DNA from: a virus
Lineage: Duplodnaviria; Caudoviricetes
Virus record (IMG/VR): IMGVR_UViG_3300020049_013434
Coordinates: 1 to 64,000 of that record
Direction: 5' to 3' (one strand)
Length of the DNA: 64,000 nt
Part shown: positions 1 to 64,000 of the stretch, piece by piece
Layout: each line of letters begins with the position of its first letter
Position numbering within the stretch: position 1 is the stretch's first letter
Made by a program: the position numbers and the translations under genes
The notes under the pieces: model-generated
Told to the model about the DNA's origin: nothing
The model's database searches: none
The model's input: the letters and a program-made list of their open reading frames with translations, nothing else

Positions 1-66
1 ACCGTCGCTGTGTGCATAACATTAACCCTCTCTGAACCGTCGCACCCCGCCATTCAACGTCAGGAC

Positions 67-104
67 AAAGGCTAACCCAAGCAGGCAGGTTAGCCTTTCT
101 TTTT
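67..104 (+). terminator. Rho-independent terminator
   Basis: AAAGGCTAACC (67-77) pairs with GGTTAGCCTTT (88-98) and is followed by a T tract. Confidence 0.7.
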
Positions 105-145
105 ACCCACAGAACTATACTGTAGTATACTATGATATACTACCA

Positions 146-183
146 TTTTCCCACTTGACAACCATTGAAAGGTATGTTAGAAT
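146..183 (+). promoter_or_regulatory. sigma70-type early promoter
   Basis: TTTTCCCAC-TTGACA(155-160)-17 nt-TAGAAT(178-183), with extended -10 TG. Confidence 0.8.
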
Positions 184-239
184 ACTGTTAGCTAGTACGA
201 CGGCGAGTGAGAGCGCTGATATAGTGAAAGGAATGCCCA

Positions 240-929
240 ATGACAACTCGTGGCTGTGGTGACCGCGTGGCTGGTGGCATTTATCTAGAATGTCGACCTG
301 GCTTTGGCGGTAAGCCCGTAGAGTACTTCTTATTCTGTCCACCTATTCCCGTTCCAGACGAATGGGGGCTGACTCCGGTTGGCTCGCGTCTGATTCTCGA
401 CAATGTGGTGGACTGGATTGGCGAGTCGCACTACCCCAACGTTCTTGACTGGGTCGAAGAGGTTCGGATCTTTGGCATAAGCGCTCGCATACCGAGCGAT
501 TTCCCTTTTGAAAAATTAACAGCAGGCAGTCGCTTCATGCCGGTTCACCGGCGCGGACTGATTGGCAACTATGAAGAAATGCGCCTCTACTTCCCCAACG
601 GCAAGCGCGAAGCAAACTGCCCCAGTCTTACTCACGGCGCCTGCGAAGGACCGTGTGCTGGTCTATGGTGGGAGGACGTGCAAGGCGCTGAGGATTCTCC
701 GCGTGACAAGTGGCGTTGGTCACGTCCGGTAGAGCGTGCCATGCCAAGCTTCAAGTACGTCGCCAATGGCGCACCGGACGGTTTTGTGCCGCGCTACATT
801 CCAGCGATTCTCGGCGCTTTCCCGCTGACTAGAATCGCGGTTGTGCGTGGCGACGACTCGGAAGAGAAGCTGAACAAGCTGAGTAGCGTCCTGTCGTTTC
901 CCATTCCCCTTGTTGAAGTGGAGGAGTGA
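240..929 (+). CDS. hypothetical phage protein
   Basis: 229-aa ORF with RBS (AAAGGAA), first gene after the promoter. Confidence 0.7.
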   Translation: MTTRGCGDRVAGGIYLECRPGFGGKPVEYFLFCPPIPVPDEWGLTPVGSRLILDNVVDWIGESHYPNVLDWVEEVRIFGISARIPSDFPFEKLTAGSRFMPVHRRGLIGNYEEMRLYFPNGKREANCPSLTHGACEGPCAGLWWEDVQGAEDSPRDKWRWSRPVERAMPSFKYVANGAPDGFVPRYIPAILGAFPLTRIAVVRGDDSEEKLNKLSSVLSFPIPLVEVEE

Positions 930-930
930 C

Positions 931-1443
931 ATGCGAATCTTTTTCCGCTTAGAGAACAACACTTGTATTGTCCGTGGCTTTGACGAAGTGCTGTACATGG
1001 ACCGCGTCACCGACCGCCTGGCACTGCATGAGGCAATGGAAGTTCTGTCTATTCGCAAGCTGTGTGTGTCGAGCATGGCGGTTGCCACGGGGACGAAAGC
1101 GATCTTTGAGATTGAGTTCTGTCTCGCCGGTCGCCACATGATACCGGAGGCAATGAGCGAAGAGGGGCTGATTGAGTGGCTTGGCATGTGCAAGGACTCA
1201 ATCTACGACCCTGGCTTGCTCATTATGACCCTGACCGACGAAGCCGGTAAGCAGTCCAAGCAGCACTATCTGGTCTACGAGGACGCAATCGAGCGCTTAG
1301 TGACTGGGCAAGTGTGGTGCACGACCAACCCTGCCGACCTGATCCCTTATCTTGGCGCAACTGCCGCAACCTGGGTCCTGCGCCGTATCGACAGCATTGA
1401 CGAGCACGGTGAATATGTAGCGAGCGCAGAGCTTGCTTTTTAG
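931..1443 (+). CDS. hypothetical protein
   Basis: ATG at 931 after GGAGGAG; packed tightly in the operon. Confidence 0.65.
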   Translation: MRIFFRLENNTCIVRGFDEVLYMDRVTDRLALHEAMEVLSIRKLCVSSMAVATGTKAIFEIEFCLAGRHMIPEAMSEEGLIEWLGMCKDSIYDPGLLIMTLTDEAGKQSKQHYLVYEDAIERLVTGQVWCTTNPADLIPYLGATAATWVLRRIDSIDEHGEYVASAELAF

Positions 1444-1451
1444 GAGGACTT

Positions 1452-1640
1452 ATGGGACACAACTGCGAAACCTGCGGGGCACCGAACGCCAAGTTCGAGA
1501 AGACCAAGAAGGAAAAGCGGCGACGACGGATCGTGAGCGGTCGCCATGTCACGGCGCCCATTACCGTATCGCGCCAGGTCCACTACTTCTGCGACCGTGA
1601 ATGCGCCAATGCATCCGAGGTGGAGGTCATGTACGTATGA
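1452..1640 (+). CDS. small Zn-finger protein (TRASH/YHS-like)
   Basis: CETC...YFCDREC; RBS AGGAGG. Confidence 0.55.
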   Translation: MGHNCETCGAPNAKFEKTKKEKRRRRIVSGRHVTAPITVSRQVHYFCDRECANASEVEVMYV

Positions 1641-2011
1641 GCCACTATTCATACAGACTGCAACTACTTATCAACGGCGAAATTTGTGACGTGACGCAAC
1701 GGGCAATGGTTTTACTTGACGCCATTGACCCAGATCACCCGCTTGACTTTGTTGGCTTTGCTAACCATTGGTGCGAGAACTGGGAATACGAAGCTCCGCT
1801 GTCTCGATTATCCAGAGAGCCAGGAGGAATCATTCTTTCCCTCACGGTCTATGATCATGACACTGAGGACCAATGGCGCGACTATTTCAAGAACGGCTAT
1901 ATGCAAACCACTTACCCATCGCTGACCTTTGCAAAGCCGGACGACAACAACTGGCTTGTAGTAAAGGAGAACAGCGGTGGGGAAGAAGAAGACGAAGCGA
2001 TTGAAGTTTGA
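1637..2011 (+). CDS. hypothetical protein
   Basis: ATGA overlap with the previous gene; acidic protein. Confidence 0.6.
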   Translation: MSHYSYRLQLLINGEICDVTQRAMVLLDAIDPDHPLDFVGFANHWCENWEYEAPLSRLSREPGGIILSLTVYDHDTEDQWRDYFKNGYMQTTYPSLTFAKPDDNNWLVVKENSGGEEEDEAIEV

Positions 2012-2186
2012 GTGTTACGTCACCAGAGGTGGAACATGGCGACGCAAGTTCACCTACCTGGAGACGCTGGTTAGATATTTACAAGTGCCGCCACACCCGG
2101 AGGTCTACTTTGTTCACCGGGGAGACAAGATTGTGAACGGCGCCGATTTTCTGAAGGAGTACAAACGTGGAAAGATTAATCCCTGA
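1977..2186 (+). CDS. hypothetical protein
   Basis: fills the gap in the operon. Confidence 0.5.
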   Translation: MGKKKTKRLKFECYVTRGGTWRRKFTYLETLVRYLQVPPHPEVYFVHRGDKIVNGADFLKEYKRGKINP

Positions 2187-2934
2187 CGTGCAGCCGGAGA
2201 CCCGTTATATAAAGTGTAGCGACCTGCCGTCAATCGAAGAACTGAACTGTCAGCGCCCGTCGCCAGCCTTTGTGACGAGTGTGGTGGCGCACCAGATTCA
2301 CCCGATCATTGTGATCGACCACCCGTTCAACGGCTATCAGTTAGTTGCCGGCAATCGGCGGGTCTATGCAGCGCACCTGGGCGGCAAGGAAAGCCTGCGC
2401 GCTGACGTGTACCAGCCGGGCGACATTAGCCCTACACTTATCACAGTCGCCGAGAACAATCAGCGCAAGCCCAACCCGCTCAGCGACTATGACGCCATTA
2501 TGCCCATGCTCAACAGCCACACAATTGAAGAGGTGGCAGCGCAGTTGCACTTGCCGGTTGGTGTAGTGAGACGGGCAATCAAGCTGCAAAAACTGGACAG
2601 TCGGCTGTTGCAAATGGCGCGCAGTGGTGATATTGCTATGGGCACAGCATTGAAGTTAGCCAGCAAGGGCAAGGGTGTGCAGGAAGCGGTGCTGGCGAAG
2701 GCTGCCGAGGGCTGCGACGTGACGGCTGATCTGGTAAAGCGCTGTACGACGACTGTGCTGCAGGCTCAAATGCCGACGCTGCCGATTCGTGACCTGCCGG
2801 GCGGCACCATTGGGCTGTGGTTCGAGCGGGCACTCACGACGGCGAAGGGGGTTAAGTTGCTATTCCACCGCGACGGGCAACAGGAGGAGTTTGTATTGCC
2901 GGTCGAGAAACTATATGAAGTCGTAGCAAGATAA
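2167..2934 (+). CDS. ParB/Spo0J-like protein
   Basis: IHPIIV...YQLVAGNRR ParB-N motif, ENNQRK, followed by an HTH (TIEEVAAQLHL). Confidence 0.75.
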   Translation: MERLIPDVQPETRYIKCSDLPSIEELNCQRPSPAFVTSVVAHQIHPIIVIDHPFNGYQLVAGNRRVYAAHLGGKESLRADVYQPGDISPTLITVAENNQRKPNPLSDYDAIMPMLNSHTIEEVAAQLHLPVGVVRRAIKLQKLDSRLLQMARSGDIAMGTALKLASKGKGVQEAVLAKAAEGCDVTADLVKRCTTTVLQAQMPTLPIRDLPGGTIGLWFERALTTAKGVKLLFHRDGQQEEFVLPVEKLYEVVAR

Positions 2935-2952
2935 GGAGAGAAGGAGTACGGT

Positions 2953-3222
2953 ATGACAGATAAGGAAGTGCGCGTTATTGTTGCCTGTGTCAATGCCAGC
3001 GGGCAGAGCGATCTTGTTCCGCTACTTGCTTCCTGTACGGTAGAGCAGATAGAGAATGCCGAGCACACACAGGCTGCCCAAGACTACCTATTGACGTTGG
3101 ACTACGAGCCGCCAATGGTGCCGTTCGATATTACGGATAGCCACTGGGGTATGTTCCGCCTGTCCGGCTGGGGCGACGACGACATGGTTCATATCGACAT
3201 ATCACGAGGTCGCCAATGGTAA
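2953..3222 (+). CDS. hypothetical protein
   Basis: RBS AAGGAG, 89 aa. Confidence 0.6.
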   Translation: MTDKEVRVIVACVNASGQSDLVPLLASCTVEQIENAEHTQAAQDYLLTLDYEPPMVPFDITDSHWGMFRLSGWGDDDMVHIDISRGRQW

Positions 3223-3491
3223 CATGGCAGCAACGTGGCACCGTCTTTGATCTGAAGCGCAACAGCATTACAATCGCTACCCTCATGCGCAGACGGACCA
3301 AGGAGGGCTTTGAGTATTATGACTGGCTATCTAAGCTAGTCTGCGGGACAGACCTGGAAACTATCTGCCAAGACTTAACCGAGGAAATGGGGAAATATGA
3401 ACGAGTTCAAGGAAAATCTACTGCTGTTGTTGGAGGTCGCGACGGTGGTCCACTACCGCTTTGTACAGGAGGGGACCCAGTGCTGTTTTGA
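3216..3491 (+). CDS. hypothetical protein
   Basis: RBS GAGG; overlaps its neighbours. Confidence 0.45.
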   Translation: MVTWQQRGTVFDLKRNSITIATLMRRRTKEGFEYYDWLSKLVCGTDLETICQDLTEEMGKYERVQGKSTAVVGGRDGGPLPLCTGGDPVLF

Positions 3492-3660
3492 GGCAGTCAC
3501 AAACGTTGACGAAGAACCGCGTGAGGAGTGGGCGTCCTACACGGCTTATGACGGGTCCGAAGAGGCGGACGCTGTGCTGGCTGCCGAGCTAGAGCTCAAT
3601 GGCTTCTTCGTTAGCGATCTTTCCGGCAGCGATAGCAGCGACTACGTCGCCAACTATTGA
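3397..3660 (+). CDS. hypothetical acidic protein
   Basis: 87-aa ORF, convergent with the next gene. Confidence 0.5.
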   Translation: MNEFKENLLLLLEVATVVHYRFVQEGTQCCFEAVTNVDEEPREEWASYTAYDGSEEADAVLAAELELNGFFVSDLSGSDSSDYVANY

Positions 3661-4167
3661 GCGCACGTCGGTGTTGGTGGCTTGGGCGTAGGCGTGTAGA
3701 TCAATCTCGTCACGCTTCGCCCAGCCCCGCTTCTTACCCTTAGTGTTCAGGACGTGCAGCACCGCCCAGTCCTTCTCGGCTTTGGTAGCACGGACGAGGG
3801 CAGCTTCAGCGAAGTCCACAATCGACTCGCTGGCATTGTCGTCCTCAACCTGGAGCGCACGATTCTCGCGAATCCACTGCTCAACGATATGGCGCTGCGT
3901 GTTCATGTGTTCAGCGATAAGGGTGCGGTTACCGCAGGTCTCACGAATCAGTAGACCGACCTTAGCAAGCGCCATGCGGTAGGCGCTCTTGAGTTCAGGC
4001 GAGGAGTCGACAATTTCCTTGACCTCACGATAGTCGATACCAGTCGCCAAGCCGACCATGATATAGCTGGGACCTTGGCGCAGTATTTCTTGGAGGATAA
4101 GTTGGTTAAGTGTAATGGGAGAACTACTTTTATCTAATACCCGTGTGCTGTCCGGCGCTTCATTCAT
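3589..4167 (-). CDS. putative terminase small subunit-like protein
   Basis: HTH-like N-terminus; C-terminal DFAEAAL...AVLHVLNTKGKKRGW..RDEI resembles the LKTKGKxRGY motif of TerS-like phage proteins. Confidence 0.5.
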   Translation of the reverse strand: MNEAPDSTRVLDKSSSPITLNQLILQEILRQGPSYIMVGLATGIDYREVKEIVDSSPELKSAYRMALAKVGLLIRETCGNRTLIAEHMNTQRHIVEQWIRENRALQVEDDNASESIVDFAEAALVRATKAEKDWAVLHVLNTKGKKRGWAKRDEIDLHAYAQATNTDVRSIVGDVVAAIAAGKIANEEAIEL

Positions 4168-4252
4168 ACTTTATCTCCCTGTGGAGGACAAGATCGCCTA
4201 CTCGATAGACGATCACCAGATTCAGTTGTCCACCGGCGAGATACGCTACCGA

Positions 4253-4768
4253 ATGGACGTTCTAATGCTCAGGATAGCTCGCGTGGAGGAGTTTGTCAAG
4301 ATGCTGATTCAACGGTCAATTAGACCGCCAGTCATGCTTAAGCCGCAAGAGTATGCCGACCGCTTCAGCATTGACCGGGCGAACGTGGTACGGTTTTGCC
4401 GCAGTGCTTTGGGCGCCTTCTTTGGCGTAGCGCTCCTGAGCGACGTGCGGTCTTCCTACCGCATACCGGAGGACATAGACGTACCAACGGTCATGATGGC
4501 AAAATTGAGCCGTCAGCAGAACGGGGTGCCGGCGAGAGACTTGATCATGGCGGCACTCATGAGTGGACATTCGACCCGTGGTCTTTCGATTGTCGAGCTG
4601 TGCAAACGGCTAAAGATTAATCGAGAGGCGGCGAACAAGGCAGTAAGGCAATTGATTGTCGACGACCTGGTAGTGAGAGCTGGGCGCGGCAAGATTAGAC
4701 TCAATGTGAAAGGAAATGTACGAGATGGCTACCCAAAAAACATACCAGAGCGCACAGGATCAAATTGA
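4253..4768 (+). CDS. HTH/wHTH DNA-binding protein
   Basis: two HTH-like segments (PQEYADRFSIDRANVVRFC; SIVELCKRLKINREAANKAVRQL); start uncertain (ORF open from 4115). Confidence 0.5.
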   Translation: MDVLMLRIARVEEFVKMLIQRSIRPPVMLKPQEYADRFSIDRANVVRFCRSALGAFFGVALLSDVRSSYRIPEDIDVPTVMMAKLSRQQNGVPARDLIMAALMSGHSTRGLSIVELCKRLKINREAANKAVRQLIVDDLVVRAGRGKIRLNVKGNVRDGYPKNIPERTGSN

Positions 4769-6209
4769 TAGCACGGGCACAGAGATCGTGAGACGACTGG
4801 AGACCTCGCTTGGCTTACCTGATCAGATTAAGAACAGCCTCATGAAAGGCGGGCTATCGCAGGGCGACGTGGCAATCGTGGCGGCCGCCTGTGTTAGTAC
4901 CGGGGTCGACCCGCGCCTTATGGCTTATCCCAACAACATTCCTCCGATCATTCGCATGATGGACATGATGAAGAATCATGGCTACATTCCGGGCGAGGAT
5001 TTTTATGTCGCCGTCTACAAGAGCAACGTTGCGCTACCAGACGAGACTGGTGTACCGAGCGAGCAGAAGACCCGTGTGCCCACCGTTGTCGTCATGCCTA
5101 GCGCCGCCCGCGCAGTTGCCAACATGAAAGAAGACGGTCGTCTTTACGGCAAGACCTTCCATGTTTCCACCAAGGAGATTGTTGGCGCAGAGGCAAAGAA
5201 AATCTTCGAGCAGGACGTTCCAGGTGGCGCCTACGTCGAAGGAAAGACGCGTGTGGTCAAAGCTACCTTGAAGACCTTTGTCGCTGGCATTGGCGCTCTG
5301 GATAGCCCAGGCGAAGAGCCTGTGTTCTACGGATTCTTCACGCCGTACAAGAAAGACAAGCAGGGCAAAGCTGTTGAGGACTGGCTGGAGTCAGGCAAGG
5401 TCAAGGACAACTATGGACCAGTTGATATTGCCACCAAGCGCGCCCAGACTAAGGCTGCCCGTTATGTCACACGAACCAACTATAGCCGAGACAATCGCCC
5501 TGTAGACGTTCGTATGGCGGCACTGGTGGACAGCGCAAATAACAAGCTGGCTGCCCTGGAAGCCTCTGGCGAGCTTGAGTCAGCTTTCGCGGAGACTTAT
5601 GTAGACATTGATCTTCCATTCGACGAAACGCCAGCCGAAAAGCGCGAACGTGAGACGCCTGCCCGTGACAAGGTTGCCATTGCTCAGCCCAAAATCGAGA
5701 TTGACGACGAGGGCAATATCAACGCCGAGCTTAGCAGCGGCGAGGACTTTGGCGCAATGTGGGAGGTCGTGGAAGAGCAGGGCGAGAAGAAGACTGGTGA
5801 CACGCCACTATCGCCAGCGCAGCAAATTGAAGCGCTCATGAAGGGTATTGACAACGACCTGAGCGACGAGGACCGTGGCATGGTGAGTAAGATTCGCACG
5901 TCCACCGTTAACCCTGACGTGCCGACTACGGTCGTTGCTAACGTGCTTGGTATCTGTCGCAAGTGTGGCGGTTGGACTCCTGGCGAGACGTTCGCCGGCA
6001 TGGAGAAGGCTGAGATTGCTGCGCGATACGTGATCGGTGCTGGTCCACACGACGAGCTGAAGACGAAGCCGTTTCGTGCGCTATCCGGGAAGATTGTTGA
6101 GTTCGGCATGAAGGACGGGCAAGAGGTTAAAAATCTCAATTACGAGGAGCCATACCTGACCTCTATGCTGTTCAATGTCTGCGACATTATCAACGCTTTG
6201 ACTGAATAA
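4716..6209 (+). CDS. putative RecT/Redbeta-like single-strand annealing protein
   Basis: DIATKRAQTKAAR helix resembles the RecT/Bet core; acidic C-terminal half; sits in the replication module. Confidence 0.4.
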   Translation: MYEMATQKTYQSAQDQIDSTGTEIVRRLETSLGLPDQIKNSLMKGGLSQGDVAIVAAACVSTGVDPRLMAYPNNIPPIIRMMDMMKNHGYIPGEDFYVAVYKSNVALPDETGVPSEQKTRVPTVVVMPSAARAVANMKEDGRLYGKTFHVSTKEIVGAEAKKIFEQDVPGGAYVEGKTRVVKATLKTFVAGIGALDSPGEEPVFYGFFTPYKKDKQGKAVEDWLESGKVKDNYGPVDIATKRAQTKAARYVTRTNYSRDNRPVDVRMAALVDSANNKLAALEASGELESAFAETYVDIDLPFDETPAEKRERETPARDKVAIAQPKIEIDDEGNINAELSSGEDFGAMWEVVEEQGEKKTGDTPLSPAQQIEALMKGIDNDLSDEDRGMVSKIRTSTVNPDVPTTVVANVLGICRKCGGWTPGETFAGMEKAEIAARYVIGAGPHDELKTKPFRALSGKIVEFGMKDGQEVKNLNYEEPYLTSMLFNVCDIINALTE

Positions 6210-6218
6210 GGAGGAGCT

Positions 6219-7241
6219 ATGAAATTCCACGTTGCCATTAACCTGAGATTCGTAGGCAAAATGGAGCGTGGCGACAAGGGGTGGAAGGAGTTCAATAACT
6301 CCTTCGCCTCGGTCGAGACGGACGCAGTGGGCTTGGCAAATGCGATTCACGCCGGTCACGCTCACTGCGCCTGTCACAGCCACGTCAGCCACCGCAAGGA
6401 AGCTCGACGAGAAGACGGCACGAAGTTTATGTACGACGGCGCCTACCGCGACATACTGAACTTCACAGGAATGCAGACGGCATGTTTGGACTTTGACGGC
6501 ATGAAGCCAGAGGACAGCATTCAAGCCCTGCTCTCTGATCCCCTGATTGACAAGCGGGCGGCGCTGTTGTACTCGACCAGCTCTAGCAAGCCGGAAGCGC
6601 CACGGACCAGAGTTGTCTTTATCCTAGAGCGCATATTGACCGACCCGGACGAAGCCAGGTTGTTTAGCAAAGCCCTGACAAGCAGCTATCAACGGGCTGA
6701 CAAGTCTGGCAGTGACGTTATGAAAGCCTGGTCAGGCAGCCTGAACTGCGACATGTATCTCAATGAGGAGGCGTACATTCCGCACCGTATCGTCGAGGGC
6801 ATTATCGCAACGGCGCGACGGGCAGAGGAGGAGTACAAGGAGCGCCAACGACAATACCTGGACGGCGTTGGGCACGACAAAATGAAGGAGAAGCTGCGAG
6901 CGGCGCTCAAGTTTGTTCCGCAGCACATGGACTACAACGACTGGCTCAAAGCCCTCATGGCGGCCTACAGCGTCTTTCCAGACGAGACTGGTGTGGCAAT
7001 CATTGAGGAGTGGAGCCCTGGCTACGGAAGTGGACCAACGAGCGAGGTCGCGAGAAAGTTCACCATGTTCAGGGACGTGCGAATTAGCCCAAGCTGGATC
7101 TTTGCCGTCGCCTACAACCGTGGGTGGCGTGATCCAGACGGTACGAGCGCCGACTACGGCGACATAATCGACTGGATATTGAAGGAGCGAGGTAATGACA
7201 GTAACGCGAGTGAGACGCGTGATAAACAAGGCGAAGATTGA
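6219..7241 (+). CDS. primase (AEP-like) with PriCT-2 domain
   Basis: CLDFD, YSTSS..PRTRVVF; C-terminal ALKFVP..DYNDWLKALMA..EEWS. Confidence 0.7.
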   Translation: MKFHVAINLRFVGKMERGDKGWKEFNNSFASVETDAVGLANAIHAGHAHCACHSHVSHRKEARREDGTKFMYDGAYRDILNFTGMQTACLDFDGMKPEDSIQALLSDPLIDKRAALLYSTSSSKPEAPRTRVVFILERILTDPDEARLFSKALTSSYQRADKSGSDVMKAWSGSLNCDMYLNEEAYIPHRIVEGIIATARRAEEEYKERQRQYLDGVGHDKMKEKLRAALKFVPQHMDYNDWLKALMAAYSVFPDETGVAIIEEWSPGYGSGPTSEVARKFTMFRDVRISPSWIFAVAYNRGWRDPDGTSADYGDIIDWILKERGNDSNASETRDKQGED

Positions 7242-7473
7242 AACGTCTGACGCCCAGGAGTTAGTGGAAGGAAAGGCAAAGGAGCTAGGGACCTGGTTCT
7301 CCGCGCCGGACATGGCATTGCTGTTGCCACATGCGCGGAGAATATCTTGGACGTGCCATAGCCTGGTGCGCCGAAACGTGCTGGAGATGCGGGTCAACCC
7401 CCGCTACGCTAACACCGGGCGTTTTCACCAGCGCAATGACTTTATACAGTACAAGATAAAAGGAGGAGTATGA
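7195..7473 (+). CDS. hypothetical (wHTH-like) protein
   Basis: 92 aa within the operon. Confidence 0.5.
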   Translation: MTVTRVRRVINKAKIETSDAQELVEGKAKELGTWFSAPDMALLLPHARRISWTCHSLVRRNVLEMRVNPRYANTGRFHQRNDFIQYKIKGGV

Positions 7474-8069
7474 GCGCAACGAATCGTGGGGCTAAGCGCC
7501 TCACCAACAACGCATTCAACACGCCGCCTTACGCGATCGAGGGCTTTCTGGAGAAGGTGCAGCTACCTTGGCTCACAACCTTCTTAGAACCATGTCGCGG
7601 CAAGGGGCATATCTATGACCGGATCAGTTGCCACCGTCGCCTACACTGCGAGATTGAGGAAGGCAACGACTACCTGACCTGGCAGCCACCGTGCCACGTC
7701 GACGCAATTGTGACAAACCCGCCTTTCCCGTTAGCTTTGGAGTTCCTGCAAAAGAGCTTGCACGAGGCTAAGTTCGTCGCCTACCTGTTGCCATTCGGCT
7801 TCTTTGCCAGCCAGGGGCGCAAGGAGTTCTGGCTCGCCAACAAGCCGACGCACTCCGTCGTCCTGAGTAAGCGCCCGTGCTTCGCCTGGTACTGCAAGGG
7901 CAAGGGCAGAGAAAAGAGCTGCGGGTTTTCGTGTCACCCGGAAGAGTTCACCGAGTGCCCAGACTGCGGCGGTCGGGTGGGACCAGGGACGGACTCTGTC
8001 GATTACAACTGGGTCGTGTGGGATCGGCTGGGCTATATGAAAATAGCGCCGGGAATGGACTGGATATAA
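7470..8069 (+). CDS. DNA amino-methyltransferase
   Basis: FNTP, LEPCRGKG (SAM motif I), TNPPF (motif IV); Cys-rich Zn-ribbon insertion. Confidence 0.8.
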   Translation: MSATNRGAKRLTNNAFNTPPYAIEGFLEKVQLPWLTTFLEPCRGKGHIYDRISCHRRLHCEIEEGNDYLTWQPPCHVDAIVTNPPFPLALEFLQKSLHEAKFVAYLLPFGFFASQGRKEFWLANKPTHSVVLSKRPCFAWYCKGKGREKSCGFSCHPEEFTECPDCGGRVGPGTDSVDYNWVVWDRLGYMKIAPGMDWI

Positions 8070-8071
8070 CT

Positions 8072-8434
8072 ATGGCGAAGAAGAAAAACAGTGACGAGCC
8101 GGCGAAGTCGGACATTGCACCGTTCGACGAGTGGCGCAAGACAATGGTGAGCCTCTTCCCCCGCCCTGACATGCCTATGCTGAGCCCTGTGCTTGAGAAG
8201 GGCATTGAGATCGAGGACTTGCTCAAGGGTTGGCACAAGAATGGTATCGCTGCCGATCGGGTGGCACGTTTGTTCATTATGAGATATGCCCTGGAAATGA
8301 AGACGCTCCAGGAGGAGAAGGAAAATGCCAAGGTGGAAAAACCTCAAGGATCTAGAGGGCAAGGAGGTGACAGTCAACTGGGATCAGTCGTCAGTGAAGC
8401 AGAAGAAGGGCAGCAAGAAGGAGCAGCCGACTGA
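8072..8434 (+). CDS. hypothetical protein
   Basis: ATG at 8072, immediately after the methylase stop. Confidence 0.5.
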   Translation: MAKKKNSDEPAKSDIAPFDEWRKTMVSLFPRPDMPMLSPVLEKGIEIEDLLKGWHKNGIAADRVARLFIMRYALEMKTLQEEKENAKVEKPQGSRGQGGDSQLGSVVSEAEEGQQEGAAD

Positions 8435-8807
8435 GGCGCAGCGCGCATTGAGAGCTGCCAAGCGAGAGGCGCTAGAGAATGATTTCTTGGGCCACTGGGT
8501 GAGAGTCGGTGGTCCAATAGACTTCTGGGAGAAGGTGGACATAGAGGGTTACGAGGGTTACGAGGGTAGATACGAACTAGACTTCTACAATGACCAATAC
8601 AAGGTGGCTGTAGAAGTCCAGGGCGGGCAGTACATGAAGAATAGCGGGCATAAAAATATCAAAGGTCTCGCCCGTGACGCCCGTAAATTGGCTAAGTGTC
8701 ATGCTCTTGGAATCACACTCTATCATATACCGAATGATTTGTTAGCCGATAGGTGGGCAGAGGAAATTCTGCAATTTGTCAGGCGCAAGCAAAGTGAGTT
8801 AGAATGA
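8325..8807 (+). CDS. PD-(D/E)xK endonuclease (DUF559/Vsr-like)
   Basis: ELDFY...VAVEVQGG...H...RDARK. Confidence 0.7.
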   Translation: MPRWKNLKDLEGKEVTVNWDQSSVKQKKGSKKEQPTEAQRALRAAKREALENDFLGHWVRVGGPIDFWEKVDIEGYEGYEGRYELDFYNDQYKVAVEVQGGQYMKNSGHKNIKGLARDARKLAKCHALGITLYHIPNDLLADRWAEEILQFVRRKQSELE

Positions 8808-8867
8808 AACCTTCTTCAAGTCGCGCCTCTCGCGGCATAAAAGGCAGCATGTGAAAGGAATAGTGTT

Positions 8868-10262
8868 ATGGCTACCATTGTGAAAAGACAAGACGTGGAT
8901 CGAGCGCGTCTGGTTACAGAAGGGCTTGCGCGTCCAGACGAGGAAGTGCAAATGTTGGCAATGATTTACCGGGCGAAGCCGGAGGATCGTGCCGCCATCG
9001 TGTCGAAGCTAAACGAGAACGCATTCTTTGACACCCACACCCGGATACAGTTTCTTGCCCTGCGCCGCATGATTGAGCGCAGCAAGGAGATTGATCCAAT
9101 CAGTACAGCCGCCGAGTCGCGGCGTATTTCCATTGAGCAACGATTAGATATCAAGCTGTCCCCCAAAGACTTTGGAGACCTCTCCAAGATAGAACTACCG
9201 ACCGACCCAGAAGCAACAGCGCGCACCCTCAACAACATTGCCCTCCTGCGCGACATGTTTGAGTTCGGGCGGTGGATCGTGAAGGGAGTGCAGGACCTGC
9301 CCGACACCGAAGAGCTGGAGAAAATGATTGGAGAAGCGCAGCAGAAGCTGACCGGCATTAAGCCACCGCGACCAGACAACCGCATTCACTACGGCGACGA
9401 AATGCCGCAGAAGCTCATGGCAAATATTCGTGAGCGCCGCGAGCTATTCAAGTCAGGTCACTCCGTCTTTATTAATTTCCCGTGGAATAGTTGGAACGAT
9501 CATGTCGGCATTCACACCCCCGGCAAGCTTCTCATGGTCGCCATGCCGGACGGTTCAGGCAAGTCCACGGTCGGCGCTCAGATCGCCTGGCACGTCGCTG
9601 AGAAGCTGAAGCATGAGGTATTCATTATCGCCCTGGAAGACGGCATTGATAGTATCCAGGGGCGCATTGCCTCCCGCGTCGCCGGCATTAATTACAACAG
9701 GTTTCTCATTGGCGACATTACCGACCAGGAAGAAGAGACACTGGAGAAGTCTCTCATGAACTTCCCGAAGCGCTTGCACTTTGCGATTATGCCGGGCGCC
9801 TCCTCCGACGAAGTGATACGCGAAATGGAGCTTCAGCACATGAACGGTCGCCTGCAGGTTGGGATCATTGACTACTTCAATGCAATGGCTCCCTCAGCCC
9901 GCAACGTCAAGCTCTACGGTGGGCTATACAATAGCCAGAAGGGCGACGCCAACGACCTGGTCGCCTTCTCTACCGCCAACAAGGTCCCCATTATCACCTT
10001 CGATCAAATGAACAAAGGCTTTATGAAGCTCAGCAAGAAAGAGAAGAAGGAGCAGGGTCGAGGCAATATCTTCGGCGGCTCCGGCAAGTTCCATGCCAGC
10101 CAGATCGTTATCCTTGGCGAGAATGAGGGTCCGCAGGCTGAAGACCAGCAGTTCGACATGATCAAGTGGTGGATCGACAAGAGCAACAACGGCAAGAAGC
10201 AGTACGAGTTCACCCAGGAAATGGTACACGGTCGCTATATCCTGAAGGACATTGGCGCGTAG
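8868..10262 (+). CDS. dnaB: DnaB-like replicative helicase
   Basis: DnaB N-terminal domain, Walker A PDGSGKST, ALED, IIDY, DQMNK. Confidence 0.8.
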   Translation: MATIVKRQDVDRARLVTEGLARPDEEVQMLAMIYRAKPEDRAAIVSKLNENAFFDTHTRIQFLALRRMIERSKEIDPISTAAESRRISIEQRLDIKLSPKDFGDLSKIELPTDPEATARTLNNIALLRDMFEFGRWIVKGVQDLPDTEELEKMIGEAQQKLTGIKPPRPDNRIHYGDEMPQKLMANIRERRELFKSGHSVFINFPWNSWNDHVGIHTPGKLLMVAMPDGSGKSTVGAQIAWHVAEKLKHEVFIIALEDGIDSIQGRIASRVAGINYNRFLIGDITDQEEETLEKSLMNFPKRLHFAIMPGASSDEVIREMELQHMNGRLQVGIIDYFNAMAPSARNVKLYGGLYNSQKGDANDLVAFSTANKVPIITFDQMNKGFMKLSKKEKKEQGRGNIFGGSGKFHASQIVILGENEGPQAEDQQFDMIKWWIDKSNNGKKQYEFTQEMVHGRYILKDIGA

Positions 10263-10329
10263 AACCTACAACCGCCCACGATATAGCCAGGTAATCCCCC
10301 GACTGGCACCCCACTTTCCTCTCCTCGAA

Positions 10330-10367
10330 AATTCCCTATTGACACTGAGTTTCAATCGTGATACAAT
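10330..10367 (+). promoter_or_regulatory. sigma70-type promoter
   Basis: AATTCCCTA-TTGACA(10339-10344)-17 nt-TACAAT(10362-10367), extended TG. Confidence 0.8.
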
Positions 10368-10408
10368 CCCACTTGTCAGTCAATTGTCTGCAAAAGAAGG
10401 GATATGTT

Positions 10409-10687
10409 ATGGCGTCAAAGAGACTCAGCTTTCGTCTACAGGAAGAATCTGAGGAGATTGCTACCTGGGAAAAGCTGAAGAAGAAGCACCCGAACAAGAA
10501 GGATCAACAGATATTCAACGAGCTCCTTCGACGTGAGGCGATACGGATAGACAACAAGGAGACGCATTCTGACATACTGAGGAGGGTAGAGGAAAAAGTG
10601 GAGGACGTTGGCATGATAAGAGAAGTACGAGAAGGTATACGACTGTTGATTCAACATGTTTCAGCGGGAGGATCTAATGACAGCTAA
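10409..10687 (+). CDS. ribbon-helix-helix-like small regulator
   Basis: N-terminal KRLSFRL strand followed by helices; ATG 10409 lies downstream of the promoter. Confidence 0.45.
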   Translation: MASKRLSFRLQEESEEIATWEKLKKKHPNKKDQQIFNELLRREAIRIDNKETHSDILRRVEEKVEDVGMIREVREGIRLLIQHVSAGGSNDS

Positions 10688-11033
10688 ACCAATGCACCAA
10701 CGAGGTGCCGGCGCAGACGAGCCAACCTGGGCAGAGAGAATGGAAGCCGAAAAGCAGGAGTTGATTGCCGACAAATTCTTCCTTAGAGGACTGGAAGGCA
10801 TGAGCGAGACGGAAATCGAAATGTTTTTCGACGAGTTCATGAAGCGTCGCGTTGTGCCGAAGAAGAGCGTATCGATACCGGAAGCCCGTCGAAAGATTTT
10901 TGACGACGTAATGGCTGAGCCGACCTGGGTGGAGAGCAACTCACTGCTGGCACAACAGGACATGCGCGAACGCTGTGCCAATGCCGCCGTCGGAGCCTTC
11001 GACAAGTTCGTCGCTGATCTTCCCGTTACTTAG
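10677..11033 (+). CDS. hypothetical protein
   Basis: RBS GGGAGG. Confidence 0.55.
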   Translation: MTAKPMHQRGAGADEPTWAERMEAEKQELIADKFFLRGLEGMSETEIEMFFDEFMKRRVVPKKSVSIPEARRKIFDDVMAEPTWVESNSLLAQQDMRERCANAAVGAFDKFVADLPVT

Positions 11034-11048
11034 AACGAGTCTAAAACT

Positions 11049-11942
11049 ATGAGTAAAGTTATCTACGCTTTAGCACTATTGGTTTCCCTGCTGCCTGGGC
11101 ACGTACAAGCCCAGAGCCGTTGGCGGGAAATGGGAATCACGTCGCCCGAAATGGCAGCGTGGTTCCAGAAGAATGCCGGACCCCAAGATATCGCACGGGT
11201 CGATCACCCGAACGACATTGGGCTGATTGCCGGCATTACAGTCGGACGCAAAATGATTATCTTCAAGACCGTCAGCCAGATCAAGTCGTTCCTCGCCAGC
11301 AACCCCAATGGCTTGGACATTATCGGCTACAACCTAGAGGCTGGGCAGACCAACGACCCGAACGAGCTGGCTGACCCAGTGGGCGCTGCAAAGGCTGTAC
11401 GAGCCGTAGCGCAGCAGTACGGCAAGCTCGTGGCTATTGGTCTTACTAAGAGCCTGACGAATCAATACGGGCCAGATATGGCGCCCTACGCGCATATCTG
11501 GATACTTCAGGTCCAGAAGGCGCAGAACAACCCGTCCGAAGTTGTAGCTTGGGTCAAGCCCATGAGCGCCAAGTTGAAGGCTGCCAACCCGAACCTGGAG
11601 ATTGGGGTGCAGATTCGTACCGACAGTGAGTCGCAAGTCTTGGGTGGGTTGGTTGCACAAATGCCGTGGCTGGAAGGGGTGTCGATTCTAACTCAGCGCA
11701 GTGACGTTCAGCCAGCGATCAGCGTTGCCTCAGTATTTTTTGGCAAACCTGTGGTAGCGGGTGCGGCGCAGGCAGTGGCGGGAAGCCCGCAGGTTGCCGC
11801 AGCGCCCATGGCAGCCATGAGTTATCGAGTCGAGTTCGCGCCTGGCGCCGTTGACGGCATGCTGGGGCTGTTGTTTCTGTGTTGCTGTTATTGGATATAC
11901 ACATTCTTTGACGACGAGGAGGAGCCCAATGGATCTCGTTAA
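11049..11942 (+). CDS. secreted, C-terminally anchored protein (possible TIM-barrel/glycosidase-like domain)
   Basis: signal peptide (VQA|QS), alternating beta/alpha core, Ala-rich linker, C-terminal TM. Confidence 0.6.
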   Translation: MSKVIYALALLVSLLPGHVQAQSRWREMGITSPEMAAWFQKNAGPQDIARVDHPNDIGLIAGITVGRKMIIFKTVSQIKSFLASNPNGLDIIGYNLEAGQTNDPNELADPVGAAKAVRAVAQQYGKLVAIGLTKSLTNQYGPDMAPYAHIWILQVQKAQNNPSEVVAWVKPMSAKLKAANPNLEIGVQIRTDSESQVLGGLVAQMPWLEGVSILTQRSDVQPAISVASVFFGKPVVAGAAQAVAGSPQVAAAPMAAMSYRVEFAPGAVDGMLGLLFLCCCYWIYTFFDDEEEPNGSR

Positions 11943-12933
11943 CTACAAGCGGTTGGTTGAAGACCGCGTTGAAACCATAGCAATTACGGCGCGCGGGTAC
12001 AGCCCAATCGCTATGCCGATTATTTCCGGTATCGGGCTCGTCTTCGCCTTTTACGACGGCGGCAGTCGGGTTCTGATTGGAACTGGGGTCAACAGTATAA
12101 TCGCCACGATCATTGCAACGGTTGCCGGAGTCGTTGTTACCGTGCTGATCGAGGGAATGACGATCGCAACCATGTTCACGGAAGACGAGACGCGCCAGGT
12201 CCCCGACTACGAAAAGGACAAGGTACTAAGCAAGGCGCCGAGCAACAAGCAAGGCATGTTCTTCGCCACACTCGCCTCAATCTTTATGCTGGAATCTGGT
12301 CCGGCGCTATGGTCACTGTGGGAAGGCTCAGTATCACCAGAGCTTGCAATCTTTCGTATTGGGCTGATTGTATTCCCATTTTTCAGTCGGATCGCCGCCT
12401 CTACGTTCAGCATTAATCAACTGCTTAACGTGGCTCTGCGCGAGAAAAGAGCAGAGAATGCTATCCATGAAGTCGAGCTTTCGGTCAAAATTGATACTGC
12501 CCGTCGCAAGCAAATGTTGCTGTCTGAGATTGACATTGCCGGCGCCGTCGACGAAAAGCGCGCCCGTGTCCATGCTAAGCTTGCTAAGCTAGGCGCAAAC
12601 AATGCGCCGCTCATGCTCACAGAAACTGTAACGAAGAGTGAAAACGAGGGTGTAAACGGAAGTGTAAACGAAGTGGAAACGGGTGGAAAGTCCGACGAGG
12701 AAATTATGCTTCTGATCGCGGAAGCACTCGTGGAGGAGCCGTCAATTTCCACTCGCAAGCTGGGTGGAAAGTTAGGCGTCAGCCATACGAAGGTTGGACA
12801 GCTAATTGCACAGCTTGTGGAAAGCGAAGTGTTTAGTGTTTCTAGCGGAGGAAAGGGGAAGCCAAATTCATATACGCCCAACGGGCGCTTCGACGAATAC
12901 ATGGCGGCGTCGCAATTGGTAGTGAGAGACTGA
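11929..12933 (+). CDS. multi-TM membrane protein with coiled coil and C-terminal winged HTH (SpdB/DUF2637-like architecture)
   Basis: about 4 hydrophobic helices; C-terminal EEPSISTRKLGGKLGVSHTKVGQLIAQL wHTH. Confidence 0.6.
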   Translation: MDLVNYKRLVEDRVETIAITARGYSPIAMPIISGIGLVFAFYDGGSRVLIGTGVNSIIATIIATVAGVVVTVLIEGMTIATMFTEDETRQVPDYEKDKVLSKAPSNKQGMFFATLASIFMLESGPALWSLWEGSVSPELAIFRIGLIVFPFFSRIAASTFSINQLLNVALREKRAENAIHEVELSVKIDTARRKQMLLSEIDIAGAVDEKRARVHAKLAKLGANNAPLMLTETVTKSENEGVNGSVNEVETGGKSDEEIMLLIAEALVEEPSISTRKLGGKLGVSHTKVGQLIAQLVESEVFSVSSGGKGKPNSYTPNGRFDEYMAASQLVVRD

Positions 12934-12961
12934 TTGCGATTGCCAGGATTGTTGATACTCT

Positions 12962-13035
12962 GTGTCAAAATTGGACAAAGTGTCAAAAACTGACATAAAT
13001 TGGGTATTGACACCGAGTATCAGAAATGGTACTAT
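12962..13035 (+). promoter_or_regulatory. promoter with tandem TGTCA-N5-TGACA operator-like sites
   Basis: TGTCAAAATTGGACA (12963-12977) and TGTCAAAAACTGACA (12981-12995); TTGACA(13007-13012)-17 nt-TACTAT(13030-13035). Confidence 0.65.
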
Positions 13036-13045
13036 GGTGAAGGGA

Positions 13046-13849
13046 ATGATTAAGGCTTTACTTCTGGACTGTGACTACACAGTCTGGGACCGTAAGACTG
13101 AGGAAGTGTACGACGCAGCAAAACAGCGATTGCATTCTTTGCCGAGCTATGTGAGAGTAGCCTTTTGTACGAATCAGACTTCAGTGGGCTCCCGCTACTG
13201 GATGAAGAAGGGGGGCTTTGGTGACCCGACAAAGCTCAAGGGCGAGAAGGCAATACGGAACCTTTACAATCGAATAGTGCAAGAAGAATTAGAGTTACGT
13301 GACGCCCCCATTTACATGGCATTCCGCAAGCAGGGCAAGGGCGGGACTTGGGGACCAGCCGAGAGCGACGCTCCCGAATGGGACAAGGACTGGGTGAAGC
13401 CTGGCGGCGGTATGTTGCTACAAGCCATGAAGGACCTGGGCGTCACACGAGAAGAAGTCGTATACATTGGCGACGACAGCGACGAAGAGCGGCCCGACAG
13501 CGGGGCAGCCAAGGCGGCAGGGGTGAAGTTCTACAAAGCGCCGGCAATCTGGGGCGACGAGAGCTTCTGGAAAGGCTTCGGCTTTACCCAGCAGACTCTG
13601 ATCGAAGCGCCGGCACTGACAGAGAAAGACCTGTCAGCTTTCATGGAGAACAATGGGAAGCTAAGTCACGCCGAGATCATGGCGAACCTCAATCGCATAG
13701 CTGCCGACCCGCTGAAGAATCTCCCCGACACACTGCCGACCTACGGCGGTCGTGAAGGGGCACAACGAGCCGCCGCACTGGCAATCGCCAACAGTCCACG
13801 GTCCTCTGCTCAGCCGGAAGTGAAGAAGAAGAGAGGAAAGAGACGCTAA
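13046..13849 (+). CDS. HAD-IIIA family phosphatase (polynucleotide 3'-phosphatase/GmhB-like)
   Basis: DCDYT, CTNQ, KPGGGML, YIGDD; extra C-terminal domain. Confidence 0.75.
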   Translation: MIKALLLDCDYTVWDRKTEEVYDAAKQRLHSLPSYVRVAFCTNQTSVGSRYWMKKGGFGDPTKLKGEKAIRNLYNRIVQEELELRDAPIYMAFRKQGKGGTWGPAESDAPEWDKDWVKPGGGMLLQAMKDLGVTREEVVYIGDDSDEERPDSGAAKAAGVKFYKAPAIWGDESFWKGFGFTQQTLIEAPALTEKDLSAFMENNGKLSHAEIMANLNRIAADPLKNLPDTLPTYGGREGAQRAAALAIANSPRSSAQPEVKKKRGKRR

Positions 13850-14370
13850 TGTGGACAATACTTAAGCATATCAGAGGACTAATCGCATTCGGATTCCTGC
13901 TGGTAGCGCTGTTCGGAGCTGGTTTTCTTGGTGGAAACATTCTAAACCCGAAGCCGCCTGAGTCAGTAGCGACAGTGCAGCCGAGACCGCTGGTCACACC
14001 GGCGACACCAGCCCCAGCAGTGGTTATGACAGCGACGAGATTGGCGACAACGACCACTGCGCTACAGCCTGGCAACCCGATTCGTGTGAACTTCTCTACG
14101 GGGAGCTACGGCGCTAATCGCTCAGGGCAACTCGCAGGAACGACCGACACCTATGCGCTGTGGGCTAAGGGTGGGCAGGTTATGAAGCTGGCGCTGACGG
14201 TGGACGGCGGGTCTGCTCAACTGGCACTACAGCGCATGGACAACGGCTCGTTTGCCTGGAAGGACTTAGGTCCGACGAGCGGAGTGACGACGACGTTGCC
14301 GGCGAATGGAGACTATCTGGTACACGTTTATGGGCGAGCACGATACCAAGTCGCCTTTGAGATTAAGTAG
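13849..14370 (+). CDS. membrane-anchored protein with PPC-like beta-sandwich
   Basis: N-terminal TM, P/T/A linker, DTYAL..KGGQVM...LPANGDYLVHV. Confidence 0.6.
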   Translation: MWTILKHIRGLIAFGFLLVALFGAGFLGGNILNPKPPESVATVQPRPLVTPATPAPAVVMTATRLATTTTALQPGNPIRVNFSTGSYGANRSGQLAGTTDTYALWAKGGQVMKLALTVDGGSAQLALQRMDNGSFAWKDLGPTSGVTTTLPANGDYLVHVYGRARYQVAFEIK

Positions 14371-14379
14371 GAGGAAAGA

Positions 14380-14667
14380 ATGATAGACGGAAGCTTTCTT
14401 AGGGTTTCAGTAGTTCTAGGAATTCTATCCATTTGTTTCGGCTGGGTGAGCTACGGCGACATAGTCAGATTCGACAGAGACAGCTACCTCCTTGGTCTCA
14501 TGATGGGAGCCGGAGCATTCTTCTGGATCATGTTTTTCGCAGGATCGATAGTCTATCTACGGGACAAACGCGAGCGAAATCAACGGGCAATGGAGGATAG
14601 AATCGTCAACCGGGTGAAGTTGATTGTTAACCCTCCCCCCTTCCCTACTTCGCTCCGTGAAAAATAA
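14380..14667 (+). CDS. 2-TM membrane protein
   Basis: two hydrophobic helices; RBS GGAGG. Confidence 0.65.
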   Translation: MIDGSFLRVSVVLGILSICFGWVSYGDIVRFDRDSYLLGLMMGAGAFFWIMFFAGSIVYLRDKRERNQRAMEDRIVNRVKLIVNPPPFPTSLREK

Positions 14668-14693
14668 AAGTGTAGGGAATTACACGAGCATTA

Positions 14694-14725
14694 GTTAATT
14701 ATCAACCCAGTAGTTGATAATTAAC
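14694..14725. repeat. perfect 13-bp inverted repeat
   Basis: GTTAATTATCAAC-ccagta-GTTGATAATTAAC. Confidence 0.85.
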
Positions 14726-14745
14726 CCACTGTTTTTGAGGTCAAA

Positions 14746-15105
14746 ATGGAGAAAAATGTAGCGCAAGAAGGAGAAAGAAGACGACGATCTTCAGTACTTA
14801 GGGCACTCGATTCGACACTGCGTCACGCTTATGAAATTGGCGACGTGATAGCAGGGGGCTGGTCGTTCTCACGACGTGAAATGTGGGACAAAATGTCGGA
14901 CTACGAATGGCGCCGGGCGCGCGGCATGTTGATACACGTTGGCATTCTGGATAAGTACGGGGAGCCAGTCATTTGCGACCCGGTTGAGATCGGCGAGCTA
15001 TTGCTTGCGGAGTACAACGATCAGTCGGACGCAATAAAGAATGGCAGAACGCCGCCCTACCTTGTGCGCAAAGACTACAACAAGAAGAGGAGAAGTATTT
15101 CATGA
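14746..15105 (+). CDS. hypothetical protein
   Basis: 119 aa; RBS GAGG. Confidence 0.6.
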   Translation: MEKNVAQEGERRRRSSVLRALDSTLRHAYEIGDVIAGGWSFSRREMWDKMSDYEWRRARGMLIHVGILDKYGEPVICDPVEIGELLLAEYNDQSDAIKNGRTPPYLVRKDYNKKRRSIS

Positions 15106-16406
15106 AGCGCTTAATCGCCCTCATTGTTCTACTGGCAGTATTCGTGCCAATGCCGGCCCACGCCGAAGAGGGCGATTATGGCAGCCGGTTGTTATCGAAG
15201 GACGGCAAGTGGTTGCTGCCCGTCGCTACTCGGATCAACGGCAGTGACGAGGCTAAGCACGTTGGTCGTGGCAGTGTGTTGGCTTGGGACCTGGTGGCTC
15301 CGCTCAACACGCCCGTCTACGCCATGGGACCCGGCAAGGTTGAGTATGCCGGCTGCGACAACAAAGGAGGCTATGGCTGCTGGCTCTTTATCAACCACGG
15401 AGCATTCAAGGCAGTCTACGGTCACATGGTGAAGGGTTCGATTCCGGTTAAGAGTGGTCAAATGGTTGACGTACAGACCGTGATTGGAAAGGTTGGAATG
15501 ACCGGCATGACCAGCTTCGGACCCCACACTCACTTGGAAATGCAGAAGCCGGGCGGCGGTCGTTTCCGTATCGACGACTTCTTTGACCGCAGCGGTATGC
15601 GCTTCTGCAACCTGTGCAGCGTGAGTGGGGAGCCGGCAGTATGGGCAGGGGCGACAAGAGCTGGTGGCGAGCCTGCCAAGGCGCCACAGCCACAAGTCCA
15701 AGCTCAGCCGCAGGTTGTTTATTCAGCCAACAGCAATCTACAAGTCGTTGGCTTACTGTTCGTGATTCTACTCTTCCTGTTCCTGGTCTGGTTCTTTAGC
15801 GGAAATACTTCGACAGTGCGCGACGCAGCAGTCACAATAGCAGTTGTCACCTTGCCCCTATGGGCGCCAATCTGGTTCATGGCAGCGGGCTCAGCGACGG
15901 CAGCGCCCGTACAGGCAGCGGCCGCACCCAGAACAACCGAGTCAGTCACCGCGGCGCCGGCAGGGGCTTGGGAGTATGCCTACAAGTTTGCGAGCAAGTG
16001 GGAAGGTGAGAAGTGTACCGAGGACGGCGCTCATACGTATGCCGGTGTCACGCAGGGCGCCTGGAACAAGTTTACAAAGCGCCACGGCTTACCGCAGAGC
16101 GACGTGTGTGCAGCGCTGCCTGACTCAAAGGTGCGAGGGTTAATCTTCTACGAGGACTACTGGCTCAAGAGTGGCGCCGACAAATTGCCAACCCTCGTAG
16201 CCATTGCCCACAGCGACTTTGCTTACAACGTGGGTGCAGGCGAAAAGGGTGCCGCCATGAAGACCCTGGCGAAGTGCGGCACGGACGTCGTCTGTTATAT
16301 CAAGGAGCGCTTGCGCTGGTATCAACAGGAGTGTGGAAACTGTAGCGCGGGGCATATCAATCGTACTAAGGACCTGGTCACATATCTGAATAGTTTAATC
16401 AAGTAG
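15102..16406 (+). CDS. secreted M23 peptidase + 2 TM + GH108-like lysozyme fusion
   Basis: signal peptide; M23 motifs H..WDL, YGHM, GPHTHLE; two TMs; KWEG..TYAGVT..YW..DFAYNVG. Confidence 0.75.
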   Translation: MKRLIALIVLLAVFVPMPAHAEEGDYGSRLLSKDGKWLLPVATRINGSDEAKHVGRGSVLAWDLVAPLNTPVYAMGPGKVEYAGCDNKGGYGCWLFINHGAFKAVYGHMVKGSIPVKSGQMVDVQTVIGKVGMTGMTSFGPHTHLEMQKPGGGRFRIDDFFDRSGMRFCNLCSVSGEPAVWAGATRAGGEPAKAPQPQVQAQPQVVYSANSNLQVVGLLFVILLFLFLVWFFSGNTSTVRDAAVTIAVVTLPLWAPIWFMAAGSATAAPVQAAAAPRTTESVTAAPAGAWEYAYKFASKWEGEKCTEDGAHTYAGVTQGAWNKFTKRHGLPQSDVCAALPDSKVRGLIFYEDYWLKSGADKLPTLVAIAHSDFAYNVGAGEKGAAMKTLAKCGTDVVCYIKERLRWYQQECGNCSAGHINRTKDLVTYLNSLIK

Positions 16407-16416
16407 GAGAAACAAC

Positions 16417-17316
16417 ATGGAGATCTTTACCATTGTCGCCCGCTGGGTGGCAGTCAATAAGGAATTTACGGTAGCGCTGGTGCTGTGTGGCATTCTCATG
16501 AAGACGGCCTGGAAGCTGCGCCACAAACACTGGAAGGAGCTACTGCGGGAGGGCGCCACGTTCGTCGGTGTTGCTATCGCACTGCAATTCGGTATCTTCG
16601 CCCTGTTAAACGGCATGGTCCCTTCGATTATGGCAAATGTGCAATCGAGCGTCGTGACCCAAGGCGCTTCGCAGGTTGCCGGCAACACATTATCGGCTGG
16701 CGGCGCTATCCTGGACACCTTGGTCAGTGGCGGCAGCGGTGCTGTACCGCAGATTGAACTCGGCGATATCAATGTGCCGGCAGGAACACAGGGTAATCTG
16801 GTTGACAACATCATGGGCGTCCTGGAGTCCGGCAAGTCAACGGCAACCAATGCAGTGGAGCGCTTGACTCAGCCACAAGCGCCGGTTCAGAATAATGCGC
16901 AAGCGCCCGTGAATGCGGCGCCCGCAGTGCCGGTCACGAACCCGCAGCCAAAGCCCGCTGGCTGGGAAGCGCCTGCTTCAGGTCCAACTCAGGACCTCTG
17001 GCGACCAGATCCGAAGCCAGTACAGCAAGCAGCGCCAGTGGTTCAGCCGCAGCCACAACAGCAGGCAGCCCCTGCCTACGACTTAATGCAGCCGAATTTC
17101 TGGAAGAACAACTTCGGTGACGGCGACGGCGAGAATAAGCCTGGTAGTGGCGGTCCTACTGTACACACCGTGGTCAGTGGTGATAGTATGGGTAAGATTG
17201 CCAAGCAGTATGGTGTACCGGTCAACCAACTGTGCAAGCTCAATTATGAAGTAGTCAAGCAGAATTGCAATCTGTTGCGCAGCGGTATGGTGCTGACCAT
17301 TCCCGCAGTTAACTAA
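16417..17316 (+). CDS. membrane protein with C-terminal LysM
   Basis: 2 N-terminal TMs, P/Q/A linker, HTVVSGDSMGKIAKQYGV...LRSGMVLTIP. Confidence 0.8.
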   Translation: MEIFTIVARWVAVNKEFTVALVLCGILMKTAWKLRHKHWKELLREGATFVGVAIALQFGIFALLNGMVPSIMANVQSSVVTQGASQVAGNTLSAGGAILDTLVSGGSGAVPQIELGDINVPAGTQGNLVDNIMGVLESGKSTATNAVERLTQPQAPVQNNAQAPVNAAPAVPVTNPQPKPAGWEAPASGPTQDLWRPDPKPVQQAAPVVQPQPQQQAAPAYDLMQPNFWKNNFGDGDGENKPGSGGPTVHTVVSGDSMGKIAKQYGVPVNQLCKLNYEVVKQNCNLLRSGMVLTIPAVN

Positions 17317-17333
17317 GGAGAAAAGGATACGTC

Positions 17334-17681
17334 ATGAAGAATGCTACGATTCAAGCTAAGATTGTGTTTGCTGTTGGTTTACTAGGACTCCTGATCAGCC
17401 TGAACAGCCTGCGCTTGCCGGCGCAGAGCCCGACGCCCGTTGCCACGCTGACCGAGGATCAGAAGTGGGACGCCTTCTACATGCTGCGGGGGCAGGGCAC
17501 CTGGGCTGACTACGGGCTTATCGTTGCTCCCGGAGACAACCCGCAGAAGGTTCTAATCGACAGCACGCTCGACATGTACCCGACTTCGAGCCAGAAGGAT
17601 AGAATGCGCGCTCAAGACGTGGCGCAGCCAATGTTTAACCTCATGGCGCCAAACTTCTGGGCTCAGTTCGAGACGAAGTAG
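17334..17681 (+). CDS. membrane-anchored or secreted small protein
   Basis: N-terminal hydrophobic helix; RBS AAGGAG/AAGGA. Confidence 0.65.
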   Translation: MKNATIQAKIVFAVGLLGLLISLNSLRLPAQSPTPVATLTEDQKWDAFYMLRGQGTWADYGLIVAPGDNPQKVLIDSTLDMYPTSSQKDRMRAQDVAQPMFNLMAPNFWAQFETK

Positions 17682-17689
17682 GAGGGCGT

Positions 17690-18265
17690 ATGGAGAACTC
17701 AGAAGTCTTCTCAAGCCTGCTTGCACTGCTCTTGATCGTGTGGATATTCAATTGGATATTCGCCGACGACGACGGTGGACGCAGTGGCGGCGGACAAAGA
17801 CCTGGTGGACCAAGTGGACCGAGCGGCGGCAATCGTGGCGGCGGACAAAGACCTGGTGGACCAAGTGGACCGAGCGGCGGCAATCGTGGCAGTGGCGGCG
17901 GTATGCCAAGCCCAAGCTCCTTTAGTGGTGGTGGCTCTAAGCCCGCCGCCATGGACATGTCGGAGCTTGGTGGCAAGCCTTCGTTTGGCGGAAGAGAGAG
18001 TAGTGCCCGTCCTGAACCAAAGAAGCCACAAAGTGAGCCTGGCGAGTTGCCCGGTTTCCTTATGATTCCGCTGGGGATCATGGGCGCCCTGTTTCGCTGG
18101 GCGACTAAGCCACGGGGTAAGAAAGCACCAGTTACACCAAAGGCACCTGACAAGGCATGGGTGAGCAAGGAGGCGACGGAGCGACCGCGAGTTGGTGAGC
18201 GACCGCCGCCACCTCGCCCAACGAGACCAGCGGTAGTGAGTGAGGATAAGGAGGGAGAGGAGTAA
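17690..18265 (+). CDS. Gly/Pro-rich membrane protein
   Basis: N-terminal TM, GGGQRPGGPSGPSGGNR twice, second hydrophobic segment. Confidence 0.65.
   Translation: MENSEVFSSLLALLLIVWIFNWIFADDDGGRSGGGQRPGGPSGPSGGNRGGGQRPGGPSGPSGGNRGSGGGMPSPSSFSGGGSKPAAMDMSELGGKPSFGGRESSARPEPKKPQSEPGELPGFLMIPLGIMGALFRWATKPRGKKAPVTPKAPDKAWVSKEATERPRVGERPPPPRPTRPAVVSEDKEGEE
17784..17890 (+). repeat. 51-bp tandem duplication (2 copies plus 5 nt)
   Basis: identical units start at 17784 and 17835. Confidence 0.9.
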
Positions 18266-18429
18266 TGCCCACGGGAGCATGGTACATGACCGTTAGCTTT
18301 GTAGCGAGTCTGCTATTTCTGTCCCTCGGCATACCGCTCAAATCAAAATGGCTCGTGTACCTAGCCCTGTGGTGCTTCGGTACGTTTTTCGTCTTTTTGA
18401 TTATCGGTATAGTGAGCGACTTTATCTAA
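18265..18429 (+). CDS. 54-aa 2-TM protein (not in the ORF track)
   Basis: TAATG coupling, RBS GGAG; MPTGAWYMTVSFVASLLFLSLG...WLVYLALWCFGTFFVFLIIGIV. Confidence 0.6.
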   Translation: MPTGAWYMTVSFVASLLFLSLGIPLKSKWLVYLALWCFGTFFVFLIIGIVSDFI

Positions 18430-18440
18430 GGAGAAATGCA

Positions 18441-18755
18441 ATGAGCACTATGAATCCATGGAAGCAAGGACTGTTGGGTCGAGTACGTGAGGCAACTGAT
18501 CAAACGAACGAGCAGATTGCGGGGAAAATTGGCGTGTCGCGCATTACGATTCAGCGCTGGCTGTGCGACGACGGTGTAGCTGACGATACTGCCCTGCGCA
18601 TTATGCTATATCTTTCTGGTAACGATCGGGTTATGAGCAACAAGGATAAAATGGAAGCAATTCTCGCAATCGACGGTATCTTGCGAGCGCTTACTGAGGA
18701 TAATGAAACACGCTTCGCCTTCACAAAATTAGTTGAAGTCATGGCGACGAAGTAA
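18441..18755 (+). CDS. XRE-type HTH regulator
   Basis: TNEQIAGKIGVSRITIQRWL; RBS AAGGAG. Confidence 0.65.
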   Translation: MSTMNPWKQGLLGRVREATDQTNEQIAGKIGVSRITIQRWLCDDGVADDTALRIMLYLSGNDRVMSNKDKMEAILAIDGILRALTEDNETRFAFTKLVEVMATK

Positions 18756-18803
18756 GTGCCTGACCAATGCGAGCTCTCACCCTCGCAAAAATCAGGCACT
18801 TAC
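18752..18803. terminator. long hairpin where the two arms converge
   Basis: GTAAGTGCCTGA / TCAGGCACTTAC with an inner TGCGAG / CTCGCA stem. Confidence 0.55.
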
Positions 18804-18949
18804 AAACGCATTCCTTTTCACGTCCTCGTCTTCCGACTTCGATTATTAACCTGACGTTAACCAGTTTGCCACTTTAGACTTTATGTAAGCAAATTGTAAC
18901 AATCGTCAAATGCGATTAATCTTACCAGTAAATATTGTTATGTCTAGCG

Positions 18950-19159
18950 CTAGGTGAAGGCTACCCAGCTTGAGCCATTCCAGTAGCGAAGGTGTCCGCC
19001 CCCCACGTCGATTAGGACTTGACCAATTTCGCCGTCTGGGTATGTCCCCCCGCTGATTGAGCGAATCGCTGGGACCTCGCGCTGTTTGAGTCGTGCCACC
19101 TCCCGCTCCAGTTGAAGTATGCGCTGGAGCAACCCTCTCAGGATTTCCTCGTTAACCAT
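18950..19159 (-). CDS. small tail-tip protein
   Basis: coiled-coil N-terminus, LRYWNGSSW C-terminus; follows Tal. Confidence 0.55.
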   Translation of the reverse strand: MVNEEILRGLLQRILQLEREVARLKQREVPAIRSISGGTYPDGEIGQVLIDVGGGHLRYWNGSSWVAFT

Positions 19160-20384
19160 CGACAGATCCTTCTAGTGGAATTGAAACATTCTCAACCCCA
19201 TCCGAAAACTCAATTGAATATTGCGTAATCGTCGCCTTTACCGTCGTATTGCGATAGAAAGCGGCGATTGTATCACCGTACTTGTACTCGCGTCCAAAGC
19301 GAAACTCGTCGCTTTGAGAAATGTCGCCGCCAACCGTAACCTTAGCGCGACGGTTACTGAGCTCCGCCTTAGCAGCCTGAATCATGGCGTCATCAGTAAA
19401 AGCTTCGCCCGCGTCAACAAAGGTCTCGATCGGATAGAACGGACTGCGCAGAATACTTGTGCCGTCTGCTACCCCGCCCATGAGCCGTAGGTCTCCCTGC
19501 CCGGCGCCGCCGACATGCACCCAGTTCGCCATTTCACTGTAGTTCTTATGCAGTCTGGCGTTCTTCATGGTGCCCCAGTATGGACTAAGAACGACGCCGT
19601 CGCTGAGGTCAGCCCCGCGATCGTCGAGCCACACCCTGAACTCAAAGCTACCAACTGCCGAGGCGTCGCCGGCATAGTAGAGCAGGTCAAAGGATACCTT
19701 CACGCCGTCAGCGGCAGCCGCGTCCGCAATGCGCTTCATGGCTTCGAGCCCACTCACCCACGCTACGTCAGCCTCAACAACAGGACCCTGCTCGCCGTCC
19801 GGCGCAACCGTGACTCCGCTAAACGAGTTGAGAGGCATTGCTCTTTGTGAGGCGGCGGGCGTGAAGTTCTGATCGCCAACCACGATCGAGTTCGTGACGG
19901 AGGGAGAAGGCGTCGTGAAGGCGTCGACTAGGGTGCCTTCCGTGTCGTCGCCAAAGTTCTCGCGCCAGATTTCGTAGATTGCTGTGTCAGCCGGCGCCGT
20001 CTTATAGCTCGGCACATTTGCACCCGTGTTGGCGCTGCCAAAGGCGGGCCAGGCAACGACGTGCCGAGCTAACAAGCCGGTCGTGTCGTGCCCACGCACG
20101 GTCAATGTCTCTTTGCCGTCGTCGTCGAGGTTGTACTCAATCTCGCGCACGAACCAACAGGTTTCGTCAATCAGTTGCCAGCTTCTGCCGTCAATACTGC
20201 GCCAGATCTCCACAATGTGATCCTCGCCAAAGACGGCGTCCTCGTAGTCAGCCGGCACTGTGACCTCGAAGGCGCCAGGGGCATTCTCTGTGCGCGAGAT
20301 TGACAGTGACAGGACGTCGGGAATGGACGACGCGATTGGTAGACCCTGTGGCGTAAAGACACGTAGCTCGTAATAGGTAATCAA
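19152..20384 (-). CDS. siphovirus Tal/hub protein (ReqiPepy6 gp37-like)
   Basis: RTENAPGAFEV, VGGAGQGDLR, ETFVDA, FGREYKYGD; lies after Dit. Confidence 0.75.
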   Translation of the reverse strand: MITYYELRVFTPQGLPIASSIPDVLSLSISRTENAPGAFEVTVPADYEDAVFGEDHIVEIWRSIDGRSWQLIDETCWFVREIEYNLDDDGKETLTVRGHDTTGLLARHVVAWPAFGSANTGANVPSYKTAPADTAIYEIWRENFGDDTEGTLVDAFTTPSPSVTNSIVVGDQNFTPAASQRAMPLNSFSGVTVAPDGEQGPVVEADVAWVSGLEAMKRIADAAAADGVKVSFDLLYYAGDASAVGSFEFRVWLDDRGADLSDGVVLSPYWGTMKNARLHKNYSEMANWVHVGGAGQGDLRLMGGVADGTSILRSPFYPIETFVDAGEAFTDDAMIQAAKAELSNRRAKVTVGGDISQSDEFRFGREYKYGDTIAAFYRNTTVKATITQYSIEFSDGVENVSIPLEGSVDG

Positions 20385-20584
20385 AATTTCACCTGAAAGC
20401 TCATGATTGAAAAGGCGACAATGAGCCAGACAAAAAACGACATGACGACGAGAGACGCCAGCCCAAGAACAATCTTCACTGCGTTGCTCTCTATGTCCCT
20501 AAGGCTGAACACGATCGCGCCAAAAAGAATGGCTGGTATTAGACACGGAATGGTAGCGAGAGCGAGCTGAATGATCACTGGCAA
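20381..20584 (-). CDS. small 2-TM protein
   Basis: 67 aa, two hydrophobic helices, overlaps both neighbours. Confidence 0.5.
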   Translation of the reverse strand: MPVIIQLALATIPCLIPAILFGAIVFSLRDIESNAVKIVLGLASLVVMSFFVWLIVAFSIMSFQVKF

Positions 20585-23427
20585 CCTCCCGCTAGAGCGT
20601 CAATCGATAAGTACTTCGGCTTCCATGTCATCGTCGCCTTCCTACTGCTCGCCGTGTGGTCGTTGGTGAGCGACAGGAAGATCACCCTGATCCGGTTGAC
20701 GCCACTCTCCAAACGGAACGTGCTGAGCGCACTGCCTTTCGCGATAAGCCCGTAGGTATCCCCAGAAGAGCGGTAGGCAATGGGTCGTGGGCGACTCAGA
20801 TCAACGGTGAGCATCTCGCTTTCGTAGAGCGCTACAGAGTCGAAGCGAATCGAAGTGCCATTAGTGAAGTTCTCGATTGCGTACAGAATGCCTTCGCCGT
20901 AGAACTTTATAATCGGTCGCGTGTCGACGGCGCAGTCTGTATCGACGGTATCGCTCGTCGGAATATTGGCACCCAAGGTCATGTAGGCGCTCGCGAATAC
21001 CGTGTTGTCCAAGCCAGGCGCAATCGCTAGTCCAAGCTCTGTGAGCAAAGCATTGCCCGCTGGCGTGTTTCCGAGCGAGGTCGAGCCACGATTGTGATTA
21101 AAGTTGCCACCCACGGCAATCGCCAAAACGCCAGCCAGGTTGTTCGCCGGATCGACAGGCGACAGTGTTGTCTCCGGGTGTAGCCAGCGACCTGTAGCCG
21201 TGTCGTAGGTCGCCAGTCCCGGTACTGGTATGCCGACCGGCACCATTTCAAAGTCGCCAGAGCGCGGCAGCAGAATGCGAACCTCGGTGAATGTGCCGCC
21301 GACATACAGTGTGCCCTTGGCATCCATGGCGAGCGCCGTCGCGCGGTAGCGGTTAATGCCGTCGTCCGGGTGAAAGTTCGTGCCGAGCTGCAGCGCACGC
21401 ATGGTTCCCCACCGGAAGTCCTGCCATGTATAGGTCTGCGGCGTATAGGCGGCAACGTGCGTCAGTGGCAGATAGTCGCCCCAGACTTCACTGACCCTAC
21501 TTCTGGACGTATTGAACTGTCCAGCAACATAAAGCGTTCCGTCGCGCCCAAAGAGCAAGGCATGGATTGAGCCTGGAGTCCTGGTATCGCTCTCGTCCAT
21601 GATCATAGGATAGTCTTCGACGGAGTACCATTGCCGACTACTAAAGCTCCAGCGCGCTAAGACAACCGGATCGCCAAGCGTACTAGGATCGAAGTCGCCG
21701 CCAGCCCACACTGTCTTGTCTGGGCCAACAGCCAATGCGTTCACGGCACCGATAGGGCTACCACCAAAGCTCGGCACAAGCCCCTCACGCATGGGCTGCC
21801 AGATCTTGTAGGAGCCGTGAAAAAAGGCGACGTTGAGCGCGTTGGTCGAGGTCGTAATGCCGTCCGTGAAGCGCGTGAAGGCGCCGCCAACAACAATGTG
21901 CCCGTCAGGGTGCATGACAATCGCGCGGATACCACCCTCGCTGATAGCGTCATTGACAAAGAACTGCCCACCAAGCTTCACGTAGGTATCGGTGGTCAGG
22001 TCGTACTTAAATACACCGTAGCCGGCGCCGATCGGGTCGCCAATTGCGTGCGATACACTGCCGCCAATGAGCAGGCTGTTTCCAGGTCCCCAACAAATCG
22101 CCCGCAGCGGACCAGCCCAGACCGGCCCGACCTGCTGCCAGTCAATGCCGTCCCAGCGCATAATGTAGCTGTGGTTTTCGTCGCCATCTGCGTGACCGAC
22201 AGCATAAAGATTGTAGTCCTGTCCAACGATCATGGCGCGGGCGATAAAGTCGGCAACCGGAAAGCCCGACGTGCCAGTCAGTGCGCGCCACACACCTTCG
22301 CCGTCACGACCGACCACACCAGGCCCCGCACTTGAGACGGTTGTGTACAGCGTTATCTCACTGCCTGAATTGCCCTCTGCGTAAAAGTAAGGGTCAGGCA
22401 TGATCATTGTCGTTGAAATACGCTCTTCGTTGAGCGCCTTAATCTCACCCTCAAGTCCCTCGCTGTACAAGGCGTCAAACTCAACCGTCTCGCTCTGTGC
22501 CACAATGCCGTCGAACAGTTGAAAGTGCATGCGGAACGGGCGGTTGGCGGTTGGGTCCATGAGCGACAGTAGTTGATTGCGACTCTTGAGTAGCGCTCGC
22601 AGGTCACCGCCTGTTGCCTGCGCCGTGAATGTCACCTCACGTTCCGGCAAGGCTGAGCGGTGGTAGTAGGAGCCATTGCGCAGAGCGTAGCGCGAAAGGG
22701 CGTGCTCAGGTTTTGGCATGCCCCAGTCCATAAACTCGTAAATATCAAGCCCAAACTCATTGAGCGGGATTGGCTCTCCGCCAGAGCGAGCTGTGCCGAG
22801 CCGGTAGGAGGCACTCTGGTGCGGCGATCCAAGCCAACCGTACTGAGCCTTGCCTGCGTACTCTTCGCGCAGGTCGCCACTGATAAAGGTCGTAGGTCCG
22901 TCCAGCTCAAACTGAAAGCCGTCCACGTTGAACGAACCAACAAGCTCGGTACAGACGACACAGAGAGCCACATCCATTGGTGACGCGCTGTACATTTGCA
23001 CCGACTGGCGGGTCCAGAACGATTGTCCGACGAACTGAGCGCTAGCCACCTGGTTGCCGGTGCCCGTGTTCAGAATGTAGGCGCGATACTTACCTGGTCC
23101 GTAGTGATCGAAGGAGAAGGTGTAGACGCGCTGGCTGGCTGTGGTTGAGTGCAGGTTGTAGCGCACGCCGTCGCCGTCGCTATAGGCGTTGGTAACGAGC
23201 ACGCTAAATACACCCCTGCGCTGTCGGTCTCCAGAAACAAACACCTCGGCAGATCCGGTTTCGCTCCAGCCGCCAACGGTGCCATTGGCGAGACCTTGGC
23301 ACTCAGGATCGAAGACTAGGTTCATAGCCGCAACTGGTCTTATGATCGATAGATAGGAGCGTTCTGGATTCAGAACATACGAACTACGTGCCTCGTCCGG
23401 CAGAGCATACAGGGTCTTAATCGCCAT
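20575..23427 (-). CDS. distal tail protein (Dit) with CBM-like N-terminus and inserted beta-propeller
   Basis: follows the TMP; Dit-like PDPYFY and FRLESGVNRI; repeated ALAxGxDGTLYVGGxF blades. Confidence 0.7.
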   Translation of the reverse strand: MAIKTLYALPDEARSSYVLNPERSYLSIIRPVAAMNLVFDPECQGLANGTVGGWSETGSAEVFVSGDRQRRGVFSVLVTNAYSDGDGVRYNLHSTTASQRVYTFSFDHYGPGKYRAYILNTGTGNQVASAQFVGQSFWTRQSVQMYSASPMDVALCVVCTELVGSFNVDGFQFELDGPTTFISGDLREEYAGKAQYGWLGSPHQSASYRLGTARSGGEPIPLNEFGLDIYEFMDWGMPKPEHALSRYALRNGSYYHRSALPEREVTFTAQATGGDLRALLKSRNQLLSLMDPTANRPFRMHFQLFDGIVAQSETVEFDALYSEGLEGEIKALNEERISTTMIMPDPYFYAEGNSGSEITLYTTVSSAGPGVVGRDGEGVWRALTGTSGFPVADFIARAMIVGQDYNLYAVGHADGDENHSYIMRWDGIDWQQVGPVWAGPLRAICWGPGNSLLIGGSVSHAIGDPIGAGYGVFKYDLTTDTYVKLGGQFFVNDAISEGGIRAIVMHPDGHIVVGGAFTRFTDGITTSTNALNVAFFHGSYKIWQPMREGLVPSFGGSPIGAVNALAVGPDKTVWAGGDFDPSTLGDPVVLARWSFSSRQWYSVEDYPMIMDESDTRTPGSIHALLFGRDGTLYVAGQFNTSRSRVSEVWGDYLPLTHVAAYTPQTYTWQDFRWGTMRALQLGTNFHPDDGINRYRATALAMDAKGTLYVGGTFTEVRILLPRSGDFEMVPVGIPVPGLATYDTATGRWLHPETTLSPVDPANNLAGVLAIAVGGNFNHNRGSTSLGNTPAGNALLTELGLAIAPGLDNTVFASAYMTLGANIPTSDTVDTDCAVDTRPIIKFYGEGILYAIENFTNGTSIRFDSVALYESEMLTVDLSRPRPIAYRSSGDTYGLIAKGSALSTFRLESGVNRIRVIFLSLTNDHTASSRKATMTWKPKYLSIDALAGGCQ

Positions 23428-23429
23428 TC

Positions 23430-26400
23430 CTATCTCCGGTTCTGAGCCTCAAAAATCTTAAAGTTACGATCAACGCGCACGGCCTGCTCCGGCGTGACGG
23501 TCTGATAGATATTGTAATTGTTGGTCACAATCACCGTGCTTCCGCCTGTCAGTGGCGAAGTTGTGGCAGCCAGGCTCGTGCTCGTGTTCATGCCGAACAG
23601 CCCAGCCTCTTGCAGCGGCGCCAGGTACTTGGCAATGTCGAGCATGTTATCAACTGTCCCGCGCGTTCCTGCCGTCACCGCTTGCAGCGCAGAGCGTGGT
23701 GTAAGTCCGCCGCCAGGTGGCGTTGGAGTCGGCGTCGGGGTCGGTGTAGAGCCTCCACCGCTAGCTGGCGGCGCTACGGCTCCAACGTTTCTGGTCGCAT
23801 TTTCAATCGCCTTATTGACGGCCGTCTCGATTGCGCTAGCCAGAGCAGTGATAAAGTTGTTGCCGTCGCTGCCCTTGAAGGCACTCACGATACCATCAGC
23901 AATCTTCTTGCCTAGCTTCTTGCCTTGCTCCTCGAACTTGGTGAGCAGGTTCTGGCTGACCTCACCGATTACGCCCTCAATCGCCGCCTCCATGCGCTCG
24001 GCGCCGTCCTTGAACTCTTGCACAGCGGCGTCAATCGCTGCCTTGGCGGAAGCCTTGAAGGCGTCCTTGATCTTGCCAAACTCGGTTGTTGACTTACTTA
24101 CCGTGTCCTTGACAATGGTGACAACCGAGGTCTGCATTTGCGAGAAGAGGTCGGTCACGTCCTTCTTGGTGTCGGTCGTCTCGTCAATCATCCAGTCGTA
24201 ATAGTCCTGGATAATATCGGTGCCCTCCTCGACATAATCTTCGGTCTCGGTGATCAGGTCATCTGTCATGGTCGCCATTACAGCGTTGACCGCTACGTTC
24301 ATGTTGCGGAAGATCTCGGCAACCGTTTCGTCGAGACCATCAAGGGAGCCCGTGACAGCTTGTGCAATGCCGGAAGCCTGGCCCTGCGCCTGATCCTGTG
24401 ACTGATCGCCGCCTTCGGTTGCGCCACTGAACATGCCCTTGATCTTCTCCATGACCTGCCCAATCGAGTCACTGATATCAGTAGCAAGAAGGGCTGCAGC
24501 GAAGCCGTACATGACGCCTTCACCAAGTGGCACACCAATGTTATCGTTCGTCCATTGCGACGGCGACTTGATACTATAGTCGGTCGTGATTTGATCGAGC
24601 GCCGTCTGCGTATCCGCCGATAGTTGGACCCCGTCAATGGCGGTCTGGTAGCCGGCGTTGACGCCTTGGGCAAGGGGTACACCGATATTGTTCTGCCCAC
24701 TCGTCTTAACTGTTTCCGTCTTATCAGCGGGTAAAGCCAGGTCGATCAAGGTCCAGTCCATTTCCGGCTGGAAGGTGACGGTCGTTTCGCCAACAACATC
24801 GGACGCCTGAATCTTGTCGGACTCATTGACCTCCGGCAGAACTTCCGCCTTGACCGAGCTAGCGATTTCGTCTACCGTGCTCTGTAGTTCAGCCGTCAAC
24901 TGAACGGGAACCGAAAGTTCAATGGGAGCCTCTGTGTTGATCTTGATAATCGTGCTCGGGTCTACCTGTAGGAATACCCCTTCTTTTGTTTTCACGACCT
25001 GGCTTGGGTCGAGAACTAACTTGGCTCCATCCTCACCGTTAATCTTGATTATGTCGGTCGGGCCCAGGTTGAGCTTGCTAATGTCGTCCGTGGCTAGCGA
25101 TAGAATTTCTGCCGGCACCAGAATCTTCTGCTCGCCACCAATGGTGACGGCGTTCTTCGGATCGAGCAGAACCTTGGCTGCCTCTTCCGTACTGAACTTA
25201 ACGGCGCTCGAAACGTCGATCGAGGTTGGGTTTACAATCGTGAAGTTATCGCTCGTTAACCCAATGGTCAGGGTGGGCAGGACGCCAAGTTGTAGCGATT
25301 CCGGCAGCCATTCGTTGATTGCCCCGATAGCAACATTGACCTTGCCCGCCAGCGAGTTAATCATGCCGGCGAATAGCTCCCACATTTTGAGTCCTAGCAG
25401 AACAGTGGGAACGTTTAGCGCAAAGGCCAGGGTGTTGACCACCGTTGTTGCCATGCCAGTAATGGCACCAGTCACTGCGTCAGCCAAGCCGCCAAAGACG
25501 TTGGCGAACTTCTCCTCCCAGGCAATCGTAGCAATGCCAGCTACGATGCCGCCTATAAGCCCAGTCAGAAAGGATGATGCCGCTCCGAAGACAATGGAGA
25601 AGACAATGTTCCACTTTATTTTTCCGAACAGGTCTAGGATCGCTGCGATAAAGTTGACGGTCAGGAAGCCAATGCCGCCACCGGCAGTCATCCAGTCAAT
25701 CTTCGCAAACTCGGCGGCGAGAAAACCGACCAGACTATTGATTAGCCCAGTCACGGCGCTCGTGATACCGCCGAGCATGCCGCCGACACCCTCTGCTGCG
25801 TCGCCCAGCCCCGCCTCCCCAGAGGATACCTTGGAAAATAATTGCATACCGGCAGCAATAGTGTCGCCAATGCCAGCCATGAACTCGGTAAAGCCAGCCA
25901 CAACGGCGTCCTTAAATCCCGTGAACGAGTCAGACAGACTGGGCCACACAATACCCATGAAGCCATCCTTGACAGCCGTGACGAAGTTTGTCATACTCTC
26001 CGCCATGTCGCCGAAGGTAACACCACCAAAGAGCAGGTCTAGCTCCGTCGTGACGGCTGTCTGTAGTCCGGCGCCGGTCTCAGATTTTGGATCAAACAGG
26101 TCTTTTATTTTCTGCCCAAAGTTTGCCAGATTGTCCAGAACCTCTTTTGCCTTTTCCCAAATGCCGCCAATGTATCCGCCGACCGTATTAGCCCAGGTCT
26201 CGACCGGAGACGCATCTGGGGCTGGCATGGTCCCGGAAAAGCCGTCCTTGAAGCCCTGCCATACGACGCCAACGATACCAATGGATAACCCAATACCGTA
26301 GACGGCCGTATTTACCTTGGTTGCGCCGCTCTGTATTGGCTCACCATTAATGCCTGATTCAATGGCGCCCGTAAAATCACCCCAAGCATTCTCGGCATTG

Positions 26401-29400
26401 TCGAAGGCGGTCTTGGCGTCGGTCATAGCGGTGTTTACTTTGTTCTTGATCTCGTCCAGGGCGCCGCCGATCTTACCCTTCGCCTCTTCAATCTTCTGCC
26501 CAGCCTCTTGCGCCTGCAAGCCAATGTTGAGTGGACCGTTGTCCTTCTTCTTGGCTGCCTGCTCCTGCTCGCGCTTCCACTGATCTTCCAGTTGCACAAT
26601 CTTGGTCAGCGTCTCGTAGTACTCAACGCTACCTTCGTCGTACTTCTTGAGCTCCTCGCGCATGAGCGCAATCTTGCCTGGCGTGTCAGCGATCTGCATT
26701 TTGTAGGCGAGAATGGCGTCGTTCAGGCGGTCCTGCGACTTCTTTGCTGCATCAGTCGCGGAAGCAGAGGCGTTCATGGAGCTTGTGCGCGCCTCGGTCA
26801 ACGTCTTCAGGGCGTCGAACTCAATCTTGTAGCGCGCCTCGGTAACGCCAAGCACCTCCTGCGTCTTGTCAACCTCCTTTTGCAAGGCGTTGATCTTGAC
26901 CTGCATAATGCCCGTCGTGCGTTCCTTCTCGCTATCCAGGGCGCTCTTGCGCTGCTCGGCAGCTAGCTTCTGCACCTTCAGTCCGGCCGTCGTCTGCTGC
27001 TTCTCTGTGGCGAAACGATTGCGTGTGACCGCCATGAGCTCTTCTTGTTGCGAGCTAACGTCCATGGCATTGAGCTGAGCGTCGAGGGTAGCAATCTCGT
27101 CGTTGACGCTTTTGAGCTGAGCGTCGTAGCCTTCGGTCGCCGCCGTCAGTTCGTTCTGTGCCTTAGCAAGCTTGCTCTCCGCCGCCGCTGCATTTAACTG
27201 CGCTTCGACCATGCGCCCAATCTCTTCGGCGACCTCGTCAAAGCGATCAACGGCGTCGTCCAGCCCCACCATGACCGAACCCATGTCGAAGGTGCCGGTC
27301 TGCCCCATGCTGCTAATGGCGACGGCAATCGCTGAATTAATCTTGCCGAGCTCAGTGGTGTCAATATTCTCGCCAATGCTCTCGAAGGCGGTTGTCACGC
27401 TATCGCTGATACTGTTGAGTGTAGTGAAGTCAGCCTGCGTCCAGCCCTCCAACCAGGCGTCAGCGGCGCCCTTGCCCCAGACGGTCAGATCGGGCAGAAG
27501 CTTGGGCGGCGAACCAGGCATTAACCAGGTCGCCATCACGTCGCCCAGGTAGAAGAGTGCGTCCAGGATACTGTTCATGGCGCTCATGAAGCCGTCTGCC
27601 AGGGAAGTCGCGAGGTTAGCGCCCCAAGAGATCATGTCGCTTGCCAATTGCGGCAAAACCTTCATGACGCCGATCGAGACTTGCCCAATGGCATCCAGAA
27701 TCGAGAAGAAGCTACTGCGCCAGCGATTGGTCGAGCCGGACAGCTCGCCCTCTGCCCTTTTGGTTTCGCCCATGAGCAGCCCAAGGAAGTCAAGCGCTAT
27801 GCTAACGACCTCGGTGACAATCGTGCGGAAGCCCATCCAGTCGCGCTGCCAAGCAATCGCTAAGCCCGCGCTGGCAACCGTGTAAAGACCGTACCAGGAA
27901 ATTAGCCCGGACAACGCAGCGCCGAGCGCCATAACCGCAGGCACCGCCAGGGACCACAGAATCGCCCACACGGTGTCCGTCGCCAGGAAGAGGGCAGTGT
28001 GCTTAATGAAGTCAAGAATGACCGGATTGACCGCCTCTATGGCTGACTGGACAAGCCCAAAAGCAAAGCCGATCCAGTAAATAATCGTCTCCATAACGTC
28101 GGCGACGGTCTCACCCATTTGGCGAATGTTCGCCATGAGCTCTTCGCTCTGCAGAGACTCTGCTAGCCCGGACATCATGGGACCAAAGACTTGCTCGAAG
28201 ATTGGCGTACTGAATTCCCTGATCACGCGCGCCTTTAGATCGCTCAATGTATTCGCCAGGCCGCGAGCGGTTTGCGACGCCCTCTCTGCTGCCCCCTCTG
28301 TCCTTTTTACAAGGTAGTCCGCTATTGCCGCAATCGCCTCTGGCGCTTCAAGTATCCCTCCCTGCGAAAAGAAGTCGTTTAGCTCTGTGAGAGATTTTCC
28401 AGTCAACTGCGATAGCTGGCGCATGACGGGGACGCCCGCGGCAGCGAATTGCAGAACTTCCTGTCCAGATAGCTTGCCCTTGACCATTACGTCGCTAAAA
28501 GCTTTGGACAGGAGGACCGTACTTTCGTTTGTGAGACCAAGGCCAGTTCCGGCATCGATAATGACCTGGGTCATTTCCTTCATTTCGTCGGTCAGCATGC
28601 CGCCGACCTGGAGGAATCGGACAATCTTACTAATATCGTCTTGCCCAAACGGAGACAAAATAGCAAGTTTCTCTGTCCATGTAAACAGTTCTTCCGCTTG
28701 CTTTGCCGCCTCTTTTTCTGCGGCAGCAAGTGACTCAGCTTGCCCTGTCCTAAACAGCTCGTCTGATATAGAGGAGGTAAACTGAGTCACTGTCGCCTGC
28801 TGATCGCCGATGATCGTAAATGCTTCACCAATCATGCCACGCACGGTGTTCATGGCGCTGCTGACAATGTTGATAAAATTGAAGCCGAAGCTGACCTTAA
28901 ACGCGTTCGTCAGTGACTGGGCGATATTCTCGCCGAGCCGGGCCGTCATGCTGTCGGCGCCCCAGATTTGATTGGCGATATTCTTGAAGGTGCCGAGCAG
29001 TCCGCGCGCCGGTACGTTCGCCTTGTCGATAGAGCTCGCCAGCTTGTCGGCAGCGCCAGTCGCAGCGTTAATTCCAGCGGCTGTTCCCGTGTCTTCCTGT
29101 GGCTTTTTTCTAAAGAGCGACATAGCGCCGGAGGCTGCGGCTGATACACCACCAGCAATGGCACGTCCGGCACCCGACGTGACTGCGCCAATGGCGTCGA
29201 TCATGCGCCGGATAATGCCTGTCGATTTCTCTGCCTCTATACCGACACTGCGTACCGCCCTCTGCGCGCCATCGCTTTTCATGCCGCCGAATATGCGCTG
29301 CAGCGTGTATAGGGGAGCGAGATAGTAGTCGATAATCGTCTTGCCACGCGATAGGACATTGAGGAAGGCGTTCCAACGCGTCGTGCCGCGATTGACCGCC

Positions 29401-31136
29401 TCCTCCAGACTAAAGAAAGTCGAGGCGAGCTTCTTTAGCATTTCGTTGTCGCCCTCGACGCTGCGCTGTAGGACGCCGGTTGCAAAGTCCTCCGGCGAGA
29501 TATTCTCGGTCATGAGCTTTCTTCGTCTGACCGCACCCTCCAGGGACAAGCGTTCCATTGTCTCGTTGATAGCGACCGTTTCGCGCCGTGTGTCTTCGTG
29601 GAGTCTACGCAGGGCCTTAATGCTCTCGCCTGCGCCCATTTCAGCCGAGCGCGCCATGATGTCTTGGTAGCGTTGGCGCTCGCGCTGCGTGGAGGCGTTT
29701 ATTTGCTGCAGAACGGTCTCGTTGTCTCTGGCTAAGAACGAGACGCCGGCCATACTGCGCGTGCGCGCCAACTCCGTGGCTTCCATGAAGTCGTTCATGG
29801 AGCGCGCTTCCTTGGCGAAGCGATCGTCTAACCCGAAGCGATTCGCCTTCGAGCTTTCCGTCACCAAGGACGACAGTTGCGTATTGAGGCGCGTAATGGC
29901 GCGCGCCAGATTGTCAGCCTCCTGGGCATCCTTCGCCATCACGGGCATGCCCTTGCGCGATTCAAGGCTAGAGAGAACTGCACTGAGCTCGCGATAGCGT
30001 GCCTCAACGTTCTCGATCATGTTGATCTGCTGCTGGTTGTCGAGGTTTGCGCCTTTGACGGAAGCCGTCTGCGACGTGCGCAGATTCTCTAGGCGGTTGC
30101 GCAGATTGTCGATCTGGTTGGCGTATCCTTGCGTGCCAGCTTCGTTTCTGCTGCGAATAGTGAGCGAGTCGCCCATAGAACGATTGAGCTCGCCAACCGC
30201 CTTCGCCAACTGATTAGTTTGCGCTATGGACTCTGGCGTGACAACGCCCGTGTTGCGCACCTCGTCAAGCTTTTTCTTGTATTCGTCCAGGCGCATATTG
30301 GCGTCGCGGCTGAATTCCAGCTTGGCGGTTGGCTCCATGGTTGACGTTTTGACACGCGAAGATATGTTGCTCTGGGCACGTTCCAGCGCACGCTCTACGC
30401 GCTTAATCGCCATCTCCATATCGCGCTCGACATTCTGCGCCGCCTTGCCCGTGTTGCTGGTCTGCGCCTTGGCGATACGATCGAAGTCGCGCTGGTACTG
30501 ATCCGCCATCTTCGTGACGCGCTTGCCCATGTCCTCGGCTTGATCGATCATTGACGGGTCGATAATGGTTCGCTTGCGACCGAGCGATTGCAGAGATTCG
30601 TCGAGGACGCCCAGGCGCGCCCGCAAATTCTCGAAGGTCTGCGCAGCCTGTTGATTGCCGGACATAGTGGACAGACGGGCGTCTGCCTCCCTGAGCACAT
30701 CTTCGATCACGCGCCGAGAAGCGCCGACCTGTTCCTTTAGCTGACTCTTTAGGGCGCTTATATCAGGACCCGCGGGAACGATTGGCTTGGCAGCCAGTGC
30801 GGCATTTTGCGCCTGTAGATCCTTGAGCTCCTGGCGGAGCTCCTTGACTTCCTGCGTGGTCGTATTGAGCGCTTCAGCCGAAGAGACCGCCATCTTGTTA
30901 ATGGCAGCCTGTGCGGTGTTGCTCTCCTTCTGAATGCCGTCAGCCAAGCCGGCGCCACCCAGTGACTTTTTGATTCGCTCAAGTGTAGCGCCAACGTCAG
31001 AGCCCGCCTTCTTGAGCGTAGGCGCCATCTCGGCAAACTCGCGCAGAATCTCATTGACGCGCTTCATGTGGTCCTCGAAGGACGAGAACCCAAGAACTTC
31101 TACATCTACGCCTAAGCGATCAACTGATTCTGTCAT
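23430..31136 (-). CDS. tape measure protein (2568 aa)
   Basis: long helical Ala-rich protein; tape-measure domain (EKLAILSPF..KGKLSGQEVLQF); hydrophobic segments. Confidence 0.9.
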   Translation of the reverse strand: MTESVDRLGVDVEVLGFSSFEDHMKRVNEILREFAEMAPTLKKAGSDVGATLERIKKSLGGAGLADGIQKESNTAQAAINKMAVSSAEALNTTTQEVKELRQELKDLQAQNAALAAKPIVPAGPDISALKSQLKEQVGASRRVIEDVLREADARLSTMSGNQQAAQTFENLRARLGVLDESLQSLGRKRTIIDPSMIDQAEDMGKRVTKMADQYQRDFDRIAKAQTSNTGKAAQNVERDMEMAIKRVERALERAQSNISSRVKTSTMEPTAKLEFSRDANMRLDEYKKKLDEVRNTGVVTPESIAQTNQLAKAVGELNRSMGDSLTIRSRNEAGTQGYANQIDNLRNRLENLRTSQTASVKGANLDNQQQINMIENVEARYRELSAVLSSLESRKGMPVMAKDAQEADNLARAITRLNTQLSSLVTESSKANRFGLDDRFAKEARSMNDFMEATELARTRSMAGVSFLARDNETVLQQINASTQRERQRYQDIMARSAEMGAGESIKALRRLHEDTRRETVAINETMERLSLEGAVRRRKLMTENISPEDFATGVLQRSVEGDNEMLKKLASTFFSLEEAVNRGTTRWNAFLNVLSRGKTIIDYYLAPLYTLQRIFGGMKSDGAQRAVRSVGIEAEKSTGIIRRMIDAIGAVTSGAGRAIAGGVSAAASGAMSLFRKKPQEDTGTAAGINAATGAADKLASSIDKANVPARGLLGTFKNIANQIWGADSMTARLGENIAQSLTNAFKVSFGFNFINIVSSAMNTVRGMIGEAFTIIGDQQATVTQFTSSISDELFRTGQAESLAAAEKEAAKQAEELFTWTEKLAILSPFGQDDISKIVRFLQVGGMLTDEMKEMTQVIIDAGTGLGLTNESTVLLSKAFSDVMVKGKLSGQEVLQFAAAGVPVMRQLSQLTGKSLTELNDFFSQGGILEAPEAIAAIADYLVKRTEGAAERASQTARGLANTLSDLKARVIREFSTPIFEQVFGPMMSGLAESLQSEELMANIRQMGETVADVMETIIYWIGFAFGLVQSAIEAVNPVILDFIKHTALFLATDTVWAILWSLAVPAVMALGAALSGLISWYGLYTVASAGLAIAWQRDWMGFRTIVTEVVSIALDFLGLLMGETKRAEGELSGSTNRWRSSFFSILDAIGQVSIGVMKVLPQLASDMISWGANLATSLADGFMSAMNSILDALFYLGDVMATWLMPGSPPKLLPDLTVWGKGAADAWLEGWTQADFTTLNSISDSVTTAFESIGENIDTTELGKINSAIAVAISSMGQTGTFDMGSVMVGLDDAVDRFDEVAEEIGRMVEAQLNAAAAESKLAKAQNELTAATEGYDAQLKSVNDEIATLDAQLNAMDVSSQQEELMAVTRNRFATEKQQTTAGLKVQKLAAEQRKSALDSEKERTTGIMQVKINALQKEVDKTQEVLGVTEARYKIEFDALKTLTEARTSSMNASASATDAAKKSQDRLNDAILAYKMQIADTPGKIALMREELKKYDEGSVEYYETLTKIVQLEDQWKREQEQAAKKKDNGPLNIGLQAQEAGQKIEEAKGKIGGALDEIKNKVNTAMTDAKTAFDNAENAWGDFTGAIESGINGEPIQSGATKVNTAVYGIGLSIGIVGVVWQGFKDGFSGTMPAPDASPVETWANTVGGYIGGIWEKAKEVLDNLANFGQKIKDLFDPKSETGAGLQTAVTTELDLLFGGVTFGDMAESMTNFVTAVKDGFMGIVWPSLSDSFTGFKDAVVAGFTEFMAGIGDTIAAGMQLFSKVSSGEAGLGDAAEGVGGMLGGITSAVTGLINSLVGFLAAEFAKIDWMTAGGGIGFLTVNFIAAILDLFGKIKWNIVFSIVFGAASSFLTGLIGGIVAGIATIAWEEKFANVFGGLADAVTGAITGMATTVVNTLAFALNVPTVLLGLKMWELFAGMINSLAGKVNVAIGAINEWLPESLQLGVLPTLTIGLTSDNFTIVNPTSIDVSSAVKFSTEEAAKVLLDPKNAVTIGGEQKILVPAEILSLATDDISKLNLGPTDIIKINGEDGAKLVLDPSQVVKTKEGVFLQVDPSTIIKINTEAPIELSVPVQLTAELQSTVDEIASSVKAEVLPEVNESDKIQASDVVGETTVTFQPEMDWTLIDLALPADKTETVKTSGQNNIGVPLAQGVNAGYQTAIDGVQLSADTQTALDQITTDYSIKSPSQWTNDNIGVPLGEGVMYGFAAALLATDISDSIGQVMEKIKGMFSGATEGGDQSQDQAQGQASGIAQAVTGSLDGLDETVAEIFRNMNVAVNAVMATMTDDLITETEDYVEEGTDIIQDYYDWMIDETTDTKKDVTDLFSQMQTSVVTIVKDTVSKSTTEFGKIKDAFKASAKAAIDAAVQEFKDGAERMEAAIEGVIGEVSQNLLTKFEEQGKKLGKKIADGIVSAFKGSDGNNFITALASAIETAVNKAIENATRNVGAVAPPASGGGSTPTPTPTPTPPGGGLTPRSALQAVTAGTRGTVDNMLDIAKYLAPLQEAGLFGMNTSTSLAATTSPLTGGSTVIVTNNYNIYQTVTPEQAVRVDRNFKIFEAQNRR

Positions 31137-31591
31137 GCTTTCATGGCCGCTTTCACGTTTTCCAAGAACGTATCCAGGCGATTCTGGACGATTGATTTAC
31201 CAAACTCACGCGCCACAATGCCTCTAGCGGCGGCTCTTGCCGGTTCGTAGTCGAAGTAGGCAACTGCCCGATTGCCGCCAGAGGCATTAGAATACAGCGA
31301 TCCTGGACGCGTTCTTGAAACAAAGGAGCGATGCATTACCGCATAGCGTCGATCGGTGCCACGGTCGACGTACATAAAAATATCGGCATTCACACCGCGT
31401 GCATATATGTTAAAGCGGAGATCTTGATCAGAGTTATTCTCGACCGAGAAGTCCACCTTTGTATTCCAGTTGTCGACAACCTTCTCGTAATCTTCGCACA
31501 CAAGGTCGGCTGTCTGTTGGGCGACACGACGCAGACTGGTGACAATCTCGTCTGGATTACGCCGCTTTCCCTGTTTGTACGTTACCTTCAT
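31133..31591 (-). CDS. putative tail completion protein (HK97 gp10-like)
   Basis: YVDRGT..Y, RGIVAREF; tail operon position. Confidence 0.45.
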   Translation of the reverse strand: MKVTYKQGKRRNPDEIVTSLRRVAQQTADLVCEDYEKVVDNWNTKVDFSVENNSDQDLRFNIYARGVNADIFMYVDRGTDRRYAVMHRSFVSRTRPGSLYSNASGGNRAVAYFDYEPARAAARGIVAREFGKSIVQNRLDTFLENVKAAMKA

Positions 31592-32045
31592 TGGCTAGCT
31601 CGACCAATCTGCCACGACGACCGCGTGGCGCCGGCTTGTCCTCAGCCTTGCTCTCAACGCCCATGGCGACGGTGCTTACCGCGGCAATAAATTCCTCATT
31701 GGTCATGCCGACATAGCGAATATAGACCGCTTCCAGATACTCCTGGAAGATCAGGTCGTCAGCAACGACGCCGTACAAATCGGAATGGCGTCGAATCCGT
31801 CCAGGAATTGGATCAGGCGGCAGGGGGCTCATGAGCCGGCAAGAGCACTCGACAATATACATAAGATAGCGCTCGTTGCCACGCCAGACTTCCATGAGGT
31901 CGCGCGGGTTCACGTCCTTGCCCGTCGACAAGCGTTCTGCCTTCTCAGGGTCAAAGATACTGGCCGCACGTAGCATATCCGACTCCGCCATGCGGGTTAC
32001 TTCAACAACAACACCATTGTCTAGTTCAATCGTGGATGGGTTCAT
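31557..32045 (-). CDS. tail assembly chaperone-like protein 2
   Basis: upstream of the TMP; resembles 32042..32794; reachable by a -1 frameshift. Confidence 0.55.
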   Translation of the reverse strand: MNPSTIELDNGVVVEVTRMAESDMLRAASIFDPEKAERLSTGKDVNPRDLMEVWRGNERYLMYIVECSCRLMSPLPPDPIPGRIRRHSDLYGVVADDLIFQEYLEAVYIRYVGMTNEEFIAAVSTVAMGVESKAEDKPAPRGRRGRLVELANEGNVQTGKAA

Positions 32046-32794
32046 TTTGGGCTCTTCCTATTACTATTCTTCTCGGCCTCAGCCTGTTGGGCATCATTGC
32101 GGTGCATGTCAATCAACTTGCGCACCCGATTAATCCCAATGACCTCGACCATAAACCGTTTCTCGTACTTGCCCTGGCGCCAGTCAGCCCAGGACATGCC
32201 TGAATCGATACATGACTCGTACTCGTCTATCGGCGACACGATCTGATAGGTGCCAATTGTGATAGCCTGGCTACCAATGCCCGTGTCGATACTGTAGCGA
32301 GTATGGGCTTCGTCAATGTATTCGCCGTTGCGTAAGATACCGAGCAGCCTGACTGCCTCGCGAATCTCCGCCTCTGTAATTACCGTGGCTGCGATAATGC
32401 GTTCCATATCGACGGAGCCACGCATGCACTCGACCGCCAAGTAGAGCAGCGCCAAGTCGTCCGGGTCGTCGAGATTCAGGTTGTCGATCAGATCCTTAGC
32501 GATACCGTAACGCTTTACCCGCCGAAACCAGGAGTCGTCCTGCGGCAACGGCGTTAGTAACTTGCATCCTAACCGAACCAGCTCAACGCCGACCATCTCC
32601 GATCGTTGCATGGCGACGCGGCGTTGAGCTGCGATATAGTCCGGGTGCATGGGATTGTCCTCCCAGCGGTCCTGCGATTTGATGTACGACTTGGGCACTG
32701 GTGGGTCGGGTATGCGGGCTTGCGCACGGCGCAGCTCAAGTGCCGACACTGTGCGGGTTTCAACCTGCGCACCAGACCCAAGTTCGATAATCAT
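32042..32794 (-). CDS. tail assembly chaperone-like protein 1
   Basis: follows the tail tube genes; ends in C CCA AAA TGA. Confidence 0.6.
   Translation of the reverse strand: MIIELGSGAQVETRTVSALELRRAQARIPDPPVPKSYIKSQDRWEDNPMHPDYIAAQRRVAMQRSEMVGVELVRLGCKLLTPLPQDDSWFRRVKRYGIAKDLIDNLNLDDPDDLALLYLAVECMRGSVDMERIIAATVITEAEIREAVRLLGILRNGEYIDEAHTRYSIDTGIGSQAITIGTYQIVSPIDEYESCIDSGMSWADWRQGKYEKRFMVEVIGINRVRKLIDMHRNDAQQAEAEKNSNRKSPK
32045..32051 (-). other. candidate -1 ribosomal frameshift heptamer C CCA AAA
   Basis: X XXY YYZ in the correct phase just before the stop; the -1 frame enters the next ORF. Confidence 0.5.
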
Positions 32795-32796
32795 GC

Positions 32797-34314
32797 TTAG
32801 CCCGCTGTCCCCAAGACAACCAGAGGGGTATCAGGGTCCGGGTCAACGCCTTCGACGACGCCGTATGCCCACACGAGGTTCGGGTTCTCCTCACAGCAAG
32901 CAACCCCGTTGAATGTGCCCATGTTGCGCATGGCAAGCTGGGAAACGGCGTTGTCGGTATTGGGCTCGTAGACCCAGGTCACACCACCGTCAATGCTGCG
33001 GTACAGAATGCTGCCGGCAATCATCCACATGACATGTTGATTGCTCATGCACAGACCGGCGACAATCGGCGGCGTGCTGGCGTTGTAGCCAGGGAAGCAA
33101 ACGCGAGTCCAGGTCAATCCGGCATCCGCCGTCATCCACAGGTTGCCCGCAGCCCCACCAACGATCCAGTTGTTGGCAGACTTTACGATCACCGTGTTCA
33201 GGTTGGCGTTGACCGGCACCGAAGCCGACTGCGCCAGGCTGCTGCCGAGGCGGTAGACATAGACAGCGCCGGCATTGCCGACCGCCACTACCACACCGTC
33301 GTTGGCGTGCATGCCGTTGAAGGTCACGGTGCCAGCGTCGTCGAGCAGGGTGATACCGCAGCTCGGATCATTGCGATCTGCCGTGCGATACAGTGCGCCG
33401 TCGCTATTGAGAATCAGGGTGGCGCCAATGTTGGCTCCCACGCCGTCCGCAATCGCCTTGACGGTGAAGTTGTAATCGCTCGTGCGCCACAGCCAGGCCG
33501 TGCTAGCGGCAATCGCGCCAGAAGCAATCAGGTCGATATGCGCCCGGCTGATCGAGGTCACGACACCATCGGCGTAGACAACGGTAACACTATTACCAGA
33601 GCAGATAATGTCGAAGGCGCCGACGCCACGATTGGCGGCCGGAATCTGAATGTCGGTCCAGGTCGCGCCGTTGTCCGTGCTGTATTCGATATAGTGGTCG
33701 TCAGTAAAGACATACACTTTGTCGCAGCCACGGGAGGGCGGGCACATGTCGCTGGCGCAGGTCTTGCGTCCGCAAACGGCAATGCCGACAGGCGCACCCT
33801 CTGCGGTCAAGCCAGTCTGGCGCTGGGCATAGATCAGGCGGCTCTTAATCTGGAAGAACTCGCCAATCGACACGTCAATCGTTTCGTTGACGGTGCCGCG
33901 ATCAGCGCTCTGCATAGCCAACACTGGGTCAGTGCCCCAGTTGGTGACATACACATTACGCAAAACCCAGGCGATACTGTACTCGTTGAAGTTATCCAGG
34001 TTGGCGCAGGCGCCCCAGTGGATATGGGCGTCAACAGGACATTCGCCGTCGAACATGTCGCGGAAGAGACTGAGCTCAGTCAGACTCAGGCGACCCGTGA
34101 AGGTCGTAGTCATGCGGCCGATTTCACCGCGGAAGACCCCGATCTCCTTGTACCCTGCCCCATTGGGATTCGGGCACTCAATCTTGTTCACCTCGCCGCC
34201 ATCCTGTGTCAGCCCATCGATACCCACGCAGGCGACATAGACGGCTTCAGCCGTGCCGTCGCCGGGACCGCGGGTCATCAGGAAGAGGCGAGCTCGATCG
34301 TTAGTTGCGATCAT
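32797..34314 (-). CDS. tail tube-like protein with BNR/Asp-box beta-propeller, paralogue 4
   Basis: N-domain of about 165 aa shared with the paralogues; STDNGATW, TADAGLTW, SIDGGVTW. Confidence 0.65.
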   Translation of the reverse strand: MIATNDRARLFLMTRGPGDGTAEAVYVACVGIDGLTQDGGEVNKIECPNPNGAGYKEIGVFRGEIGRMTTTFTGRLSLTELSLFRDMFDGECPVDAHIHWGACANLDNFNEYSIAWVLRNVYVTNWGTDPVLAMQSADRGTVNETIDVSIGEFFQIKSRLIYAQRQTGLTAEGAPVGIAVCGRKTCASDMCPPSRGCDKVYVFTDDHYIEYSTDNGATWTDIQIPAANRGVGAFDIICSGNSVTVVYADGVVTSISRAHIDLIASGAIAASTAWLWRTSDYNFTVKAIADGVGANIGATLILNSDGALYRTADRNDPSCGITLLDDAGTVTFNGMHANDGVVVAVGNAGAVYVYRLGSSLAQSASVPVNANLNTVIVKSANNWIVGGAAGNLWMTADAGLTWTRVCFPGYNASTPPIVAGLCMSNQHVMWMIAGSILYRSIDGGVTWVYEPNTDNAVSQLAMRNMGTFNGVACCEENPNLVWAYGVVEGVDPDPDTPLVVLGTAG

Positions 34315-34326
34315 TGAAAATGCTCC

Positions 34327-35883
34327 TTAACAAATTTGGCTAGACACAAGAATTCCCTTGTCGGTATCGGCAACAAGCTCGCATGCGTGCTGGCAGCCAC
34401 CCTCCGCGCAGTCTTCCGGTGTCGTCAACGTAACTCGCCCAGTCGCTACGAAAACATTTGGATCGTGCGAACAAACCGTCAGGCCGTGCCAAAAGCCCAG
34501 GTCTGGATTCACACCCCAAATATAATCGTCAACCAGGTCCCAAGTCGCTCCGCCGTCAATGGTTCGATACACTCGACAAGGGCTGCGCGTCAAGTAGTAC
34601 CCAACATTTTTGGTCGAGAACTTTATGTCAACAATGGGAGACGCGCTATTGACCACGGTGCGCCAGGTTCGCCCGGCGTCCGTCGTGCAGTGCAGCCCGC
34701 CCCCACAGGTTGCAACAAACCATTCGTCGGAATTGCGCATAACCACAGCGCTGATCTGGCAGGTATCGTCAACACCAGCCAGCGTCAAGCAGTCAATGGT
34801 AGAGATAACGCCATTCCGGTAAGCGCTGATTGAGCCAAGCACGGAGCCGAGCAAGAAGTTGTTCTCGTCGACCATGCTCATGAACTCCCAGAAGCCGGAC
34901 ACGCCCAGCGGCTCCTGCGTAATCGACAGCGAGTCCGTATTGACTGCGGTCAGCGTGCCGCTATCGTCAAGCACCCACAGCTTGCCGCCAGCGATATGTA
35001 CGGCGTTAATCTGGGTGCTAATCTCAATGCGCCGATACTCGCTTAGCTCCCCGTCGTCAAAGTCGCTCAGGGGAATACGGTAGATCGCGCCGGCATGGTC
35101 GTCCGCCTCGTTGCCAATGACAAAGAGCGCCTTGCCACTACAGGCAATATGGAACGAGTGCAGCGGCGCGCTCAGCATGTTGAAGGTCGGTATAGTGAAG
35201 GCGTAGTCGCGCCACACAATGCCACCGTCTGTCGAGCGCATAATGGTAATGTTGTTTCCGTTGAAATCCGGATCGCCATTGAAGCGCCAGGCGTAGAATG
35301 TACTGCAAGGCACCAGGCAGTCCGTGGCGCAGCCTTCTGGGCATGTGGTGACCGCAGCCACCACGCCCTGCTGCGTCTGCCCTCTCGCCACTTCCAAGAG
35401 CTTCACGCAGAAGACTTCGTAGATATTAGCCGCCGCCAGATTCACCGTTTCCATGACCGGTGCGGTTTCTCCGCTATTGAGTGCGCCCAGGTTATCGACG
35501 TTGTAGCCGCTGAAGGTAGCGTCCTCGATAATGATTGCTGACTCGTAGCTGCCGAAGTCACTCAGATCAACACAGGTCCCGAAGTGGACCTGCACGTCGA
35601 TTGGCGTCTTGCGGCGTGAAAGCCGTTGTAGTACAGAGCGAGCGCCAAGGATCTTGTAGCCGGCCAGGCTCGTGTTCCAGGGTGACTCGTCGCCGCGGTA
35701 GGAATCCACTTGCTCAAACTCGCCGCCAATGTCGCCAGGGCAGTAGATTGGGGTGACTTCGCCGAAGCTCTTATCGACGCCACCCATTTTCATACAGTTG
35801 TAATACACATATTCCCGGCCGCAACCGGCGCCCTTCTCAGCGATAAAGACACGGGCGTTGCTATTGAGCAGAATGTTATCCAT
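34327..35883 (-). CDS. tail tube-like protein with BNR beta-propeller, paralogue 3
   Basis: LLNSNARVFIA..GAGCG; STDGGIVW, TTDAGRTW, TIDGGATW. Confidence 0.65.
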   Translation of the reverse strand: MDNILLNSNARVFIAEKGAGCGREYVYYNCMKMGGVDKSFGEVTPIYCPGDIGGEFEQVDSYRGDESPWNTSLAGYKILGARSVLQRLSRRKTPIDVQVHFGTCVDLSDFGSYESAIIIEDATFSGYNVDNLGALNSGETAPVMETVNLAAANIYEVFCVKLLEVARGQTQQGVVAAVTTCPEGCATDCLVPCSTFYAWRFNGDPDFNGNNITIMRSTDGGIVWRDYAFTIPTFNMLSAPLHSFHIACSGKALFVIGNEADDHAGAIYRIPLSDFDDGELSEYRRIEISTQINAVHIAGGKLWVLDDSGTLTAVNTDSLSITQEPLGVSGFWEFMSMVDENNFLLGSVLGSISAYRNGVISTIDCLTLAGVDDTCQISAVVMRNSDEWFVATCGGGLHCTTDAGRTWRTVVNSASPIVDIKFSTKNVGYYLTRSPCRVYRTIDGGATWDLVDDYIWGVNPDLGFWHGLTVCSHDPNVFVATGRVTLTTPEDCAEGGCQHACELVADTDKGILVSSQIC

Positions 35884-37433
35884 TAGATCCCCGTCAAAAT
35901 AAAGCCGTCGATACCGACCAGAGTCATTTCAAGCGCCAGTCCATGTAGGGTTGAGTTCGCTGCCGTGTAGCCAACCGCAACAAAGGTGGTCGGCTCCTCC
36001 GGGCAGACGGCTAAGTCATGCATGACTGAGTACTGGGTCAGGCTCGCTGCGTCATCGTTCATTTGCTCCCACTCGGCGCCACCGTCTGACGTGACCCAGA
36101 TCTCGCCAGGATTGCGCAGCGTGATATAGCCACGATTTTTGGCTGGGAAGCGAATGCTGCGCACCGATCCTTCGCCGCGGGAGAACGAGCGAGCCCAGGT
36201 CAACCCGGCGTTGCGCGTGCAGTAGACGTCGCCCTCGTCCGTGCCGACCATCCAGTCAGTCAACGTCTTCATGGCGACGGCAGTAATATCGATTGACAGC
36301 GTGCCGTCCGGCGTAACAACAGGCACCTGTCGCAGTCCCTCGCCAGCCTTGCGGTGAGCCAAGGTGCCCGTCGCACCACCGACAATCAGGTTGTCGCGGT
36401 CAACGCCGTCAATGTCGTTCCACTGATTCGAGAACAGCACGTCGTCTTCAACCAGATTAACCGCCAGGTTCTGCGGGTTGAACCAGAACACCTTGCCGTT
36501 CTCCGTCGCTGCATACACGCGTCCGCCAATCTCGTGCAGTCTGGTTATGGTCACGCCGGTCGACAATAGGTTAAAAGAGACGACCGGTTCGCTATTGAGC
36601 GCCGTCACAGGAATGGACATGACTGTGCCATTACCACTGGCGTTGTTGTTCATACAAAAGACCAGGTGGTCGCCCGCGGCCGCCATCCAGAACGAATTAA
36701 TCAGCTCGCCGGAGTTCGGAAAGCCGCCTGGCAGCTCATGGCGGGTCCAGGTTAATCCACCGTCTACGCTCGCCAATATATATAGGTGATCATAGGCGTC
36801 GTTGTTGGTGTAGCTATAGGGCAACTGCAGGGCGTAGAAGTTCTTACCAAACTCGCGCCCGGTTTCCCAGTTGTAGTAGCTGTGAGCAACGCCCACGATT
36901 TGCCCACCAGCCGGCGCCACATTGCTGCCGACGCGCGCCAGCTCAACGGCGAATAGCTCGTAGACCCGTGCGGCCGTGATATTAATGGTCTCCATAATGG
37001 GCGCTGTCTCACCGCTATTCAGGGCGCCCAGGCTATCGGCGGAGTAGTTGTTGACATCCACGTCCTCAAAGACCAGGGCTGTCTCGTACTGCCCAAAGTC
37101 GCTCAGATTGGCACAGCTCCCAAAGTGAAGCTGCAGATCAAAGATTTGGCGGTTGCTATACAGGCGGTGCAACAGTGACGGCGTGTTTGCCGGCTTGTAA
37201 CCCATGATTGAACTCGACCATGGCTCTTGCTGCTCGCGAATCACCGCTATCTGCCTGTTTCGTCCGGGTCGACTACGGTCGGGCAGGTAAATCGGCGACA
37301 GGTCAGCCCCGGCTTGCTCCAGGTTGCCCATCTTGCCGCAGGCATAATACGCATATTCATCGCCGCACCCGGCGCCTTCCTCGGCGACGAATATGCGGGA
37401 GTTGCTATTGAGCAGGAATGTGTTCTCAGCCAT
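35883..37433 (-). CDS. tail tube-like protein with BNR beta-propeller, paralogue 2
   Basis: LLNSNSRIFVA..GAGCG; SVDGGLTW, TRNAGLTW, TSDGGAEW. Confidence 0.65.
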   Translation of the reverse strand: MAENTFLLNSNSRIFVAEEGAGCGDEYAYYACGKMGNLEQAGADLSPIYLPDRSRPGRNRQIAVIREQQEPWSSSIMGYKPANTPSLLHRLYSNRQIFDLQLHFGSCANLSDFGQYETALVFEDVDVNNYSADSLGALNSGETAPIMETINITAARVYELFAVELARVGSNVAPAGGQIVGVAHSYYNWETGREFGKNFYALQLPYSYTNNDAYDHLYILASVDGGLTWTRHELPGGFPNSGELINSFWMAAAGDHLVFCMNNNASGNGTVMSIPVTALNSEPVVSFNLLSTGVTITRLHEIGGRVYAATENGKVFWFNPQNLAVNLVEDDVLFSNQWNDIDGVDRDNLIVGGATGTLAHRKAGEGLRQVPVVTPDGTLSIDITAVAMKTLTDWMVGTDEGDVYCTRNAGLTWARSFSRGEGSVRSIRFPAKNRGYITLRNPGEIWVTSDGGAEWEQMNDDAASLTQYSVMHDLAVCPEEPTTFVAVGYTAANSTLHGLALEMTLVGIDGFILTGI

Positions 37434-38962
37434 TAGTCCCCAATAATCACAAAGCCTGACAGGTCACCATAGGACACCGCAGTTTCAGACGCGTAGTAAG
37501 CGCTCTCGTCGTCTGCCGTATGTCCAACCGCCACAAAGATCGTTGGGTCAAGTGGGCAGGCGACAAAGTCCTTCATGAGTGAGTAGGTCGATAAGCCCGT
37601 CGTCACTGCCTCGATCTGGGTCCACTGCGATCCGCCGTCCGAAGTCGTGTAGACGTTGGCAGGGCTGTGTAGCACGATATAGCCCCGGCTGTTGGTCGGG
37701 AAAAGCACACGACGCACAACGGAACCCTGGCTGGTGAAAATCAGACTCCAGGTAACACCAGCGTCACTCGTGCAGTAGACGGCGCCATTCTCCGTCCCAA
37801 TGACCCAGTCGTCCCGCCCCTTCATAGCGACAGCCGTAATGTCGTCGGCAATGGGCGACCCGTCGATATTGATCGGCACCGTGCGCAGACTCGTACCATT
37901 GCGCCGTACTGCTAACGTCCCTGAGTCGCCAACGACTAGGAAGTTGTCGTAGTCTAGTCCGTCAAAGTCATTCCAGCGATTGGTGTACAGTGAGCCGTCC
38001 TCAATATAGTAGACCGCCATGGTTGACGGCCGCACCCAAAAGACCTTGCCGTTTTCAGTAACGCCGTACACGCGAGAGCGCATACGCTTCAGGCGGGTAA
38101 CCATAGCGCCCAGCGTAACCGTGTTGTTATACTCGGTTGTTGCAGCGTCGAGCCTTGTGACCGGAATGCCATACAGGACACCTGTGGCGTCGCCAGACAG
38201 AATGATATGATTATTGGCGACGGCAATGTTGAGCGAGTCGCTGTACTCTTCCGGTATAGCAGCCGGTGCGTCGGTTTCGTGGCGGGTCCAGCTTAGCCCA
38301 CCGTCGTTGCTGGCAAGGATATAAAAGAACGATTCATCCTCGACGAAAGTCAGCGGCAATTGTAGAGCATAGAAGTTCTGGCAAGCCTCAGCGTCGCCGT
38401 TGACACAGTCGTAGGGGCTATAGGCGACGGCCGGCACCTGACCACCCAGGGCAACCTGATTGCCGGCTGCGTGAACCAACCCAACCGTAAACAGTTCGTA
38501 GACGTTGGCGGCGGTTATATTGACTGTCTCCATGACGGGCGCAGTTTCGCTACTATTGAGCGCCCCCAGTCCGTCAATGTTGTAGCTGGAAATCTCGACG
38601 TTCTCGAAGACGAGCGCCTGCTCAAAGTCGGAGAAGTTGCTGAGATCGTTGCATACGCCAAAGTGAACCTGTAGGTCGAACTTGCAGCGTTCGCGCGCCA
38701 GCCGTGCCAGGACAGAAGGCATGCCGGCCGGCTTGTAGCCGGTGATTGTGCTGGTCCAGGCACCGTCGCTTGCCTTCACGACCTGCACCTGGCGGAAGCG
38801 CCCAGCCTTGGACGGATCGGGGCAGTAGATCGGCGTTGTTTCGCCGGCGCTACGGTCGAGACCGCCCATCTTCATACAGGTGTAGTAGTTATAGTGCTTG
38901 CCGCAGCCAGAGCCTGCCGGTGCAATAAAAATACGAGCATGGCTCGTTAGCATATATGCCAT
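37433..38962 (-). CDS. tail tube-like protein with BNR beta-propeller, paralogue 1
   Basis: SHARIFIA..GSGCG; SNDGGLSW, TSDAGVTW, TSDGGSQW. Confidence 0.65.
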   Translation of the reverse strand: MAYMLTSHARIFIAPAGSGCGKHYNYYTCMKMGGLDRSAGETTPIYCPDPSKAGRFRQVQVVKASDGAWTSTITGYKPAGMPSVLARLARERCKFDLQVHFGVCNDLSNFSDFEQALVFENVEISSYNIDGLGALNSSETAPVMETVNITAANVYELFTVGLVHAAGNQVALGGQVPAVAYSPYDCVNGDAEACQNFYALQLPLTFVEDESFFYILASNDGGLSWTRHETDAPAAIPEEYSDSLNIAVANNHIILSGDATGVLYGIPVTRLDAATTEYNNTVTLGAMVTRLKRMRSRVYGVTENGKVFWVRPSTMAVYYIEDGSLYTNRWNDFDGLDYDNFLVVGDSGTLAVRRNGTSLRTVPINIDGSPIADDITAVAMKGRDDWVIGTENGAVYCTSDAGVTWSLIFTSQGSVVRRVLFPTNSRGYIVLHSPANVYTTSDGGSQWTQIEAVTTGLSTYSLMKDFVACPLDPTIFVAVGHTADDESAYYASETAVSYGDLSGFVIIGD

Positions 38963-40344
38963 TAAAACGCCCCCGTCGATACCATGCCGCCTGGCATCAT
39001 ATTCTTAATCTCAAGCGCCTTGCGGAAGGCGTCTACCTCACCCCGTCGTGTGCCGAATGGATTATCTGCCAGTTTCAACGTCAGGAAGTAAGACCCCTCG
39101 TTGCGGTTCGAGTAGTTCATGGTCGCCTGCAGCTCAGCAAAGCGGTCGGTGGTGCGGTCGCAGGTGCACTGGCAGACCGCCTTTGGTAGCCGTGCCGCCG
39201 CCAGCAATGCCACAATCTGCTCAGTCTCACTGCTATCAAAGCAGGTGCTGTCGCAACCGAAATCGCTGGTATAGCCGTGCCAGTAGTAAAGCTTAACAAA
39301 GTCCGGGTCGCGACTACAGGCTTGGCAATTGCCGTCCGTACACCACTGCTCTTCCTCTGCGTTCCATGTGCCACGCACTGCCTGCACAGCGCCTTTGACG
39401 CCGTAAGTATTGCCGACGACGCAGCCAGGGCAATAGCTCAACTGGCAAATGTCACAGGAGCCGCAGGAGCAACCTGGGTTGCCACGCCAGCCAAACTGGG
39501 CTGCGGCTACAGTGCGGTCAAAATAGCGGCGCACCACGACCAGTTCCTCCGGGTAAGTCGCCGGCGAGAGTAGGTCGATAATCGGCGACATGTTGTTGTT
39601 CAGACAGATTCCGCAGTCAGCCGGCTCCTCGTAAAGCTCTGGACGAATGGCTACCCAAGGATCAATCTCAATACTGGCTATGCCGTCCGCAATCTCAATG
39701 CGCGGCGAGTGAATCTTGTAGGCTCGGTCGCAAACGTGACCGACGTGATACACTTCAATCTCGCACTCAAGCACACAGGACTCGACCTCGACTTCAAGCA
39801 AAATGCGCTTCGGGCAGTCCACATTATTCTTGCTCGTATACAGGTCGCCGTTGCGATCGTAGATTTGCACCGGTACTGTGCCGAGCTCGGCGACCGACTG
39901 GCGACCCCAGGCTAAGACCGGCTCGTCATTGATCACGTAGAGCCCATTAGCCCTTCTTGTCTCAGCCCGTACTCGGCTACTGCTAGACGATGGCAGCTCG
40001 CCAAGATAAATGCTGCCGTAGGCGTAGTCACGGGCTGGTCCACAGCCACCGTTATAGGGCAGGATAACGCACTTCTCTTGCGGGTAGATCGGTATGCCCC
40101 AGAAGGCTGCCAAGTCACGCTCGGCTTCGGCGATCGCATTCGCCAGGTCATCGCGCGTAACGACAGACGAACCGGCTTGGTGTGGACCTTGATACCAAAA
40201 CTCATTGCAGCCAGTCATGCAGCCATAGTGGCAGACGGGCTCGAAGGTGGCGCCGTTGAAGGCTACTGGGTTGAGTCCAAAGATCTCGGCAAACCTATCG
40301 AGATCTAATACTTTTGACTTTTTCGAGAAACGACTCCAGGCCAT
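38962..40344 (-). CDS. Cys-rich head-tail adaptor-like protein
   Basis: ATG 40344 with GGAGG; DDLANAIAEAE helix and VKLYYWHGY resemble adaptors; 25 Cys. Confidence 0.5.
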   Translation of the reverse strand: MAWSRFSKKSKVLDLDRFAEIFGLNPVAFNGATFEPVCHYGCMTGCNEFWYQGPHQAGSSVVTRDDLANAIAEAERDLAAFWGIPIYPQEKCVILPYNGGCGPARDYAYGSIYLGELPSSSSSRVRAETRRANGLYVINDEPVLAWGRQSVAELGTVPVQIYDRNGDLYTSKNNVDCPKRILLEVEVESCVLECEIEVYHVGHVCDRAYKIHSPRIEIADGIASIEIDPWVAIRPELYEEPADCGICLNNNMSPIIDLLSPATYPEELVVVRRYFDRTVAAAQFGWRGNPGCSCGSCDICQLSYCPGCVVGNTYGVKGAVQAVRGTWNAEEEQWCTDGNCQACSRDPDFVKLYYWHGYTSDFGCDSTCFDSSETEQIVALLAAARLPKAVCQCTCDRTTDRFAELQATMNYSNRNEGSYFLTLKLADNPFGTRRGEVDAFRKALEIKNMMPGGMVSTGAF

Positions 40345-40711
40345 CCAGGACCTCCACCAAATTGAGCATGAACGTGTACACGCCATAAGCCGCAAAGAAC
40401 TCGGCAACGGTATAGAGAGAGAAGCTGCGCGCCGTCAGCAGGACGGCAATAATATTCGTCCAGATACCCGTGCAGTACATGCACAGGAGCATGAGACCAA
40501 CCTCGGTCGTCGCCACATATTTAGGTATCTCTTCGGGCGGCGTATCAGTCATCGCAATGTAGCGATTCAGTTGCTCGCCCGTTGCCGTATCGCTAGGCAA
40601 AATGCCGGCTAGCTCGCGAATCCGTTCAAGCAGGCGATAGGGTCCGCGCTCGTTAACCAGCAAATGCGCAATGGCATAAGCGACTAGGGCTCGTAGTAAG
40701 ATCATCGCCAT
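40295..40711 (-). CDS. DUF1360-like membrane protein
   Basis: LLVNERGP..LERIR, LLCMYCTGIW; next to the lysin. Confidence 0.6.
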   Translation of the reverse strand: MAMILLRALVAYAIAHLLVNERGPYRLLERIRELAGILPSDTATGEQLNRYIAMTDTPPEEIPKYVATTEVGLMLLCMYCTGIWTNIIAVLLTARSFSLYTVAEFFAAYGVYTFMLNLVEVLDGLESFLEKVKSIRSR

Positions 40712-41346
40712 AACAATGCCTGCCTTTGCACTCTGTCTACCCTGGACATCCATGACACGCCGTAGCGCGCATAGTTTGACAGGGTGCGGTAAAAATAGCG
40801 GCGCCATTCATTGTAGGCGTCGAAGGTGCCGGTCACGCTCGACGCCAGTAGCGCCGTGCCAACACCGGCATTGACCGCAAAGTCGAACACGGTCAGGTTG
40901 AGCGGAAAAGGCAGCATGGCTGCCCCACTTGGCACCCAATAGCTATCGTGATAAATCTTGCGCATGCGCTCCATGGTGAGCTGAGAGACACGCACGTAGG
41001 GGTGCGCCTTTTGGCTAATGCCCCACAGTGTGACGCCGCCCGGATCATGTTGGTCAGTCGATAGCCCACCCTCTTCGCGCAGAACAAAGCGCAGGCAGCG
41101 ACCAAAATCACCTTCGACAAGTCGGTCAATTAGAATGGTCCGATTCGCCGATTGCTCGGCTATCCAGCCGGTGCGCCCGTTGCGGACCTGCCACCAGATT
41201 AATCCAGCGCGCTCAATGGGACCGCCTGTAATAACGAGCTTCGTGTCGAAGTCAAGCGTCTCAAGCCATGTACCGTTCGGCTCGCGTCGGAGTTTAGTCG
41301 GCGTGACCACGACCACAGAATCACCTACCAAAAGTTCTGTCTTCAT
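40702..41346 (-). CDS. endolysin: SH3-like domain + glycosyl hydrolase 108
   Basis: WWQVR..TGWIAE; EEGG..HDPGGVTLWGI; FDFAVNAG. Confidence 0.85.
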   Translation of the reverse strand: MKTELLVGDSVVVVTPTKLRREPNGTWLETLDFDTKLVITGGPIERAGLIWWQVRNGRTGWIAEQSANRTILIDRLVEGDFGRCLRFVLREEGGLSTDQHDPGGVTLWGISQKAHPYVRVSQLTMERMRKIYHDSYWVPSGAAMLPFPLNLTVFDFAVNAGVGTALLASSVTGTFDAYNEWRRYFYRTLSNYARYGVSWMSRVDRVQRQALLWR

Positions 41347-41406
41347 AGAATCTTCCCCAATGGTCGCCGATCATTAATCGGACGTGATCGGCGACCATTG
41401 GCAATG

Positions 41407-41814
41407 TTAGTTCTTTTTAACTTCGACCGACTGCCCACCCGTCAGGCTGACCGGCTGATTGGTCAGGAAGCGCAGGAAAATGTTCAGTACGCCAGACACC
41501 CAGGCGATATGAGCCGGGTTGACGCCCAGCACGTCGTAGCTGGTAAGGGCAAGGACGGCGAGCGTGATTGTGATCGCGTTGATCCAGAACGTTCTGCTAG
41601 CCGCAATACTCTTAGTCCCTACAGTCGTTGCCTCTTCGATCATTTCTTCCTCCCGATTTCTAATGCTATCCCACTCGGAATACCGCTCGTTTGCTGGCAG
41701 TGTGCCACTGATTCGATCTGCCCGTGCCCCTAGTCGACAGGCTGACCAGTAGAGCACGAAGATGAGTGCGCTTACAATGCCCCAGAGCTTCAGAATCCAC
41801 CACAGCGTATCCAT
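41407..41814 (-). CDS. holin (possible second start at 41643)
   Basis: KSIAASRTFWIN...NIFLRFLTNQPV holin motif; upstream of the endolysin. Confidence 0.7.
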   Translation of the reverse strand: MDTLWWILKLWGIVSALIFVLYWSACRLGARADRISGTLPANERYSEWDSIRNREEEMIEEATTVGTKSIAASRTFWINAITITLAVLALTSYDVLGVNPAHIAWVSGVLNIFLRFLTNQPVSLTGGQSVEVKKN

Positions 41815-41978
41815 TACGCCTCCTGCTTCCGCCGTACCTTTCGACGCTTTAGTCCAACAGCCGGTAAATCAGCGTGCTTGCGGCGCATAATGCGCTTGTG
41901 CCAGAACGGTCTGACCTGCAGCGCTTCTTGTGAGGCGGCAACGGCGTTCTGTATGGCTTTTCTCTGCTGCTCATTCAT
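41814..41978 (-). CDS. 54-aa basic protein (not in the ORF track)
   Basis: MNEQQRKAIQ...RRKQEA; TAATG coupling to the holin. Confidence 0.45.
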   Translation of the reverse strand: MNEQQRKAIQNAVAASQEALQVRPFWHKRIMRRKHADLPAVGLKRRKVRRKQEA

Positions 41979-41984
41979 GATTTC

Positions 41985-43493
41985 TCACCCAATCCATATC
42001 GCAAACCAGGCGTCCGGCATAGGGGTGTCCGGCACTATTTCCGGCTGCAATTCGACATATCCAATCATCTTGGTCGCCGCAATTATCGCAATCGGTGTCA
42101 TTTCAACGTACCCAATTATCTTGGTCGATAGAACGACCGTAGCTGGCGAAAGCTCGACATAGGCGATAGCCTTTGTGACTGCTACAATGGTCGTCGGTGA
42201 CAGCTCGGCGTAGCCAACAACCTTGGTGCTACTCACCGTGGCGGCCGGCTGCATTTCAACGTAGCCAATGACCTTGGTACTATCGACCCTCGCCGCAATG
42301 GAGCCTGAAAGTGAAGCACTTGGCGTGAGACCGCCAGTCAACCTCTTGATCGCCCGCTTCAGAAGTCCGCCAGCGCTTGCTACTGCGCCAGATAGCGATA
42401 CGTACATGCGCTTGGCTAACGTGCCGCTCACGCCCACTGCACCAGTCAGGCGATACGTGAACTGCTTTGTCAGGCTTCCGACTGGCGTTAACCCACCTGA
42501 CAGGTGCTTTGTTACCGACACCTTCAGAGATCCGGCTATCGTGACAGCGCCGGTCAACACGCGTACCGAGCTCTGCATGACGGCGCCAGCGCTGCCGACT
42601 GAGCCAGAGAGAATTACCAGGAAGCCGCGACCAACGGTGCCACTGAGTGTTACGCCGCCACTGAGCGCTCTTGTCAAACTCTTAACGAGTGTGCCCGCTG
42701 GTGTCAGTCCACCGCTTAAAAGCTTCGATACTCGATTGAGCAAAGTGCTAGCCGGAGTTAGCTCGCCCGCCAAATGGAAGCCGACTTGCCGAACCAGGCT
42801 ACCTGTCGGTGTGATTCCGCCAGAGACAGATTGATTATAATTCGTTGAGCTCGGCGGCTTAACGATAATGGCGGCAAGCGCCCATTCGCGTGCAGACGAC
42901 AAAGATGCTGAGCCGAGCAGTGTGACTGATCCCGCTACAGACTTGTCTTCGTAGAACATGCTGGCTCTGACAATGTTTCCGCCAGATCCAACGGAATTAT
43001 TTATGCTTACACTGGTTTCGTCTACCAACGTAACGTTTGCTGGTCCGTGAACCGACAGACAGCCTACTACTCGCGCTCCGTCTGTCGTCGTTGTTATTGA
43101 AACCGTAGCATCCTTATTGTCAGTAGCGCCAGTCGAGGCGCTACCTGTATTCTCTATTGCGCCAGATCCGTTCGTGCCTGATGTGTCAACGCCGGATACG
43201 CGGATTGCGATCGCGTAAGAGAATCCACTGGTATTGGAGATGGAGATACTTCCAGTGCTTGGGCTTGCACCCATCGATCTCCATACCGTGAGACCGCATT
43301 GCCCCTGCGTCTCATTTACATCTATGACTTGCGCAAATGTGAGTCCATTCCCGCTAATGGACGGACCTAGTAGCTCATTCCTTTCCGCCAAAAAAACCAG
43401 GACTAATTCGTTCGCTAGCGGAGTCCAGCTTGGTAGCGCGATCCCACTACCGCCATCTGCTGCTCCAATCGCCTGTTCAATTACAATCGCCAT
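41985..43493 (-). CDS. repeat-rich virion fibre-like protein
   Basis: globular N-domain, about 10 repeats of 18 aa (LSGGLTPxGxL), 5 repeats of 17 aa (TKxIGYVExxP). Confidence 0.6.
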   Translation of the reverse strand: MAIVIEQAIGAADGGSGIALPSWTPLANELVLVFLAERNELLGPSISGNGLTFAQVIDVNETQGQCGLTVWRSMGASPSTGSISISNTSGFSYAIAIRVSGVDTSGTNGSGAIENTGSASTGATDNKDATVSITTTTDGARVVGCLSVHGPANVTLVDETSVSINNSVGSGGNIVRASMFYEDKSVAGSVTLLGSASLSSAREWALAAIIVKPPSSTNYNQSVSGGITPTGSLVRQVGFHLAGELTPASTLLNRVSKLLSGGLTPAGTLVKSLTRALSGGVTLSGTVGRGFLVILSGSVGSAGAVMQSSVRVLTGAVTIAGSLKVSVTKHLSGGLTPVGSLTKQFTYRLTGAVGVSGTLAKRMYVSLSGAVASAGGLLKRAIKRLTGGLTPSASLSGSIAARVDSTKVIGYVEMQPAATVSSTKVVGYAELSPTTIVAVTKAIAYVELSPATVVLSTKIIGYVEMTPIAIIAATKMIGYVELQPEIVPDTPMPDAWFAIWIG

Positions 43494-43505
43494 GGGCAGC
43501 CGTCC

Positions 43506-44558
43506 TTAGAATGTACCGGCCGTCTCGTGTACAATCTCCATATTGTTCACATCGGTCGCCGACCATGCACCGCCGCCAGGCTTGGTTGTCTGGCGCTCCA
43601 TGACCGGACCAAAGGTCGTGGTCAACGCCTGTGCCGAGCCAAGTACTTCTGTGCCGGAAAGTCGTGTGCCAAGCTTGATCGTGCTCGCCTTTGCCGGATC
43701 GGACTTCTTGATCCAGTCCTCAACGATCACGGCGTCGATCTGATAGCCAGCCGGCAGCGTTAGGTTCGACATGGCATAGCCGTCATTGACGCCGGACGCA
43801 CTGGCATAGACATAGTCCGTCGTGTCATTGGGCGCACCCGTGTCGTCGACTGCCTGGTAGTTTGTAGCGGCGCCAGCCACGCTCCAGTTCGTATTGGTGC
43901 CGGCGCCGGAAACCGTCAGTGGCTCAAATATGCTTTGCGGTACGGAATCGTCCGCTTCACTGACGGTCGTGTCGCCGTAGATATCGTCGACGTACAGGTA
44001 ATTTGCCCAGCCATTGCCAGCCGAGCTACCACGTCCGCCGACATAAATGCCAGTGCAGTTCCCAGTGTAAAAGCCGGTTGTCGCCTGCAGACGAAGTACG
44101 CCATTTATATAGACCGACAAGAATGGGCTGCCGCCAGAAAACTTTGCATTCACCCCGACATGGAACCAGGTGTTCGTCGGGTTAATGCCGGCTGTAGCCG
44201 CAGCGACCGATACAATCTCCGTATTGAGCGCACAGATACGGAGGACGCCGGTCGTCTGATAGTACTCAACCGTGTTTAGCCCGCCGCTATTGTCGAAGTG
44301 AAAGAAGATACCGCGCGCATTGGTGCCGGTGAGCCCAGCGTGATTAAAGAACGCTCCGCAGCGCACTTGAGCAACAGACGGCGTGGCAAAGCCCAGTGGG
44401 TAATCGTCGGCGCCAAAGCGAAAGCTATACAAGCCAGTCTTCGCCTTCGTGGCTGAAATCGCTTGCCCGCTTGCCGATCCCCAGTTCGCTGACTCCGCAG
44501 GAAGCTCAGCTTTGCTCTGCATCTCAGCGCCAGCCTGCCATACGCGTGCGATTGTCAT
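43506..44558 (-). CDS. ConA/LamG-like virion protein
   Basis: TNTWFHV, SVYING, YVDDIY. Confidence 0.55.
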   Translation of the reverse strand: MTIARVWQAGAEMQSKAELPAESANWGSASGQAISATKAKTGLYSFRFGADDYPLGFATPSVAQVRCGAFFNHAGLTGTNARGIFFHFDNSGGLNTVEYYQTTGVLRICALNTEIVSVAAATAGINPTNTWFHVGVNAKFSGGSPFLSVYINGVLRLQATTGFYTGNCTGIYVGGRGSSAGNGWANYLYVDDIYGDTTVSEADDSVPQSIFEPLTVSGAGTNTNWSVAGAATNYQAVDDTGAPNDTTDYVYASASGVNDGYAMSNLTLPAGYQIDAVIVEDWIKKSDPAKASTIKLGTRLSGTEVLGSAQALTTTFGPVMERQTTKPGGGAWSATDVNNMEIVHETAGTF

Positions 44559-45133
44559 TGGTATGTTCCCTTCAGCGTTACAACCGCACCCTTAGCCCCA
44601 TTGCCGCCGTCCATTACGCGTACAGAGATTTCGTCGTCGTCAGCGATTGAGGCGGCGGGTAGGACGGCAGGCACCGAGGCGGTGACCGAAGTCTTCTCGT
44701 CCTGATCAATTGTTACTCTGGTCGAGAACACGCTCACCCCATTCTTGCGCACGTCAATGTCTACCTTGTTCAACGTCGAAGCCGTTTTTACGCTGGCTCT
44801 AACAGAGGTCAAGGTGAACGCGTCTGGCGCACGAAAGGTGACCGTATTGCCGGTAACCACGTCAGCCGTATCGCCGCCCATGCCGACCATAAGGCGGTAA
44901 GGGCGAACGGTCAGTGCCTCTAGGGCTTCCTGGACATTGTCGGCGCCGGGCAAGGCAGGAATGGCGGCGATAAGAACCTCAGAGGCGTCCTGCTCACTGC
45001 CAGGAAGCCCTTCGCTCAAATCGATCCACTCGATACCATTGTCGGTTGTAATGGGCGTCAGACCATTGCCGGTTGGCGCAGGCAGTGGCTCACTACAGCG
45101 GCGGTCGCTCAGTCCAAGAAGATTGGTAACCAT
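44555..45133 (-). CDS. virion fibre-associated protein
   Basis: ADNVQEALEAL trimerisation-like motif; FRAPDAFTLTSVRAS..DIDVRKNG domain. Confidence 0.5.
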   Translation of the reverse strand: MVTNLLGLSDRRCSEPLPAPTGNGLTPITTDNGIEWIDLSEGLPGSEQDASEVLIAAIPALPGADNVQEALEALTVRPYRLMVGMGGDTADVVTGNTVTFRAPDAFTLTSVRASVKTASTLNKVDIDVRKNGVSVFSTRVTIDQDEKTSVTASVPAVLPAASIADDDEISVRVMDGGNGAKGAVVTLKGTYQ

Positions 45134-45134
45134 A

Positions 45135-45749
45135 TTAGGCTAACTTGCTCGCGCTCTTCAGAATGCTGGCTGCCACGGTCTCGGACGAGCCCAGGATCTC
45201 AGCGAGCTCTTCTTGCGTCAGGGCGGCCAAGGCTTTGTAGGTGACAATTCCCGCCTCGTTCAGCTTCTCTTCGCGCGCCGGCCCAACGCCGTCAACCTCG
45301 GTCAGCGCGTCCTTCTCGTCCGTCTTGACCTCTGGCACGATTAGCTTGGTCGTCAGTTCACCGCCAGGCTGCACAGAAGCAACCTCGCCGGTCTCTACAG
45401 CGCCGTCGTTCACTGCCGTTTCGACAATGGGCTCGTCTTGCACCGCCACGGGCTCAACCTCAATCAGTTGAAACAAGTCTGGTCGTCGAGCGGCGTCTTC
45501 AGGATGAACCGAGAGCTCCAGCCCATTGCCGCCATAGCCATAGTGCCGTACCTTTCTGGTCGGCGACGTAATATAGTGATTGCCGTGTGGACCGTTGTAG
45601 CGCACACGGACATAGCCGTCATCAGCGGGGGCGAGCGAACGAGTCTGCGATCTTGCCATTGGTTCTGCTCCATAAATTGTTCTGGCGCTTGCTGACGGTG
45701 ATACTGAACGAGTACTCCCGCGCGAGCGTCCGCAACTACCACATGCCAT
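45135..45749 (-). CDS. protein with N-terminal CxxC and C-terminal helix-hairpin-helix
   Basis: MACGSCG; LTEVDGVGPAREEKLNEAGI. Confidence 0.65.
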   Translation of the reverse strand: MACGSCGRSRGSTRSVSPSASARTIYGAEPMARSQTRSLAPADDGYVRVRYNGPHGNHYITSPTRKVRHYGYGGNGLELSVHPEDAARRPDLFQLIEVEPVAVQDEPIVETAVNDGAVETGEVASVQPGGELTTKLIVPEVKTDEKDALTEVDGVGPAREEKLNEAGIVTYKALAALTQEELAEILGSSETVAASILKSASKLA

Positions 45750-45835
45750 GCCTAATCCTCCTAATTATGTAGGTGGGTCGGTGGAGCAACCACCCGCCCA
45801 CCAGGCGGTTACCCCACCTAACCCCATCCCACTCC

Positions 45836-45886
45836 AGTATACAGAGAGAAGTAGAGCGTTCCTATCCCTTAGAATTCGGGGTTTTT
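45836..45886 (-). promoter_or_regulatory. late promoter element, copy 1
   Basis: AAAAACCCCGAATTCTAAGGGATA (45886-45863), 21 nt, then TATACT. Confidence 0.7.
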
Positions 45887-45887
45887 G

Positions 45888-45925
45888 TTTTCCCACTTGA
45901 CATATTATACTGACCGTGATAAACT
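45888..45925 (+). promoter_or_regulatory. sigma70-type promoter of the moron
   Basis: TTTTCCCAC-TTGACA(45897-45902)-17 nt-TAAACT, extended TG. Confidence 0.75.
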
Positions 45926-45961
45926 TCTCGGCTAGTTTGGTTTCTGTTTAGGGGAGGCAGC

Positions 45962-46420
45962 TTGCAGGGGCGTATTCACGGAGTGGTTGACGACACGATA
46001 GCTAACAGTGTCCTGGTCGGTGGGTTGGTAGCCACACCGATTCTGGGCTTGTGGGGGCTCGGCTTTATTGTGGCTGGTGTCTTCAGCCGCTTCGTCTCTC
46101 CTGACTTTGACATTGTCGACGTGACAGTTGAGAGCAAGCACAAGGTGTACCGCCTCAACTGGTTTCTGGGCATGCTCTGGGAGGTCTACTGGCTGCCCTA
46201 TGGCTTGCTCAATCGCCACCGTGGGCGCAGTCACAAGTGGCTAGGTACAGTCGAGCGCTGCCTCTATCTCTACTGGCTGCCCATGCTGTCGTTCTATCAA
46301 ATCGGTATCCAGTATCCTTACCTGCAAGGCACAATTCTGCTGTTCTGGTTGGCGGTCTTCATTGGGCATGGTGTGGTTGATCGGGCGCATGTGCGACTAG
46401 ATCGCATGTGCTACTTCTAA
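45962..46420 (+). CDS. DUF2227-like metal-binding membrane protein
   Basis: GRIH, SPDFD, WLPY...HRGRSH..GT..R..Y, HxxxD. Confidence 0.65.
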   Translation: MQGRIHGVVDDTIANSVLVGGLVATPILGLWGLGFIVAGVFSRFVSPDFDIVDVTVESKHKVYRLNWFLGMLWEVYWLPYGLLNRHRGRSHKWLGTVERCLYLYWLPMLSFYQIGIQYPYLQGTILLFWLAVFIGHGVVDRAHVRLDRMCYF

Positions 46421-46428
46421 GGAGGGTT

Positions 46429-46692
46429 ATGGCAACAGCTTATGCGCGTAGAGAATTGCAAGAGATTCTGTTCAGCCTTTTTTATGCCAAGTATTTCAAT
46501 CATGGCACCGGAGGGCATCAGGCTTATACGGTGCAAGCGAAGCAGGCTCGCAGTGCTGGAAAGGGTGATATTCGCCTTGTGCTTGTAAATCTATTCGATC
46601 AAGATCAAGGTCATTTACCGGATGATATCGTAGCAAAGGCTATTGAGGCTCACCCAGAACAGTTCTTAGTGGAGGCGCCTAGATCGAAGTAG
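46429..46692 (+). CDS. hypothetical protein
   Basis: RBS AAGGAGG. Confidence 0.6.
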   Translation: MATAYARRELQEILFSLFYAKYFNHGTGGHQAYTVQAKQARSAGKGDIRLVLVNLFDQDQGHLPDDIVAKAIEAHPEQFLVEAPRSK

Positions 46693-46756
46693 TTGGTAAT
46701 ACGGAAAGCCTGACCGGCTAGCCTTTACATAAAATCATATAGTGTGATGTGCAAGC

Positions 46757-46796
46757 GCAAAACGACCATAGATCAGTTGATCTATGGTCGTTTTGC
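46757..46796. terminator. bidirectional terminator-like perfect 19-bp inverted repeat
   Basis: GCAAAACGACCATAGATCA-gt-TGATCTATGGTCGTTTTGC between convergent genes. Confidence 0.75.
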
Positions 46797-46819
46797 TTTA
46801 AGAGGATAAAGGGATAAAG

Positions 46820-47311
46820 CTAGTTACGGCGAATGGTCACGTACAAGACGACACCTGCCGCCGTGTGGGTCGGTGTGCCACGGGTAACAGCCGCCACGAA
46901 GATCGACTTCGATCCGCTGGCAGCGGAGACAGGCAGGTTCAGGTCGTTGAGGTTCGCCATGCGGGCGCCGCCAAAGTCGATTTGCTTGGCAGCCGGCACA
47001 TTGACGATGCCCAGGATCTGAGCGGCGTTCGTGTCGGTGATAGCCGGCGCAGCGTTCTCGGTGCCGAGGGCGACGTTGGTCTTCAGGAAAACCAAGTCAA
47101 TCTCAACACCCTGATCGTCCTTGTCGAGCACGTTGATACTTTGGATCTCTCCGGTGCCGCCAGGCGTAAACATGGCGTCGGCAATCTCCTGGGTATCAGC
47201 CAGCACGTCGCCGCTGGTGTAGGCACTGGTATCCAGACTGAGGGTGACGGTCTTAACGACCACGTCCTCGTTGAGCACGGGGCTCAGTGTTCGTCGGTTA
47301 TATACTGGCAT
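46820..47311 (-). CDS. putative capsid decoration protein
   Basis: beta-rich, 163 aa, directly after the major capsid gene. Confidence 0.5.
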   Translation of the reverse strand: MPVYNRRTLSPVLNEDVVVKTVTLSLDTSAYTSGDVLADTQEIADAMFTPGGTGEIQSINVLDKDDQGVEIDLVFLKTNVALGTENAAPAITDTNAAQILGIVNVPAAKQIDFGGARMANLNDLNLPVSAASGSKSIFVAAVTRGTPTHTAAGVVLYVTIRRN

Positions 47312-47313
47312 GG

Positions 47314-48930
47314 TTAGGCTCCAATCACGCCGCCGTTAGGGGCGAGCGCCGCGTTCTTCACGAGCTGACCAGTCAAGGTGCCGTCGCCTTCTTTCCACAA
47401 TTCACGTACCGACCCGGATAGGATCGTCACGCAAACGTTTTCAATGCGACCAGCCAAGTGCGGCGCCTTAAAGATCAGGCGGGGCTCAACCTTGGTCTGC
47501 ACCTCGAAGCACCAGCGCTCCATGGTAAAGGCGTGGTGGTAACGACCACCGTCAGTCCAGCCCAAGGCGTCGGTGAAGCTGCCAGGCAGCGCACTCAACT
47601 CTTGGTCAATCTTGCTGTAGTCAATGTGCTCGAAGTACAACACCGGTTGTCCAGCCGCCGTGAAGGGGATAAAGAAGATATCGCCCGTGTAGCTGTTGGC
47701 GCCGCTGTCGTAGGTATAGGGCAAGTTGTCGTCCGTGTAAATCGGGTAGGTACGACCGTTCAAGGTGATCGCCCGACTGTTGCGCAGTTGCTCGCGCATG
47801 GACAAGGTGAACAAGTCGCCACCAGGGCTGTTGAGCACAATGCTGGTTTGGGTAGCCGCCGTATTGAGCGGCAAGCCACAGCCGAGCCCAGCCATTTCGC
47901 AGGGCAAGTGCTTGGTGATTTCGTCCCAGTGCGTACTTGGCATGAAGATGCCCCATTCGACCGGGAGTAAGCGCAAGCGCCGTGCGCGTTCGTGCAGCAC
48001 CATTTCCATCTCTTCCAGGTACTCGTAGAGGCTGACGCCGGCGCCGACACAATTGCTACCGAAGTCCATGATCAGGCTATTCAGAGCCGTGGCGCGGGCA
48101 GCCGTCGTCATGACATCGACCGTAATCGGGCTGGAGACGGTGCCGTAGCTGTCGGAGATTAAGCGCAGCAAGCCATGGAATTCCTTATAGGCGTCGCCGT
48201 CGTTGTTCGCCGGGTCACCGGTCCAAACCTTCTCCATGAACCACAATTGCATGCGACGCCCAATGTTCCAGAGCTGGCGGGCAACAGCCGACTGAACCAC
48301 GATATCGCGGTCAGCGCGGGCGTCTTCCCACGGTGCATTGAAGGCGTTGCCGCCCAAGCTCAGGTCGCCGACAAAGTAAAAGTCGTCGTACTGACGGGCG
48401 CAGGCGCGGCGCACGAGCTCGTTTACTTCCAATGTCTTACCCCGGCGACAAATGCGACCGTAGGGATAGGAGAACTTCAGGAAGTCATGCTCGTCGTCGA
48501 CAACCAAACAAGGCTCACAAGCAGTGTCCGGCTCTTCACCGCCGCTAGCGTCAAAGACACCGTGGGCGGTCATGAAGCCGAACTTCTGCTCCAGGTTGTT
48601 GTTCGGGAACACCGGGATCATGTTGACAATGCTATCTTCCGGCTGGATGATCAAGCTCATCAACTGTGCGTCAAGTTCGCAGTCCTGGAAGAACGCCTGT
48701 TCGTACATGGGACGGTGCAGCGTGGTTGAAGCAAGCGTGCCAAGGGTGTGCTTTGTCCGCACGCCGTTATTTCGGGTGCCGGAGCTCTTGCGCTTCTTGC
48801 TCTTGCTTGACTCCGCCACTTCACCGGACAGGATGTATTCTTCGAGGAGGGCAATCTGCGCCTCGACGACTTCCTGCATCATGTTGCGGTGCTTGGCGGT
48901 CGCCTGGCGTTTCTTACTCTTCGTCTTCAT
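47314..48930 (-). CDS. major capsid protein
   Basis: follows the prohead protease; size fits; KVWTGDPAN..EFHGLL resembles the HK97-fold GxG..xGL motif. Confidence 0.65.
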   Translation of the reverse strand: MKTKSKKRQATAKHRNMMQEVVEAQIALLEEYILSGEVAESSKSKKRKSSGTRNNGVRTKHTLGTLASTTLHRPMYEQAFFQDCELDAQLMSLIIQPEDSIVNMIPVFPNNNLEQKFGFMTAHGVFDASGGEEPDTACEPCLVVDDEHDFLKFSYPYGRICRRGKTLEVNELVRRACARQYDDFYFVGDLSLGGNAFNAPWEDARADRDIVVQSAVARQLWNIGRRMQLWFMEKVWTGDPANNDGDAYKEFHGLLRLISDSYGTVSSPITVDVMTTAARATALNSLIMDFGSNCVGAGVSLYEYLEEMEMVLHERARRLRLLPVEWGIFMPSTHWDEITKHLPCEMAGLGCGLPLNTAATQTSIVLNSPGGDLFTLSMREQLRNSRAITLNGRTYPIYTDDNLPYTYDSGANSYTGDIFFIPFTAAGQPVLYFEHIDYSKIDQELSALPGSFTDALGWTDGGRYHHAFTMERWCFEVQTKVEPRLIFKAPHLAGRIENVCVTILSGSVRELWKEGDGTLTGQLVKNAALAPNGGVIGA

Positions 48931-50044
48931 TGTTTAGCCCTCCGAAAATACCAGCGAGCATGTGACTGCCCTGCTTGCGTGTCTTTGCCTCAGCCGGACC
49001 CTTGAGTTTTTTCTTGTCCGTGGTGTCCAGCTCAGTGTCGTCCTGTCCAATGACAGAGGCAGGCATGAAGTTAGCAAAGATAGAGCGCGGCGCGGCGGAA
49101 GCCTTCTGGGCTACCTTGTCCTCGTCGTCCACTTCGATCTCTTCGATCGTGCCTTCCAATTCGTCGATTCGCTCAGCCTGTTCTTCGACCAAGCCCTTGA
49201 GCGCTTTAATGTCGCCGCCCAAGGTTTCCTGTAGGCGCTGTAGGGCGCCCAGCAGGTCATTCTGCAGCGCCTCGAAGGCTGCCAAGGTCACATTGCCGGT
49301 CGCCACGGCTTCCGTCTTTGGCTCTTCCTTGACTTCTTCCTTCTTGGCTAACCGCTCGGCTACGTCTGACTGAACAGACGACTTTAGCCCCTTCGTGTCG
49401 ATACCGACACGATCAAGGACTTCTGCGAAGTCACGCGACTTCGACTCGAACTCCTTGACGTAGTCTTCGCCGTGCATAGCCACGAGGGCTGCACGTTGTG
49501 CGTCTGATAGATACATGTGTTTCGTTAGCTCCTTCTCGATCAGCTCGAAGCTGGTCCATTGATTTGCCGCCATCTCCAATGGCAAGATAGAGATCTCGTA
49601 GGTGATATACTCCTGAATGAGACCTTCGTCCGCGTCGTACTTCAGCACAAAAAAGCCGTGACTGAGTCCTGGTTCGTAGATAGAGACAAACCGTTTGACG
49701 CCAAGCGCCTCCTCTGGCGTTAGCTTGAACTCCGCAAAGGCGAAGTTGCCGTCAAAGCCCCACCAGTGCGCAATGTTCTTGCGTTGCGTACCGGGCAAGT
49801 GCAATGACCAGAGTTCGGGCGCTTTGTTGGGGTTGTCGTCGAGCCAGCGCATGTAGCGCTCATGGGCCTCCCGCGTCACAATCTCCCCACCTTTTGGGTG
49901 AGCAAACGTGTCGCGGTCGCGCCAGCGATTCGAGTATTGGCACATCAAGAGATAGTTGCCATCGGCTGCCTTGCGCATTGACAAGCAGTCCTTTTGGAAG
50001 CCAAGGTCTATCTCAAGATTACTGAAGAAGCTACCGACTGACAT
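48914..50044 (-). CDS. prohead protease with C-terminal scaffold
   Basis: RDRD..GEIV, LWSLH, GLSHGF, YEISILP..AAN; coiled-coil C-terminus. Confidence 0.8.
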   Translation of the reverse strand: MSVGSFFSNLEIDLGFQKDCLSMRKAADGNYLLMCQYSNRWRDRDTFAHPKGGEIVTREAHERYMRWLDDNPNKAPELWSLHLPGTQRKNIAHWWGFDGNFAFAEFKLTPEEALGVKRFVSIYEPGLSHGFFVLKYDADEGLIQEYITYEISILPLEMAANQWTSFELIEKELTKHMYLSDAQRAALVAMHGEDYVKEFESKSRDFAEVLDRVGIDTKGLKSSVQSDVAERLAKKEEVKEEPKTEAVATGNVTLAAFEALQNDLLGALQRLQETLGGDIKALKGLVEEQAERIDELEGTIEEIEVDDEDKVAQKASAAPRSIFANFMPASVIGQDDTELDTTDKKKLKGPAEAKTRKQGSHMLAGIFGGLNNEDEE

Positions 50045-50048
50045 TAAA

Positions 50049-50119
50049 TCCCCCTCCTATATATTGAAAGCATAGCAGGAGGGGGAATCTATTGATATCC
50101 CTTAGAATTCGGGGTTTTT
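50049..50119 (-). promoter_or_regulatory. late promoter element, copy 2, with anti-SD hairpin
   Basis: same 24-mer (50119-50096), 21 nt, TATGCT (50074-50069); TCCCCCTCCT / AGGAGGGGGA inverted repeat. Confidence 0.7.
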
Positions 50120-50341
50120 TCGGAGCAGATTGACTGAGGACGTGTTAATGTGACCGTCGATAAGCAGCGACACAACCGCTGAGGTCCGATTAGGCGTTCT
50201 GGTCTTCTCCATGATCCTCGCGACGTATTCCTGCGCTGTGCGGGCGGTTATGGTCAACTCCCTGGCAATCTGTACGTCGCTGTAGCCGGCAGCGACTAGC
50301 AGGGAGACTTCCATCTCCCGTTTACTCAAGAGATTCGACAT
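50102..50341 (-). CDS. LuxR/GerE-family HTH regulator
   Basis: LSKREMEV..LVAAGYSDVQIARELTITARTAQEYVARIMEK. Confidence 0.85.
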   Translation of the reverse strand: MSNLLSKREMEVSLLVAAGYSDVQIARELTITARTAQEYVARIMEKTRTPNRTSAVVSLLIDGHINTSSVNLLRKNPEF

Positions 50342-52937
50342 GGGCAGCTCCGTTCACTGAAAACGTAACCGGCTGGATATTCTTGCGCGCATACTGATCG
50401 TCGAGAAAGTCTTGTGCTTCCCGCAGAATCTTCTTCTCTTCCTCGGTCTGGGCAGCGTTAGGCTGGTTGGTGGAGCCGACGATATCCGGCGTCGCCTGCG
50501 CCATCTGCTCCTCCATTTTCGCCTCTTGCTCTTCGTGGTGCTTGACCAGATAGGCGTACTGGGCTTCGTTAATGTCGCCGGCATCAAGCATGGTCTGGAA
50601 GGCGACTACGGCATTAATCTGCTTGGACTCAAGGCGAATCTGCAGCTCTTCTGCGCGCAGCTTGCGTAGCTCGCCCTTAATGCGATCCTGCTCGTCGTCC
50701 TGCTGATCAAAGGAGGGTAGACAGGACATGGGCACCCACTTCTCGCCCAGCTCCGTCGTTAGGCTCTCTACCCACACGCCAGGCGTCTTGCGCATGGTCT
50801 TAAGGTGACTCACTTCGGCGTCTGCCCTGGTGGCGCCACGCACGGTCGCCGGCCACAACTCACGTGGGTCAAAGCCGTAGCCCATGGCGACAATGTTAAT
50901 GCCAATGTTGACGCTGGTCTCCTCGTCGTACCCCTCCGGTAGACGCTTGAGAGGAATGCGTTCAATCGAGGCAGCCCGAATCAGCTCTGGTGCGCCACGG
51001 ATACCAATGTAGGCAAGCTTGGAGTGGCGGGTTAAGCCCTCGGCGTCCGCTTTGAGATCAGCCTTGGCGAAGGCGTCAGCTAGGTCGTCAACCGAGAAGC
51101 CACGCCCAAACACGATTTCGCTGACCGGTCGTGCGCCGAGCCATTCCTCTTTTAGTACGGAGATGTCGGTTAGGTGGAGGGCGTTGGAGATACAGCGGCT
51201 TACCGCCGAGACGCCAACGCCAAACATGTTGAAGCGCGGGCTTGGCATTTGCGAGGTAAAAAGAACACGCGTGCGGTGCAGCTTGTAGCGGTGATACTTG
51301 CCCTTCTTGTCGCGCGTCTCAAAGATCACGGGATACTCTGGATCGCCGGATCGAGTACAGTTGTGTACGATCATGTTGGCGGCAACAAAGTTGTGATTAT
51401 CCATGACATCAATACAGAATGATGCGGCTTGACCGCCGTTGTACACCTGTTCTACCGAGATCACCCTATCGTAGTAAATCGGTGACTTCTCTGGTTCCCA
51501 CAGGGAAGGGTCGTAGGCTGGCGCATTGTCCGGGAGTTTGTAGCGTAGGCATGGCGGAATATATGGACCAACCATAGCGGCAAGAGCGGCCATTCCGTCA
51601 GCGCTAATGCGAATCTGCGGATACGTCCTCCCGGTACGTTTGTCATGACTGTACACCGTCTTGCACCGAATCCCAGCGGAACACATGATATCGCACAGCC
51701 AGTCTACATCCTCTGGATCGAACGACATTGCTGCAATTTCTCCGCCTGGCCGTCCCCAGTTGTTCTGCTTCTTTATCATTCTACCGTCATCGGCGTACCA
51801 GGCAGCCAGCATTCTTGGGCCAAAGTGTGCTTCTACAAGCTGCCGATTGACGATTTTCTTTCCGTCTGGATACCACATTTCCCGCCAATCTCCCAGGCTG
51901 GGAGTATTGAGCGACTGGGTTCCAACGCACGTTTTATGTAGTCTTCGCGAGAAGGTGAAGTCGCGAAGATAGCGCTCCTTAATCGCCATCCACTCTTCCT
52001 GAACTCTTCCATGCATAAATTGCAAGCACGACTTTCCTGAGTTGTACTGACGACCAATGAAGGCGTCGCCAAGAACCGTACCAACCATGAGCTCTGCCTG
52101 CGACTTTGTAAAATCAGGAAATGGGGTCGCGATTCTGCTTTCGGTGGTTAAATCCTCTGCTCTAACCCATCCGCTTGTTGTTAACATTTCATGATCGTTG
52201 GTAACTGTGATGCCCTCCTGTCTACCATTCCCTCTGTACAGTGAATGGGCAAGATTTATTCTCAGCCACTTTCTGTCGCCAAGGCGCGACTCATGCCAGC
52301 CAACAACCGGCTTTGGCTCAAGGTTTCCGTCCGGGCCGAGCGACATTACGCTAACCTTCATCTGTCCGCGCACGATATCAATAATTGGAATTACTGACCC
52401 GTCTTCGAGCATCACTCTGGTTGTGCGATCGAGACACATTTGACTATCAAGGTGACGCAGTCCAAGCCCGTACAGGTAGGTCTTTGTGCCTGGCACCAGA
52501 GTTGGCTCAATCGGTCCAGAGGGGTCGCCGCCACCGATGATCTCGGCAAATGCGCCGTTGTCCTGCGTCTGCCAGTCGATAATGAAGGGCAGCATTTCGC
52601 GGGCAAAGGCGAGGCGAAGGAGAGCGCTCGACCAATAAGCTAAGTCACGATTACGCTTGTTCTCTTTATCGCGCGGCATGACGCCAACGGGAATCGAGAA
52701 GAGGCGGGACGAGGTCACGTTAGTGGTGGAGAGAAGAATGTCGCTGCGCAACAACGCCTCCCACAGAAATTTGTCGCGCTGCCTGCTCCACCACGGGTAG
52801 ACGCGCTCTGAAATAAAGATTGGGTTGACGCGGATGCCGGTAAGTTGCGGTTCTTCGATCGTCGGCTGCGGGGCAAGCCGCGACGTTGTGTCCACGGCAG
52901 CGACTAGGTCGCGCGTGTCCTCGTACTGAGACGCCAT
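50322..52937 (-). CDS. portal protein containing an intein
   Basis: upstream of protease and capsid; exteins total about 512 aa; DNGAFAEI, FGVGVSAV, GFDPRELW portal-like segments. Confidence 0.7.
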   Translation of the reverse strand: MASQYEDTRDLVAAVDTTSRLAPQPTIEEPQLTGIRVNPIFISERVYPWWSRQRDKFLWEALLRSDILLSTTNVTSSRLFSIPVGVMPRDKENKRNRDLAYWSSALLRLAFAREMLPFIIDWQTQDNGAFAEIIGGGDPSGPIEPTLVPGTKTYLYGLGLRHLDSQMCLDRTTRVMLEDGSVIPIIDIVRGQMKVSVMSLGPDGNLEPKPVVGWHESRLGDRKWLRINLAHSLYRGNGRQEGITVTNDHEMLTTSGWVRAEDLTTESRIATPFPDFTKSQAELMVGTVLGDAFIGRQYNSGKSCLQFMHGRVQEEWMAIKERYLRDFTFSRRLHKTCVGTQSLNTPSLGDWREMWYPDGKKIVNRQLVEAHFGPRMLAAWYADDGRMIKKQNNWGRPGGEIAAMSFDPEDVDWLCDIMCSAGIRCKTVYSHDKRTGRTYPQIRISADGMAALAAMVGPYIPPCLRYKLPDNAPAYDPSLWEPEKSPIYYDRVISVEQVYNGGQAASFCIDVMDNHNFVAANMIVHNCTRSGDPEYPVIFETRDKKGKYHRYKLHRTRVLFTSQMPSPRFNMFGVGVSAVSRCISNALHLTDISVLKEEWLGARPVSEIVFGRGFSVDDLADAFAKADLKADAEGLTRHSKLAYIGIRGAPELIRAASIERIPLKRLPEGYDEETSVNIGINIVAMGYGFDPRELWPATVRGATRADAEVSHLKTMRKTPGVWVESLTTELGEKWVPMSCLPSFDQQDDEQDRIKGELRKLRAEELQIRLESKQINAVVAFQTMLDAGDINEAQYAYLVKHHEEQEAKMEEQMAQATPDIVGSTNQPNAAQTEEEKKILREAQDFLDDQYARKNIQPVTFSVNGAAHVESLE
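51360..52436 (-). mobile_element. intein with LAGLIDADG homing endonuclease (359 aa)
   Basis: begins CLDRTT, block B TNDHEML, VGTVLGDA and AWYADDG, ends HNFVAANMIVHN with +1 Cys. Confidence 0.9.
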
Positions 52938-52982
52938 ATATGCATTCCCTTCACACCTACATTCTCACACTCTCACAGTAAG

Positions 52983-53011
52983 ATTGTAGGCTATAACCGA
53001 CAGAAAATCAA
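52983..53011 (-). promoter_or_regulatory. sigma70-type promoter upstream of the portal
   Basis: TTGATT-17 nt-TACAAT on the minus strand. Confidence 0.55.
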
Positions 53012-53021
53012 GTACTGTATA

Positions 53022-53546
53022 TTATGTCTCGCTACCAAGCACTTTTTTCTTCCAACGGTAGTAAGTTGCCCTATGAATACCGAGCAAAAATATTAGCCCA
53101 CGCTCGGTCACCTGACCACTTTCGACGTAGTGATAAGCGCGCAGAAAGCGCTCGCGACTCATTACCTTGGGTCGTCCGCCGAGCTTGCCATTCTCCTTCA
53201 ATTGATCGATAAAGTGCCGTTTCCGTTCAACACGCACGGACGCGGCAGCTTCATCGATACGCTTGAGGAAGTTCAGGGTATACTCGCGAAAAGGACCAGC
53301 CGTGTCCAGATTGCCGTCAAGTACACGAAGATTAGCCCGGCGCTTCTCTAGGACAAAGCGGATAAACTCGTAGAGCTTATCTTCCTGCATGTACAGGCGA
53401 TCGAGTGCAGTGACCACGACTGTATCGCCGGGGGACAGTCGATCACGCACGCGTTCCAAACTATCCTCGATAATGGTGCAGCCTTGGGCGCGCAATCGCT
53501 TGAACTGGCTGCCGTCCTTATCGTCTCGCAAGAGTCCAATGAGCAT
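53022..53546 (-). CDS. degenerate serine resolvase/invertase-family protein
   Basis: PGDTVVVTALDRL, NLDT, GKLGGRPK, HTH GIHRATYYRW; the catalytic YARVS is replaced by LLRDD. Confidence 0.75.
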   Translation of the reverse strand: MLIGLLRDDKDGSQFKRLRAQGCTIIEDSLERVRDRLSPGDTVVVTALDRLYMQEDKLYEFIRFVLEKRRANLRVLDGNLDTAGPFREYTLNFLKRIDEAAASVRVERKRHFIDQLKENGKLGGRPKVMSRERFLRAYHYVESGQVTERGLIFLLGIHRATYYRWKKKVLGSET

Positions 53547-53547
53547 G

Positions 53548-54381
53548 TTACCCCGTCCGAATGTCTGTGTACTCGTCCACTTGTGGCACCTCTTTGACCG
53601 CCTGCGCATAGGCTCGTCTTGGGTCGCCGTGTTCGTTCATACGGCGCCAGAAGGCGTAGGTGAAGTCGGCGGCGTCCTGCGTGTCAATGTCCTCCTTGAC
53701 GAAGACAACGCAAGCCAGCCCAGCCAGCTCATCGGCGACAGCAGAGGTCTGACAGGCAGCCAGGAAGATCACATCAACGCCGGTCACGTTCTCATTCCAC
53801 CAAGCCGGCTCTGCAATGCCGTCGACCAGGTGAACGCCTTCCTTGTTCGCGTGGGAGGAGACGTGCATCCACTTGTACATATTGTTGTCCTGGCGATGCC
53901 TGCGCAGCTCAGATACAATCTCTGCCTTCGTGGCGTTGACAGTACGCTTGAAACGCACGTTGGCACGGCGTAGCGCTCTTCGATCGAGCTCACACATGGC
54001 GGTGTCGCCACAGACGACGAGCAGGTCGTTACCGGAGGCTGATTCCTCCATGAGCCTGAGCGACGGACTATTCATACTCTTCTCAGCAATCACCTTCTCC
54101 AGATCGCGCACGCGAATGCCCTTGTTTTGTAGCTCTTCGATCAAAAAAGTTACCCTGCCCTCAAGGGCATGGATACGCTCGTCGTCGGCGCGCTTAATAC
54201 TCTCGTAGCGCTCTCTTTGCTCATCCATATCTTGCTTGAGCTCGGCGATCTTTTGCTCATGCACAAGCGACTGTTCGGACTCGCCGATACGATGACCGAG
54301 GCGGCTTTCGAGCCAGCGCAGCAAGGAAAAGCTTGCAACGACAATTGCGATTACAGTGACAACATCACTATTTAGGACCAT
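53548..54381 (-). CDS. membrane-anchored coiled-coil protein with CHAT (caspase-like) domain
   Basis: N-terminal TM, coiled coil, WMHVSSHA (His), IFLAACQT (Cys), AADFTYAFW. Confidence 0.7.
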   Translation of the reverse strand: MVLNSDVVTVIAIVVASFSLLRWLESRLGHRIGESEQSLVHEQKIAELKQDMDEQRERYESIKRADDERIHALEGRVTFLIEELQNKGIRVRDLEKVIAEKSMNSPSLRLMEESASGNDLLVVCGDTAMCELDRRALRRANVRFKRTVNATKAEIVSELRRHRQDNNMYKWMHVSSHANKEGVHLVDGIAEPAWWNENVTGVDVIFLAACQTSAVADELAGLACVVFVKEDIDTQDAADFTYAFWRRMNEHGDPRRAYAQAVKEVPQVDEYTDIRTG

Positions 54382-54772
54382 CTCGGTTCACCAGACGAAT
54401 ATAAGCTATTCCATGGATTGTTGCGACGTAGAAGTAGGTAAAGAATCCACTGGAGTACGGATTGGGCAGCCCAAGGCATAGCCCGACGCCCAACCAAATC
54501 AGAAAGAGGCTTCTTAGAACTCGCTTTCTCACTTTTCTGTACTCTTTATAGAGGCAAATTGCGAGAGCAAGTCCGTAGCTGGCAACGATACCACCCCATA
54601 CCCAGTATGGCGCAATCGCTGCCATGAGCTCATAGGCAGGACGATCATAGTCGACCATGCCAACGCAGAACCAAATTCCCCACAGGAATGCGAAGAGGGC
54701 AGAGACCCACTCTATTATACGGACCTCTGCGACGAACCAGCGATATGGCACTATTCTTCTCCCGGAAAACAA
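54368..54772 (-). CDS. 4-TM membrane protein
   Basis: four hydrophobic helices; overlaps the CHAT gene start. Confidence 0.6.
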   Translation of the reverse strand: MFSGRRIVPYRWFVAEVRIIEWVSALFAFLWGIWFCVGMVDYDRPAYELMAAIAPYWVWGGIVASYGLALAICLYKEYRKVRKRVLRSLFLIWLGVGLCLGLPNPYSSGFFTYFYVATIHGIAYIRLVNRDGPK

Positions 54773-54894
54773 AGCACGCCCAACCGAGGCGGTGTGGGCG
54801 TGACTACCTCATTGTACCATGAATGCAACCTTAAAGAAAGCTGTCGTTATATCTTTTTATCGTAATTGGCGCAAAGATCCTTCGGCTGTCCTCG

Positions 54895-54945
54895 AAAAAC
54901 CCCGAATTCTAAGGGATAGGAAGGCTCTTGTTCGACTGCTATGCT
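54895..54945 (+). promoter_or_regulatory. late promoter element, copy 3
   Basis: same 24-mer (54895-54918), 21 nt, TATGCT (54940-54945). Confidence 0.7.
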
Positions 54946-54983
54946 TGATCAAAGCGGAAATATTCTTAGTGCGAGGAGCATTC

Positions 54984-55610
54984 ATGATTGGTCAAGCACG
55001 CATGGGCGGCGTTTTACATGCCCGAAAAATCAAGCGACCTGTTGCGCCATTGTCCTGGCGCGTGCGCAACGCCCTGCGCTGGACTTATATCTGGGGCGTT
55101 ATCACAGTAGCGGCCGCCAAGCTGTTTACGAAGGTGACCGGCGTACCGACGATTACCAGTCAGTTGGCAGTCAAGGTCAATCGGGGTCAGGGCTGGGTGG
55201 ACTATGGTGTTGTCAGTCGACGCGTGGTGACAGACGCTGGGGTAGCATTCATAGTCGACGCTTGGCAGAATACTGTCGAGCTCGAAAATATGAAGTACCA
55301 CGGCGTCGGTACGGGAACGACAGCGGAGGCAGCGAATCAGACAGCGCTCATTACGGAGTCCACGACCGCGCTCGACCCCGACAGCACGCGCGCCACAGGG
55401 ACGCAGACGGAGCCGGCAACCCACCAGCTCAAGAGCGCCGGGACTGTTACCTTCGACGCTAGCGCCGCGATCACGGAGCATGGGCTTTTTTCCGCCTCCG
55501 CAACTGGGACGGGGGTTCTTTTTGATCGGAGTGTCTTTTCTGCGATCAACGTGGCTTCGGCCGACAGTATTTCCTTTGAATACACGGTCACTTTCACCTC
55601 TGGTGGATAG
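54984..55610 (+). CDS. virion structural protein (fibre/collar-like)
   Basis: ATG 54984 after GAGGAG; VVTDAG, GVGTGTTA, AITEHGLF, DRSVF motifs. Confidence 0.6.
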   Translation: MIGQARMGGVLHARKIKRPVAPLSWRVRNALRWTYIWGVITVAAAKLFTKVTGVPTITSQLAVKVNRGQGWVDYGVVSRRVVTDAGVAFIVDAWQNTVELENMKYHGVGTGTTAEAANQTALITESTTALDPDSTRATGTQTEPATHQLKSAGTVTFDASAAITEHGLFSASATGTGVLFDRSVFSAINVASADSISFEYTVTFTSGG

Positions 55611-55623
55611 GTGGTTATCCAAG

Positions 55624-55652
55624 TTGCAACGAACTGACTTGTGTGCTACAAT
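55624..55652 (+). promoter_or_regulatory. sigma70-type promoter
   Basis: TTGCAA-17 nt-TACAAT, extended TG. Confidence 0.6.
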
Positions 55653-55671
55653 TGTATCGGAGGTTAACGAT

Positions 55672-55752
55672 ATGATTAAGACATGCGAGAATTGCAATAA
55701 GGAATTTAAGGCGCGCCAAGAGTCAACAAGGTTCTGCAGTAGGTCAGCGTGA
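55672..55752 (+). pseudogene. truncated Zn-ribbon (HNH-associated type) gene remnant
   Basis: GGAGG RBS, MIKTCENCNKEF...FCSRSA then a stop where the 4th Cys is expected. Confidence 0.4.
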
Positions 55753-55823
55753 GACCGACAAGACGGACAGCACCTGTCAGCGGCAGAAGCAATTGTTAAC
55801 GTGTTCGAGGATAAGGTTCAGAG

Positions 55824-56471
55824 ATGGATACTGTTTGTCGTCGCACTCTTTTGGCTCGTGTCTATCTTGCTTTTGCACTTTTCTTCCTAGCTTCGTGCAT
55901 TATCCCGGAAAGTAAGCCGCAACCCCGCGGCTTTTTGTCACCCCTCAATGTCCCACTGCCATTAGCCTACAACAACTATCTTCCGGCAGTCTCCGGCGCG
56001 CCGCTCTCTGACGATGCCGTTTGTTTTGGCTCTGAGGGCGCCCTACAGTTCTACAATCGCCTGAAGGCGGATAGTCGGCAGCATCGTACCATCATGCGCT
56101 GTAACCGCTCCCTTGTGGCTGCAGCGAAGGCTAGAGCGCAATCTCTCGTAGCCACAGACCATTGGGCACACTGCGATCCGGGTGGCAAGGTCTGCGCAAA
56201 CAGCTATGCCGAGTCCCGTGGCTGTCGCTTGCCCAATGATTATGTGGTTGACGGCAATAATATTGAGAGTCTTGGTGGCGGCAGTCCCGATATGCAACCA
56301 ATTTATAATGCCCTGGCAGGTAGTCCGAGTCACAGCGTCCACTTGTTTGCCAGAAACAACGACGGCACGAAGAGCGCCTTCTTTGTGCGCCAGACCGAAG
56401 TGGGCATTGCCGTGGCGGAAGGCGGCAAGTTCGGCTGGGTCTGGGTCATTCTGATTTCTGAGTGCGCGTAG
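55824..56471 (+). CDS. CAP/SCP-domain lipoprotein
   Basis: FLASC lipobox, YLPAV, WAHC, SPSH..HL, EVGIAV. Confidence 0.75.
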   Translation: MDTVCRRTLLARVYLAFALFFLASCIIPESKPQPRGFLSPLNVPLPLAYNNYLPAVSGAPLSDDAVCFGSEGALQFYNRLKADSRQHRTIMRCNRSLVAAAKARAQSLVATDHWAHCDPGGKVCANSYAESRGCRLPNDYVVDGNNIESLGGGSPDMQPIYNALAGSPSHSVHLFARNNDGTKSAFFVRQTEVGIAVAEGGKFGWVWVILISECA

Positions 56472-56760
56472 CCAAGCCAAGGCGTTCCCGAATGGGATGC
56501 AGATTTCCCGGACACTCTATCGCCCCGTACAGCATAAGAACCAGATCGGTCAAGTTGTTAGCGCCCGTCTTTGCATAGATCGTGGAAATGTGTCCGGCCG
56601 TCGCCGATCGCGAGATTGTTAACTTCCTCGCAATATCGTTGAGATAGGTGTGCCCCGCCATGACAAGCAGCAACACCTCCGTCTGGCGCCGCGTCAGGCT
56701 TCTTCCGTACAGCTCGCCCAAGTCGCGCGCCAGATCGTCAGATCTTACTCGCGGTCGCAT
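56446..56760 (-). CDS. LuxR-family HTH regulator
   Basis: LTRRQTEVLLLVMAG..IARKLTISRSATAGHISTIYAK. Confidence 0.8.
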   Translation of the reverse strand: MRPRVRSDDLARDLGELYGRSLTRRQTEVLLLVMAGHTYLNDIARKLTISRSATAGHISTIYAKTGANNLTDLVLMLYGAIECPGNLHPIRERLGLATRTQKSE

Positions 56761-57296
56761 TATGCCTCAGTCCACTGCCAAGTCAGCCCATAGCTCGTGT
56801 GGATATTGTAGCGGGGCTGCTCTATGCTGCCCAACCCCATGCCATTGACCTTATCGGCGAGACCAACTGGTGCGGCATTGTATGCCGGCGCCGGTGCGTA
56901 CATGTCGAAGTTGGCAGCCCACGGCTCACCTTGCTTGGCTTCCGTCTTCATGTCGACAAAGGCATTTCCCCATGACACACGAATCTTCTCTCCGACCACC
57001 CTGCGCCCCGCCTTGTCCAGTAACTCCACAAAGATATGGTGACGCCCACCTGACTCATTTTCGTCCATCCAGACGGCTTTTACGAGCTTCCAGTAGTCCG
57101 ATCCTGGCGCCGGATTCGCTAACTCAAGCGTGGCTCCCCGCACAGTTAAGCGCGGGTCCCAGTTCGTCGGCGTCGGTGGCTTTGGCGGCTCCACAGGACC
57201 CTCCACATCCGGCACAACCACAATTGGAATAAAGATCCGATCGTCGCCCTTCTCCAGCAGTGCCTTCAACTCCTGTATCGATATTTGACTGTTCAT
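56760..57296 (-). CDS. protein with Caldilinea-type WDPRL domain
   Basis: WDPRL..YWKLV..ESGGRHHIFV..ANFDMY; ATG 57296 after GAGGAG. Confidence 0.55.
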   Translation of the reverse strand: MNSQISIQELKALLEKGDDRIFIPIVVVPDVEGPVEPPKPPTPTNWDPRLTVRGATLELANPAPGSDYWKLVKAVWMDENESGGRHHIFVELLDKAGRRVVGEKIRVSWGNAFVDMKTEAKQGEPWAANFDMYAPAPAYNAAPVGLADKVNGMGLGSIEQPRYNIHTSYGLTWQWTEA

Positions 57297-57639
57297 GAAC
57301 TCGCTTCTCCTCAAACAAGATACTCGTCAGCAACTCTCTGTTACCGGCGTGGTCGTCCTCACTAGGGTGCAGCACCCAGAGCAAGGTGTCCAGACGTTGG
57401 TACAGGTACACGCTCTCGTCCGTCGTCTTGTCAGACTCAACGAAGAGCTTCAGTAAGCCCTCGTAGCGCCGCTCGATCTCATATCGGGAGCGCATGGTAA
57501 AGCTTGCCTTCGCTGCAGCCTCCCAGCCCGCCTTGATATGCGGACGCAGGTCCTGCCACTCTGGAATGACTGTACCGTCGTAGGCGAGTCCGCCAACCTC
57601 CGTGCGATAAGCTTCAAACGCCCGTTTTGCTTCTTTCAT
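57124..57639 (-). CDS. hypothetical phage protein
   Basis: AFEAY...PEWQDL..GWEAAA motif; 3' end overlaps the next gene. Confidence 0.55.
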   Translation of the reverse strand: MKEAKRAFEAYRTEVGGLAYDGTVIPEWQDLRPHIKAGWEAAAKASFTMRSRYEIERRYEGLLKLFVESDKTTDESVYLYQRLDTLLWVLHPSEDDHAGNRELLTSILFEEKRVHEQSNIDTGVEGTAGEGRRSDLYSNCGCAGCGGSCGAAKATDADELGPALNCAGSHA

Positions 57640-57898
57640 AAATCTCCTCTACTTCTTTTCCTAAAGGAACGACCTCAATGTCAAGCCAGAACCGAGTAGC
57701 CATAATTGGCGCACTCAGGTCGGTTCTCTCAAACTTATCGGCATTGTAAAACAGGTCTCTTCCGACAAACGTCGTCTCAACCTTCCGCCATACGTATGCA
57801 GCGTCCGATCCGCCTCCAGCACGTATCCATTCGTCGTTCATTCGGAAGAACCTGCCAACCTCAAGCTCACCGAATGGAACTGTCGCCTGCCCGCTCAC
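57614..57898 (-). CDS. hypothetical protein
   Basis: coupled within the operon. Confidence 0.55.
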   Translation of the reverse strand: MSGQATVPFGELEVGRFFRMNDEWIRAGGGSDAAYVWRKVETTFVGRDLFYNADKFERTDLSAPIMATRFWLDIEVVPLGKEVEEIYERSKTGV

Positions 57899-58089
57899 CG
57901 ACCACCTCCGACCGTCTTAACGCCGGCAACAATCTGTATCGCTTGGTCTCCCGTGAAGTCCTGGTCGAGCAGCGCCTTGTACAGCCGGCGATACAGCTTA
58001 GCCGTCGCCTCCATGACCTGCGGCTTCGACATGATCTCAAGCGACTGCAGGGTTATCTCGGTCGCCTTATCCATTTCACTTTGATTCAT
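57895..58089 (-). CDS. hypothetical protein
   Basis: coupled ORF; GFT.EQA-like motif. Confidence 0.55.
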   Translation of the reverse strand: MNQSEMDKATEITLQSLEIMSKPQVMEATAKLYRRLYKALLDQDFTGDQAIQIVAGVKTVGGGR

Positions 58090-58574
58090 ACTGTTATCCT
58101 ATCTGTTTTCTCACTATGCCTTTGACATACCGGCATATCTTCAACAAAGCTAACGGCAGGGAATCCGCACTCGCACCAGCCGTAGCGTCCGATACCCCAC
58201 AAGTGGCGCGGTCGCTCCTGCCCAAGCTTTACAAAGTGATAGCATGGGTCACACCAGCCTGACCGAGAGTGCTCGACGGACGCCAGGGGGACGCTACAGG
58301 TCTTGCATGTGTACTCCGGGTCCCACAGGTGCCTTGGGCGCTCCTTCTTGTTGCGGCGGTGATAGTTGTGACAGGGTCCGCAACGCAGGTTTGCCACCAG
58401 TTCCGGCGACCCGCAGTTCTTGCACCAGCGCGGTTTGTTTTTCTGGTGACGACCGAGGATCTTTGTGTAGAGCTTTGCCGGTCGCTCCACGCCGTGCAGG
58501 TTATAGTAGCGCAGGCAGGCGTTGCAGCGATTCTTGGCGTATACTTCGGATCGATTGCAGTTATCACACAGCAC
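58086..58574 (-). CDS. multi-Zn-finger protein with GATA-like repeats
   Basis: 3 copies of CxxC-x10/13-CxxCxx(Y/F)...ERP. Confidence 0.7.
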   Translation of the reverse strand: MLCDNCNRSEVYAKNRCNACLRYYNLHGVERPAKLYTKILGRHQKNKPRWCKNCGSPELVANLRCGPCHNYHRRNKKERPRHLWDPEYTCKTCSVPLASVEHSRSGWCDPCYHFVKLGQERPRHLWGIGRYGWCECGFPAVSFVEDMPVCQRHSEKTDRITV

Positions 58575-58610
58575 AAGTTGCTCCTAAATTGCTCGCGAAA
58601 ATTGCCACTT

Positions 58611-58865
58611 TCAAAAGCTATTCAACCGCGCCTTCAAGCTTCTAGTCCAGGCAATCAGGTATATAAAGCGATTCCAAAACCTGTACTCCGCATTGATCAT
58701 CCACACGGGCGCCAGGCAGCGGGCAATGACGTAGGGCGACTCCAGTAGACGCCAGCCGTCATCCTCCCTGAACTCCCACTTCTGGCGCAATAGCCAGCTC
58801 TGCAAGAGCATTAGGATCGGGCAGGTATATCTGGTATTGAGCGCCCATGGCTGCTTTTTTCTCAT
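58611..58865 (-). CDS. hypothetical protein
   Basis: RBS GGAGG. Confidence 0.5.
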   Translation of the reverse strand: MRKKQPWALNTRYTCPILMLLQSWLLRQKWEFREDDGWRLLESPYVIARCLAPVWMINAEYRFWNRFIYLIAWTRSLKARLNSF

Positions 58866-59020
58866 GACTTATCCTCCACTGCGCCTATCCATTCGCTTAG
58901 TATCTCGGTGATGCCCATTGTGTCGAAAATGAATTTGCAATCTGCCAATGTGCGGATCTCGCCTTGCTCATAGGCTTCGCGCACGATATGAGCTATCCAA
59001 CGCGCTTCAATTAGCGACAT
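58862..59020 (-). CDS. 52-aa hypothetical protein (not in the ORF track)
   Basis: RBS AAGGAG, MSLIEARW..., ATGA overlap. Confidence 0.55.
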   Translation of the reverse strand: MSLIEARWIAHIVREAYEQGEIRTLADCKFIFDTMGITEILSEWIGAVEDKS

Positions 59021-59104
59021 TTTTTACTCCTTAAAATAGGTTGGCATAACTTTCTTTTTATACCAACCTACGGCTTGATACAAGGACCATTTAATTAAGC
59101 TGAT

Positions 59105-59142
59105 CACTATTTCCTATACGGTTAGCCGTATAGGAAATAGTG
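59105..59142. repeat. perfect 17-bp inverted repeat
   Basis: CACTATTTCCTATACGG-ttag-CCGTATAGGAAATAGTG. Confidence 0.85.
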
Positions 59143-59203
59143 CCAAATCGTCCCAATCTCAGTATCACTGGCAGCGTTGACACAAAAGTAGACTTGTCAA
59201 CAG

Positions 59204-59821
59204 TTATTCAGAGCTATCTTTCCCGGGATCATTCCACTCAGATAGTTCTGTCGAGACATCTATCAGGGAATAAGCCTCAAGCGCTCTCTTTATGATATCG
59301 ATTGGTACACAAACGTTTCTGGTAACGTACCCTTTGTTCTTCGACGTGGACAAAGAGAATCCTTTTTTGCGTTCCTGACCCCACTGTATCCACTGCTGAC
59401 CGCGCGCCAACCAGACGCGTCTCAGTATATGCCATGGAAATAGATAGCATTTCTTGGTTGGCATAATGGCGTATGCGAGATAGTCAATGGCTAGGTCCTT
59501 CGCCATCCACCCAGGAGCACCAGTCGTATCTACAGACACATATTCCAGTAAGATATCGCCATAGTCCTTCTTGCGTTTCTTCTCATCTATAGCAACGGTA
59601 AGACCGTTTGCTAGATATAGAATTCTATCTACGCCCATGCGCTGGCTAGCAGTATCTCCCTTGCACATCATGTGGTTCACAAGGTTGGGGAAGGCTTTCT
59701 TGTAAACTGCATCCCAGAACGGTTCGCAGCTCGCCCGCTCACTATAGGCAAGCTGTTCGTTGAAACTGTGAACTATGTTACTCACGCTCGGCCGCCTCCC
59801 TGAAGTCTTCTTGCATAACAA
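59204..59821 (-). CDS. putative PD-(D/E)xK nuclease-like protein
   Basis: GVDR...IDEKKR..DILLE..PGW..DYLAY; true start probably a little downstream of 59821. Confidence 0.5.
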   Translation of the reverse strand: MLCKKTSGRRPSVSNIVHSFNEQLAYSERASCEPFWDAVYKKAFPNLVNHMMCKGDTASQRMGVDRILYLANGLTVAIDEKKRKKDYGDILLEYVSVDTTGAPGWMAKDLAIDYLAYAIMPTKKCYLFPWHILRRVWLARGQQWIQWGQERKKGFSLSTSKNKGYVTRNVCVPIDIIKRALEAYSLIDVSTELSEWNDPGKDSSE

Positions 59822-60149
59822 GCGATCTGATCATGCCCAACCGATCTTCCGTATAGTTGTCGCATAGCCAGTCGTCCAAGTAAGGGTTCTCGTAAAATGG
59901 TTGCTTCTCCAGCAGGAAACTAATCTTCTCAACTACCCTATGACAATTAGGACATAGGTGAATCAGATTATCCGGCAACCCATCACCGCCATCCTTAACA
60001 GGTACGATATGGTGTATCTCGCCGGTAAATGGACAGTAGAATTCACAAATCTCACAGCGACATCTCGCCCTATCATAGACAGTTTTGGCAAAGAACTTAG
60101 CTTCATTTCTGCTCTGCCTTGCCTCCACCTTTCTTTCTAGCTTGTTCAT
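59778..60149 (-). CDS. HNH endonuclease
   Basis: CEIC, IHHIVPVKDGG, NLIHLCPNCH. Confidence 0.85.
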   Translation of the reverse strand: MNKLERKVEARQSRNEAKFFAKTVYDRARCRCEICEFYCPFTGEIHHIVPVKDGGDGLPDNLIHLCPNCHRVVEKISFLLEKQPFYENPYLDDWLCDNYTEDRLGMIRSLVMQEDFREAAERE

Positions 60150-61405
60150 GCCTGGTTCCCCCATGCCTCCCAGCCATCGCGCCGATTGCGAGCAAAGAGT
60201 TCTATCTTGTCATACTCCGGGTACATTTTCTCTATGATTCCATAGAACTCCTCTGGCTTTGCGCTGTGTTTCTTGTCTCTTCGTATACGGACAACAGAAG
60301 GAGGTCTGTTTTTATCTTCTGGGACGGGTAGCGAACCCTTGGTCGCAAAGAGTAGAAGTTCATGCTGCTGCCTGGCGTAGTAACCCATTCCCATAACTTC
60401 CTTGTCCCACACCATGCATGTCTTGTAGGTGAACCCCCACGACTCAATGACATGCATGGCATCTAGGAGCTTAGGGCTAGTTGCCCAAAGAATGAGTACG
60501 CAATCTGGTGCGGCAACTTTGTCGATCGGGAGAGAACAAATCTTGTCAACGCTCATGGTTGGATATTGATTCCCGATCTCCCGACTCTCCGTCTCACTAT
60601 GATCGTATTCCCACGGCGGATCGGCGTATATGACGGGGTATAGTCGATTTACCACCTCTGTCAACGGCTTGTTTCCCTGCGATATCCTGTTAATCTTCTC
60701 TACTCGTTCAGCTCGTTTCTCCGCCGACTTCTTCGTGCGAATCTTCTTAGACGCCTCAACAATCTGCTTCGGACCCTGAGCTACGATAACGATCTGGTCT
60801 TCCGGGGGGGCCTGGGCAATGATGGCGGCTGTACTGACGGCAACGTGCCCTTCCTTGACAGCCCGAACAAGCTCATCGCTTCCTTGCTTCCTAACCGTCT
60901 TCGCATCCTGTATGCTTCGAGGACTAACGCCAATAATCGCTGCCGCTTGGTCACGAGCTTGTTGAGCTCTATCCCCTGACCGTTGAGGCAAATTTGCCTC
61001 AACGGTGGCGGCATTCTGCTTCAGTGTGGATAACTGCTTTTTATGCGCCTCCTCCTCTAGCATCGGCAGAATGTCTGCGCCAATCATAGATGCTTGACTT
61101 GGTGTCAAATGCCGGCGCTTCAGATTTAGCGACACCACAAATCCGACCAGGCTTCCCTTTCCGTCCCAATAGCGAAACTTTGGCGAAATGCCAAGCTCGA
61201 CGCAGGCCCGGTGCCGGTTGCGGCCGTCGACGATCGTGTGGCTTTCCGGGTGAAGCCAGACCGGCTCAAGGAGACCATTGGTTCTTATGTCTTCCTTCAG
61301 CCCTTCGTACTCTGCACCCTGCATGAGTGGAAAGATATTGGCGACCTCGTGATACTGTCTCTCTGCTTCCGCTGATTCTACAAATGGGTTCATGGCTGCC
61401 CCCAA
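60146..61405 (-). CDS. ParB-N + MT-A70 family adenine methyltransferase fusion
   Basis: IVDGRNRHRA, NLKRRHL; YADPPW, LWAT, WDK, HSAKP, IELFAR. Confidence 0.85.
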   Translation of the reverse strand: MGAAMNPFVESAEAERQYHEVANIFPLMQGAEYEGLKEDIRTNGLLEPVWLHPESHTIVDGRNRHRACVELGISPKFRYWDGKGSLVGFVVSLNLKRRHLTPSQASMIGADILPMLEEEAHKKQLSTLKQNAATVEANLPQRSGDRAQQARDQAAAIIGVSPRSIQDAKTVRKQGSDELVRAVKEGHVAVSTAAIIAQAPPEDQIVIVAQGPKQIVEASKKIRTKKSAEKRAERVEKINRISQGNKPLTEVVNRLYPVIYADPPWEYDHSETESREIGNQYPTMSVDKICSLPIDKVAAPDCVLILWATSPKLLDAMHVIESWGFTYKTCMVWDKEVMGMGYYARQQHELLLFATKGSLPVPEDKNRPPSVVRIRRDKKHSAKPEEFYGIIEKMYPEYDKIELFARNRRDGWEAWGNQA

Positions 61406-61794
61406 GGTGGTAGAATTTCACAGGCTATGTCGTCCTTGTCGTAGTCGAGCTTGTGAACATCGAACCCTGCGACGATCTTGCAGTACGCGAATACATGCTG
61501 TGCCTCTGGTTGAGTGTCGAAATCCGAGCAGTTGTACGCGTCATGGTCGCAGATAAAGAAGAATGGATCGGGAGTTCGCTCGCCAGTCGGTGTAGGCATG
61601 CTCGTAGATTCCTGGGTTGGATGCGGTGTCGAGGTATTGGTTGGCAGCGGCGTTGGGGTCGATGTAGCCGTTGGCGGCGCAACCGCCACAATCGGCAGGT
61701 ATTGATCGTTCTGTGGGATGGTCTGCCCGCTTGCCGTCCACGAGCCGAATAGGGCAAGTGTCGCAAGCGCGAGCATGGGTAAAAACTTATTCAC
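61390..61794 (-). CDS. secreted Excalibur Ca-binding domain protein
   Basis: signal peptide, YLPIV, PT-rich linker, NCSDF..LDYDKDDIACE. Confidence 0.75.
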   Translation of the reverse strand: MNKFLPMLALATLALFGSWTASGQTIPQNDQYLPIVAVAPPTATSTPTPLPTNTSTPHPTQESTSMPTPTGERTPDPFFFICDHDAYNCSDFDTQPEAQHVFAYCKIVAGFDVHKLDYDKDDIACEILPPWGQP

Positions 61795-61997
61795 TTTGCA
61801 TTCCTTTTCACTATCCCCCTAGCCGCGCCTCTCACTGCGCAGTGCTATGGAGTTTACTTGAAACTTGTGCTACAATAGAATCATGTACGACATAGCTCTC
61901 GGCGTTCTGCTCTGTGCTTACATTATAACCGTAGCTTGCTACGAAAGCGCTCTACACAGACGCAACGTGCCGAATCAACCCAAGGATACCGACCGCG

Positions 61998-62345
61998 TCA
62001 AGCCTTATTGGTAGACCGGCTGCGCAGTCGTTCGATACGCGCGATCTCGAAGTCAATGTGATTGCGTGCCTTCTTCAGATCCTTCACCTCGTCCTCGCCA
62101 GGCTTCCGACCGGCCCGCCAAATATAGCCCATTGCCGTCGCCTTGTTGTAAGAGAAGTCCTGAATCACGTCGACCGCCTGCAAGCCCCATATAGTAGGGT
62201 GATCATAGTAGTGCGGCTTGGCGATCTCACCTGAGTCCCCAATGGCTGTAGTCTCACCCAGCGTCTCCATCATCCTAGATGGCCCAGGATGATTTTCGCT
62301 TCCAAAAACAAATACTTCCCCTGGCTCCAATTCCCTAAATAACAT
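61998..62345 (-). CDS. DUF3310-domain protein
   Basis: PHYY, YIWRAGRK, DLKKA. Confidence 0.75.
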   Translation of the reverse strand: MLFRELEPGEVFVFGSENHPGPSRMMETLGETTAIGDSGEIAKPHYYDHPTIWGLQAVDVIQDFSYNKATAMGYIWRAGRKPGEDEVKDLKKARNHIDFEIARIERLRSRSTNKA

Positions 62346-62353
62346 ATCTCCTC

Positions 62354-62923
62354 CTATATTCTCGCCGTGGTAATGCCCGTCTGCGCCTGGTACTTGCCCT
62401 TGCGGTCAGCGTAGGACACTTCCGGCTGGTCTCCCTCGAAGAATAAGCACTGGGCAATTCCCTCGTTGGCGTATATCTTCGCCGGCAGGGGCGTCGTGTT
62501 CGAGATTTCGATGGTGACGTGTCCTTCCCAGCCCGGTTCAAATGCCGTGAAATTTGTTATGATGCCCGTCCTTGCGTATGTTGATTTTCCAAGGCATATT
62601 CCCAGAACGTTGCGTGGCATACGAAAATACTCCACGCTGCGCGCCAGGGCAAAGCTGTTGGGCGGAATAATGCAGACCGGGCCATGGAACTTTGCCATAC
62701 TGCGCTCGTTATGTACCTTCGGGTCAATCACGGTCAGCTCGCCCGTCGCTGTCGTGAAGATCAAGAACTCGTCCGCCACGCGCAGGTCGTAGCCAAAACT
62801 ACTGAGCCCATAAGAAATTACGCCCTCGCGGACCTGTTTTTCCACGAAAGGCGTAATCATCATTTGCTCTAAAGCCATGTGCCGAATCCACCAATCCGGC
62901 TTAATGCAAGAAAAACTATCCAC
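62354..62923 (-). CDS. dcd: dCTP deaminase
   Basis: [39 protein letters not shown]; GTG start at 62923 or 62929. Confidence 0.92.
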
Positions 62924-63515
62924 TATCACTCCCTTCCCATATACCCGCTTCAAATAACTTGTTGCCATTCTTCGCCAGCCAGTCCTTCGCCTTTTGCGTG
63001 AAGGACCAGGACACCCGACCTGAATCGTCCGACTTACCACGGTCCAACCAGGGCACCGTAGCTGTAGCCAGGTTGTTCAGCGCACTGTACGCCGCCTTCT
63101 CGTCCATGCCCATGCCATCCGCCACGTCGCCCGAGGTGAACTGGTAGAATCGACCAGAGTCCACCATATTGTTGAGCAAGTGTTTCAGTACCGCATACGA
63201 CTGTGACTCCTTGCCGCCACGCACCTTCGCCGGAACCTTCAACTGACCGCCAACGACGTTTTTGGCAACCCCGTTAATCTTCTTTGCTAACTCTCGGACC
63301 TTCTGCGCCTCGTCGTTCGGCTCAGGCGTCAAGTGAAGGGTGAGGGCGCCTTTCATGACGCACTCCTGGGTGAGCAAGCTGTTCAGGATGAGTTCTTCAA
63401 GAATGATTTTGCGAGCGATCGCCTTGTACATGGCGGGATCAAAGACGGTTTGAGTTGATAATCGGAGCAATGCATTGAATTCTTCGTCGGTGAAAATTAA
63501 CTCTACGACCTTCAT
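62916..63515 (-). CDS. hypothetical wHTH DNA-binding protein
   Basis: [24 protein letters not shown]. Confidence 0.55.
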
Positions 63516-63539
63516 GGGCTTTTGTCCTTTCTGACAGAA

Positions 63540-63577
63540 ATTTTATCATTTATAGAGCAATCTGTCAAACGGGAAAA
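63540..63577 (-). promoter_or_regulatory. sigma70-type promoter
   Basis: TTTTCCCGT-TTGACA-17 nt-TAAAAT, extended TG. Confidence 0.8.
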
Positions 63578-63677
63578 AGGGATAGGTTTGGCGAGCAAGA
63601 AATACAAGCTTGCTCGCCGAGGTCAATCTGAAGCACGACCAAGGAGGTCTTAAGGATACCATGAATTCCTGGTAAAG

Positions 63678-64000
63678 TCAACGCGATTCAACCACCATGC
63701 GCTCAATTGTCAACTTCGTGTAAGCGCCACTACTGGCGTCAACCTGGTCGTCATGCTCACGCTTACCGAAGGCGATGTAGAGCGACAGCTCCTTGATATA
63801 GGCAGCATTCCACTCGGCACGCTTCATCCGCACGTTGCCGGCGTTGACGTAGGCGGAGAAGGGGCGGCTGCGCACGTCCTTGTTATCGCCCGGGCGGTCA
63901 ATCATGACCTCGTACCCGGCGAGCTTGCGCTGCGTGGCGTAGGCGACCTGCTTACCGCTGGCGGCCGGCTCCTGCTCAATCCAGAACTGCATCATGCGCC
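63678..64000 (-). CDS. terL: terminase large subunit, C-terminal nuclease part (continues beyond the window)
   Basis: IEQEPAASGK, K..R..PF...VNAGNV, HDDQVDA. Confidence 0.85.
   Translation of the reverse strand, partial: RMMQFWIEQEPAASGKQVAYATQRKLAGYEVMIDRPGDNKDVRSRPFSAYVNAGNVRMKRAEWNAAYIKELSLYIAFGKREHDDQVDASSGAYTKLTIERMVVESR

Follow-up and report, generated by a model that had tools for sequence, protein, structure and literature searches.

A membrane-tethered peptidoglycan hydrolase and LysM module, possibly of conjugation type, on the replication arm of a phage of filamentous Chloroflexota

The described systems closest to the locus analyzed here include: (i) the Streptomyces conjugation systems, in which TraB (an FtsK-like translocase) and Spd proteins move dsDNA into a neighboring cell and spread it within the mycelium, as in AICEs (e.g., pSAM2) and the plasmid pSVH1, and (ii) the two-domain hydrolases of Gram-positive conjugation (CwlT of ICEBs1, PrgK of pCF10 and TraG of pIP501), which are anchored or exported, carry glycan- and peptide-cutting domains, are encoded inside DNA-transfer modules and presumably make local openings in the wall. 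That Spd-like proteins of actinophages might spread phage DNA has been suggested (Thoma et al. 2015, PMC4447253). The locus lies in a window of 64,000 nucleotides from a 94,450-bp tailed-phage record and is tentatively read as a membrane-tethered peptidoglycan-breaching module of the conjugation type, which lost its pump in this phage and may serve spread to adjacent cells.

Gene content of the replication-arm array

On the replication strand, downstream of DnaB and behind a sigma-70-like promoter, 12 ORFs of the + strand form a tight array at 11049-18429. The initial annotation noted nine exported or membrane proteins clustered here, and this count is borne out: nine of the 12 genes encode such products, the others being a HAD phosphatase, a basic 119-aa protein and an HTH protein that overlaps the region end. 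The region is enriched in such proteins: with a stringent hydropathy threshold, 7/10 of its ORFs score compared to 28/143 genome-wide (hypergeometric P = 4e-4). The features are:

10339-10367, +, putative sigma-70-type promoter, TTGACA-17-TACAAT with TG (consensus match at 11/12 positions)
11049-11942, +, exported TIM-barrel enzyme with C-terminal anchor, GH18-like uncharacterized family (signal peptide ending AQA-QS; AF2 model)
11929-12933, +, protein of about four TM segments with coiled coil and C-terminal wHTH, variable accessory gene (hydropathy, weak Pfam, Atlas)
12962-13849, +, cytoplasmic HAD-IIIA-type phosphatase (Pfam HAD_2, E 2.5e-5; NCBIfam HAD-SF-IIIA)
13849-14370, +, N-terminal TM anchor and PPC-like beta-sandwich (phrog_2177, E 1.6e-6; Pfam PPC, E 0.017, below cut-off)
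14380-14667, +, variable 2-TM peptide of 95 aa (hydropathy)
14694-14725, +, AT-rich hairpin with 13-bp stem, then T-rich sequence; possible internal terminator or attenuator
14746-15105, +, basic soluble 119-aa protein (ORF list; stop overlaps hydrolase start, ATGA)
15102-16406, +, double peptidoglycan hydrolase: signal peptide, M23, TM hairpin, GH108 (Pfam, hydropathy)
16417-17316, +, 2-TM protein with Pro/Gln-rich linker and C-terminal LysM (Pfam LysM, hydropathy)
17334-17681, +, small N-terminally anchored protein of 115 aa (hydropathy)
17690-18265, +, TM protein with Gly/Pro-rich region (hydropathy)
18265-18429, +, 2-TM peptide of 54 aa (hydropathy)

The putative promoter, recognized by consensus match only, precedes a gene run at 10358-18755, and the module lacks the 24-bp repeat characteristic of the virion genes. 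Contigs of RNA libraries cover both genome arms equally.

The hydrolase exceeds the Pfam cut-offs for both Peptidase_M23 (64.4 bits; cut-off 28.7) and Glyco_hydro_108 (36.7; cut-off 21.2). Two TM segments (residues 205-223 and 242-260) form the hairpin, and both catalytic domains are predicted to lie outside the membrane. Full-length homologues number 41; the alignment reveals invariant M23 (H53, D63, H108, H142 and H144) and GH108 (E301) residues as well as conserved Cys pairs. The constant partner is the LysM gene (43.6 bits; cut-off 20.9; E 2.9e-11), positioned directly downstream of the hydrolase in 16/16 contexts, and its product includes the conserved Cys273 and Cys284. An extracytoplasmic location of the two proteins fits these conserved Cys pairs. 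Among GenBank phages (50,697 records), full-length homologues were not found for the hydrolase, the TIM-barrel protein or the wHTH membrane protein; the phage proteins of this set align to at most 28% of the hydrolase length, and its partial M23 matches are to the lysin A proteins of Gordonia and Rhodococcus phages.

The TIM-barrel protein is modeled by AF2 (pLDDT 87.6) as an 8-stranded barrel (residues 21-238), with its best VIA match to SleL, a cortex-lytic enzyme of GH18 (Z 16.4); further GH18 enzymes and metabolic barrels tie with this match. No Pfam model describes the family, which comprises 224 representatives. In related loci, the domain is found as an N-terminal fusion to the M23-GH108 hydrolase (L005), as a split form (L004) and as a separate gene (L050).

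Conservation within the cluster is uneven. The expected co-occurrence of the genes stands for a core, comprised of the PPC-like exported protein, the anchored TIM-barrel enzyme, the M23-GH108 hydrolase and the 2TM-LysM protein, with the latter two adjacent in all 16 contexts; it does not extend to the full set, as conservation reaches just 4-5 of the nine membrane genes and the wHTH gene is variable. PPC-like homologues precede the hydrolase gene in L001, L049, L004 and L005, and a matching sequence motif is noted in L056. The two syntenic phages, L001 and L049, retain the HAD phosphatase and also have the only same-position homologues of the 119-aa protein (no family match in Pfam, PHROG or NCBIfam) and partial homologues of the 115-aa protein after LysM, while the 54-aa peptide has a homologue in L001. 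The wHTH membrane protein has weak Pfam HTH matches (E 0.01-0.04), and its Atlas model resembles MarR-type wHTH domains (residues 254-334); it has no similarity to the L001 protein in the equivalent position and no relative in the syntenic phages. A wastewater contig variant omits this gene (11922-12910; n = 1 contig), and a contig variant omits the 95-aa peptide gene (14386-14632; n = 1 contig). The Gly/Pro-rich TM protein has no relatives among the loci compared, and its gene holds a perfect 51-bp tandem repeat (17784-17890).

Host and genomic contexts of the hydrolase-LysM pair

The M23 half of the hydrolase is 46% identical to a host protein of SP-M23-2TM-TIM barrel architecture (hhalign E 5e-77), encoded by a single-copy gene that is paired on the chromosome with a 2TM-LysM gene. 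This host gene is present in 15/151 genomes of the order and 1/401 genomes sampled phylum-wide, and the host flank of the mini-element L002 maps to the Caldilineaceae clade that carries the chromosomal pair. The mobile hydrolases form a clade separate from the host versions (support 100/100), with GH108 in place of the host C-terminal domain. On sequence comparison, the phage pair is the mobile-element form of the chromosomal gene pair of one Caldilineaceae clade, from which the M23 half is derived. Described Caldilineae are multicellular filaments (PMC6753630); the phage is from filamentous wastewater bacteria of this family, in agreement with the filamentous Chloroflexota host proposed by the initial annotation.

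Of 15 contexts in which FtsK could be judged, nine have an FtsK/SpoIIIE translocase gene directly after the hydrolase-LysM pair (L002, L004, L005, L008/G001, L050, L051, L055, L057 and L058). The best structure matches of the L057 FtsK are FtsK DNA motors (2IUU, E 2.6e-13). An integrase is carried by five of the nine, three of which also have primase or helicase genes and are AICE-like. The compact elements are ordered Int-(Xis/HTH_17)-hydrolase-LysM-FtsK-PrimPol/D5 helicase, with host genes on either side and no virion genes, and one (L051) adjoins tRNA-Val. Based on its large terminase and tail proteins, G001 is instead a genuine tailed phage with the hydrolase-LysM-FtsK triad. In five phage contexts, the pair adjoins replication or early genes and is outside lysis cassettes. 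The six contexts without FtsK indicate that the pair clearly has an FtsK-independent role, and three or more separate groups of phages carry the pair without FtsK. FtsK-like genes are also found in phages of unicellular hosts (Bacillus, Mycobacterium); thus, FtsK alone is no sign of spread along filaments.

The absence of a translocase noted for the window extends to the whole 94,450-bp record, which has no FtsK, HerA (DUF87) or AAA_10/VirB4-type ATPase. The closest relatives, L001 and L049, likewise lack all three, and no motor for the DNA-moving step was thus found in these phages. In the hydrolase tree, ((L004,L005) FtsK+, (L050 FtsK+, (L049,(this phage,L001)) FtsK-)), with supports of 87/82, 93/90 and 100/99, FtsK-bearing lineages enclose this phage together with L001 and L049, which suggests that the pump was lost, assuming that gene neighborhoods track the hydrolase tree, two forks of which are moderately supported.

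Proposed function and alternatives

From these contexts we tentatively infer cell-to-cell spread by this phage. In the FtsK-bearing relatives, the pair would open the wall and DNA would be pumped into the neighboring cell, a role corresponding to that of TraB and Spd in Streptomyces and of the two-domain hydrolases in Gram-positive conjugation. The phage lineage would have lost the pump and kept the wall-opening part intact. The module would be transcribed with the replication arm, ahead of the late genes, and would cut peptide cross-links and glycan strands only beside the membrane of the infected cell, most plausibly at the filament septa. Septal opening may then allow phage DNA or particles to reach adjacent cells, with the host FtsK as one candidate for DNA movement without a dedicated pump. 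Weighing against a septal breach, unrestricted hydrolase activity would simply lyse the cell.

A separate lysis set, noted by the initial annotation as a complete holin/endolysin cassette far from the cluster, is confirmed in the virion arm:

40295-41814, -, conventional lysis set inside the virion arm: soluble GH108 endolysin between two 2-TM proteins

The endolysin (40702-41346, -; 70.1 bits) has no signal peptide, is flanked by the 2-TM proteins (41407-41814, - and 40295-40807, -) and is only 31% identical to the tethered hydrolase in GH108. An accessory role in release is conceivable, although unlikely: by weakening the lateral wall, a sheath or a secondary polymer in advance, or by opening it locally, the tethered hydrolases would enable the conventional holin-endolysin to free virions from filaments with thick walls. 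Compatible with this role are the LysM domain and three catalytic domains active on the wall, several small and possibly holin-like 2-TM peptides, and the distal position of the module in a long operon, where transcription could arrive late. By contrast, the pair also occurs in integrase/primase elements without virion or lysis genes, is linked to FtsK in most judgeable contexts and is without exception located among early or DNA-metabolism genes, outside the lysis cassette; moreover, a hydrolase with its own Sec signal needs no holin, and the small TM peptides are not conserved.

The kinship with the host pair raises a less probable explanation, in which the phage proteins would substitute for or overrule the M23-TIM barrel/LysM system of the chromosome, whose probable function is septal splitting or cell separation, so that infected cells would show filament fragmentation or altered division. 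The M23 domains are close homologues, both host proteins share the architecture of the phage proteins, the host gene occurs as a single copy in one clade, and TIM barrels with GH18 matches are modeled for both the host C-terminal domain and the phage 11049 protein. This explanation does not account for the FtsK linkage or for the mobile versions being their own clade with the C-terminal domain replaced by GH108.

Superinfection or entry exclusion, with membrane and wall-binding proteins altering the envelope against other phages or conjugative elements, is improbable: small membrane proteins clustered on an early arm are typical of exclusion genes and conjugative elements also encode entry exclusion, yet exclusion would not be expected to involve two or three hydrolase domains with intact catalytic residues, the enzymes rather than the small membrane proteins are conserved, and the module matched no known defense system among the PADLOC models. 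Equally doubtful is the reading that a transfer module was captured and now persists as a decaying or neutral relic without function in this phage. The missing FtsK gene and the strain-variable flanking accessory genes would fit this reading, but the core is intact, no catalytic residue has been lost among this phage, L001 and L049 at only 46-64% identity, and FtsK-less versions recur among separate phage groups.

Comparison with known systems

Compared to phage endolysins (M23/GH108, SAR/signal-peptide), the hydrolase shares the M23 and GH108 catalytic folds but is permanently tethered by a TM hairpin, is encoded on the replication arm, is found also in non-lytic integrative elements and coexists with a separate ordinary endolysin. 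Similarly to the LytM/LysM division factors (DipM, NlpD and EnvC), M23 and LysM are combined to act on peptidoglycan from outside the membrane, a class in which the chromosomal pair of the host may also function; NCBIfam matches to DipM are weak, with all scores far below family cut-offs. Unlike these factors, M23 and LysM reside here on two separate membrane proteins, and most M23 metal/catalytic residues are kept, unlike in several degenerate members.

Like CwlT, PrgK and TraG, the hydrolase is membrane-anchored and joins glycan-cutting to peptide-cutting domains. The domains differ (NlpC/P60, CHAP, SLT and muramidase versus M23 and GH108), a TM hairpin between them is unusual, and the VirB4/VirD4 type IV secretion of those systems is absent here.

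The proposed spread module differs from the Streptomyces systems in phylum (Chloroflexota) and in its accessory proteins, which are true hydrolases (M23, GH108 and TIM barrel) plus LysM, with no sequence homology to Spd shown. In addition, no clt-type site is identified. The analogy to Streptomyces plasmid spread drawn by the initial annotation falls short in this phage itself, which has no translocase, and is closer for its relatives, in which a single FtsK/SpoIIIE-family ATPase is encoded beside peptidoglycan-binding membrane proteins, as in actinomycete conjugation, and compact members carry an integrase, optional excisionase, primase-type replicase and transfer genes, as in AICEs. With the host also multicellular and filamentous, the FtsK linkage, the AICE-like elements and the filamentous host clade provide this analogy with real comparative support.

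Layout and proteins of the early-arm module

The phage record is 94,450 bp long with direct terminal repeats, and the window is its first 64 kb. Plus-strand genes extend from ~70 kb through the record ends to 18.7 kb and include ParB-like, MarR, PriCT_2 primase, DnaB and AAA_25 genes; the virion genes, including Sipho_Gp37, a tape measure protein of 2,568 aa and tail-tube paralogues, are on the minus strand and converge with the plus-strand arm at ~19 kb. The module closes the replication-strand operon at its distal end.

Features of the module and its surroundings (window positions)
10339-10367: near-consensus sigma-70-type promoter preceding the module's gene run
11049-11942, plus strand: TIM-barrel protein
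11929-12933, plus strand: membrane protein with wHTH
from 12962, plus strand: HAD phosphatase
from 13849, plus strand: PPC-like protein
from 14380, plus strand: 95-aa 2-TM protein
from 14746, plus strand: 119-aa protein
15102-16406, plus strand: M23-GH108 hydrolase
16417-17316, plus strand: 2TM-LysM protein
from 17690, plus strand: Gly/Pro-rich TM protein
from 18265, plus strand: 2-TM protein
40295-41814, inside the virion arm: conventional lysis set, GH108 endolysin and two 2-TM proteins

Signal peptides or TM segments occur in 9 of the 12 ORFs at 11049-18429, a significant enrichment in membrane proteins (P = 4e-4) that bears out the nine exported or membrane proteins of the initial annotation; the HAD phosphatase and the basic 119-aa protein, both mid-cluster, are soluble. 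The separate holin/endolysin cassette that it placed at 40.3-41.8 kb is confirmed. A 24-bp element repeated before virion genes has copies only at 45.9, 50.1 and 54.9 kb. Between the 2-TM and 119-aa genes, a perfect AT-rich hairpin (14694-14725, 13-bp stem) may split the cluster into two transcription units. Fragments from four wastewater runs, two of them metatranscriptomes, fall over both genome arms and are uninformative on timing or expression level; phage sequence is present in wastewater runs of 11 studies.

Several further features are noted in the phage. The gene of the Gly/Pro-rich membrane protein contains a 51-bp tandem repeat, perfect and in 2.1 copies (17784-17890). An IS605-type TnpB gene (OrfB_IS605 plus a Cas12f1-like TNB domain) is found on the early arm outside the window (record 91610-92740, L054:7610-8740), and TnpB genes are also present in the phage-like contig L004. 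A CHAT-like protease gene (53548-54381) has counterparts at L005:12563-13393, L006:15644-16429 and L004:21199-21461, such that these genes recur in several distantly related phage-like contigs bearing the hydrolase-LysM pair.

The families above Pfam cut-offs are Peptidase_M23 (64.4 bits, gathering cut-off 28.7) and Glyco_hydro_108 (36.7 bits, cut-off 21.2) in the 434-aa hydrolase and LysM (43.6 bits, cut-off 20.9) in the 299-aa protein; the PPC and wHTH assignments are weak by Pfam and are backed by PHROG or Atlas matches. M23 enzymes have the zinc/catalytic residue pattern HxxxD, H, HxH, and the catalytic Glu of GH108 sits in an EGG-type motif. In the phage hydrolase, D63, H108, H142 and H144 do not vary across 33 sequences. 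The first His of M23 is off its canonical -4 position, with an invariant H53 found 10 residues upstream in the same alignment, and E301-G302 of GH108 is invariant. By alignment, the catalytic residues of the hydrolase thus appear intact, with H53 replacing the canonical first His of M23 and E301 in GH108. A recent duplication of the phage's own endolysin is rejected as the source of the GH108 domain, as the two are only 31% identical. The signal peptide and TM hairpin also lead to rejection of a role as virion-associated lysin.

The 11049-11942 protein is confidently modelled as a TIM barrel, with best matches that tie GH18 enzymes (SleL, Z 16.4, and chitinases) with metabolic barrels; it has no Pfam match, and Foldseek against PDB returns generic barrels only. 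The GH18 signature, DxxDxDxE, lies at the end of strand 4 of the barrel. Here this position reads LDIIGYNLE, in which E97 is nearly invariant and the two inner Asp are replaced. The 11929-12933 protein has ~4 TM helices and a wHTH. SpdB2, a Spd-type membrane protein, has four TM helices and binds DNA and peptidoglycan; the phage protein is linked to the Spd group solely by its Atlas feature score (0.76) with a cluster in which SpdB_N occurs in 29% of members. By BLASTP, it has no similarity to the protein at the same position in L001, one of the two closest syntenic phages.

From topology and conserved cysteine pairs, the hydrolase catalytic domains, the TIM barrel and the LysM domain are predicted to reside outside the membrane but tied to it. 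Tethered in this way, the enzymes could cut only the wall beside the producing cell. A complex prediction for the hydrolase TM hairpin and the N-terminal part of the LysM protein scored 0.00 and, run with no controls, is evidence neither way.

Relatives of the hydrolase-LysM pair and their FtsK genes

Among 5.8 billion proteins, 41 full-length proteins have the M23-GH108 architecture, all metagenome- or MAG-derived. The 2TM-LysM gene directly follows the hydrolase gene in all 16 distinct genomic contexts examined, and an FtsK_SpoIIIE gene (451-611 aa) is directly downstream of the LysM gene in nine of the 15 that extend far enough to judge. Full-length relatives of the hydrolase, TIM-barrel and wHTH proteins are absent from 50,697 GenBank phage records, and IMG/VR, scanned with the hydrolase or the TIM-barrel protein as the single query, yields no relatives. 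In gammaproteobacterial MAG contigs (L043-L045), a DnaB-like gene adjoins an 814-853-aa protein of different architecture with an internal M23 that is 37-41% identical to that of the phage.

Conservation extends to part of the cluster. The hydrolase-LysM pair recurs, as do the PPC-like protein, upstream of the hydrolase in L001, the other syntenic phage L049, L004, L005 and L056, and the TIM-barrel protein (L004, L005 and L050). In L005 the TIM-barrel domain is fused to the hydrolase N-terminus (664 aa), which functionally ties gene 11049 to gene 15102. By contrast, conservation does not reach past the nearest relative for the multi-TM wHTH gene, either of the 2-TM peptides or the Gly/Pro protein. 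Contigs of one wastewater run join across 11922-12910, 14386-14632 and 14688-15096; thus, strain variants appear to lack or replace the wHTH, 95-aa 2-TM and 119-aa genes. The same variants retain the hydrolase and LysM genes.

Three FtsK-bearing contexts are compact elements with host genes at their borders (the first three loci listed), and two others have an integrase upstream of the hydrolase-LysM-FtsK triad.

Integrase-bearing relatives
L051:8506-17366: tRNA-Val, integrase, HTH_17 excisionase-like, hydrolase, LysM, FtsK, Prim-Pol/PriCT_2, D5-type helicase
L002:8816-18412: integrase, hydrolase, LysM, FtsK, Prim-Pol/AAA_25
L057:287-9175: integrase, hydrolase, LysM, FtsK, D5_N, primase; found on 17 contigs
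L055:5503-11345: integrase upstream of triad
L058:6190-13482: integrase upstream of triad

One small element carries both integration/excision and replication genes in L002, L051 and L057; L055 and L058 show this in part. By gene content, these compact Int-(Xis)-hydrolase-LysM-FtsK-primase/helicase elements in Caldilineaceae DNA are AICE-like; a literature search found no description of such elements from Chloroflexota. The hydrolase-LysM-FtsK trio provides their sole candidate transfer genes, and the FtsK proteins of the relatives match FtsK DNA-motor structures better than type VII secretion ATPases. Direct repeats of att type (at least 12 nt, matching the integrase-proximal flank) were not found around L051 and L002, so the ends of these two elements are not defined. 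L002 has three copies of a ~70-nt repeat between the FtsK and Prim-Pol genes (14148-14383) and a run of 9-nt iterons (ATGATAGGA-like) just after Prim-Pol (16986-17400); these repeats could act as transfer-recognition site and replication origin.

The triad is also found in G001, an IMG/VR genome of 40.8 kb that encodes a large terminase as well as tail proteins, and in the phage-like contigs L004, L005 and L050. The tailed phage G001 (also L008) and the mini integrative element L051 are from the same metagenome (3300010349).

Chromosomal counterpart and missing translocase

An FtsK/HerA ATPase, which the initial annotation proposed to seek in the rest of the genome, is not found in the 94,450-bp record: PF01580, DUF87 and AAA_10 are absent throughout, and tblastn with the FtsK proteins of five relatives returns nothing at E<=0.1. 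The integrases of the elements likewise give no tblastn match to the record, and L001 and L049 have no FtsK, HerA or VirB4-type ATPase in the stretches examined. In the hydrolase tree, this phage, L001 and L049 are nested in FtsK-bearing lineages (L050, support 93/90; L004 and L005, 87/82), and the TIM-barrel and PPC-like genes are common to these lineages as well. Most simply read, this phage's lineage lost the translocase and retained the putative wall-active genes.

A scan of genome contigs, run with an alignment smaller than the 33-sequence one (which was too diverse), places relatives almost only in Caldilineaceae/Caldilineales MAGs. Caldilineae are described as filamentous, multicellular bacteria common in activated sludge (PMC6753630). 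The host genes form a conserved triad in varying chromosomal surroundings.

Chromosomal counterpart
L026-L039, e.g., L030:9980-13693: SP-M23-2TM-TIM barrel protein (~555 aa), 2TM-LysM protein (~343 aa), conserved 263-aa protein without family match

The host M23 gene is single-copy; within the order, 15 of 151 genomes carry it, and across the phylum 1 of 401 sampled. All 15 carriers are large (4.7-14.9 Mb, most >6.5 Mb), and the host flank of the L002 mini-element is closest (67-80% identity) to these same genomes. For the C-terminal domain of the host protein, the model is a TIM barrel that bears the motif DGIAIDME, and its tied best matches include GH18 chitinases. Profile comparison finds no sequence similarity between this domain and the 11049 protein; the two are alike in modelled fold only. 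The host triad may be a septal or wall-remodelling system, so far unstudied. An alternative reading of the phage module is that it mimics the host's own, putatively septal, hydrolase pair. The M23 halves of host and phage are 46% identical (hhalign E 5e-77). In the maximum-likelihood tree, a single clade of mobile versions is set apart from the host genes (support 100/100).

Readings of the module and comparison with known systems

The hydrolase-LysM pair is read here as a device that opens the wall locally to let DNA pass, based on its presence in non-lysing elements and its usual coupling to a dsDNA pump. Weakening of the wall before lysis is one alternative. In a holin-endolysin cassette, a soluble or SAR endolysin adjoins a holin in the late region and serves lytic release alone. 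The hydrolase does not resemble a member of such a cassette: its signal peptide is cleavable and is combined with a TM hairpin, it is on the replication arm apart from the true cassette, and it is also carried by integrative elements without virion genes. A role in exclusion, the alternative already raised for these envelope proteins, finds no match between the nine module proteins and the PADLOC defence/exclusion models (E<=0.01). A neutral remnant is a further alternative.

To extend the wall-opening device to cell-to-cell spread in this phage is a further inference. The Streptomyces-like spread through septa first suggested gains from the FtsK linkage in relatives and from the filamentous host clade, and loses strength because this phage lacks the translocase on which the meaning of the relatives depends; it is partly supported, with comparative support that appears stronger than was visible from the sequence alone. 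The full proposal is considered unlikely. In it, Caldilineaceae tailed phages would move replicating genomes through filament septa, with no extracellular virion stage, by a conjugation-type apparatus made up of the M23-GH108 hydrolase in its tethered form, LysM as the anchor and a TIM-barrel glycosidase, joined in many lineages by an FtsK pump; the module would also drive unrecognised TraB-like conjugative elements outside Actinomycetota.

To our knowledge, FtsK/TraB-driven dsDNA transfer is regarded as peculiar to mycelial actinomycetes. The Caldilineaceae elements suggest a possible second home for pump-driven conjugation, in which small integrase/primase elements of a second multicellular, filamentous phylum would follow the same logic, with a single pump and membrane proteins that bind the wall. 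Should the module move DNA across septa, it would offer a concrete test of phage spread inside a filament without leaving it and would change the view of host range, burst size and infection dynamics in those filamentous Chloroflexota that give activated-sludge flocs their structure. Whether or not the module serves spread, the pair and its counterpart on host chromosomes point to an unstudied Caldilineaceae wall-remodelling system.

In its proposed function the module resembles TraB/Spd spread in Streptomyces (PMC4447253) and the two-domain hydrolases that serve conjugation in Gram-positives, but by sequence it belongs to neither. The compact relatives L051, L002 and L057 equal the actinomycete ICE in gene content; by contrast, this phage has a 94-kb tailed-phage genome, not integration/excision and replication genes on one small element as in the actinomycete ICE and Streptomyces plasmid type. 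The translocase of TraB/FtsK dsDNA transfer modules is absent here but present in nine related elements. Unlike in TraB systems, the accessory proteins of the Caldilineaceae module are predicted wall hydrolases, and the module is shared with tailed phages.

Follow-up and report, generated by a model that had tools for sequence, protein, structure and literature searches.

An uncultured wastewater phage with a complete genome of 94,450 bp carries four tightly packed paralogous genes in the slot of the tail-tube gene. Each encodes an N-terminal domain, which in its predicted structure adopts the tail-tube fold, and a C-terminal BNR/Asp-box propeller with seven blades, of the Ycf48 type. Rather than being equivalent, the copies represent two ancient types. 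These are always co-retained in the sampled multi-copy phages, which suggests a tube comprising two or more subunit species. We lean towards the reading that the paralogues are major tail proteins of a long-tailed siphophage and that both types co-assemble into a heteropolymeric tube displaying propeller adhesins. Tube proteins with decorations and phages with more than one tail-tube gene are already known; new here is the N-domain family.

The window, i.e. the whole stretch of DNA that was analysed, comprises 64,000 nucleotides. Four consecutive genes had been claimed in a sequence-only reading and open reading frames were found exactly there, at 32797-38962, all on the minus strand (Table 1). 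Genes A and B as well as genes B and C overlap by one base (TAATG), and a gap of 12 nt separates C from D. Full-length identity to A is 46% for B, 35% for C and 22% for D, the respective values for the N-domain being 52%, 53% and 27%, which bears out the view that the 505-aa copy is the most diverged. The N-domain profile of the family matched every copy with E values of 2e-52 to 5e-69, far beyond chance. Each paralogue yielded a single match with this profile and contains a single tube domain in the full-length predicted model. The motifs quoted earlier for all copies (RxF, GxGCG, PIYCP, HFGxC and LGALNSxETAPxMET) are present in A-C, but are degenerate in D. In paralogue A, the tube domain encompasses residues ~1-162 (38477-38962) and is followed by a Cys-containing linker and the propeller (residues ~196-509). 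Paralogue C possesses 20 cysteines, while B lacks five cysteines that are conserved in the family. In a variant strain from another study, the array is kept without indels. Contigs touching all four genes occur in two wastewater metatranscriptome runs; reading transcription from these RNA-library contigs was set aside, as DNA carry-over is possible.

Table 1. Coordinates of the tube gene array and of the surrounding tail and connector genes in the window.
Feature	Position	Strand	Length	Remarks
Tal-like tail tip protein	19152..20384	-	410 aa	PF14594 Sipho_Gp37, E 3.5e-18; phrog_538
Dit-like distal tail protein	20575..23427	-	950 aa	phrog_33; Rax2, Reg_prop and CBM_4_9 matches
Tape measure protein	23430..31136	-	2568 aa	PF20155, phrog_167
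152-aa protein, possibly neck or tail completion protein	31133..31591	-	152 aa	L002 homologue upstream of tube gene
Second chaperone-like protein	31557..32045	-	162 aa	weak paralogue of the 250-aa protein (E 0.001, one segment)
Tail assembly chaperone-like protein	32042..32794	-	250 aa	equivalent to fused G+T product
Paralogue D, type I (deep clade)	32797..34314	-	505 aa	
Paralogue C, type II, C subgroup	34327..35883	-	518 aa	
Paralogue B, type II	35883..37433	-	516 aa	
Paralogue A, type II tube protein	37433..38962	-	509 aa	
Cys-rich adaptor/head-completion-like connector	38962..40344	-	460 aa	true start is Met22 of a 481-aa ORF
Conserved protein, probably connector component	40295..40711	-	138 aa	homologues in L001, L002, L003, L004, L005

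The predicted structure of the N-domain is a beta-sandwich with a flanking helix, which superposes over most of the domain on the tail tube/Hcp fold, as represented by the N-domain of lambda gpV, SPP1 gp17.1, eCIS tube and Hcp. Inner tube proteins are the top structural matches, covering the whole domain, and entries from baseplate and cap complexes are among the matches as well. Thus, the earlier assignment of the N-domains to tail-tube proteins is upheld by structure comparison of the predicted model. Profile searches against the PDB detected the propeller, never the tube domain, which makes predicted structure the basis of the tube assignment. The N-domain gave no match with Pfam (E up to 1) or PHROGs (E up to 0.1), so it is a separate, previously unannotated metagenomic sequence family with tube fold. 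The family comprises 354 metagenomic cluster representatives (E up to 1e-3; 50% identity clusters), and 131 of the best 150 representatives combine the tube N-domain with a propeller. Searches by tblastn of 50,697 phage records gave no match, neither for copy A nor for a 538-aa capsid-like protein, and no relative turned up among the prophages of 185,579 species genomes.

The claim of a C-terminal propeller with Asp-box repeats was likewise substantiated. The family profile detected Ycf48 (2xbg) and GH74 propellers in the PDB (E 1.8e-23), and the full-length model (pLDDT 94.7, pTM 0.92) matched seven-bladed propellers with TMt values of 0.65-0.73, those of the Ycf48/GH74 type reaching about 0.65-0.69. 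Every paralogue has three Asp-boxes (S/T-x-D-x-G-x-x-W) at equivalent positions, those of paralogue A including SNDGGLSW, TSDAGVTW and TSDGGSQW. Single sequences scored 22-28 bits against the Pfam propeller families PF14870, PF15902 and PF02012, just under the gathering scores of 27-33, and matches to sialidases (GH33) were weak and at Asp-box level (E 4e-4 or worse). Among 138 family members, no polar residue outside the Asp-boxes reaches 75% conservation. As family-wide conservation is confined to Asp-box and structural residues, no conserved active site is apparent from the propeller sequences.

The genes are ordered adaptor-like gene, four tube genes, chaperone-like genes, tape measure, Dit and Tal, and the array indeed fills the slot between the adaptor and the chaperone and tape measure genes. 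The length read earlier for the tape measure protein was correct, and a 69-aa gene (ORF 18950-19159) is, as had been noted, the only one after the Tal-like gene. In all relatives the 138-aa gene precedes the adaptor-like gene; the sole family match of its product is a weak one to DUF1360. For the adaptor-like protein, alignments with the L001, L004 and L005 homologues begin at residue 22 of the 481-aa ORF, and ESM Atlas gave leads, to be taken as such, to HCP/Phage_connect_1. The 250-aa chaperone-like gene is located after the tube genes and ahead of the tape measure gene. Residues 3-147 and 151-247 of its product align with two frames of L005, which overlap each other and lie downstream of the tube gene. 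The 250/163/152-aa gene trio is kept in L007 and L014; for the 152-aa protein there was no family match. Propellers that replace conventional fibres, as had been proposed, would be conceivable; the Dit-like protein carries a CBM_4_9-like domain and a propeller of its own and may itself be the principal receptor binder.

The same succession of head-tail connector genes, array, and chaperone and tape measure genes was found in the window and in relatives. In single-copy relatives, the sole homologue is directly followed by chaperone(s) and tape measure and is the only gene of fitting size between these and the connectors. Profile searches of the complete genome detected no separate true tube gene elsewhere: the family profile gave no match beyond the four genes, and four Pfam tube families (Phage_TTP_1, Phage_tail_2, Phage_tail_3, Phage_TTP_12) gave none at E up to 1. 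One Pfam sheath family also remained without a match at E up to 1; on this result, together with Dit and a tip of the Sipho_Gp37 type, a contractile tail was rejected.

Counting paralogues in related phages, a check proposed along with the sequence-only reading, revealed multiple copies, with a range of 1-4 (four in L001; three in L007, L009, L010, L011 and L013; two in L003 and L014; one in L002, L004, L005 and L006). The first copy of L009 is interrupted, giving two ORFs of 282 and 254 aa. In trees, the single-copy forms branch basally and two deep clades emerge with support of 100 and 99, type I corresponding to copy D and type II to copies A-C. N-domains of type I and type II share 26-29% identity, as compared to ~50% among the type II copies. 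At least one member of each type is present in 9/9 sampled multi-copy phages. Further duplications occurred independently in either type, in type I in L011 and in type II in L013 and the window lineage, where paralogue B is the youngest duplicate (A/B split). The tape measure proteins comprise 2489-3823 aa in those multi-copy phages with a readable one versus 553-1545 aa in single-copy phages. All multi-copy phages trace to one duplication, so that few independent events underlie both the link to long tape measures and the co-retention.

Each of the four orthologue groups (A, B, C and D) is preserved intact between phages differing by 13-50% at the protein level, including at 35-50% divergence, the L001 orthologue of A being 66% identical. 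N-domains are always more similar between orthologues than propellers, with N-domain/propeller identities of 75/61, 61/51, 76/66 and 87/68%. The N-domain of copy D evolves slowest (87% between phages versus 61-76% for the others). Copy D also has its own ribosome-binding site, AAGGAG, in the 12-nt spacer, which is the strongest of the array and conserved at D-type genes of the window lineage; the weaker sites of A-C are located within the preceding gene, and the array operon is translationally coupled. As a proxy for stoichiometry, the strength of these sites was discarded: it is a weak hint, because the energies are near-equal and the pattern fails in L011, L013 and L014. Taken with its slowly evolving N-domain, the strong ribosome-binding site of copy D would also fit a bulk tube made from D alone.

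Each type is kept in every sampled multi-copy relative, which points to a need for both types and to their co-assembly. Three successive duplications would have separated type I (D) from type II, then C from A/B and, recently, A from B. Types I and II would assemble around the 2568-aa tape measure into a single heteropolymeric tube, a candidate arrangement being rings alternating between the two types. Such rings would correspond, without fusion, to the tube proteins of T5 and P74-26, in which the domain is duplicated and fused. The propellers would project from the tail surface and, evolving faster, may supply up to four different binding surfaces, through which the tail would probably adhere reversibly to polysaccharides of the cell surface. 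We infer the presence of all four paralogues in virions, their co-assembly, the ring arrangement and ligand binding. Four paralogues are not evenly divisible into a hexamer, and a fixed ring stoichiometry must therefore treat A, B and C as interchangeable. A predicted complex of three A and three D N-domains scored 0.30 against a mark of 0.32, which is taken neither for nor against co-assembly. Net charges of type I and type II N-domains showed no complementary pattern, all being acidic with means of -8.2 and -6.8. A more specific version is put forward tentatively and may well not hold: an obligately heteromeric tube of types I and II, possibly alternating per ring and with one or both types multiplied, forming a roughly 385-nm tail with up to four propeller adhesins in hundreds of copies.

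Less probable than co-assembly, yet the strongest competitor, is a tube that consists for the most part of a single paralogue (D most likely, or else A), with the others forming minor rings at specific positions, for instance the first rings on Dit or the last under the terminator. Tube-initiator paralogues of contractile systems, i.e. T4 gp48/gp54 and Afp5/Afp7, provide a model. Known systems reuse the tube fold for specialised rings, with which the baseplate and cap rows among the structural matches agree, and both the conserved AAGGAG of D, set against the weaker sites of A-C, and the conservation of its N-domain (87% versus 61-76%) would suit a bulk subunit. However, all copies have the same length and a full propeller, and lineage-specific duplication in both types is unexpected for a single-ring specialist. 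Moreover, siphophage tubes normally begin on Dit itself without initiator paralogues. Rather improbable, in our estimate, is that the paralogues are interchangeable and form homohexameric rings stacked randomly or by segment, with no obligate partner and selection acting only on propeller diversity. The faster divergence of propellers, the repeated independent duplications and the translationally coupled operon would be in accord with this, but it explains neither the retention of both types in 9/9 multi-copy loci nor why type I and II N-domains are only 26-29% identical versus ~50% within type II.

It is very unlikely that the proteins are not tube subunits at all, but tube-fold adhesins or Dit-like baseplate parts, the real tube protein being encoded by an unrecognised small ORF. 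Dit and hub proteins also have the tube fold and small unannotated ORFs remain (135, 138, 152, 163 and 192 aa); against this stand a separate Dit-like gene, inner tube proteins as best structural matches, the homologue as sole suitably sized gene in the slot of single-copy relatives, and the lack of matches to known tube families across the genome. The least credible explanation is that recent, redundant duplicates are decaying without functional significance. The split first copy in L009 and the missing five cysteines of paralogue B could be taken as decay, but orthologue groups of all four copies are intact at 13-50% protein divergence and the array of the variant strain is free of indels.

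Lambda gpV with its Ig-like domain, SPP1 gp17.1/gp17.1* and the major tail protein of JBD30 also combine a tube domain with a C-terminal decoration. There, the decoration is a small Ig or FN3 domain and a single gene, in some cases with an additional frameshift product, suffices, whereas here it is a seven-bladed propeller of ~310 aa on the products of four genes; unlike siphophage major tail proteins, these products belong to no Pfam or PHROG tube family. Duplicated and fused tube domains that form pseudo-hexameric trimers are known from T5 pb6 (PMC5717097) and P74-26 TTP (PMC10034513). The likeness to these would lie in the requirement for two diverged tube domains per ring, for which co-retention speaks here, and in long tails. 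In contrast, types I and II are encoded here by different genes and each protein bears a propeller, a shared ring being hypothetical, and nothing in those phages parallels the division of type II into three genes. As no polypeptide contains two tube domains, the resemblance is a functional, hypothetical one. Paralogous Hcp proteins of Bacteroidales type VI secretion form heterohexamers (Hcp2-Hcp3, PDB 9vne; PMC13035841, PMC13213661); in that secretion system the heteromer is demonstrated and decoration domains are lacking, whereas a virion heteromer is proposed here. Siphophages with more than one major tail protein gene are also found in actinobacteriophage clusters AM, AU, AW, BI, CC, DJ and EL, for which two major tail proteins are annotated and, as far as the accessible parts of the sources go, a propeller is not mentioned (PMC11080557, PMC10652937). 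They have two genes instead of four, and the tblastn search with copy A revealed no sequence relation. Ycf48/HCF136 and GH74-type proteins share seven blades and Asp-boxes with the propellers described here, which differ by their fusion to a tube domain. Since conserved residues are limited to the Asp-box scaffold, a shared ligand or activity cannot be assumed.

To our knowledge, every siphophage tube with a described structure is a homopolymer whose subunit is a single protein or a single fused duplicate, and we know of no arrangement in the tube for the two major tail proteins of the actinobacteriophage clusters. If the tube needs at least two separate paralogues, it poses a new assembly problem, namely that of order and stoichiometry around the tape measure, and a heteromeric tube, if true, would be a natural intermediate in the origin of the fused proteins that form the tubes of T5 and P74-26. 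Recognition of the family, which is large and wholly unannotated, would improve the annotation of many metagenomic phages. With every subunit bearing a propeller twice as large as its tube domain, the whole tail would become an adhesive surface, which bears on how long-tailed phages find their hosts in flocs or biofilms such as wastewater sludge.

The record whose first 64 kb form the window comprises 94,450 bp and carries direct terminal repeats. A profile search of this genome with the N-domain family matched only four tandem genes, A to D, each encoding an N-domain of about 162 aa followed by a propeller. The genes overlap by TAATG at the A/B and B/C junctions, and a 12-nt spacer containing the AAGGAG site of D lies between C and D. 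Overall identity to A amounts to 46% (B), 35% (C) and 22% (D), and over the first 172 residues to 52%, 53% and 27%, respectively. Each copy has three Asp-boxes, at positions equivalent among A–D. The sequence-only reading had described this array as four tail-tube paralogues fused to propellers, and every particular that was checked proved correct, among them the tape measure length of 2568 aa and the presence of a 69-aa ORF behind the tip gene.

The N-domain matched no Pfam or PHROG family, and PDB sequence-profile searches matched only the C-terminal part, not the N-domain. Residues 1–172 of A were modeled by AlphaFold2 with a 150-row alignment (pLDDT 94.6, pTM 0.81). When this model was compared with the PDB by Foldseek, inner tube proteins of extracellular contractile injection systems (eCIS) were retrieved with E-values of 1.5e-6 to 5e-4, a range that also includes phage Sf11, 80alpha, lambda gpV, monocin and Hcp; predicted viral structures again returned tube proteins. 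The tail-tube fold proposed earlier is thus borne out for the modeled domain, lambda gpV being among the matches. A separate true tube gene elsewhere was not detected by sequence methods: a scan of the genome for four Pfam tube families and the sheath family yielded nothing up to E 1, several small ORFs being unannotated.

The full-length model of A (pLDDT 94.7, pTM 0.92) places its C-terminal part among seven-bladed propellers (Ycf48, WD40 proteins; TMt 0.65–0.73), and Ycf48 and GH74 propellers are also recovered by the family profile (E about 1e-23). Among 138 aligned family members, the propeller columns conserved to at least 75% comprise only Asp-box residues, one cysteine and glycines, so nothing points to a conserved catalytic site; judged from this conservation, a putative binding role is more likely than catalysis. 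Cysteines recur in the 138 members at C93 (82%), C104 (96%), C186 (94%), C190 (76%), C194 (70%) and C469 (76%; copy A numbering), which suggests disulfides or a metal site linking the tube domain, the linker and the last propeller blade. B has lost five family-conserved cysteines, and C contains 20 cysteines. Inter-ring disulfides are described for another tube protein (PMC13576161).

With the four N-domains as seeds, an exhaustive profile search recovered 354 cluster representatives at a cutoff of E 1e-3, and the stricter cutoff of 1e-10 left 243; 131 of the 150 best family matches are at least 440 aa long (median 499 aa), i.e. they have the same two-domain architecture. Copies were counted by the family profile in thirteen fetched loci, which represent twelve relatives (the L007 phage contributed a second contig, L008), leaving out L012, whose single copy lies on a contig too short for counting (2.6 kb). 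These counts, suggested as a check by the sequence-only reading, gave one (L002, L004, L005, L006), two (L003, L014), three (L007, L009, L010, L011, L013) or four copies (window; L001, its fourth copy cut by the contig end). In single-copy phages, the tube gene is directly followed by the chaperone gene(s) and the tape measure gene, in L006 then also by Dit, and its place is the canonical major tail protein position. The first copy of L009, an 89-kb JGI contig, is split at 10001–11558 into ORFs of 282 and 254 aa, reflecting either a sequencing frameshift or a decaying copy.

Concordant results were obtained with an IQ-TREE quick tree (65 rows) and FastTree (70 rows). Single-copy proteins form the basal branches, and the remainder forms two deep clades (support 100 and 99). 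Type I comprises D, its orthologues (L001 copy 4; copy 3 of L007, L009 and L010), L014 copy 2, L013 copy 1, L003 copy 1 and L011 copies 2 and 3. Type II comprises A, B and C with their orthologues, L014 copy 1, L013 copies 2 and 3, L003 copy 2 and L011 copy 1. Both types are present in nine of nine multi-copy phages. Within type II of the window lineage C stands apart from A/B, which are split in the window and L001 only; independent duplications occurred in type II of L013 and type I of L011. N-domain identity is 26–29% between the types and about 50% among type II copies. Orthologues are intact across 13–50% protein divergence, and their conservation is always higher in the N-domain than in the propeller (A 75/61, B 61/51, C 76/66, D 87/68%).

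Tape measures have 553 (L005), 653 (L004) and 1545 aa (L006) in single-copy phages and 2489 (L007), 2519 (L014), 2568 (window), 3605 (open frame, L003 genome) and 3823 aa (L013) in multi-copy phages, a link that counts as one evolutionary association rather than several, since the multi-copy phages share one ancestral duplication. The long tape measure accompanied by multiplied tube genes parallels phages T5 and P74-26, whose tube proteins carry ancient duplicated and fused tube domains and form pseudo-hexameric trimers (PMC10034513). Downstream of their tube genes, L003 and L011 carry spike or fibre genes (beta-helix, PKD, Peptidase_G2, pre-neck-appendage-like, Peptidase_S74). The tape measure frame of L003, whose genome is complete, is reached about 13 kb further downstream, and hence tube and tape measure genes are sometimes non-adjacent in this group.

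Features of the window, in order of transcription
Feature	Position	Strand	Remarks
871-aa ORF	50322-52937	minus	LAGLIDADG endonuclease and intein splicing domains (PF03161, PF14890)
502-aa protein	41985-43493	minus	Ig/FN3-like structural neighbours
GH108 endolysin-like	40702-41346	minus	PF05838, E 2.3e-19
138-aa protein			upstream of tube genes
Cys-rich protein, 460 aa	38962-40407	minus	coordinates are those of the 481-aa ORF; start probably Met22 (40344)
A, 509 aa	37433-38962	minus
B, 516 aa	35883-37433	minus
C, 518 aa	34327-35883	minus
D, 505 aa	32797-34314	minus
Chaperone-like, 250 and 162 aa	31557-32794	minus	downstream of tube genes
152-aa protein			after chaperone-like genes
Tape measure, 2568 aa			after 152-aa gene; PF20155, phrog_167
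Dit-like, 950 aa	20575-23427	minus	after tape measure; CBM and propeller
Tip protein, 410 aa			after Dit-like gene; Sipho_Gp37 type

The Cys-rich and 138-aa proteins lie upstream of the tube genes in all relatives. The stop codon of the 460-aa gene overlaps the start of A (TAATG), and the nearest language-model and structure neighbours of its product are head-completion or adaptor proteins, which we take as a lead only. Tail chaperones are usually encoded as a frameshift pair, in place of which the window seems to have two separate genes. The 250-aa protein aligns with two overlapping reading frames of single-copy relative L005 (11531–12311) and thus corresponds to G and T in fused form; the 162-aa protein is weakly paralogous to the N-part of the 250-aa protein. 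A 250/163/152-aa trio also occurs in L007 and L014, and single-copy relatives have proteins of about 180 and 86 aa. In the Dit-like protein, a CBM_4_9-like domain (residues 48–140) and a propeller (Rax2, Reg_prop and DUF5122 matches) indicate that the tail tip likewise bears putative glycan binders. The propellers of A–D might stand in for conventional fibres, as the sequence-only reading proposed: the tip gene has no fibre gene behind it, but the Dit-like protein has a CBM and a propeller of its own. The GH108 gene is situated in the head-tail connector block, flanked by the 135-aa and 138-aa genes; close relative L001 lacks it at the corresponding place, and in L009 and L010 it is about 2 kb further upstream. 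Divergence is much faster in the 502-aa protein than in the proteins around it (36% identity to L001 versus 58–68% for adjacent genes); it may decorate the head or neck, or may form a fibre.

Ten wastewater metagenome runs contain at least half of the sampled words of the stretch, and rows containing any part of it come from ten studies. In a variant strain from another study, the array is preserved and shows no indels. Among cultured phages, no homologue was detectable in a collection of 50,697 records. Tube proteins are well known to carry decoration domains. A full-text literature search found no account of tube proteins bearing a BNR propeller, of a siphophage with four tube paralogues or of a siphophage tube in which two types are always paired; several actinobacteriophage clusters are annotated with two major tail protein genes (PMC11080557, PMC10652937).

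Taken together, A–D are securely identified as major tail proteins. They belong to a new sequence family, bear a large propeller as decoration and have multiplied to four genes. None of the nine descendants sampled has lost either type, each orthologue group has persisted over long divergence and the architecture is complete in every copy, from which we infer that both ancient types would be required together in one tube. In type VI secretion of Bacteroidales, paralogous proteins of the tube fold do assemble into mixed rings (PMC13035841), and one such ring (9vne) is among the structural matches listed for the N-domain. Candidate arrangements of a tube requiring both types are that I and II alternate within a ring, form separate rings or take special positions. 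The main rival account, in which D builds the bulk of the tube and the other copies are minor, draws on the stronger ribosome-binding site and the slower evolution of D.
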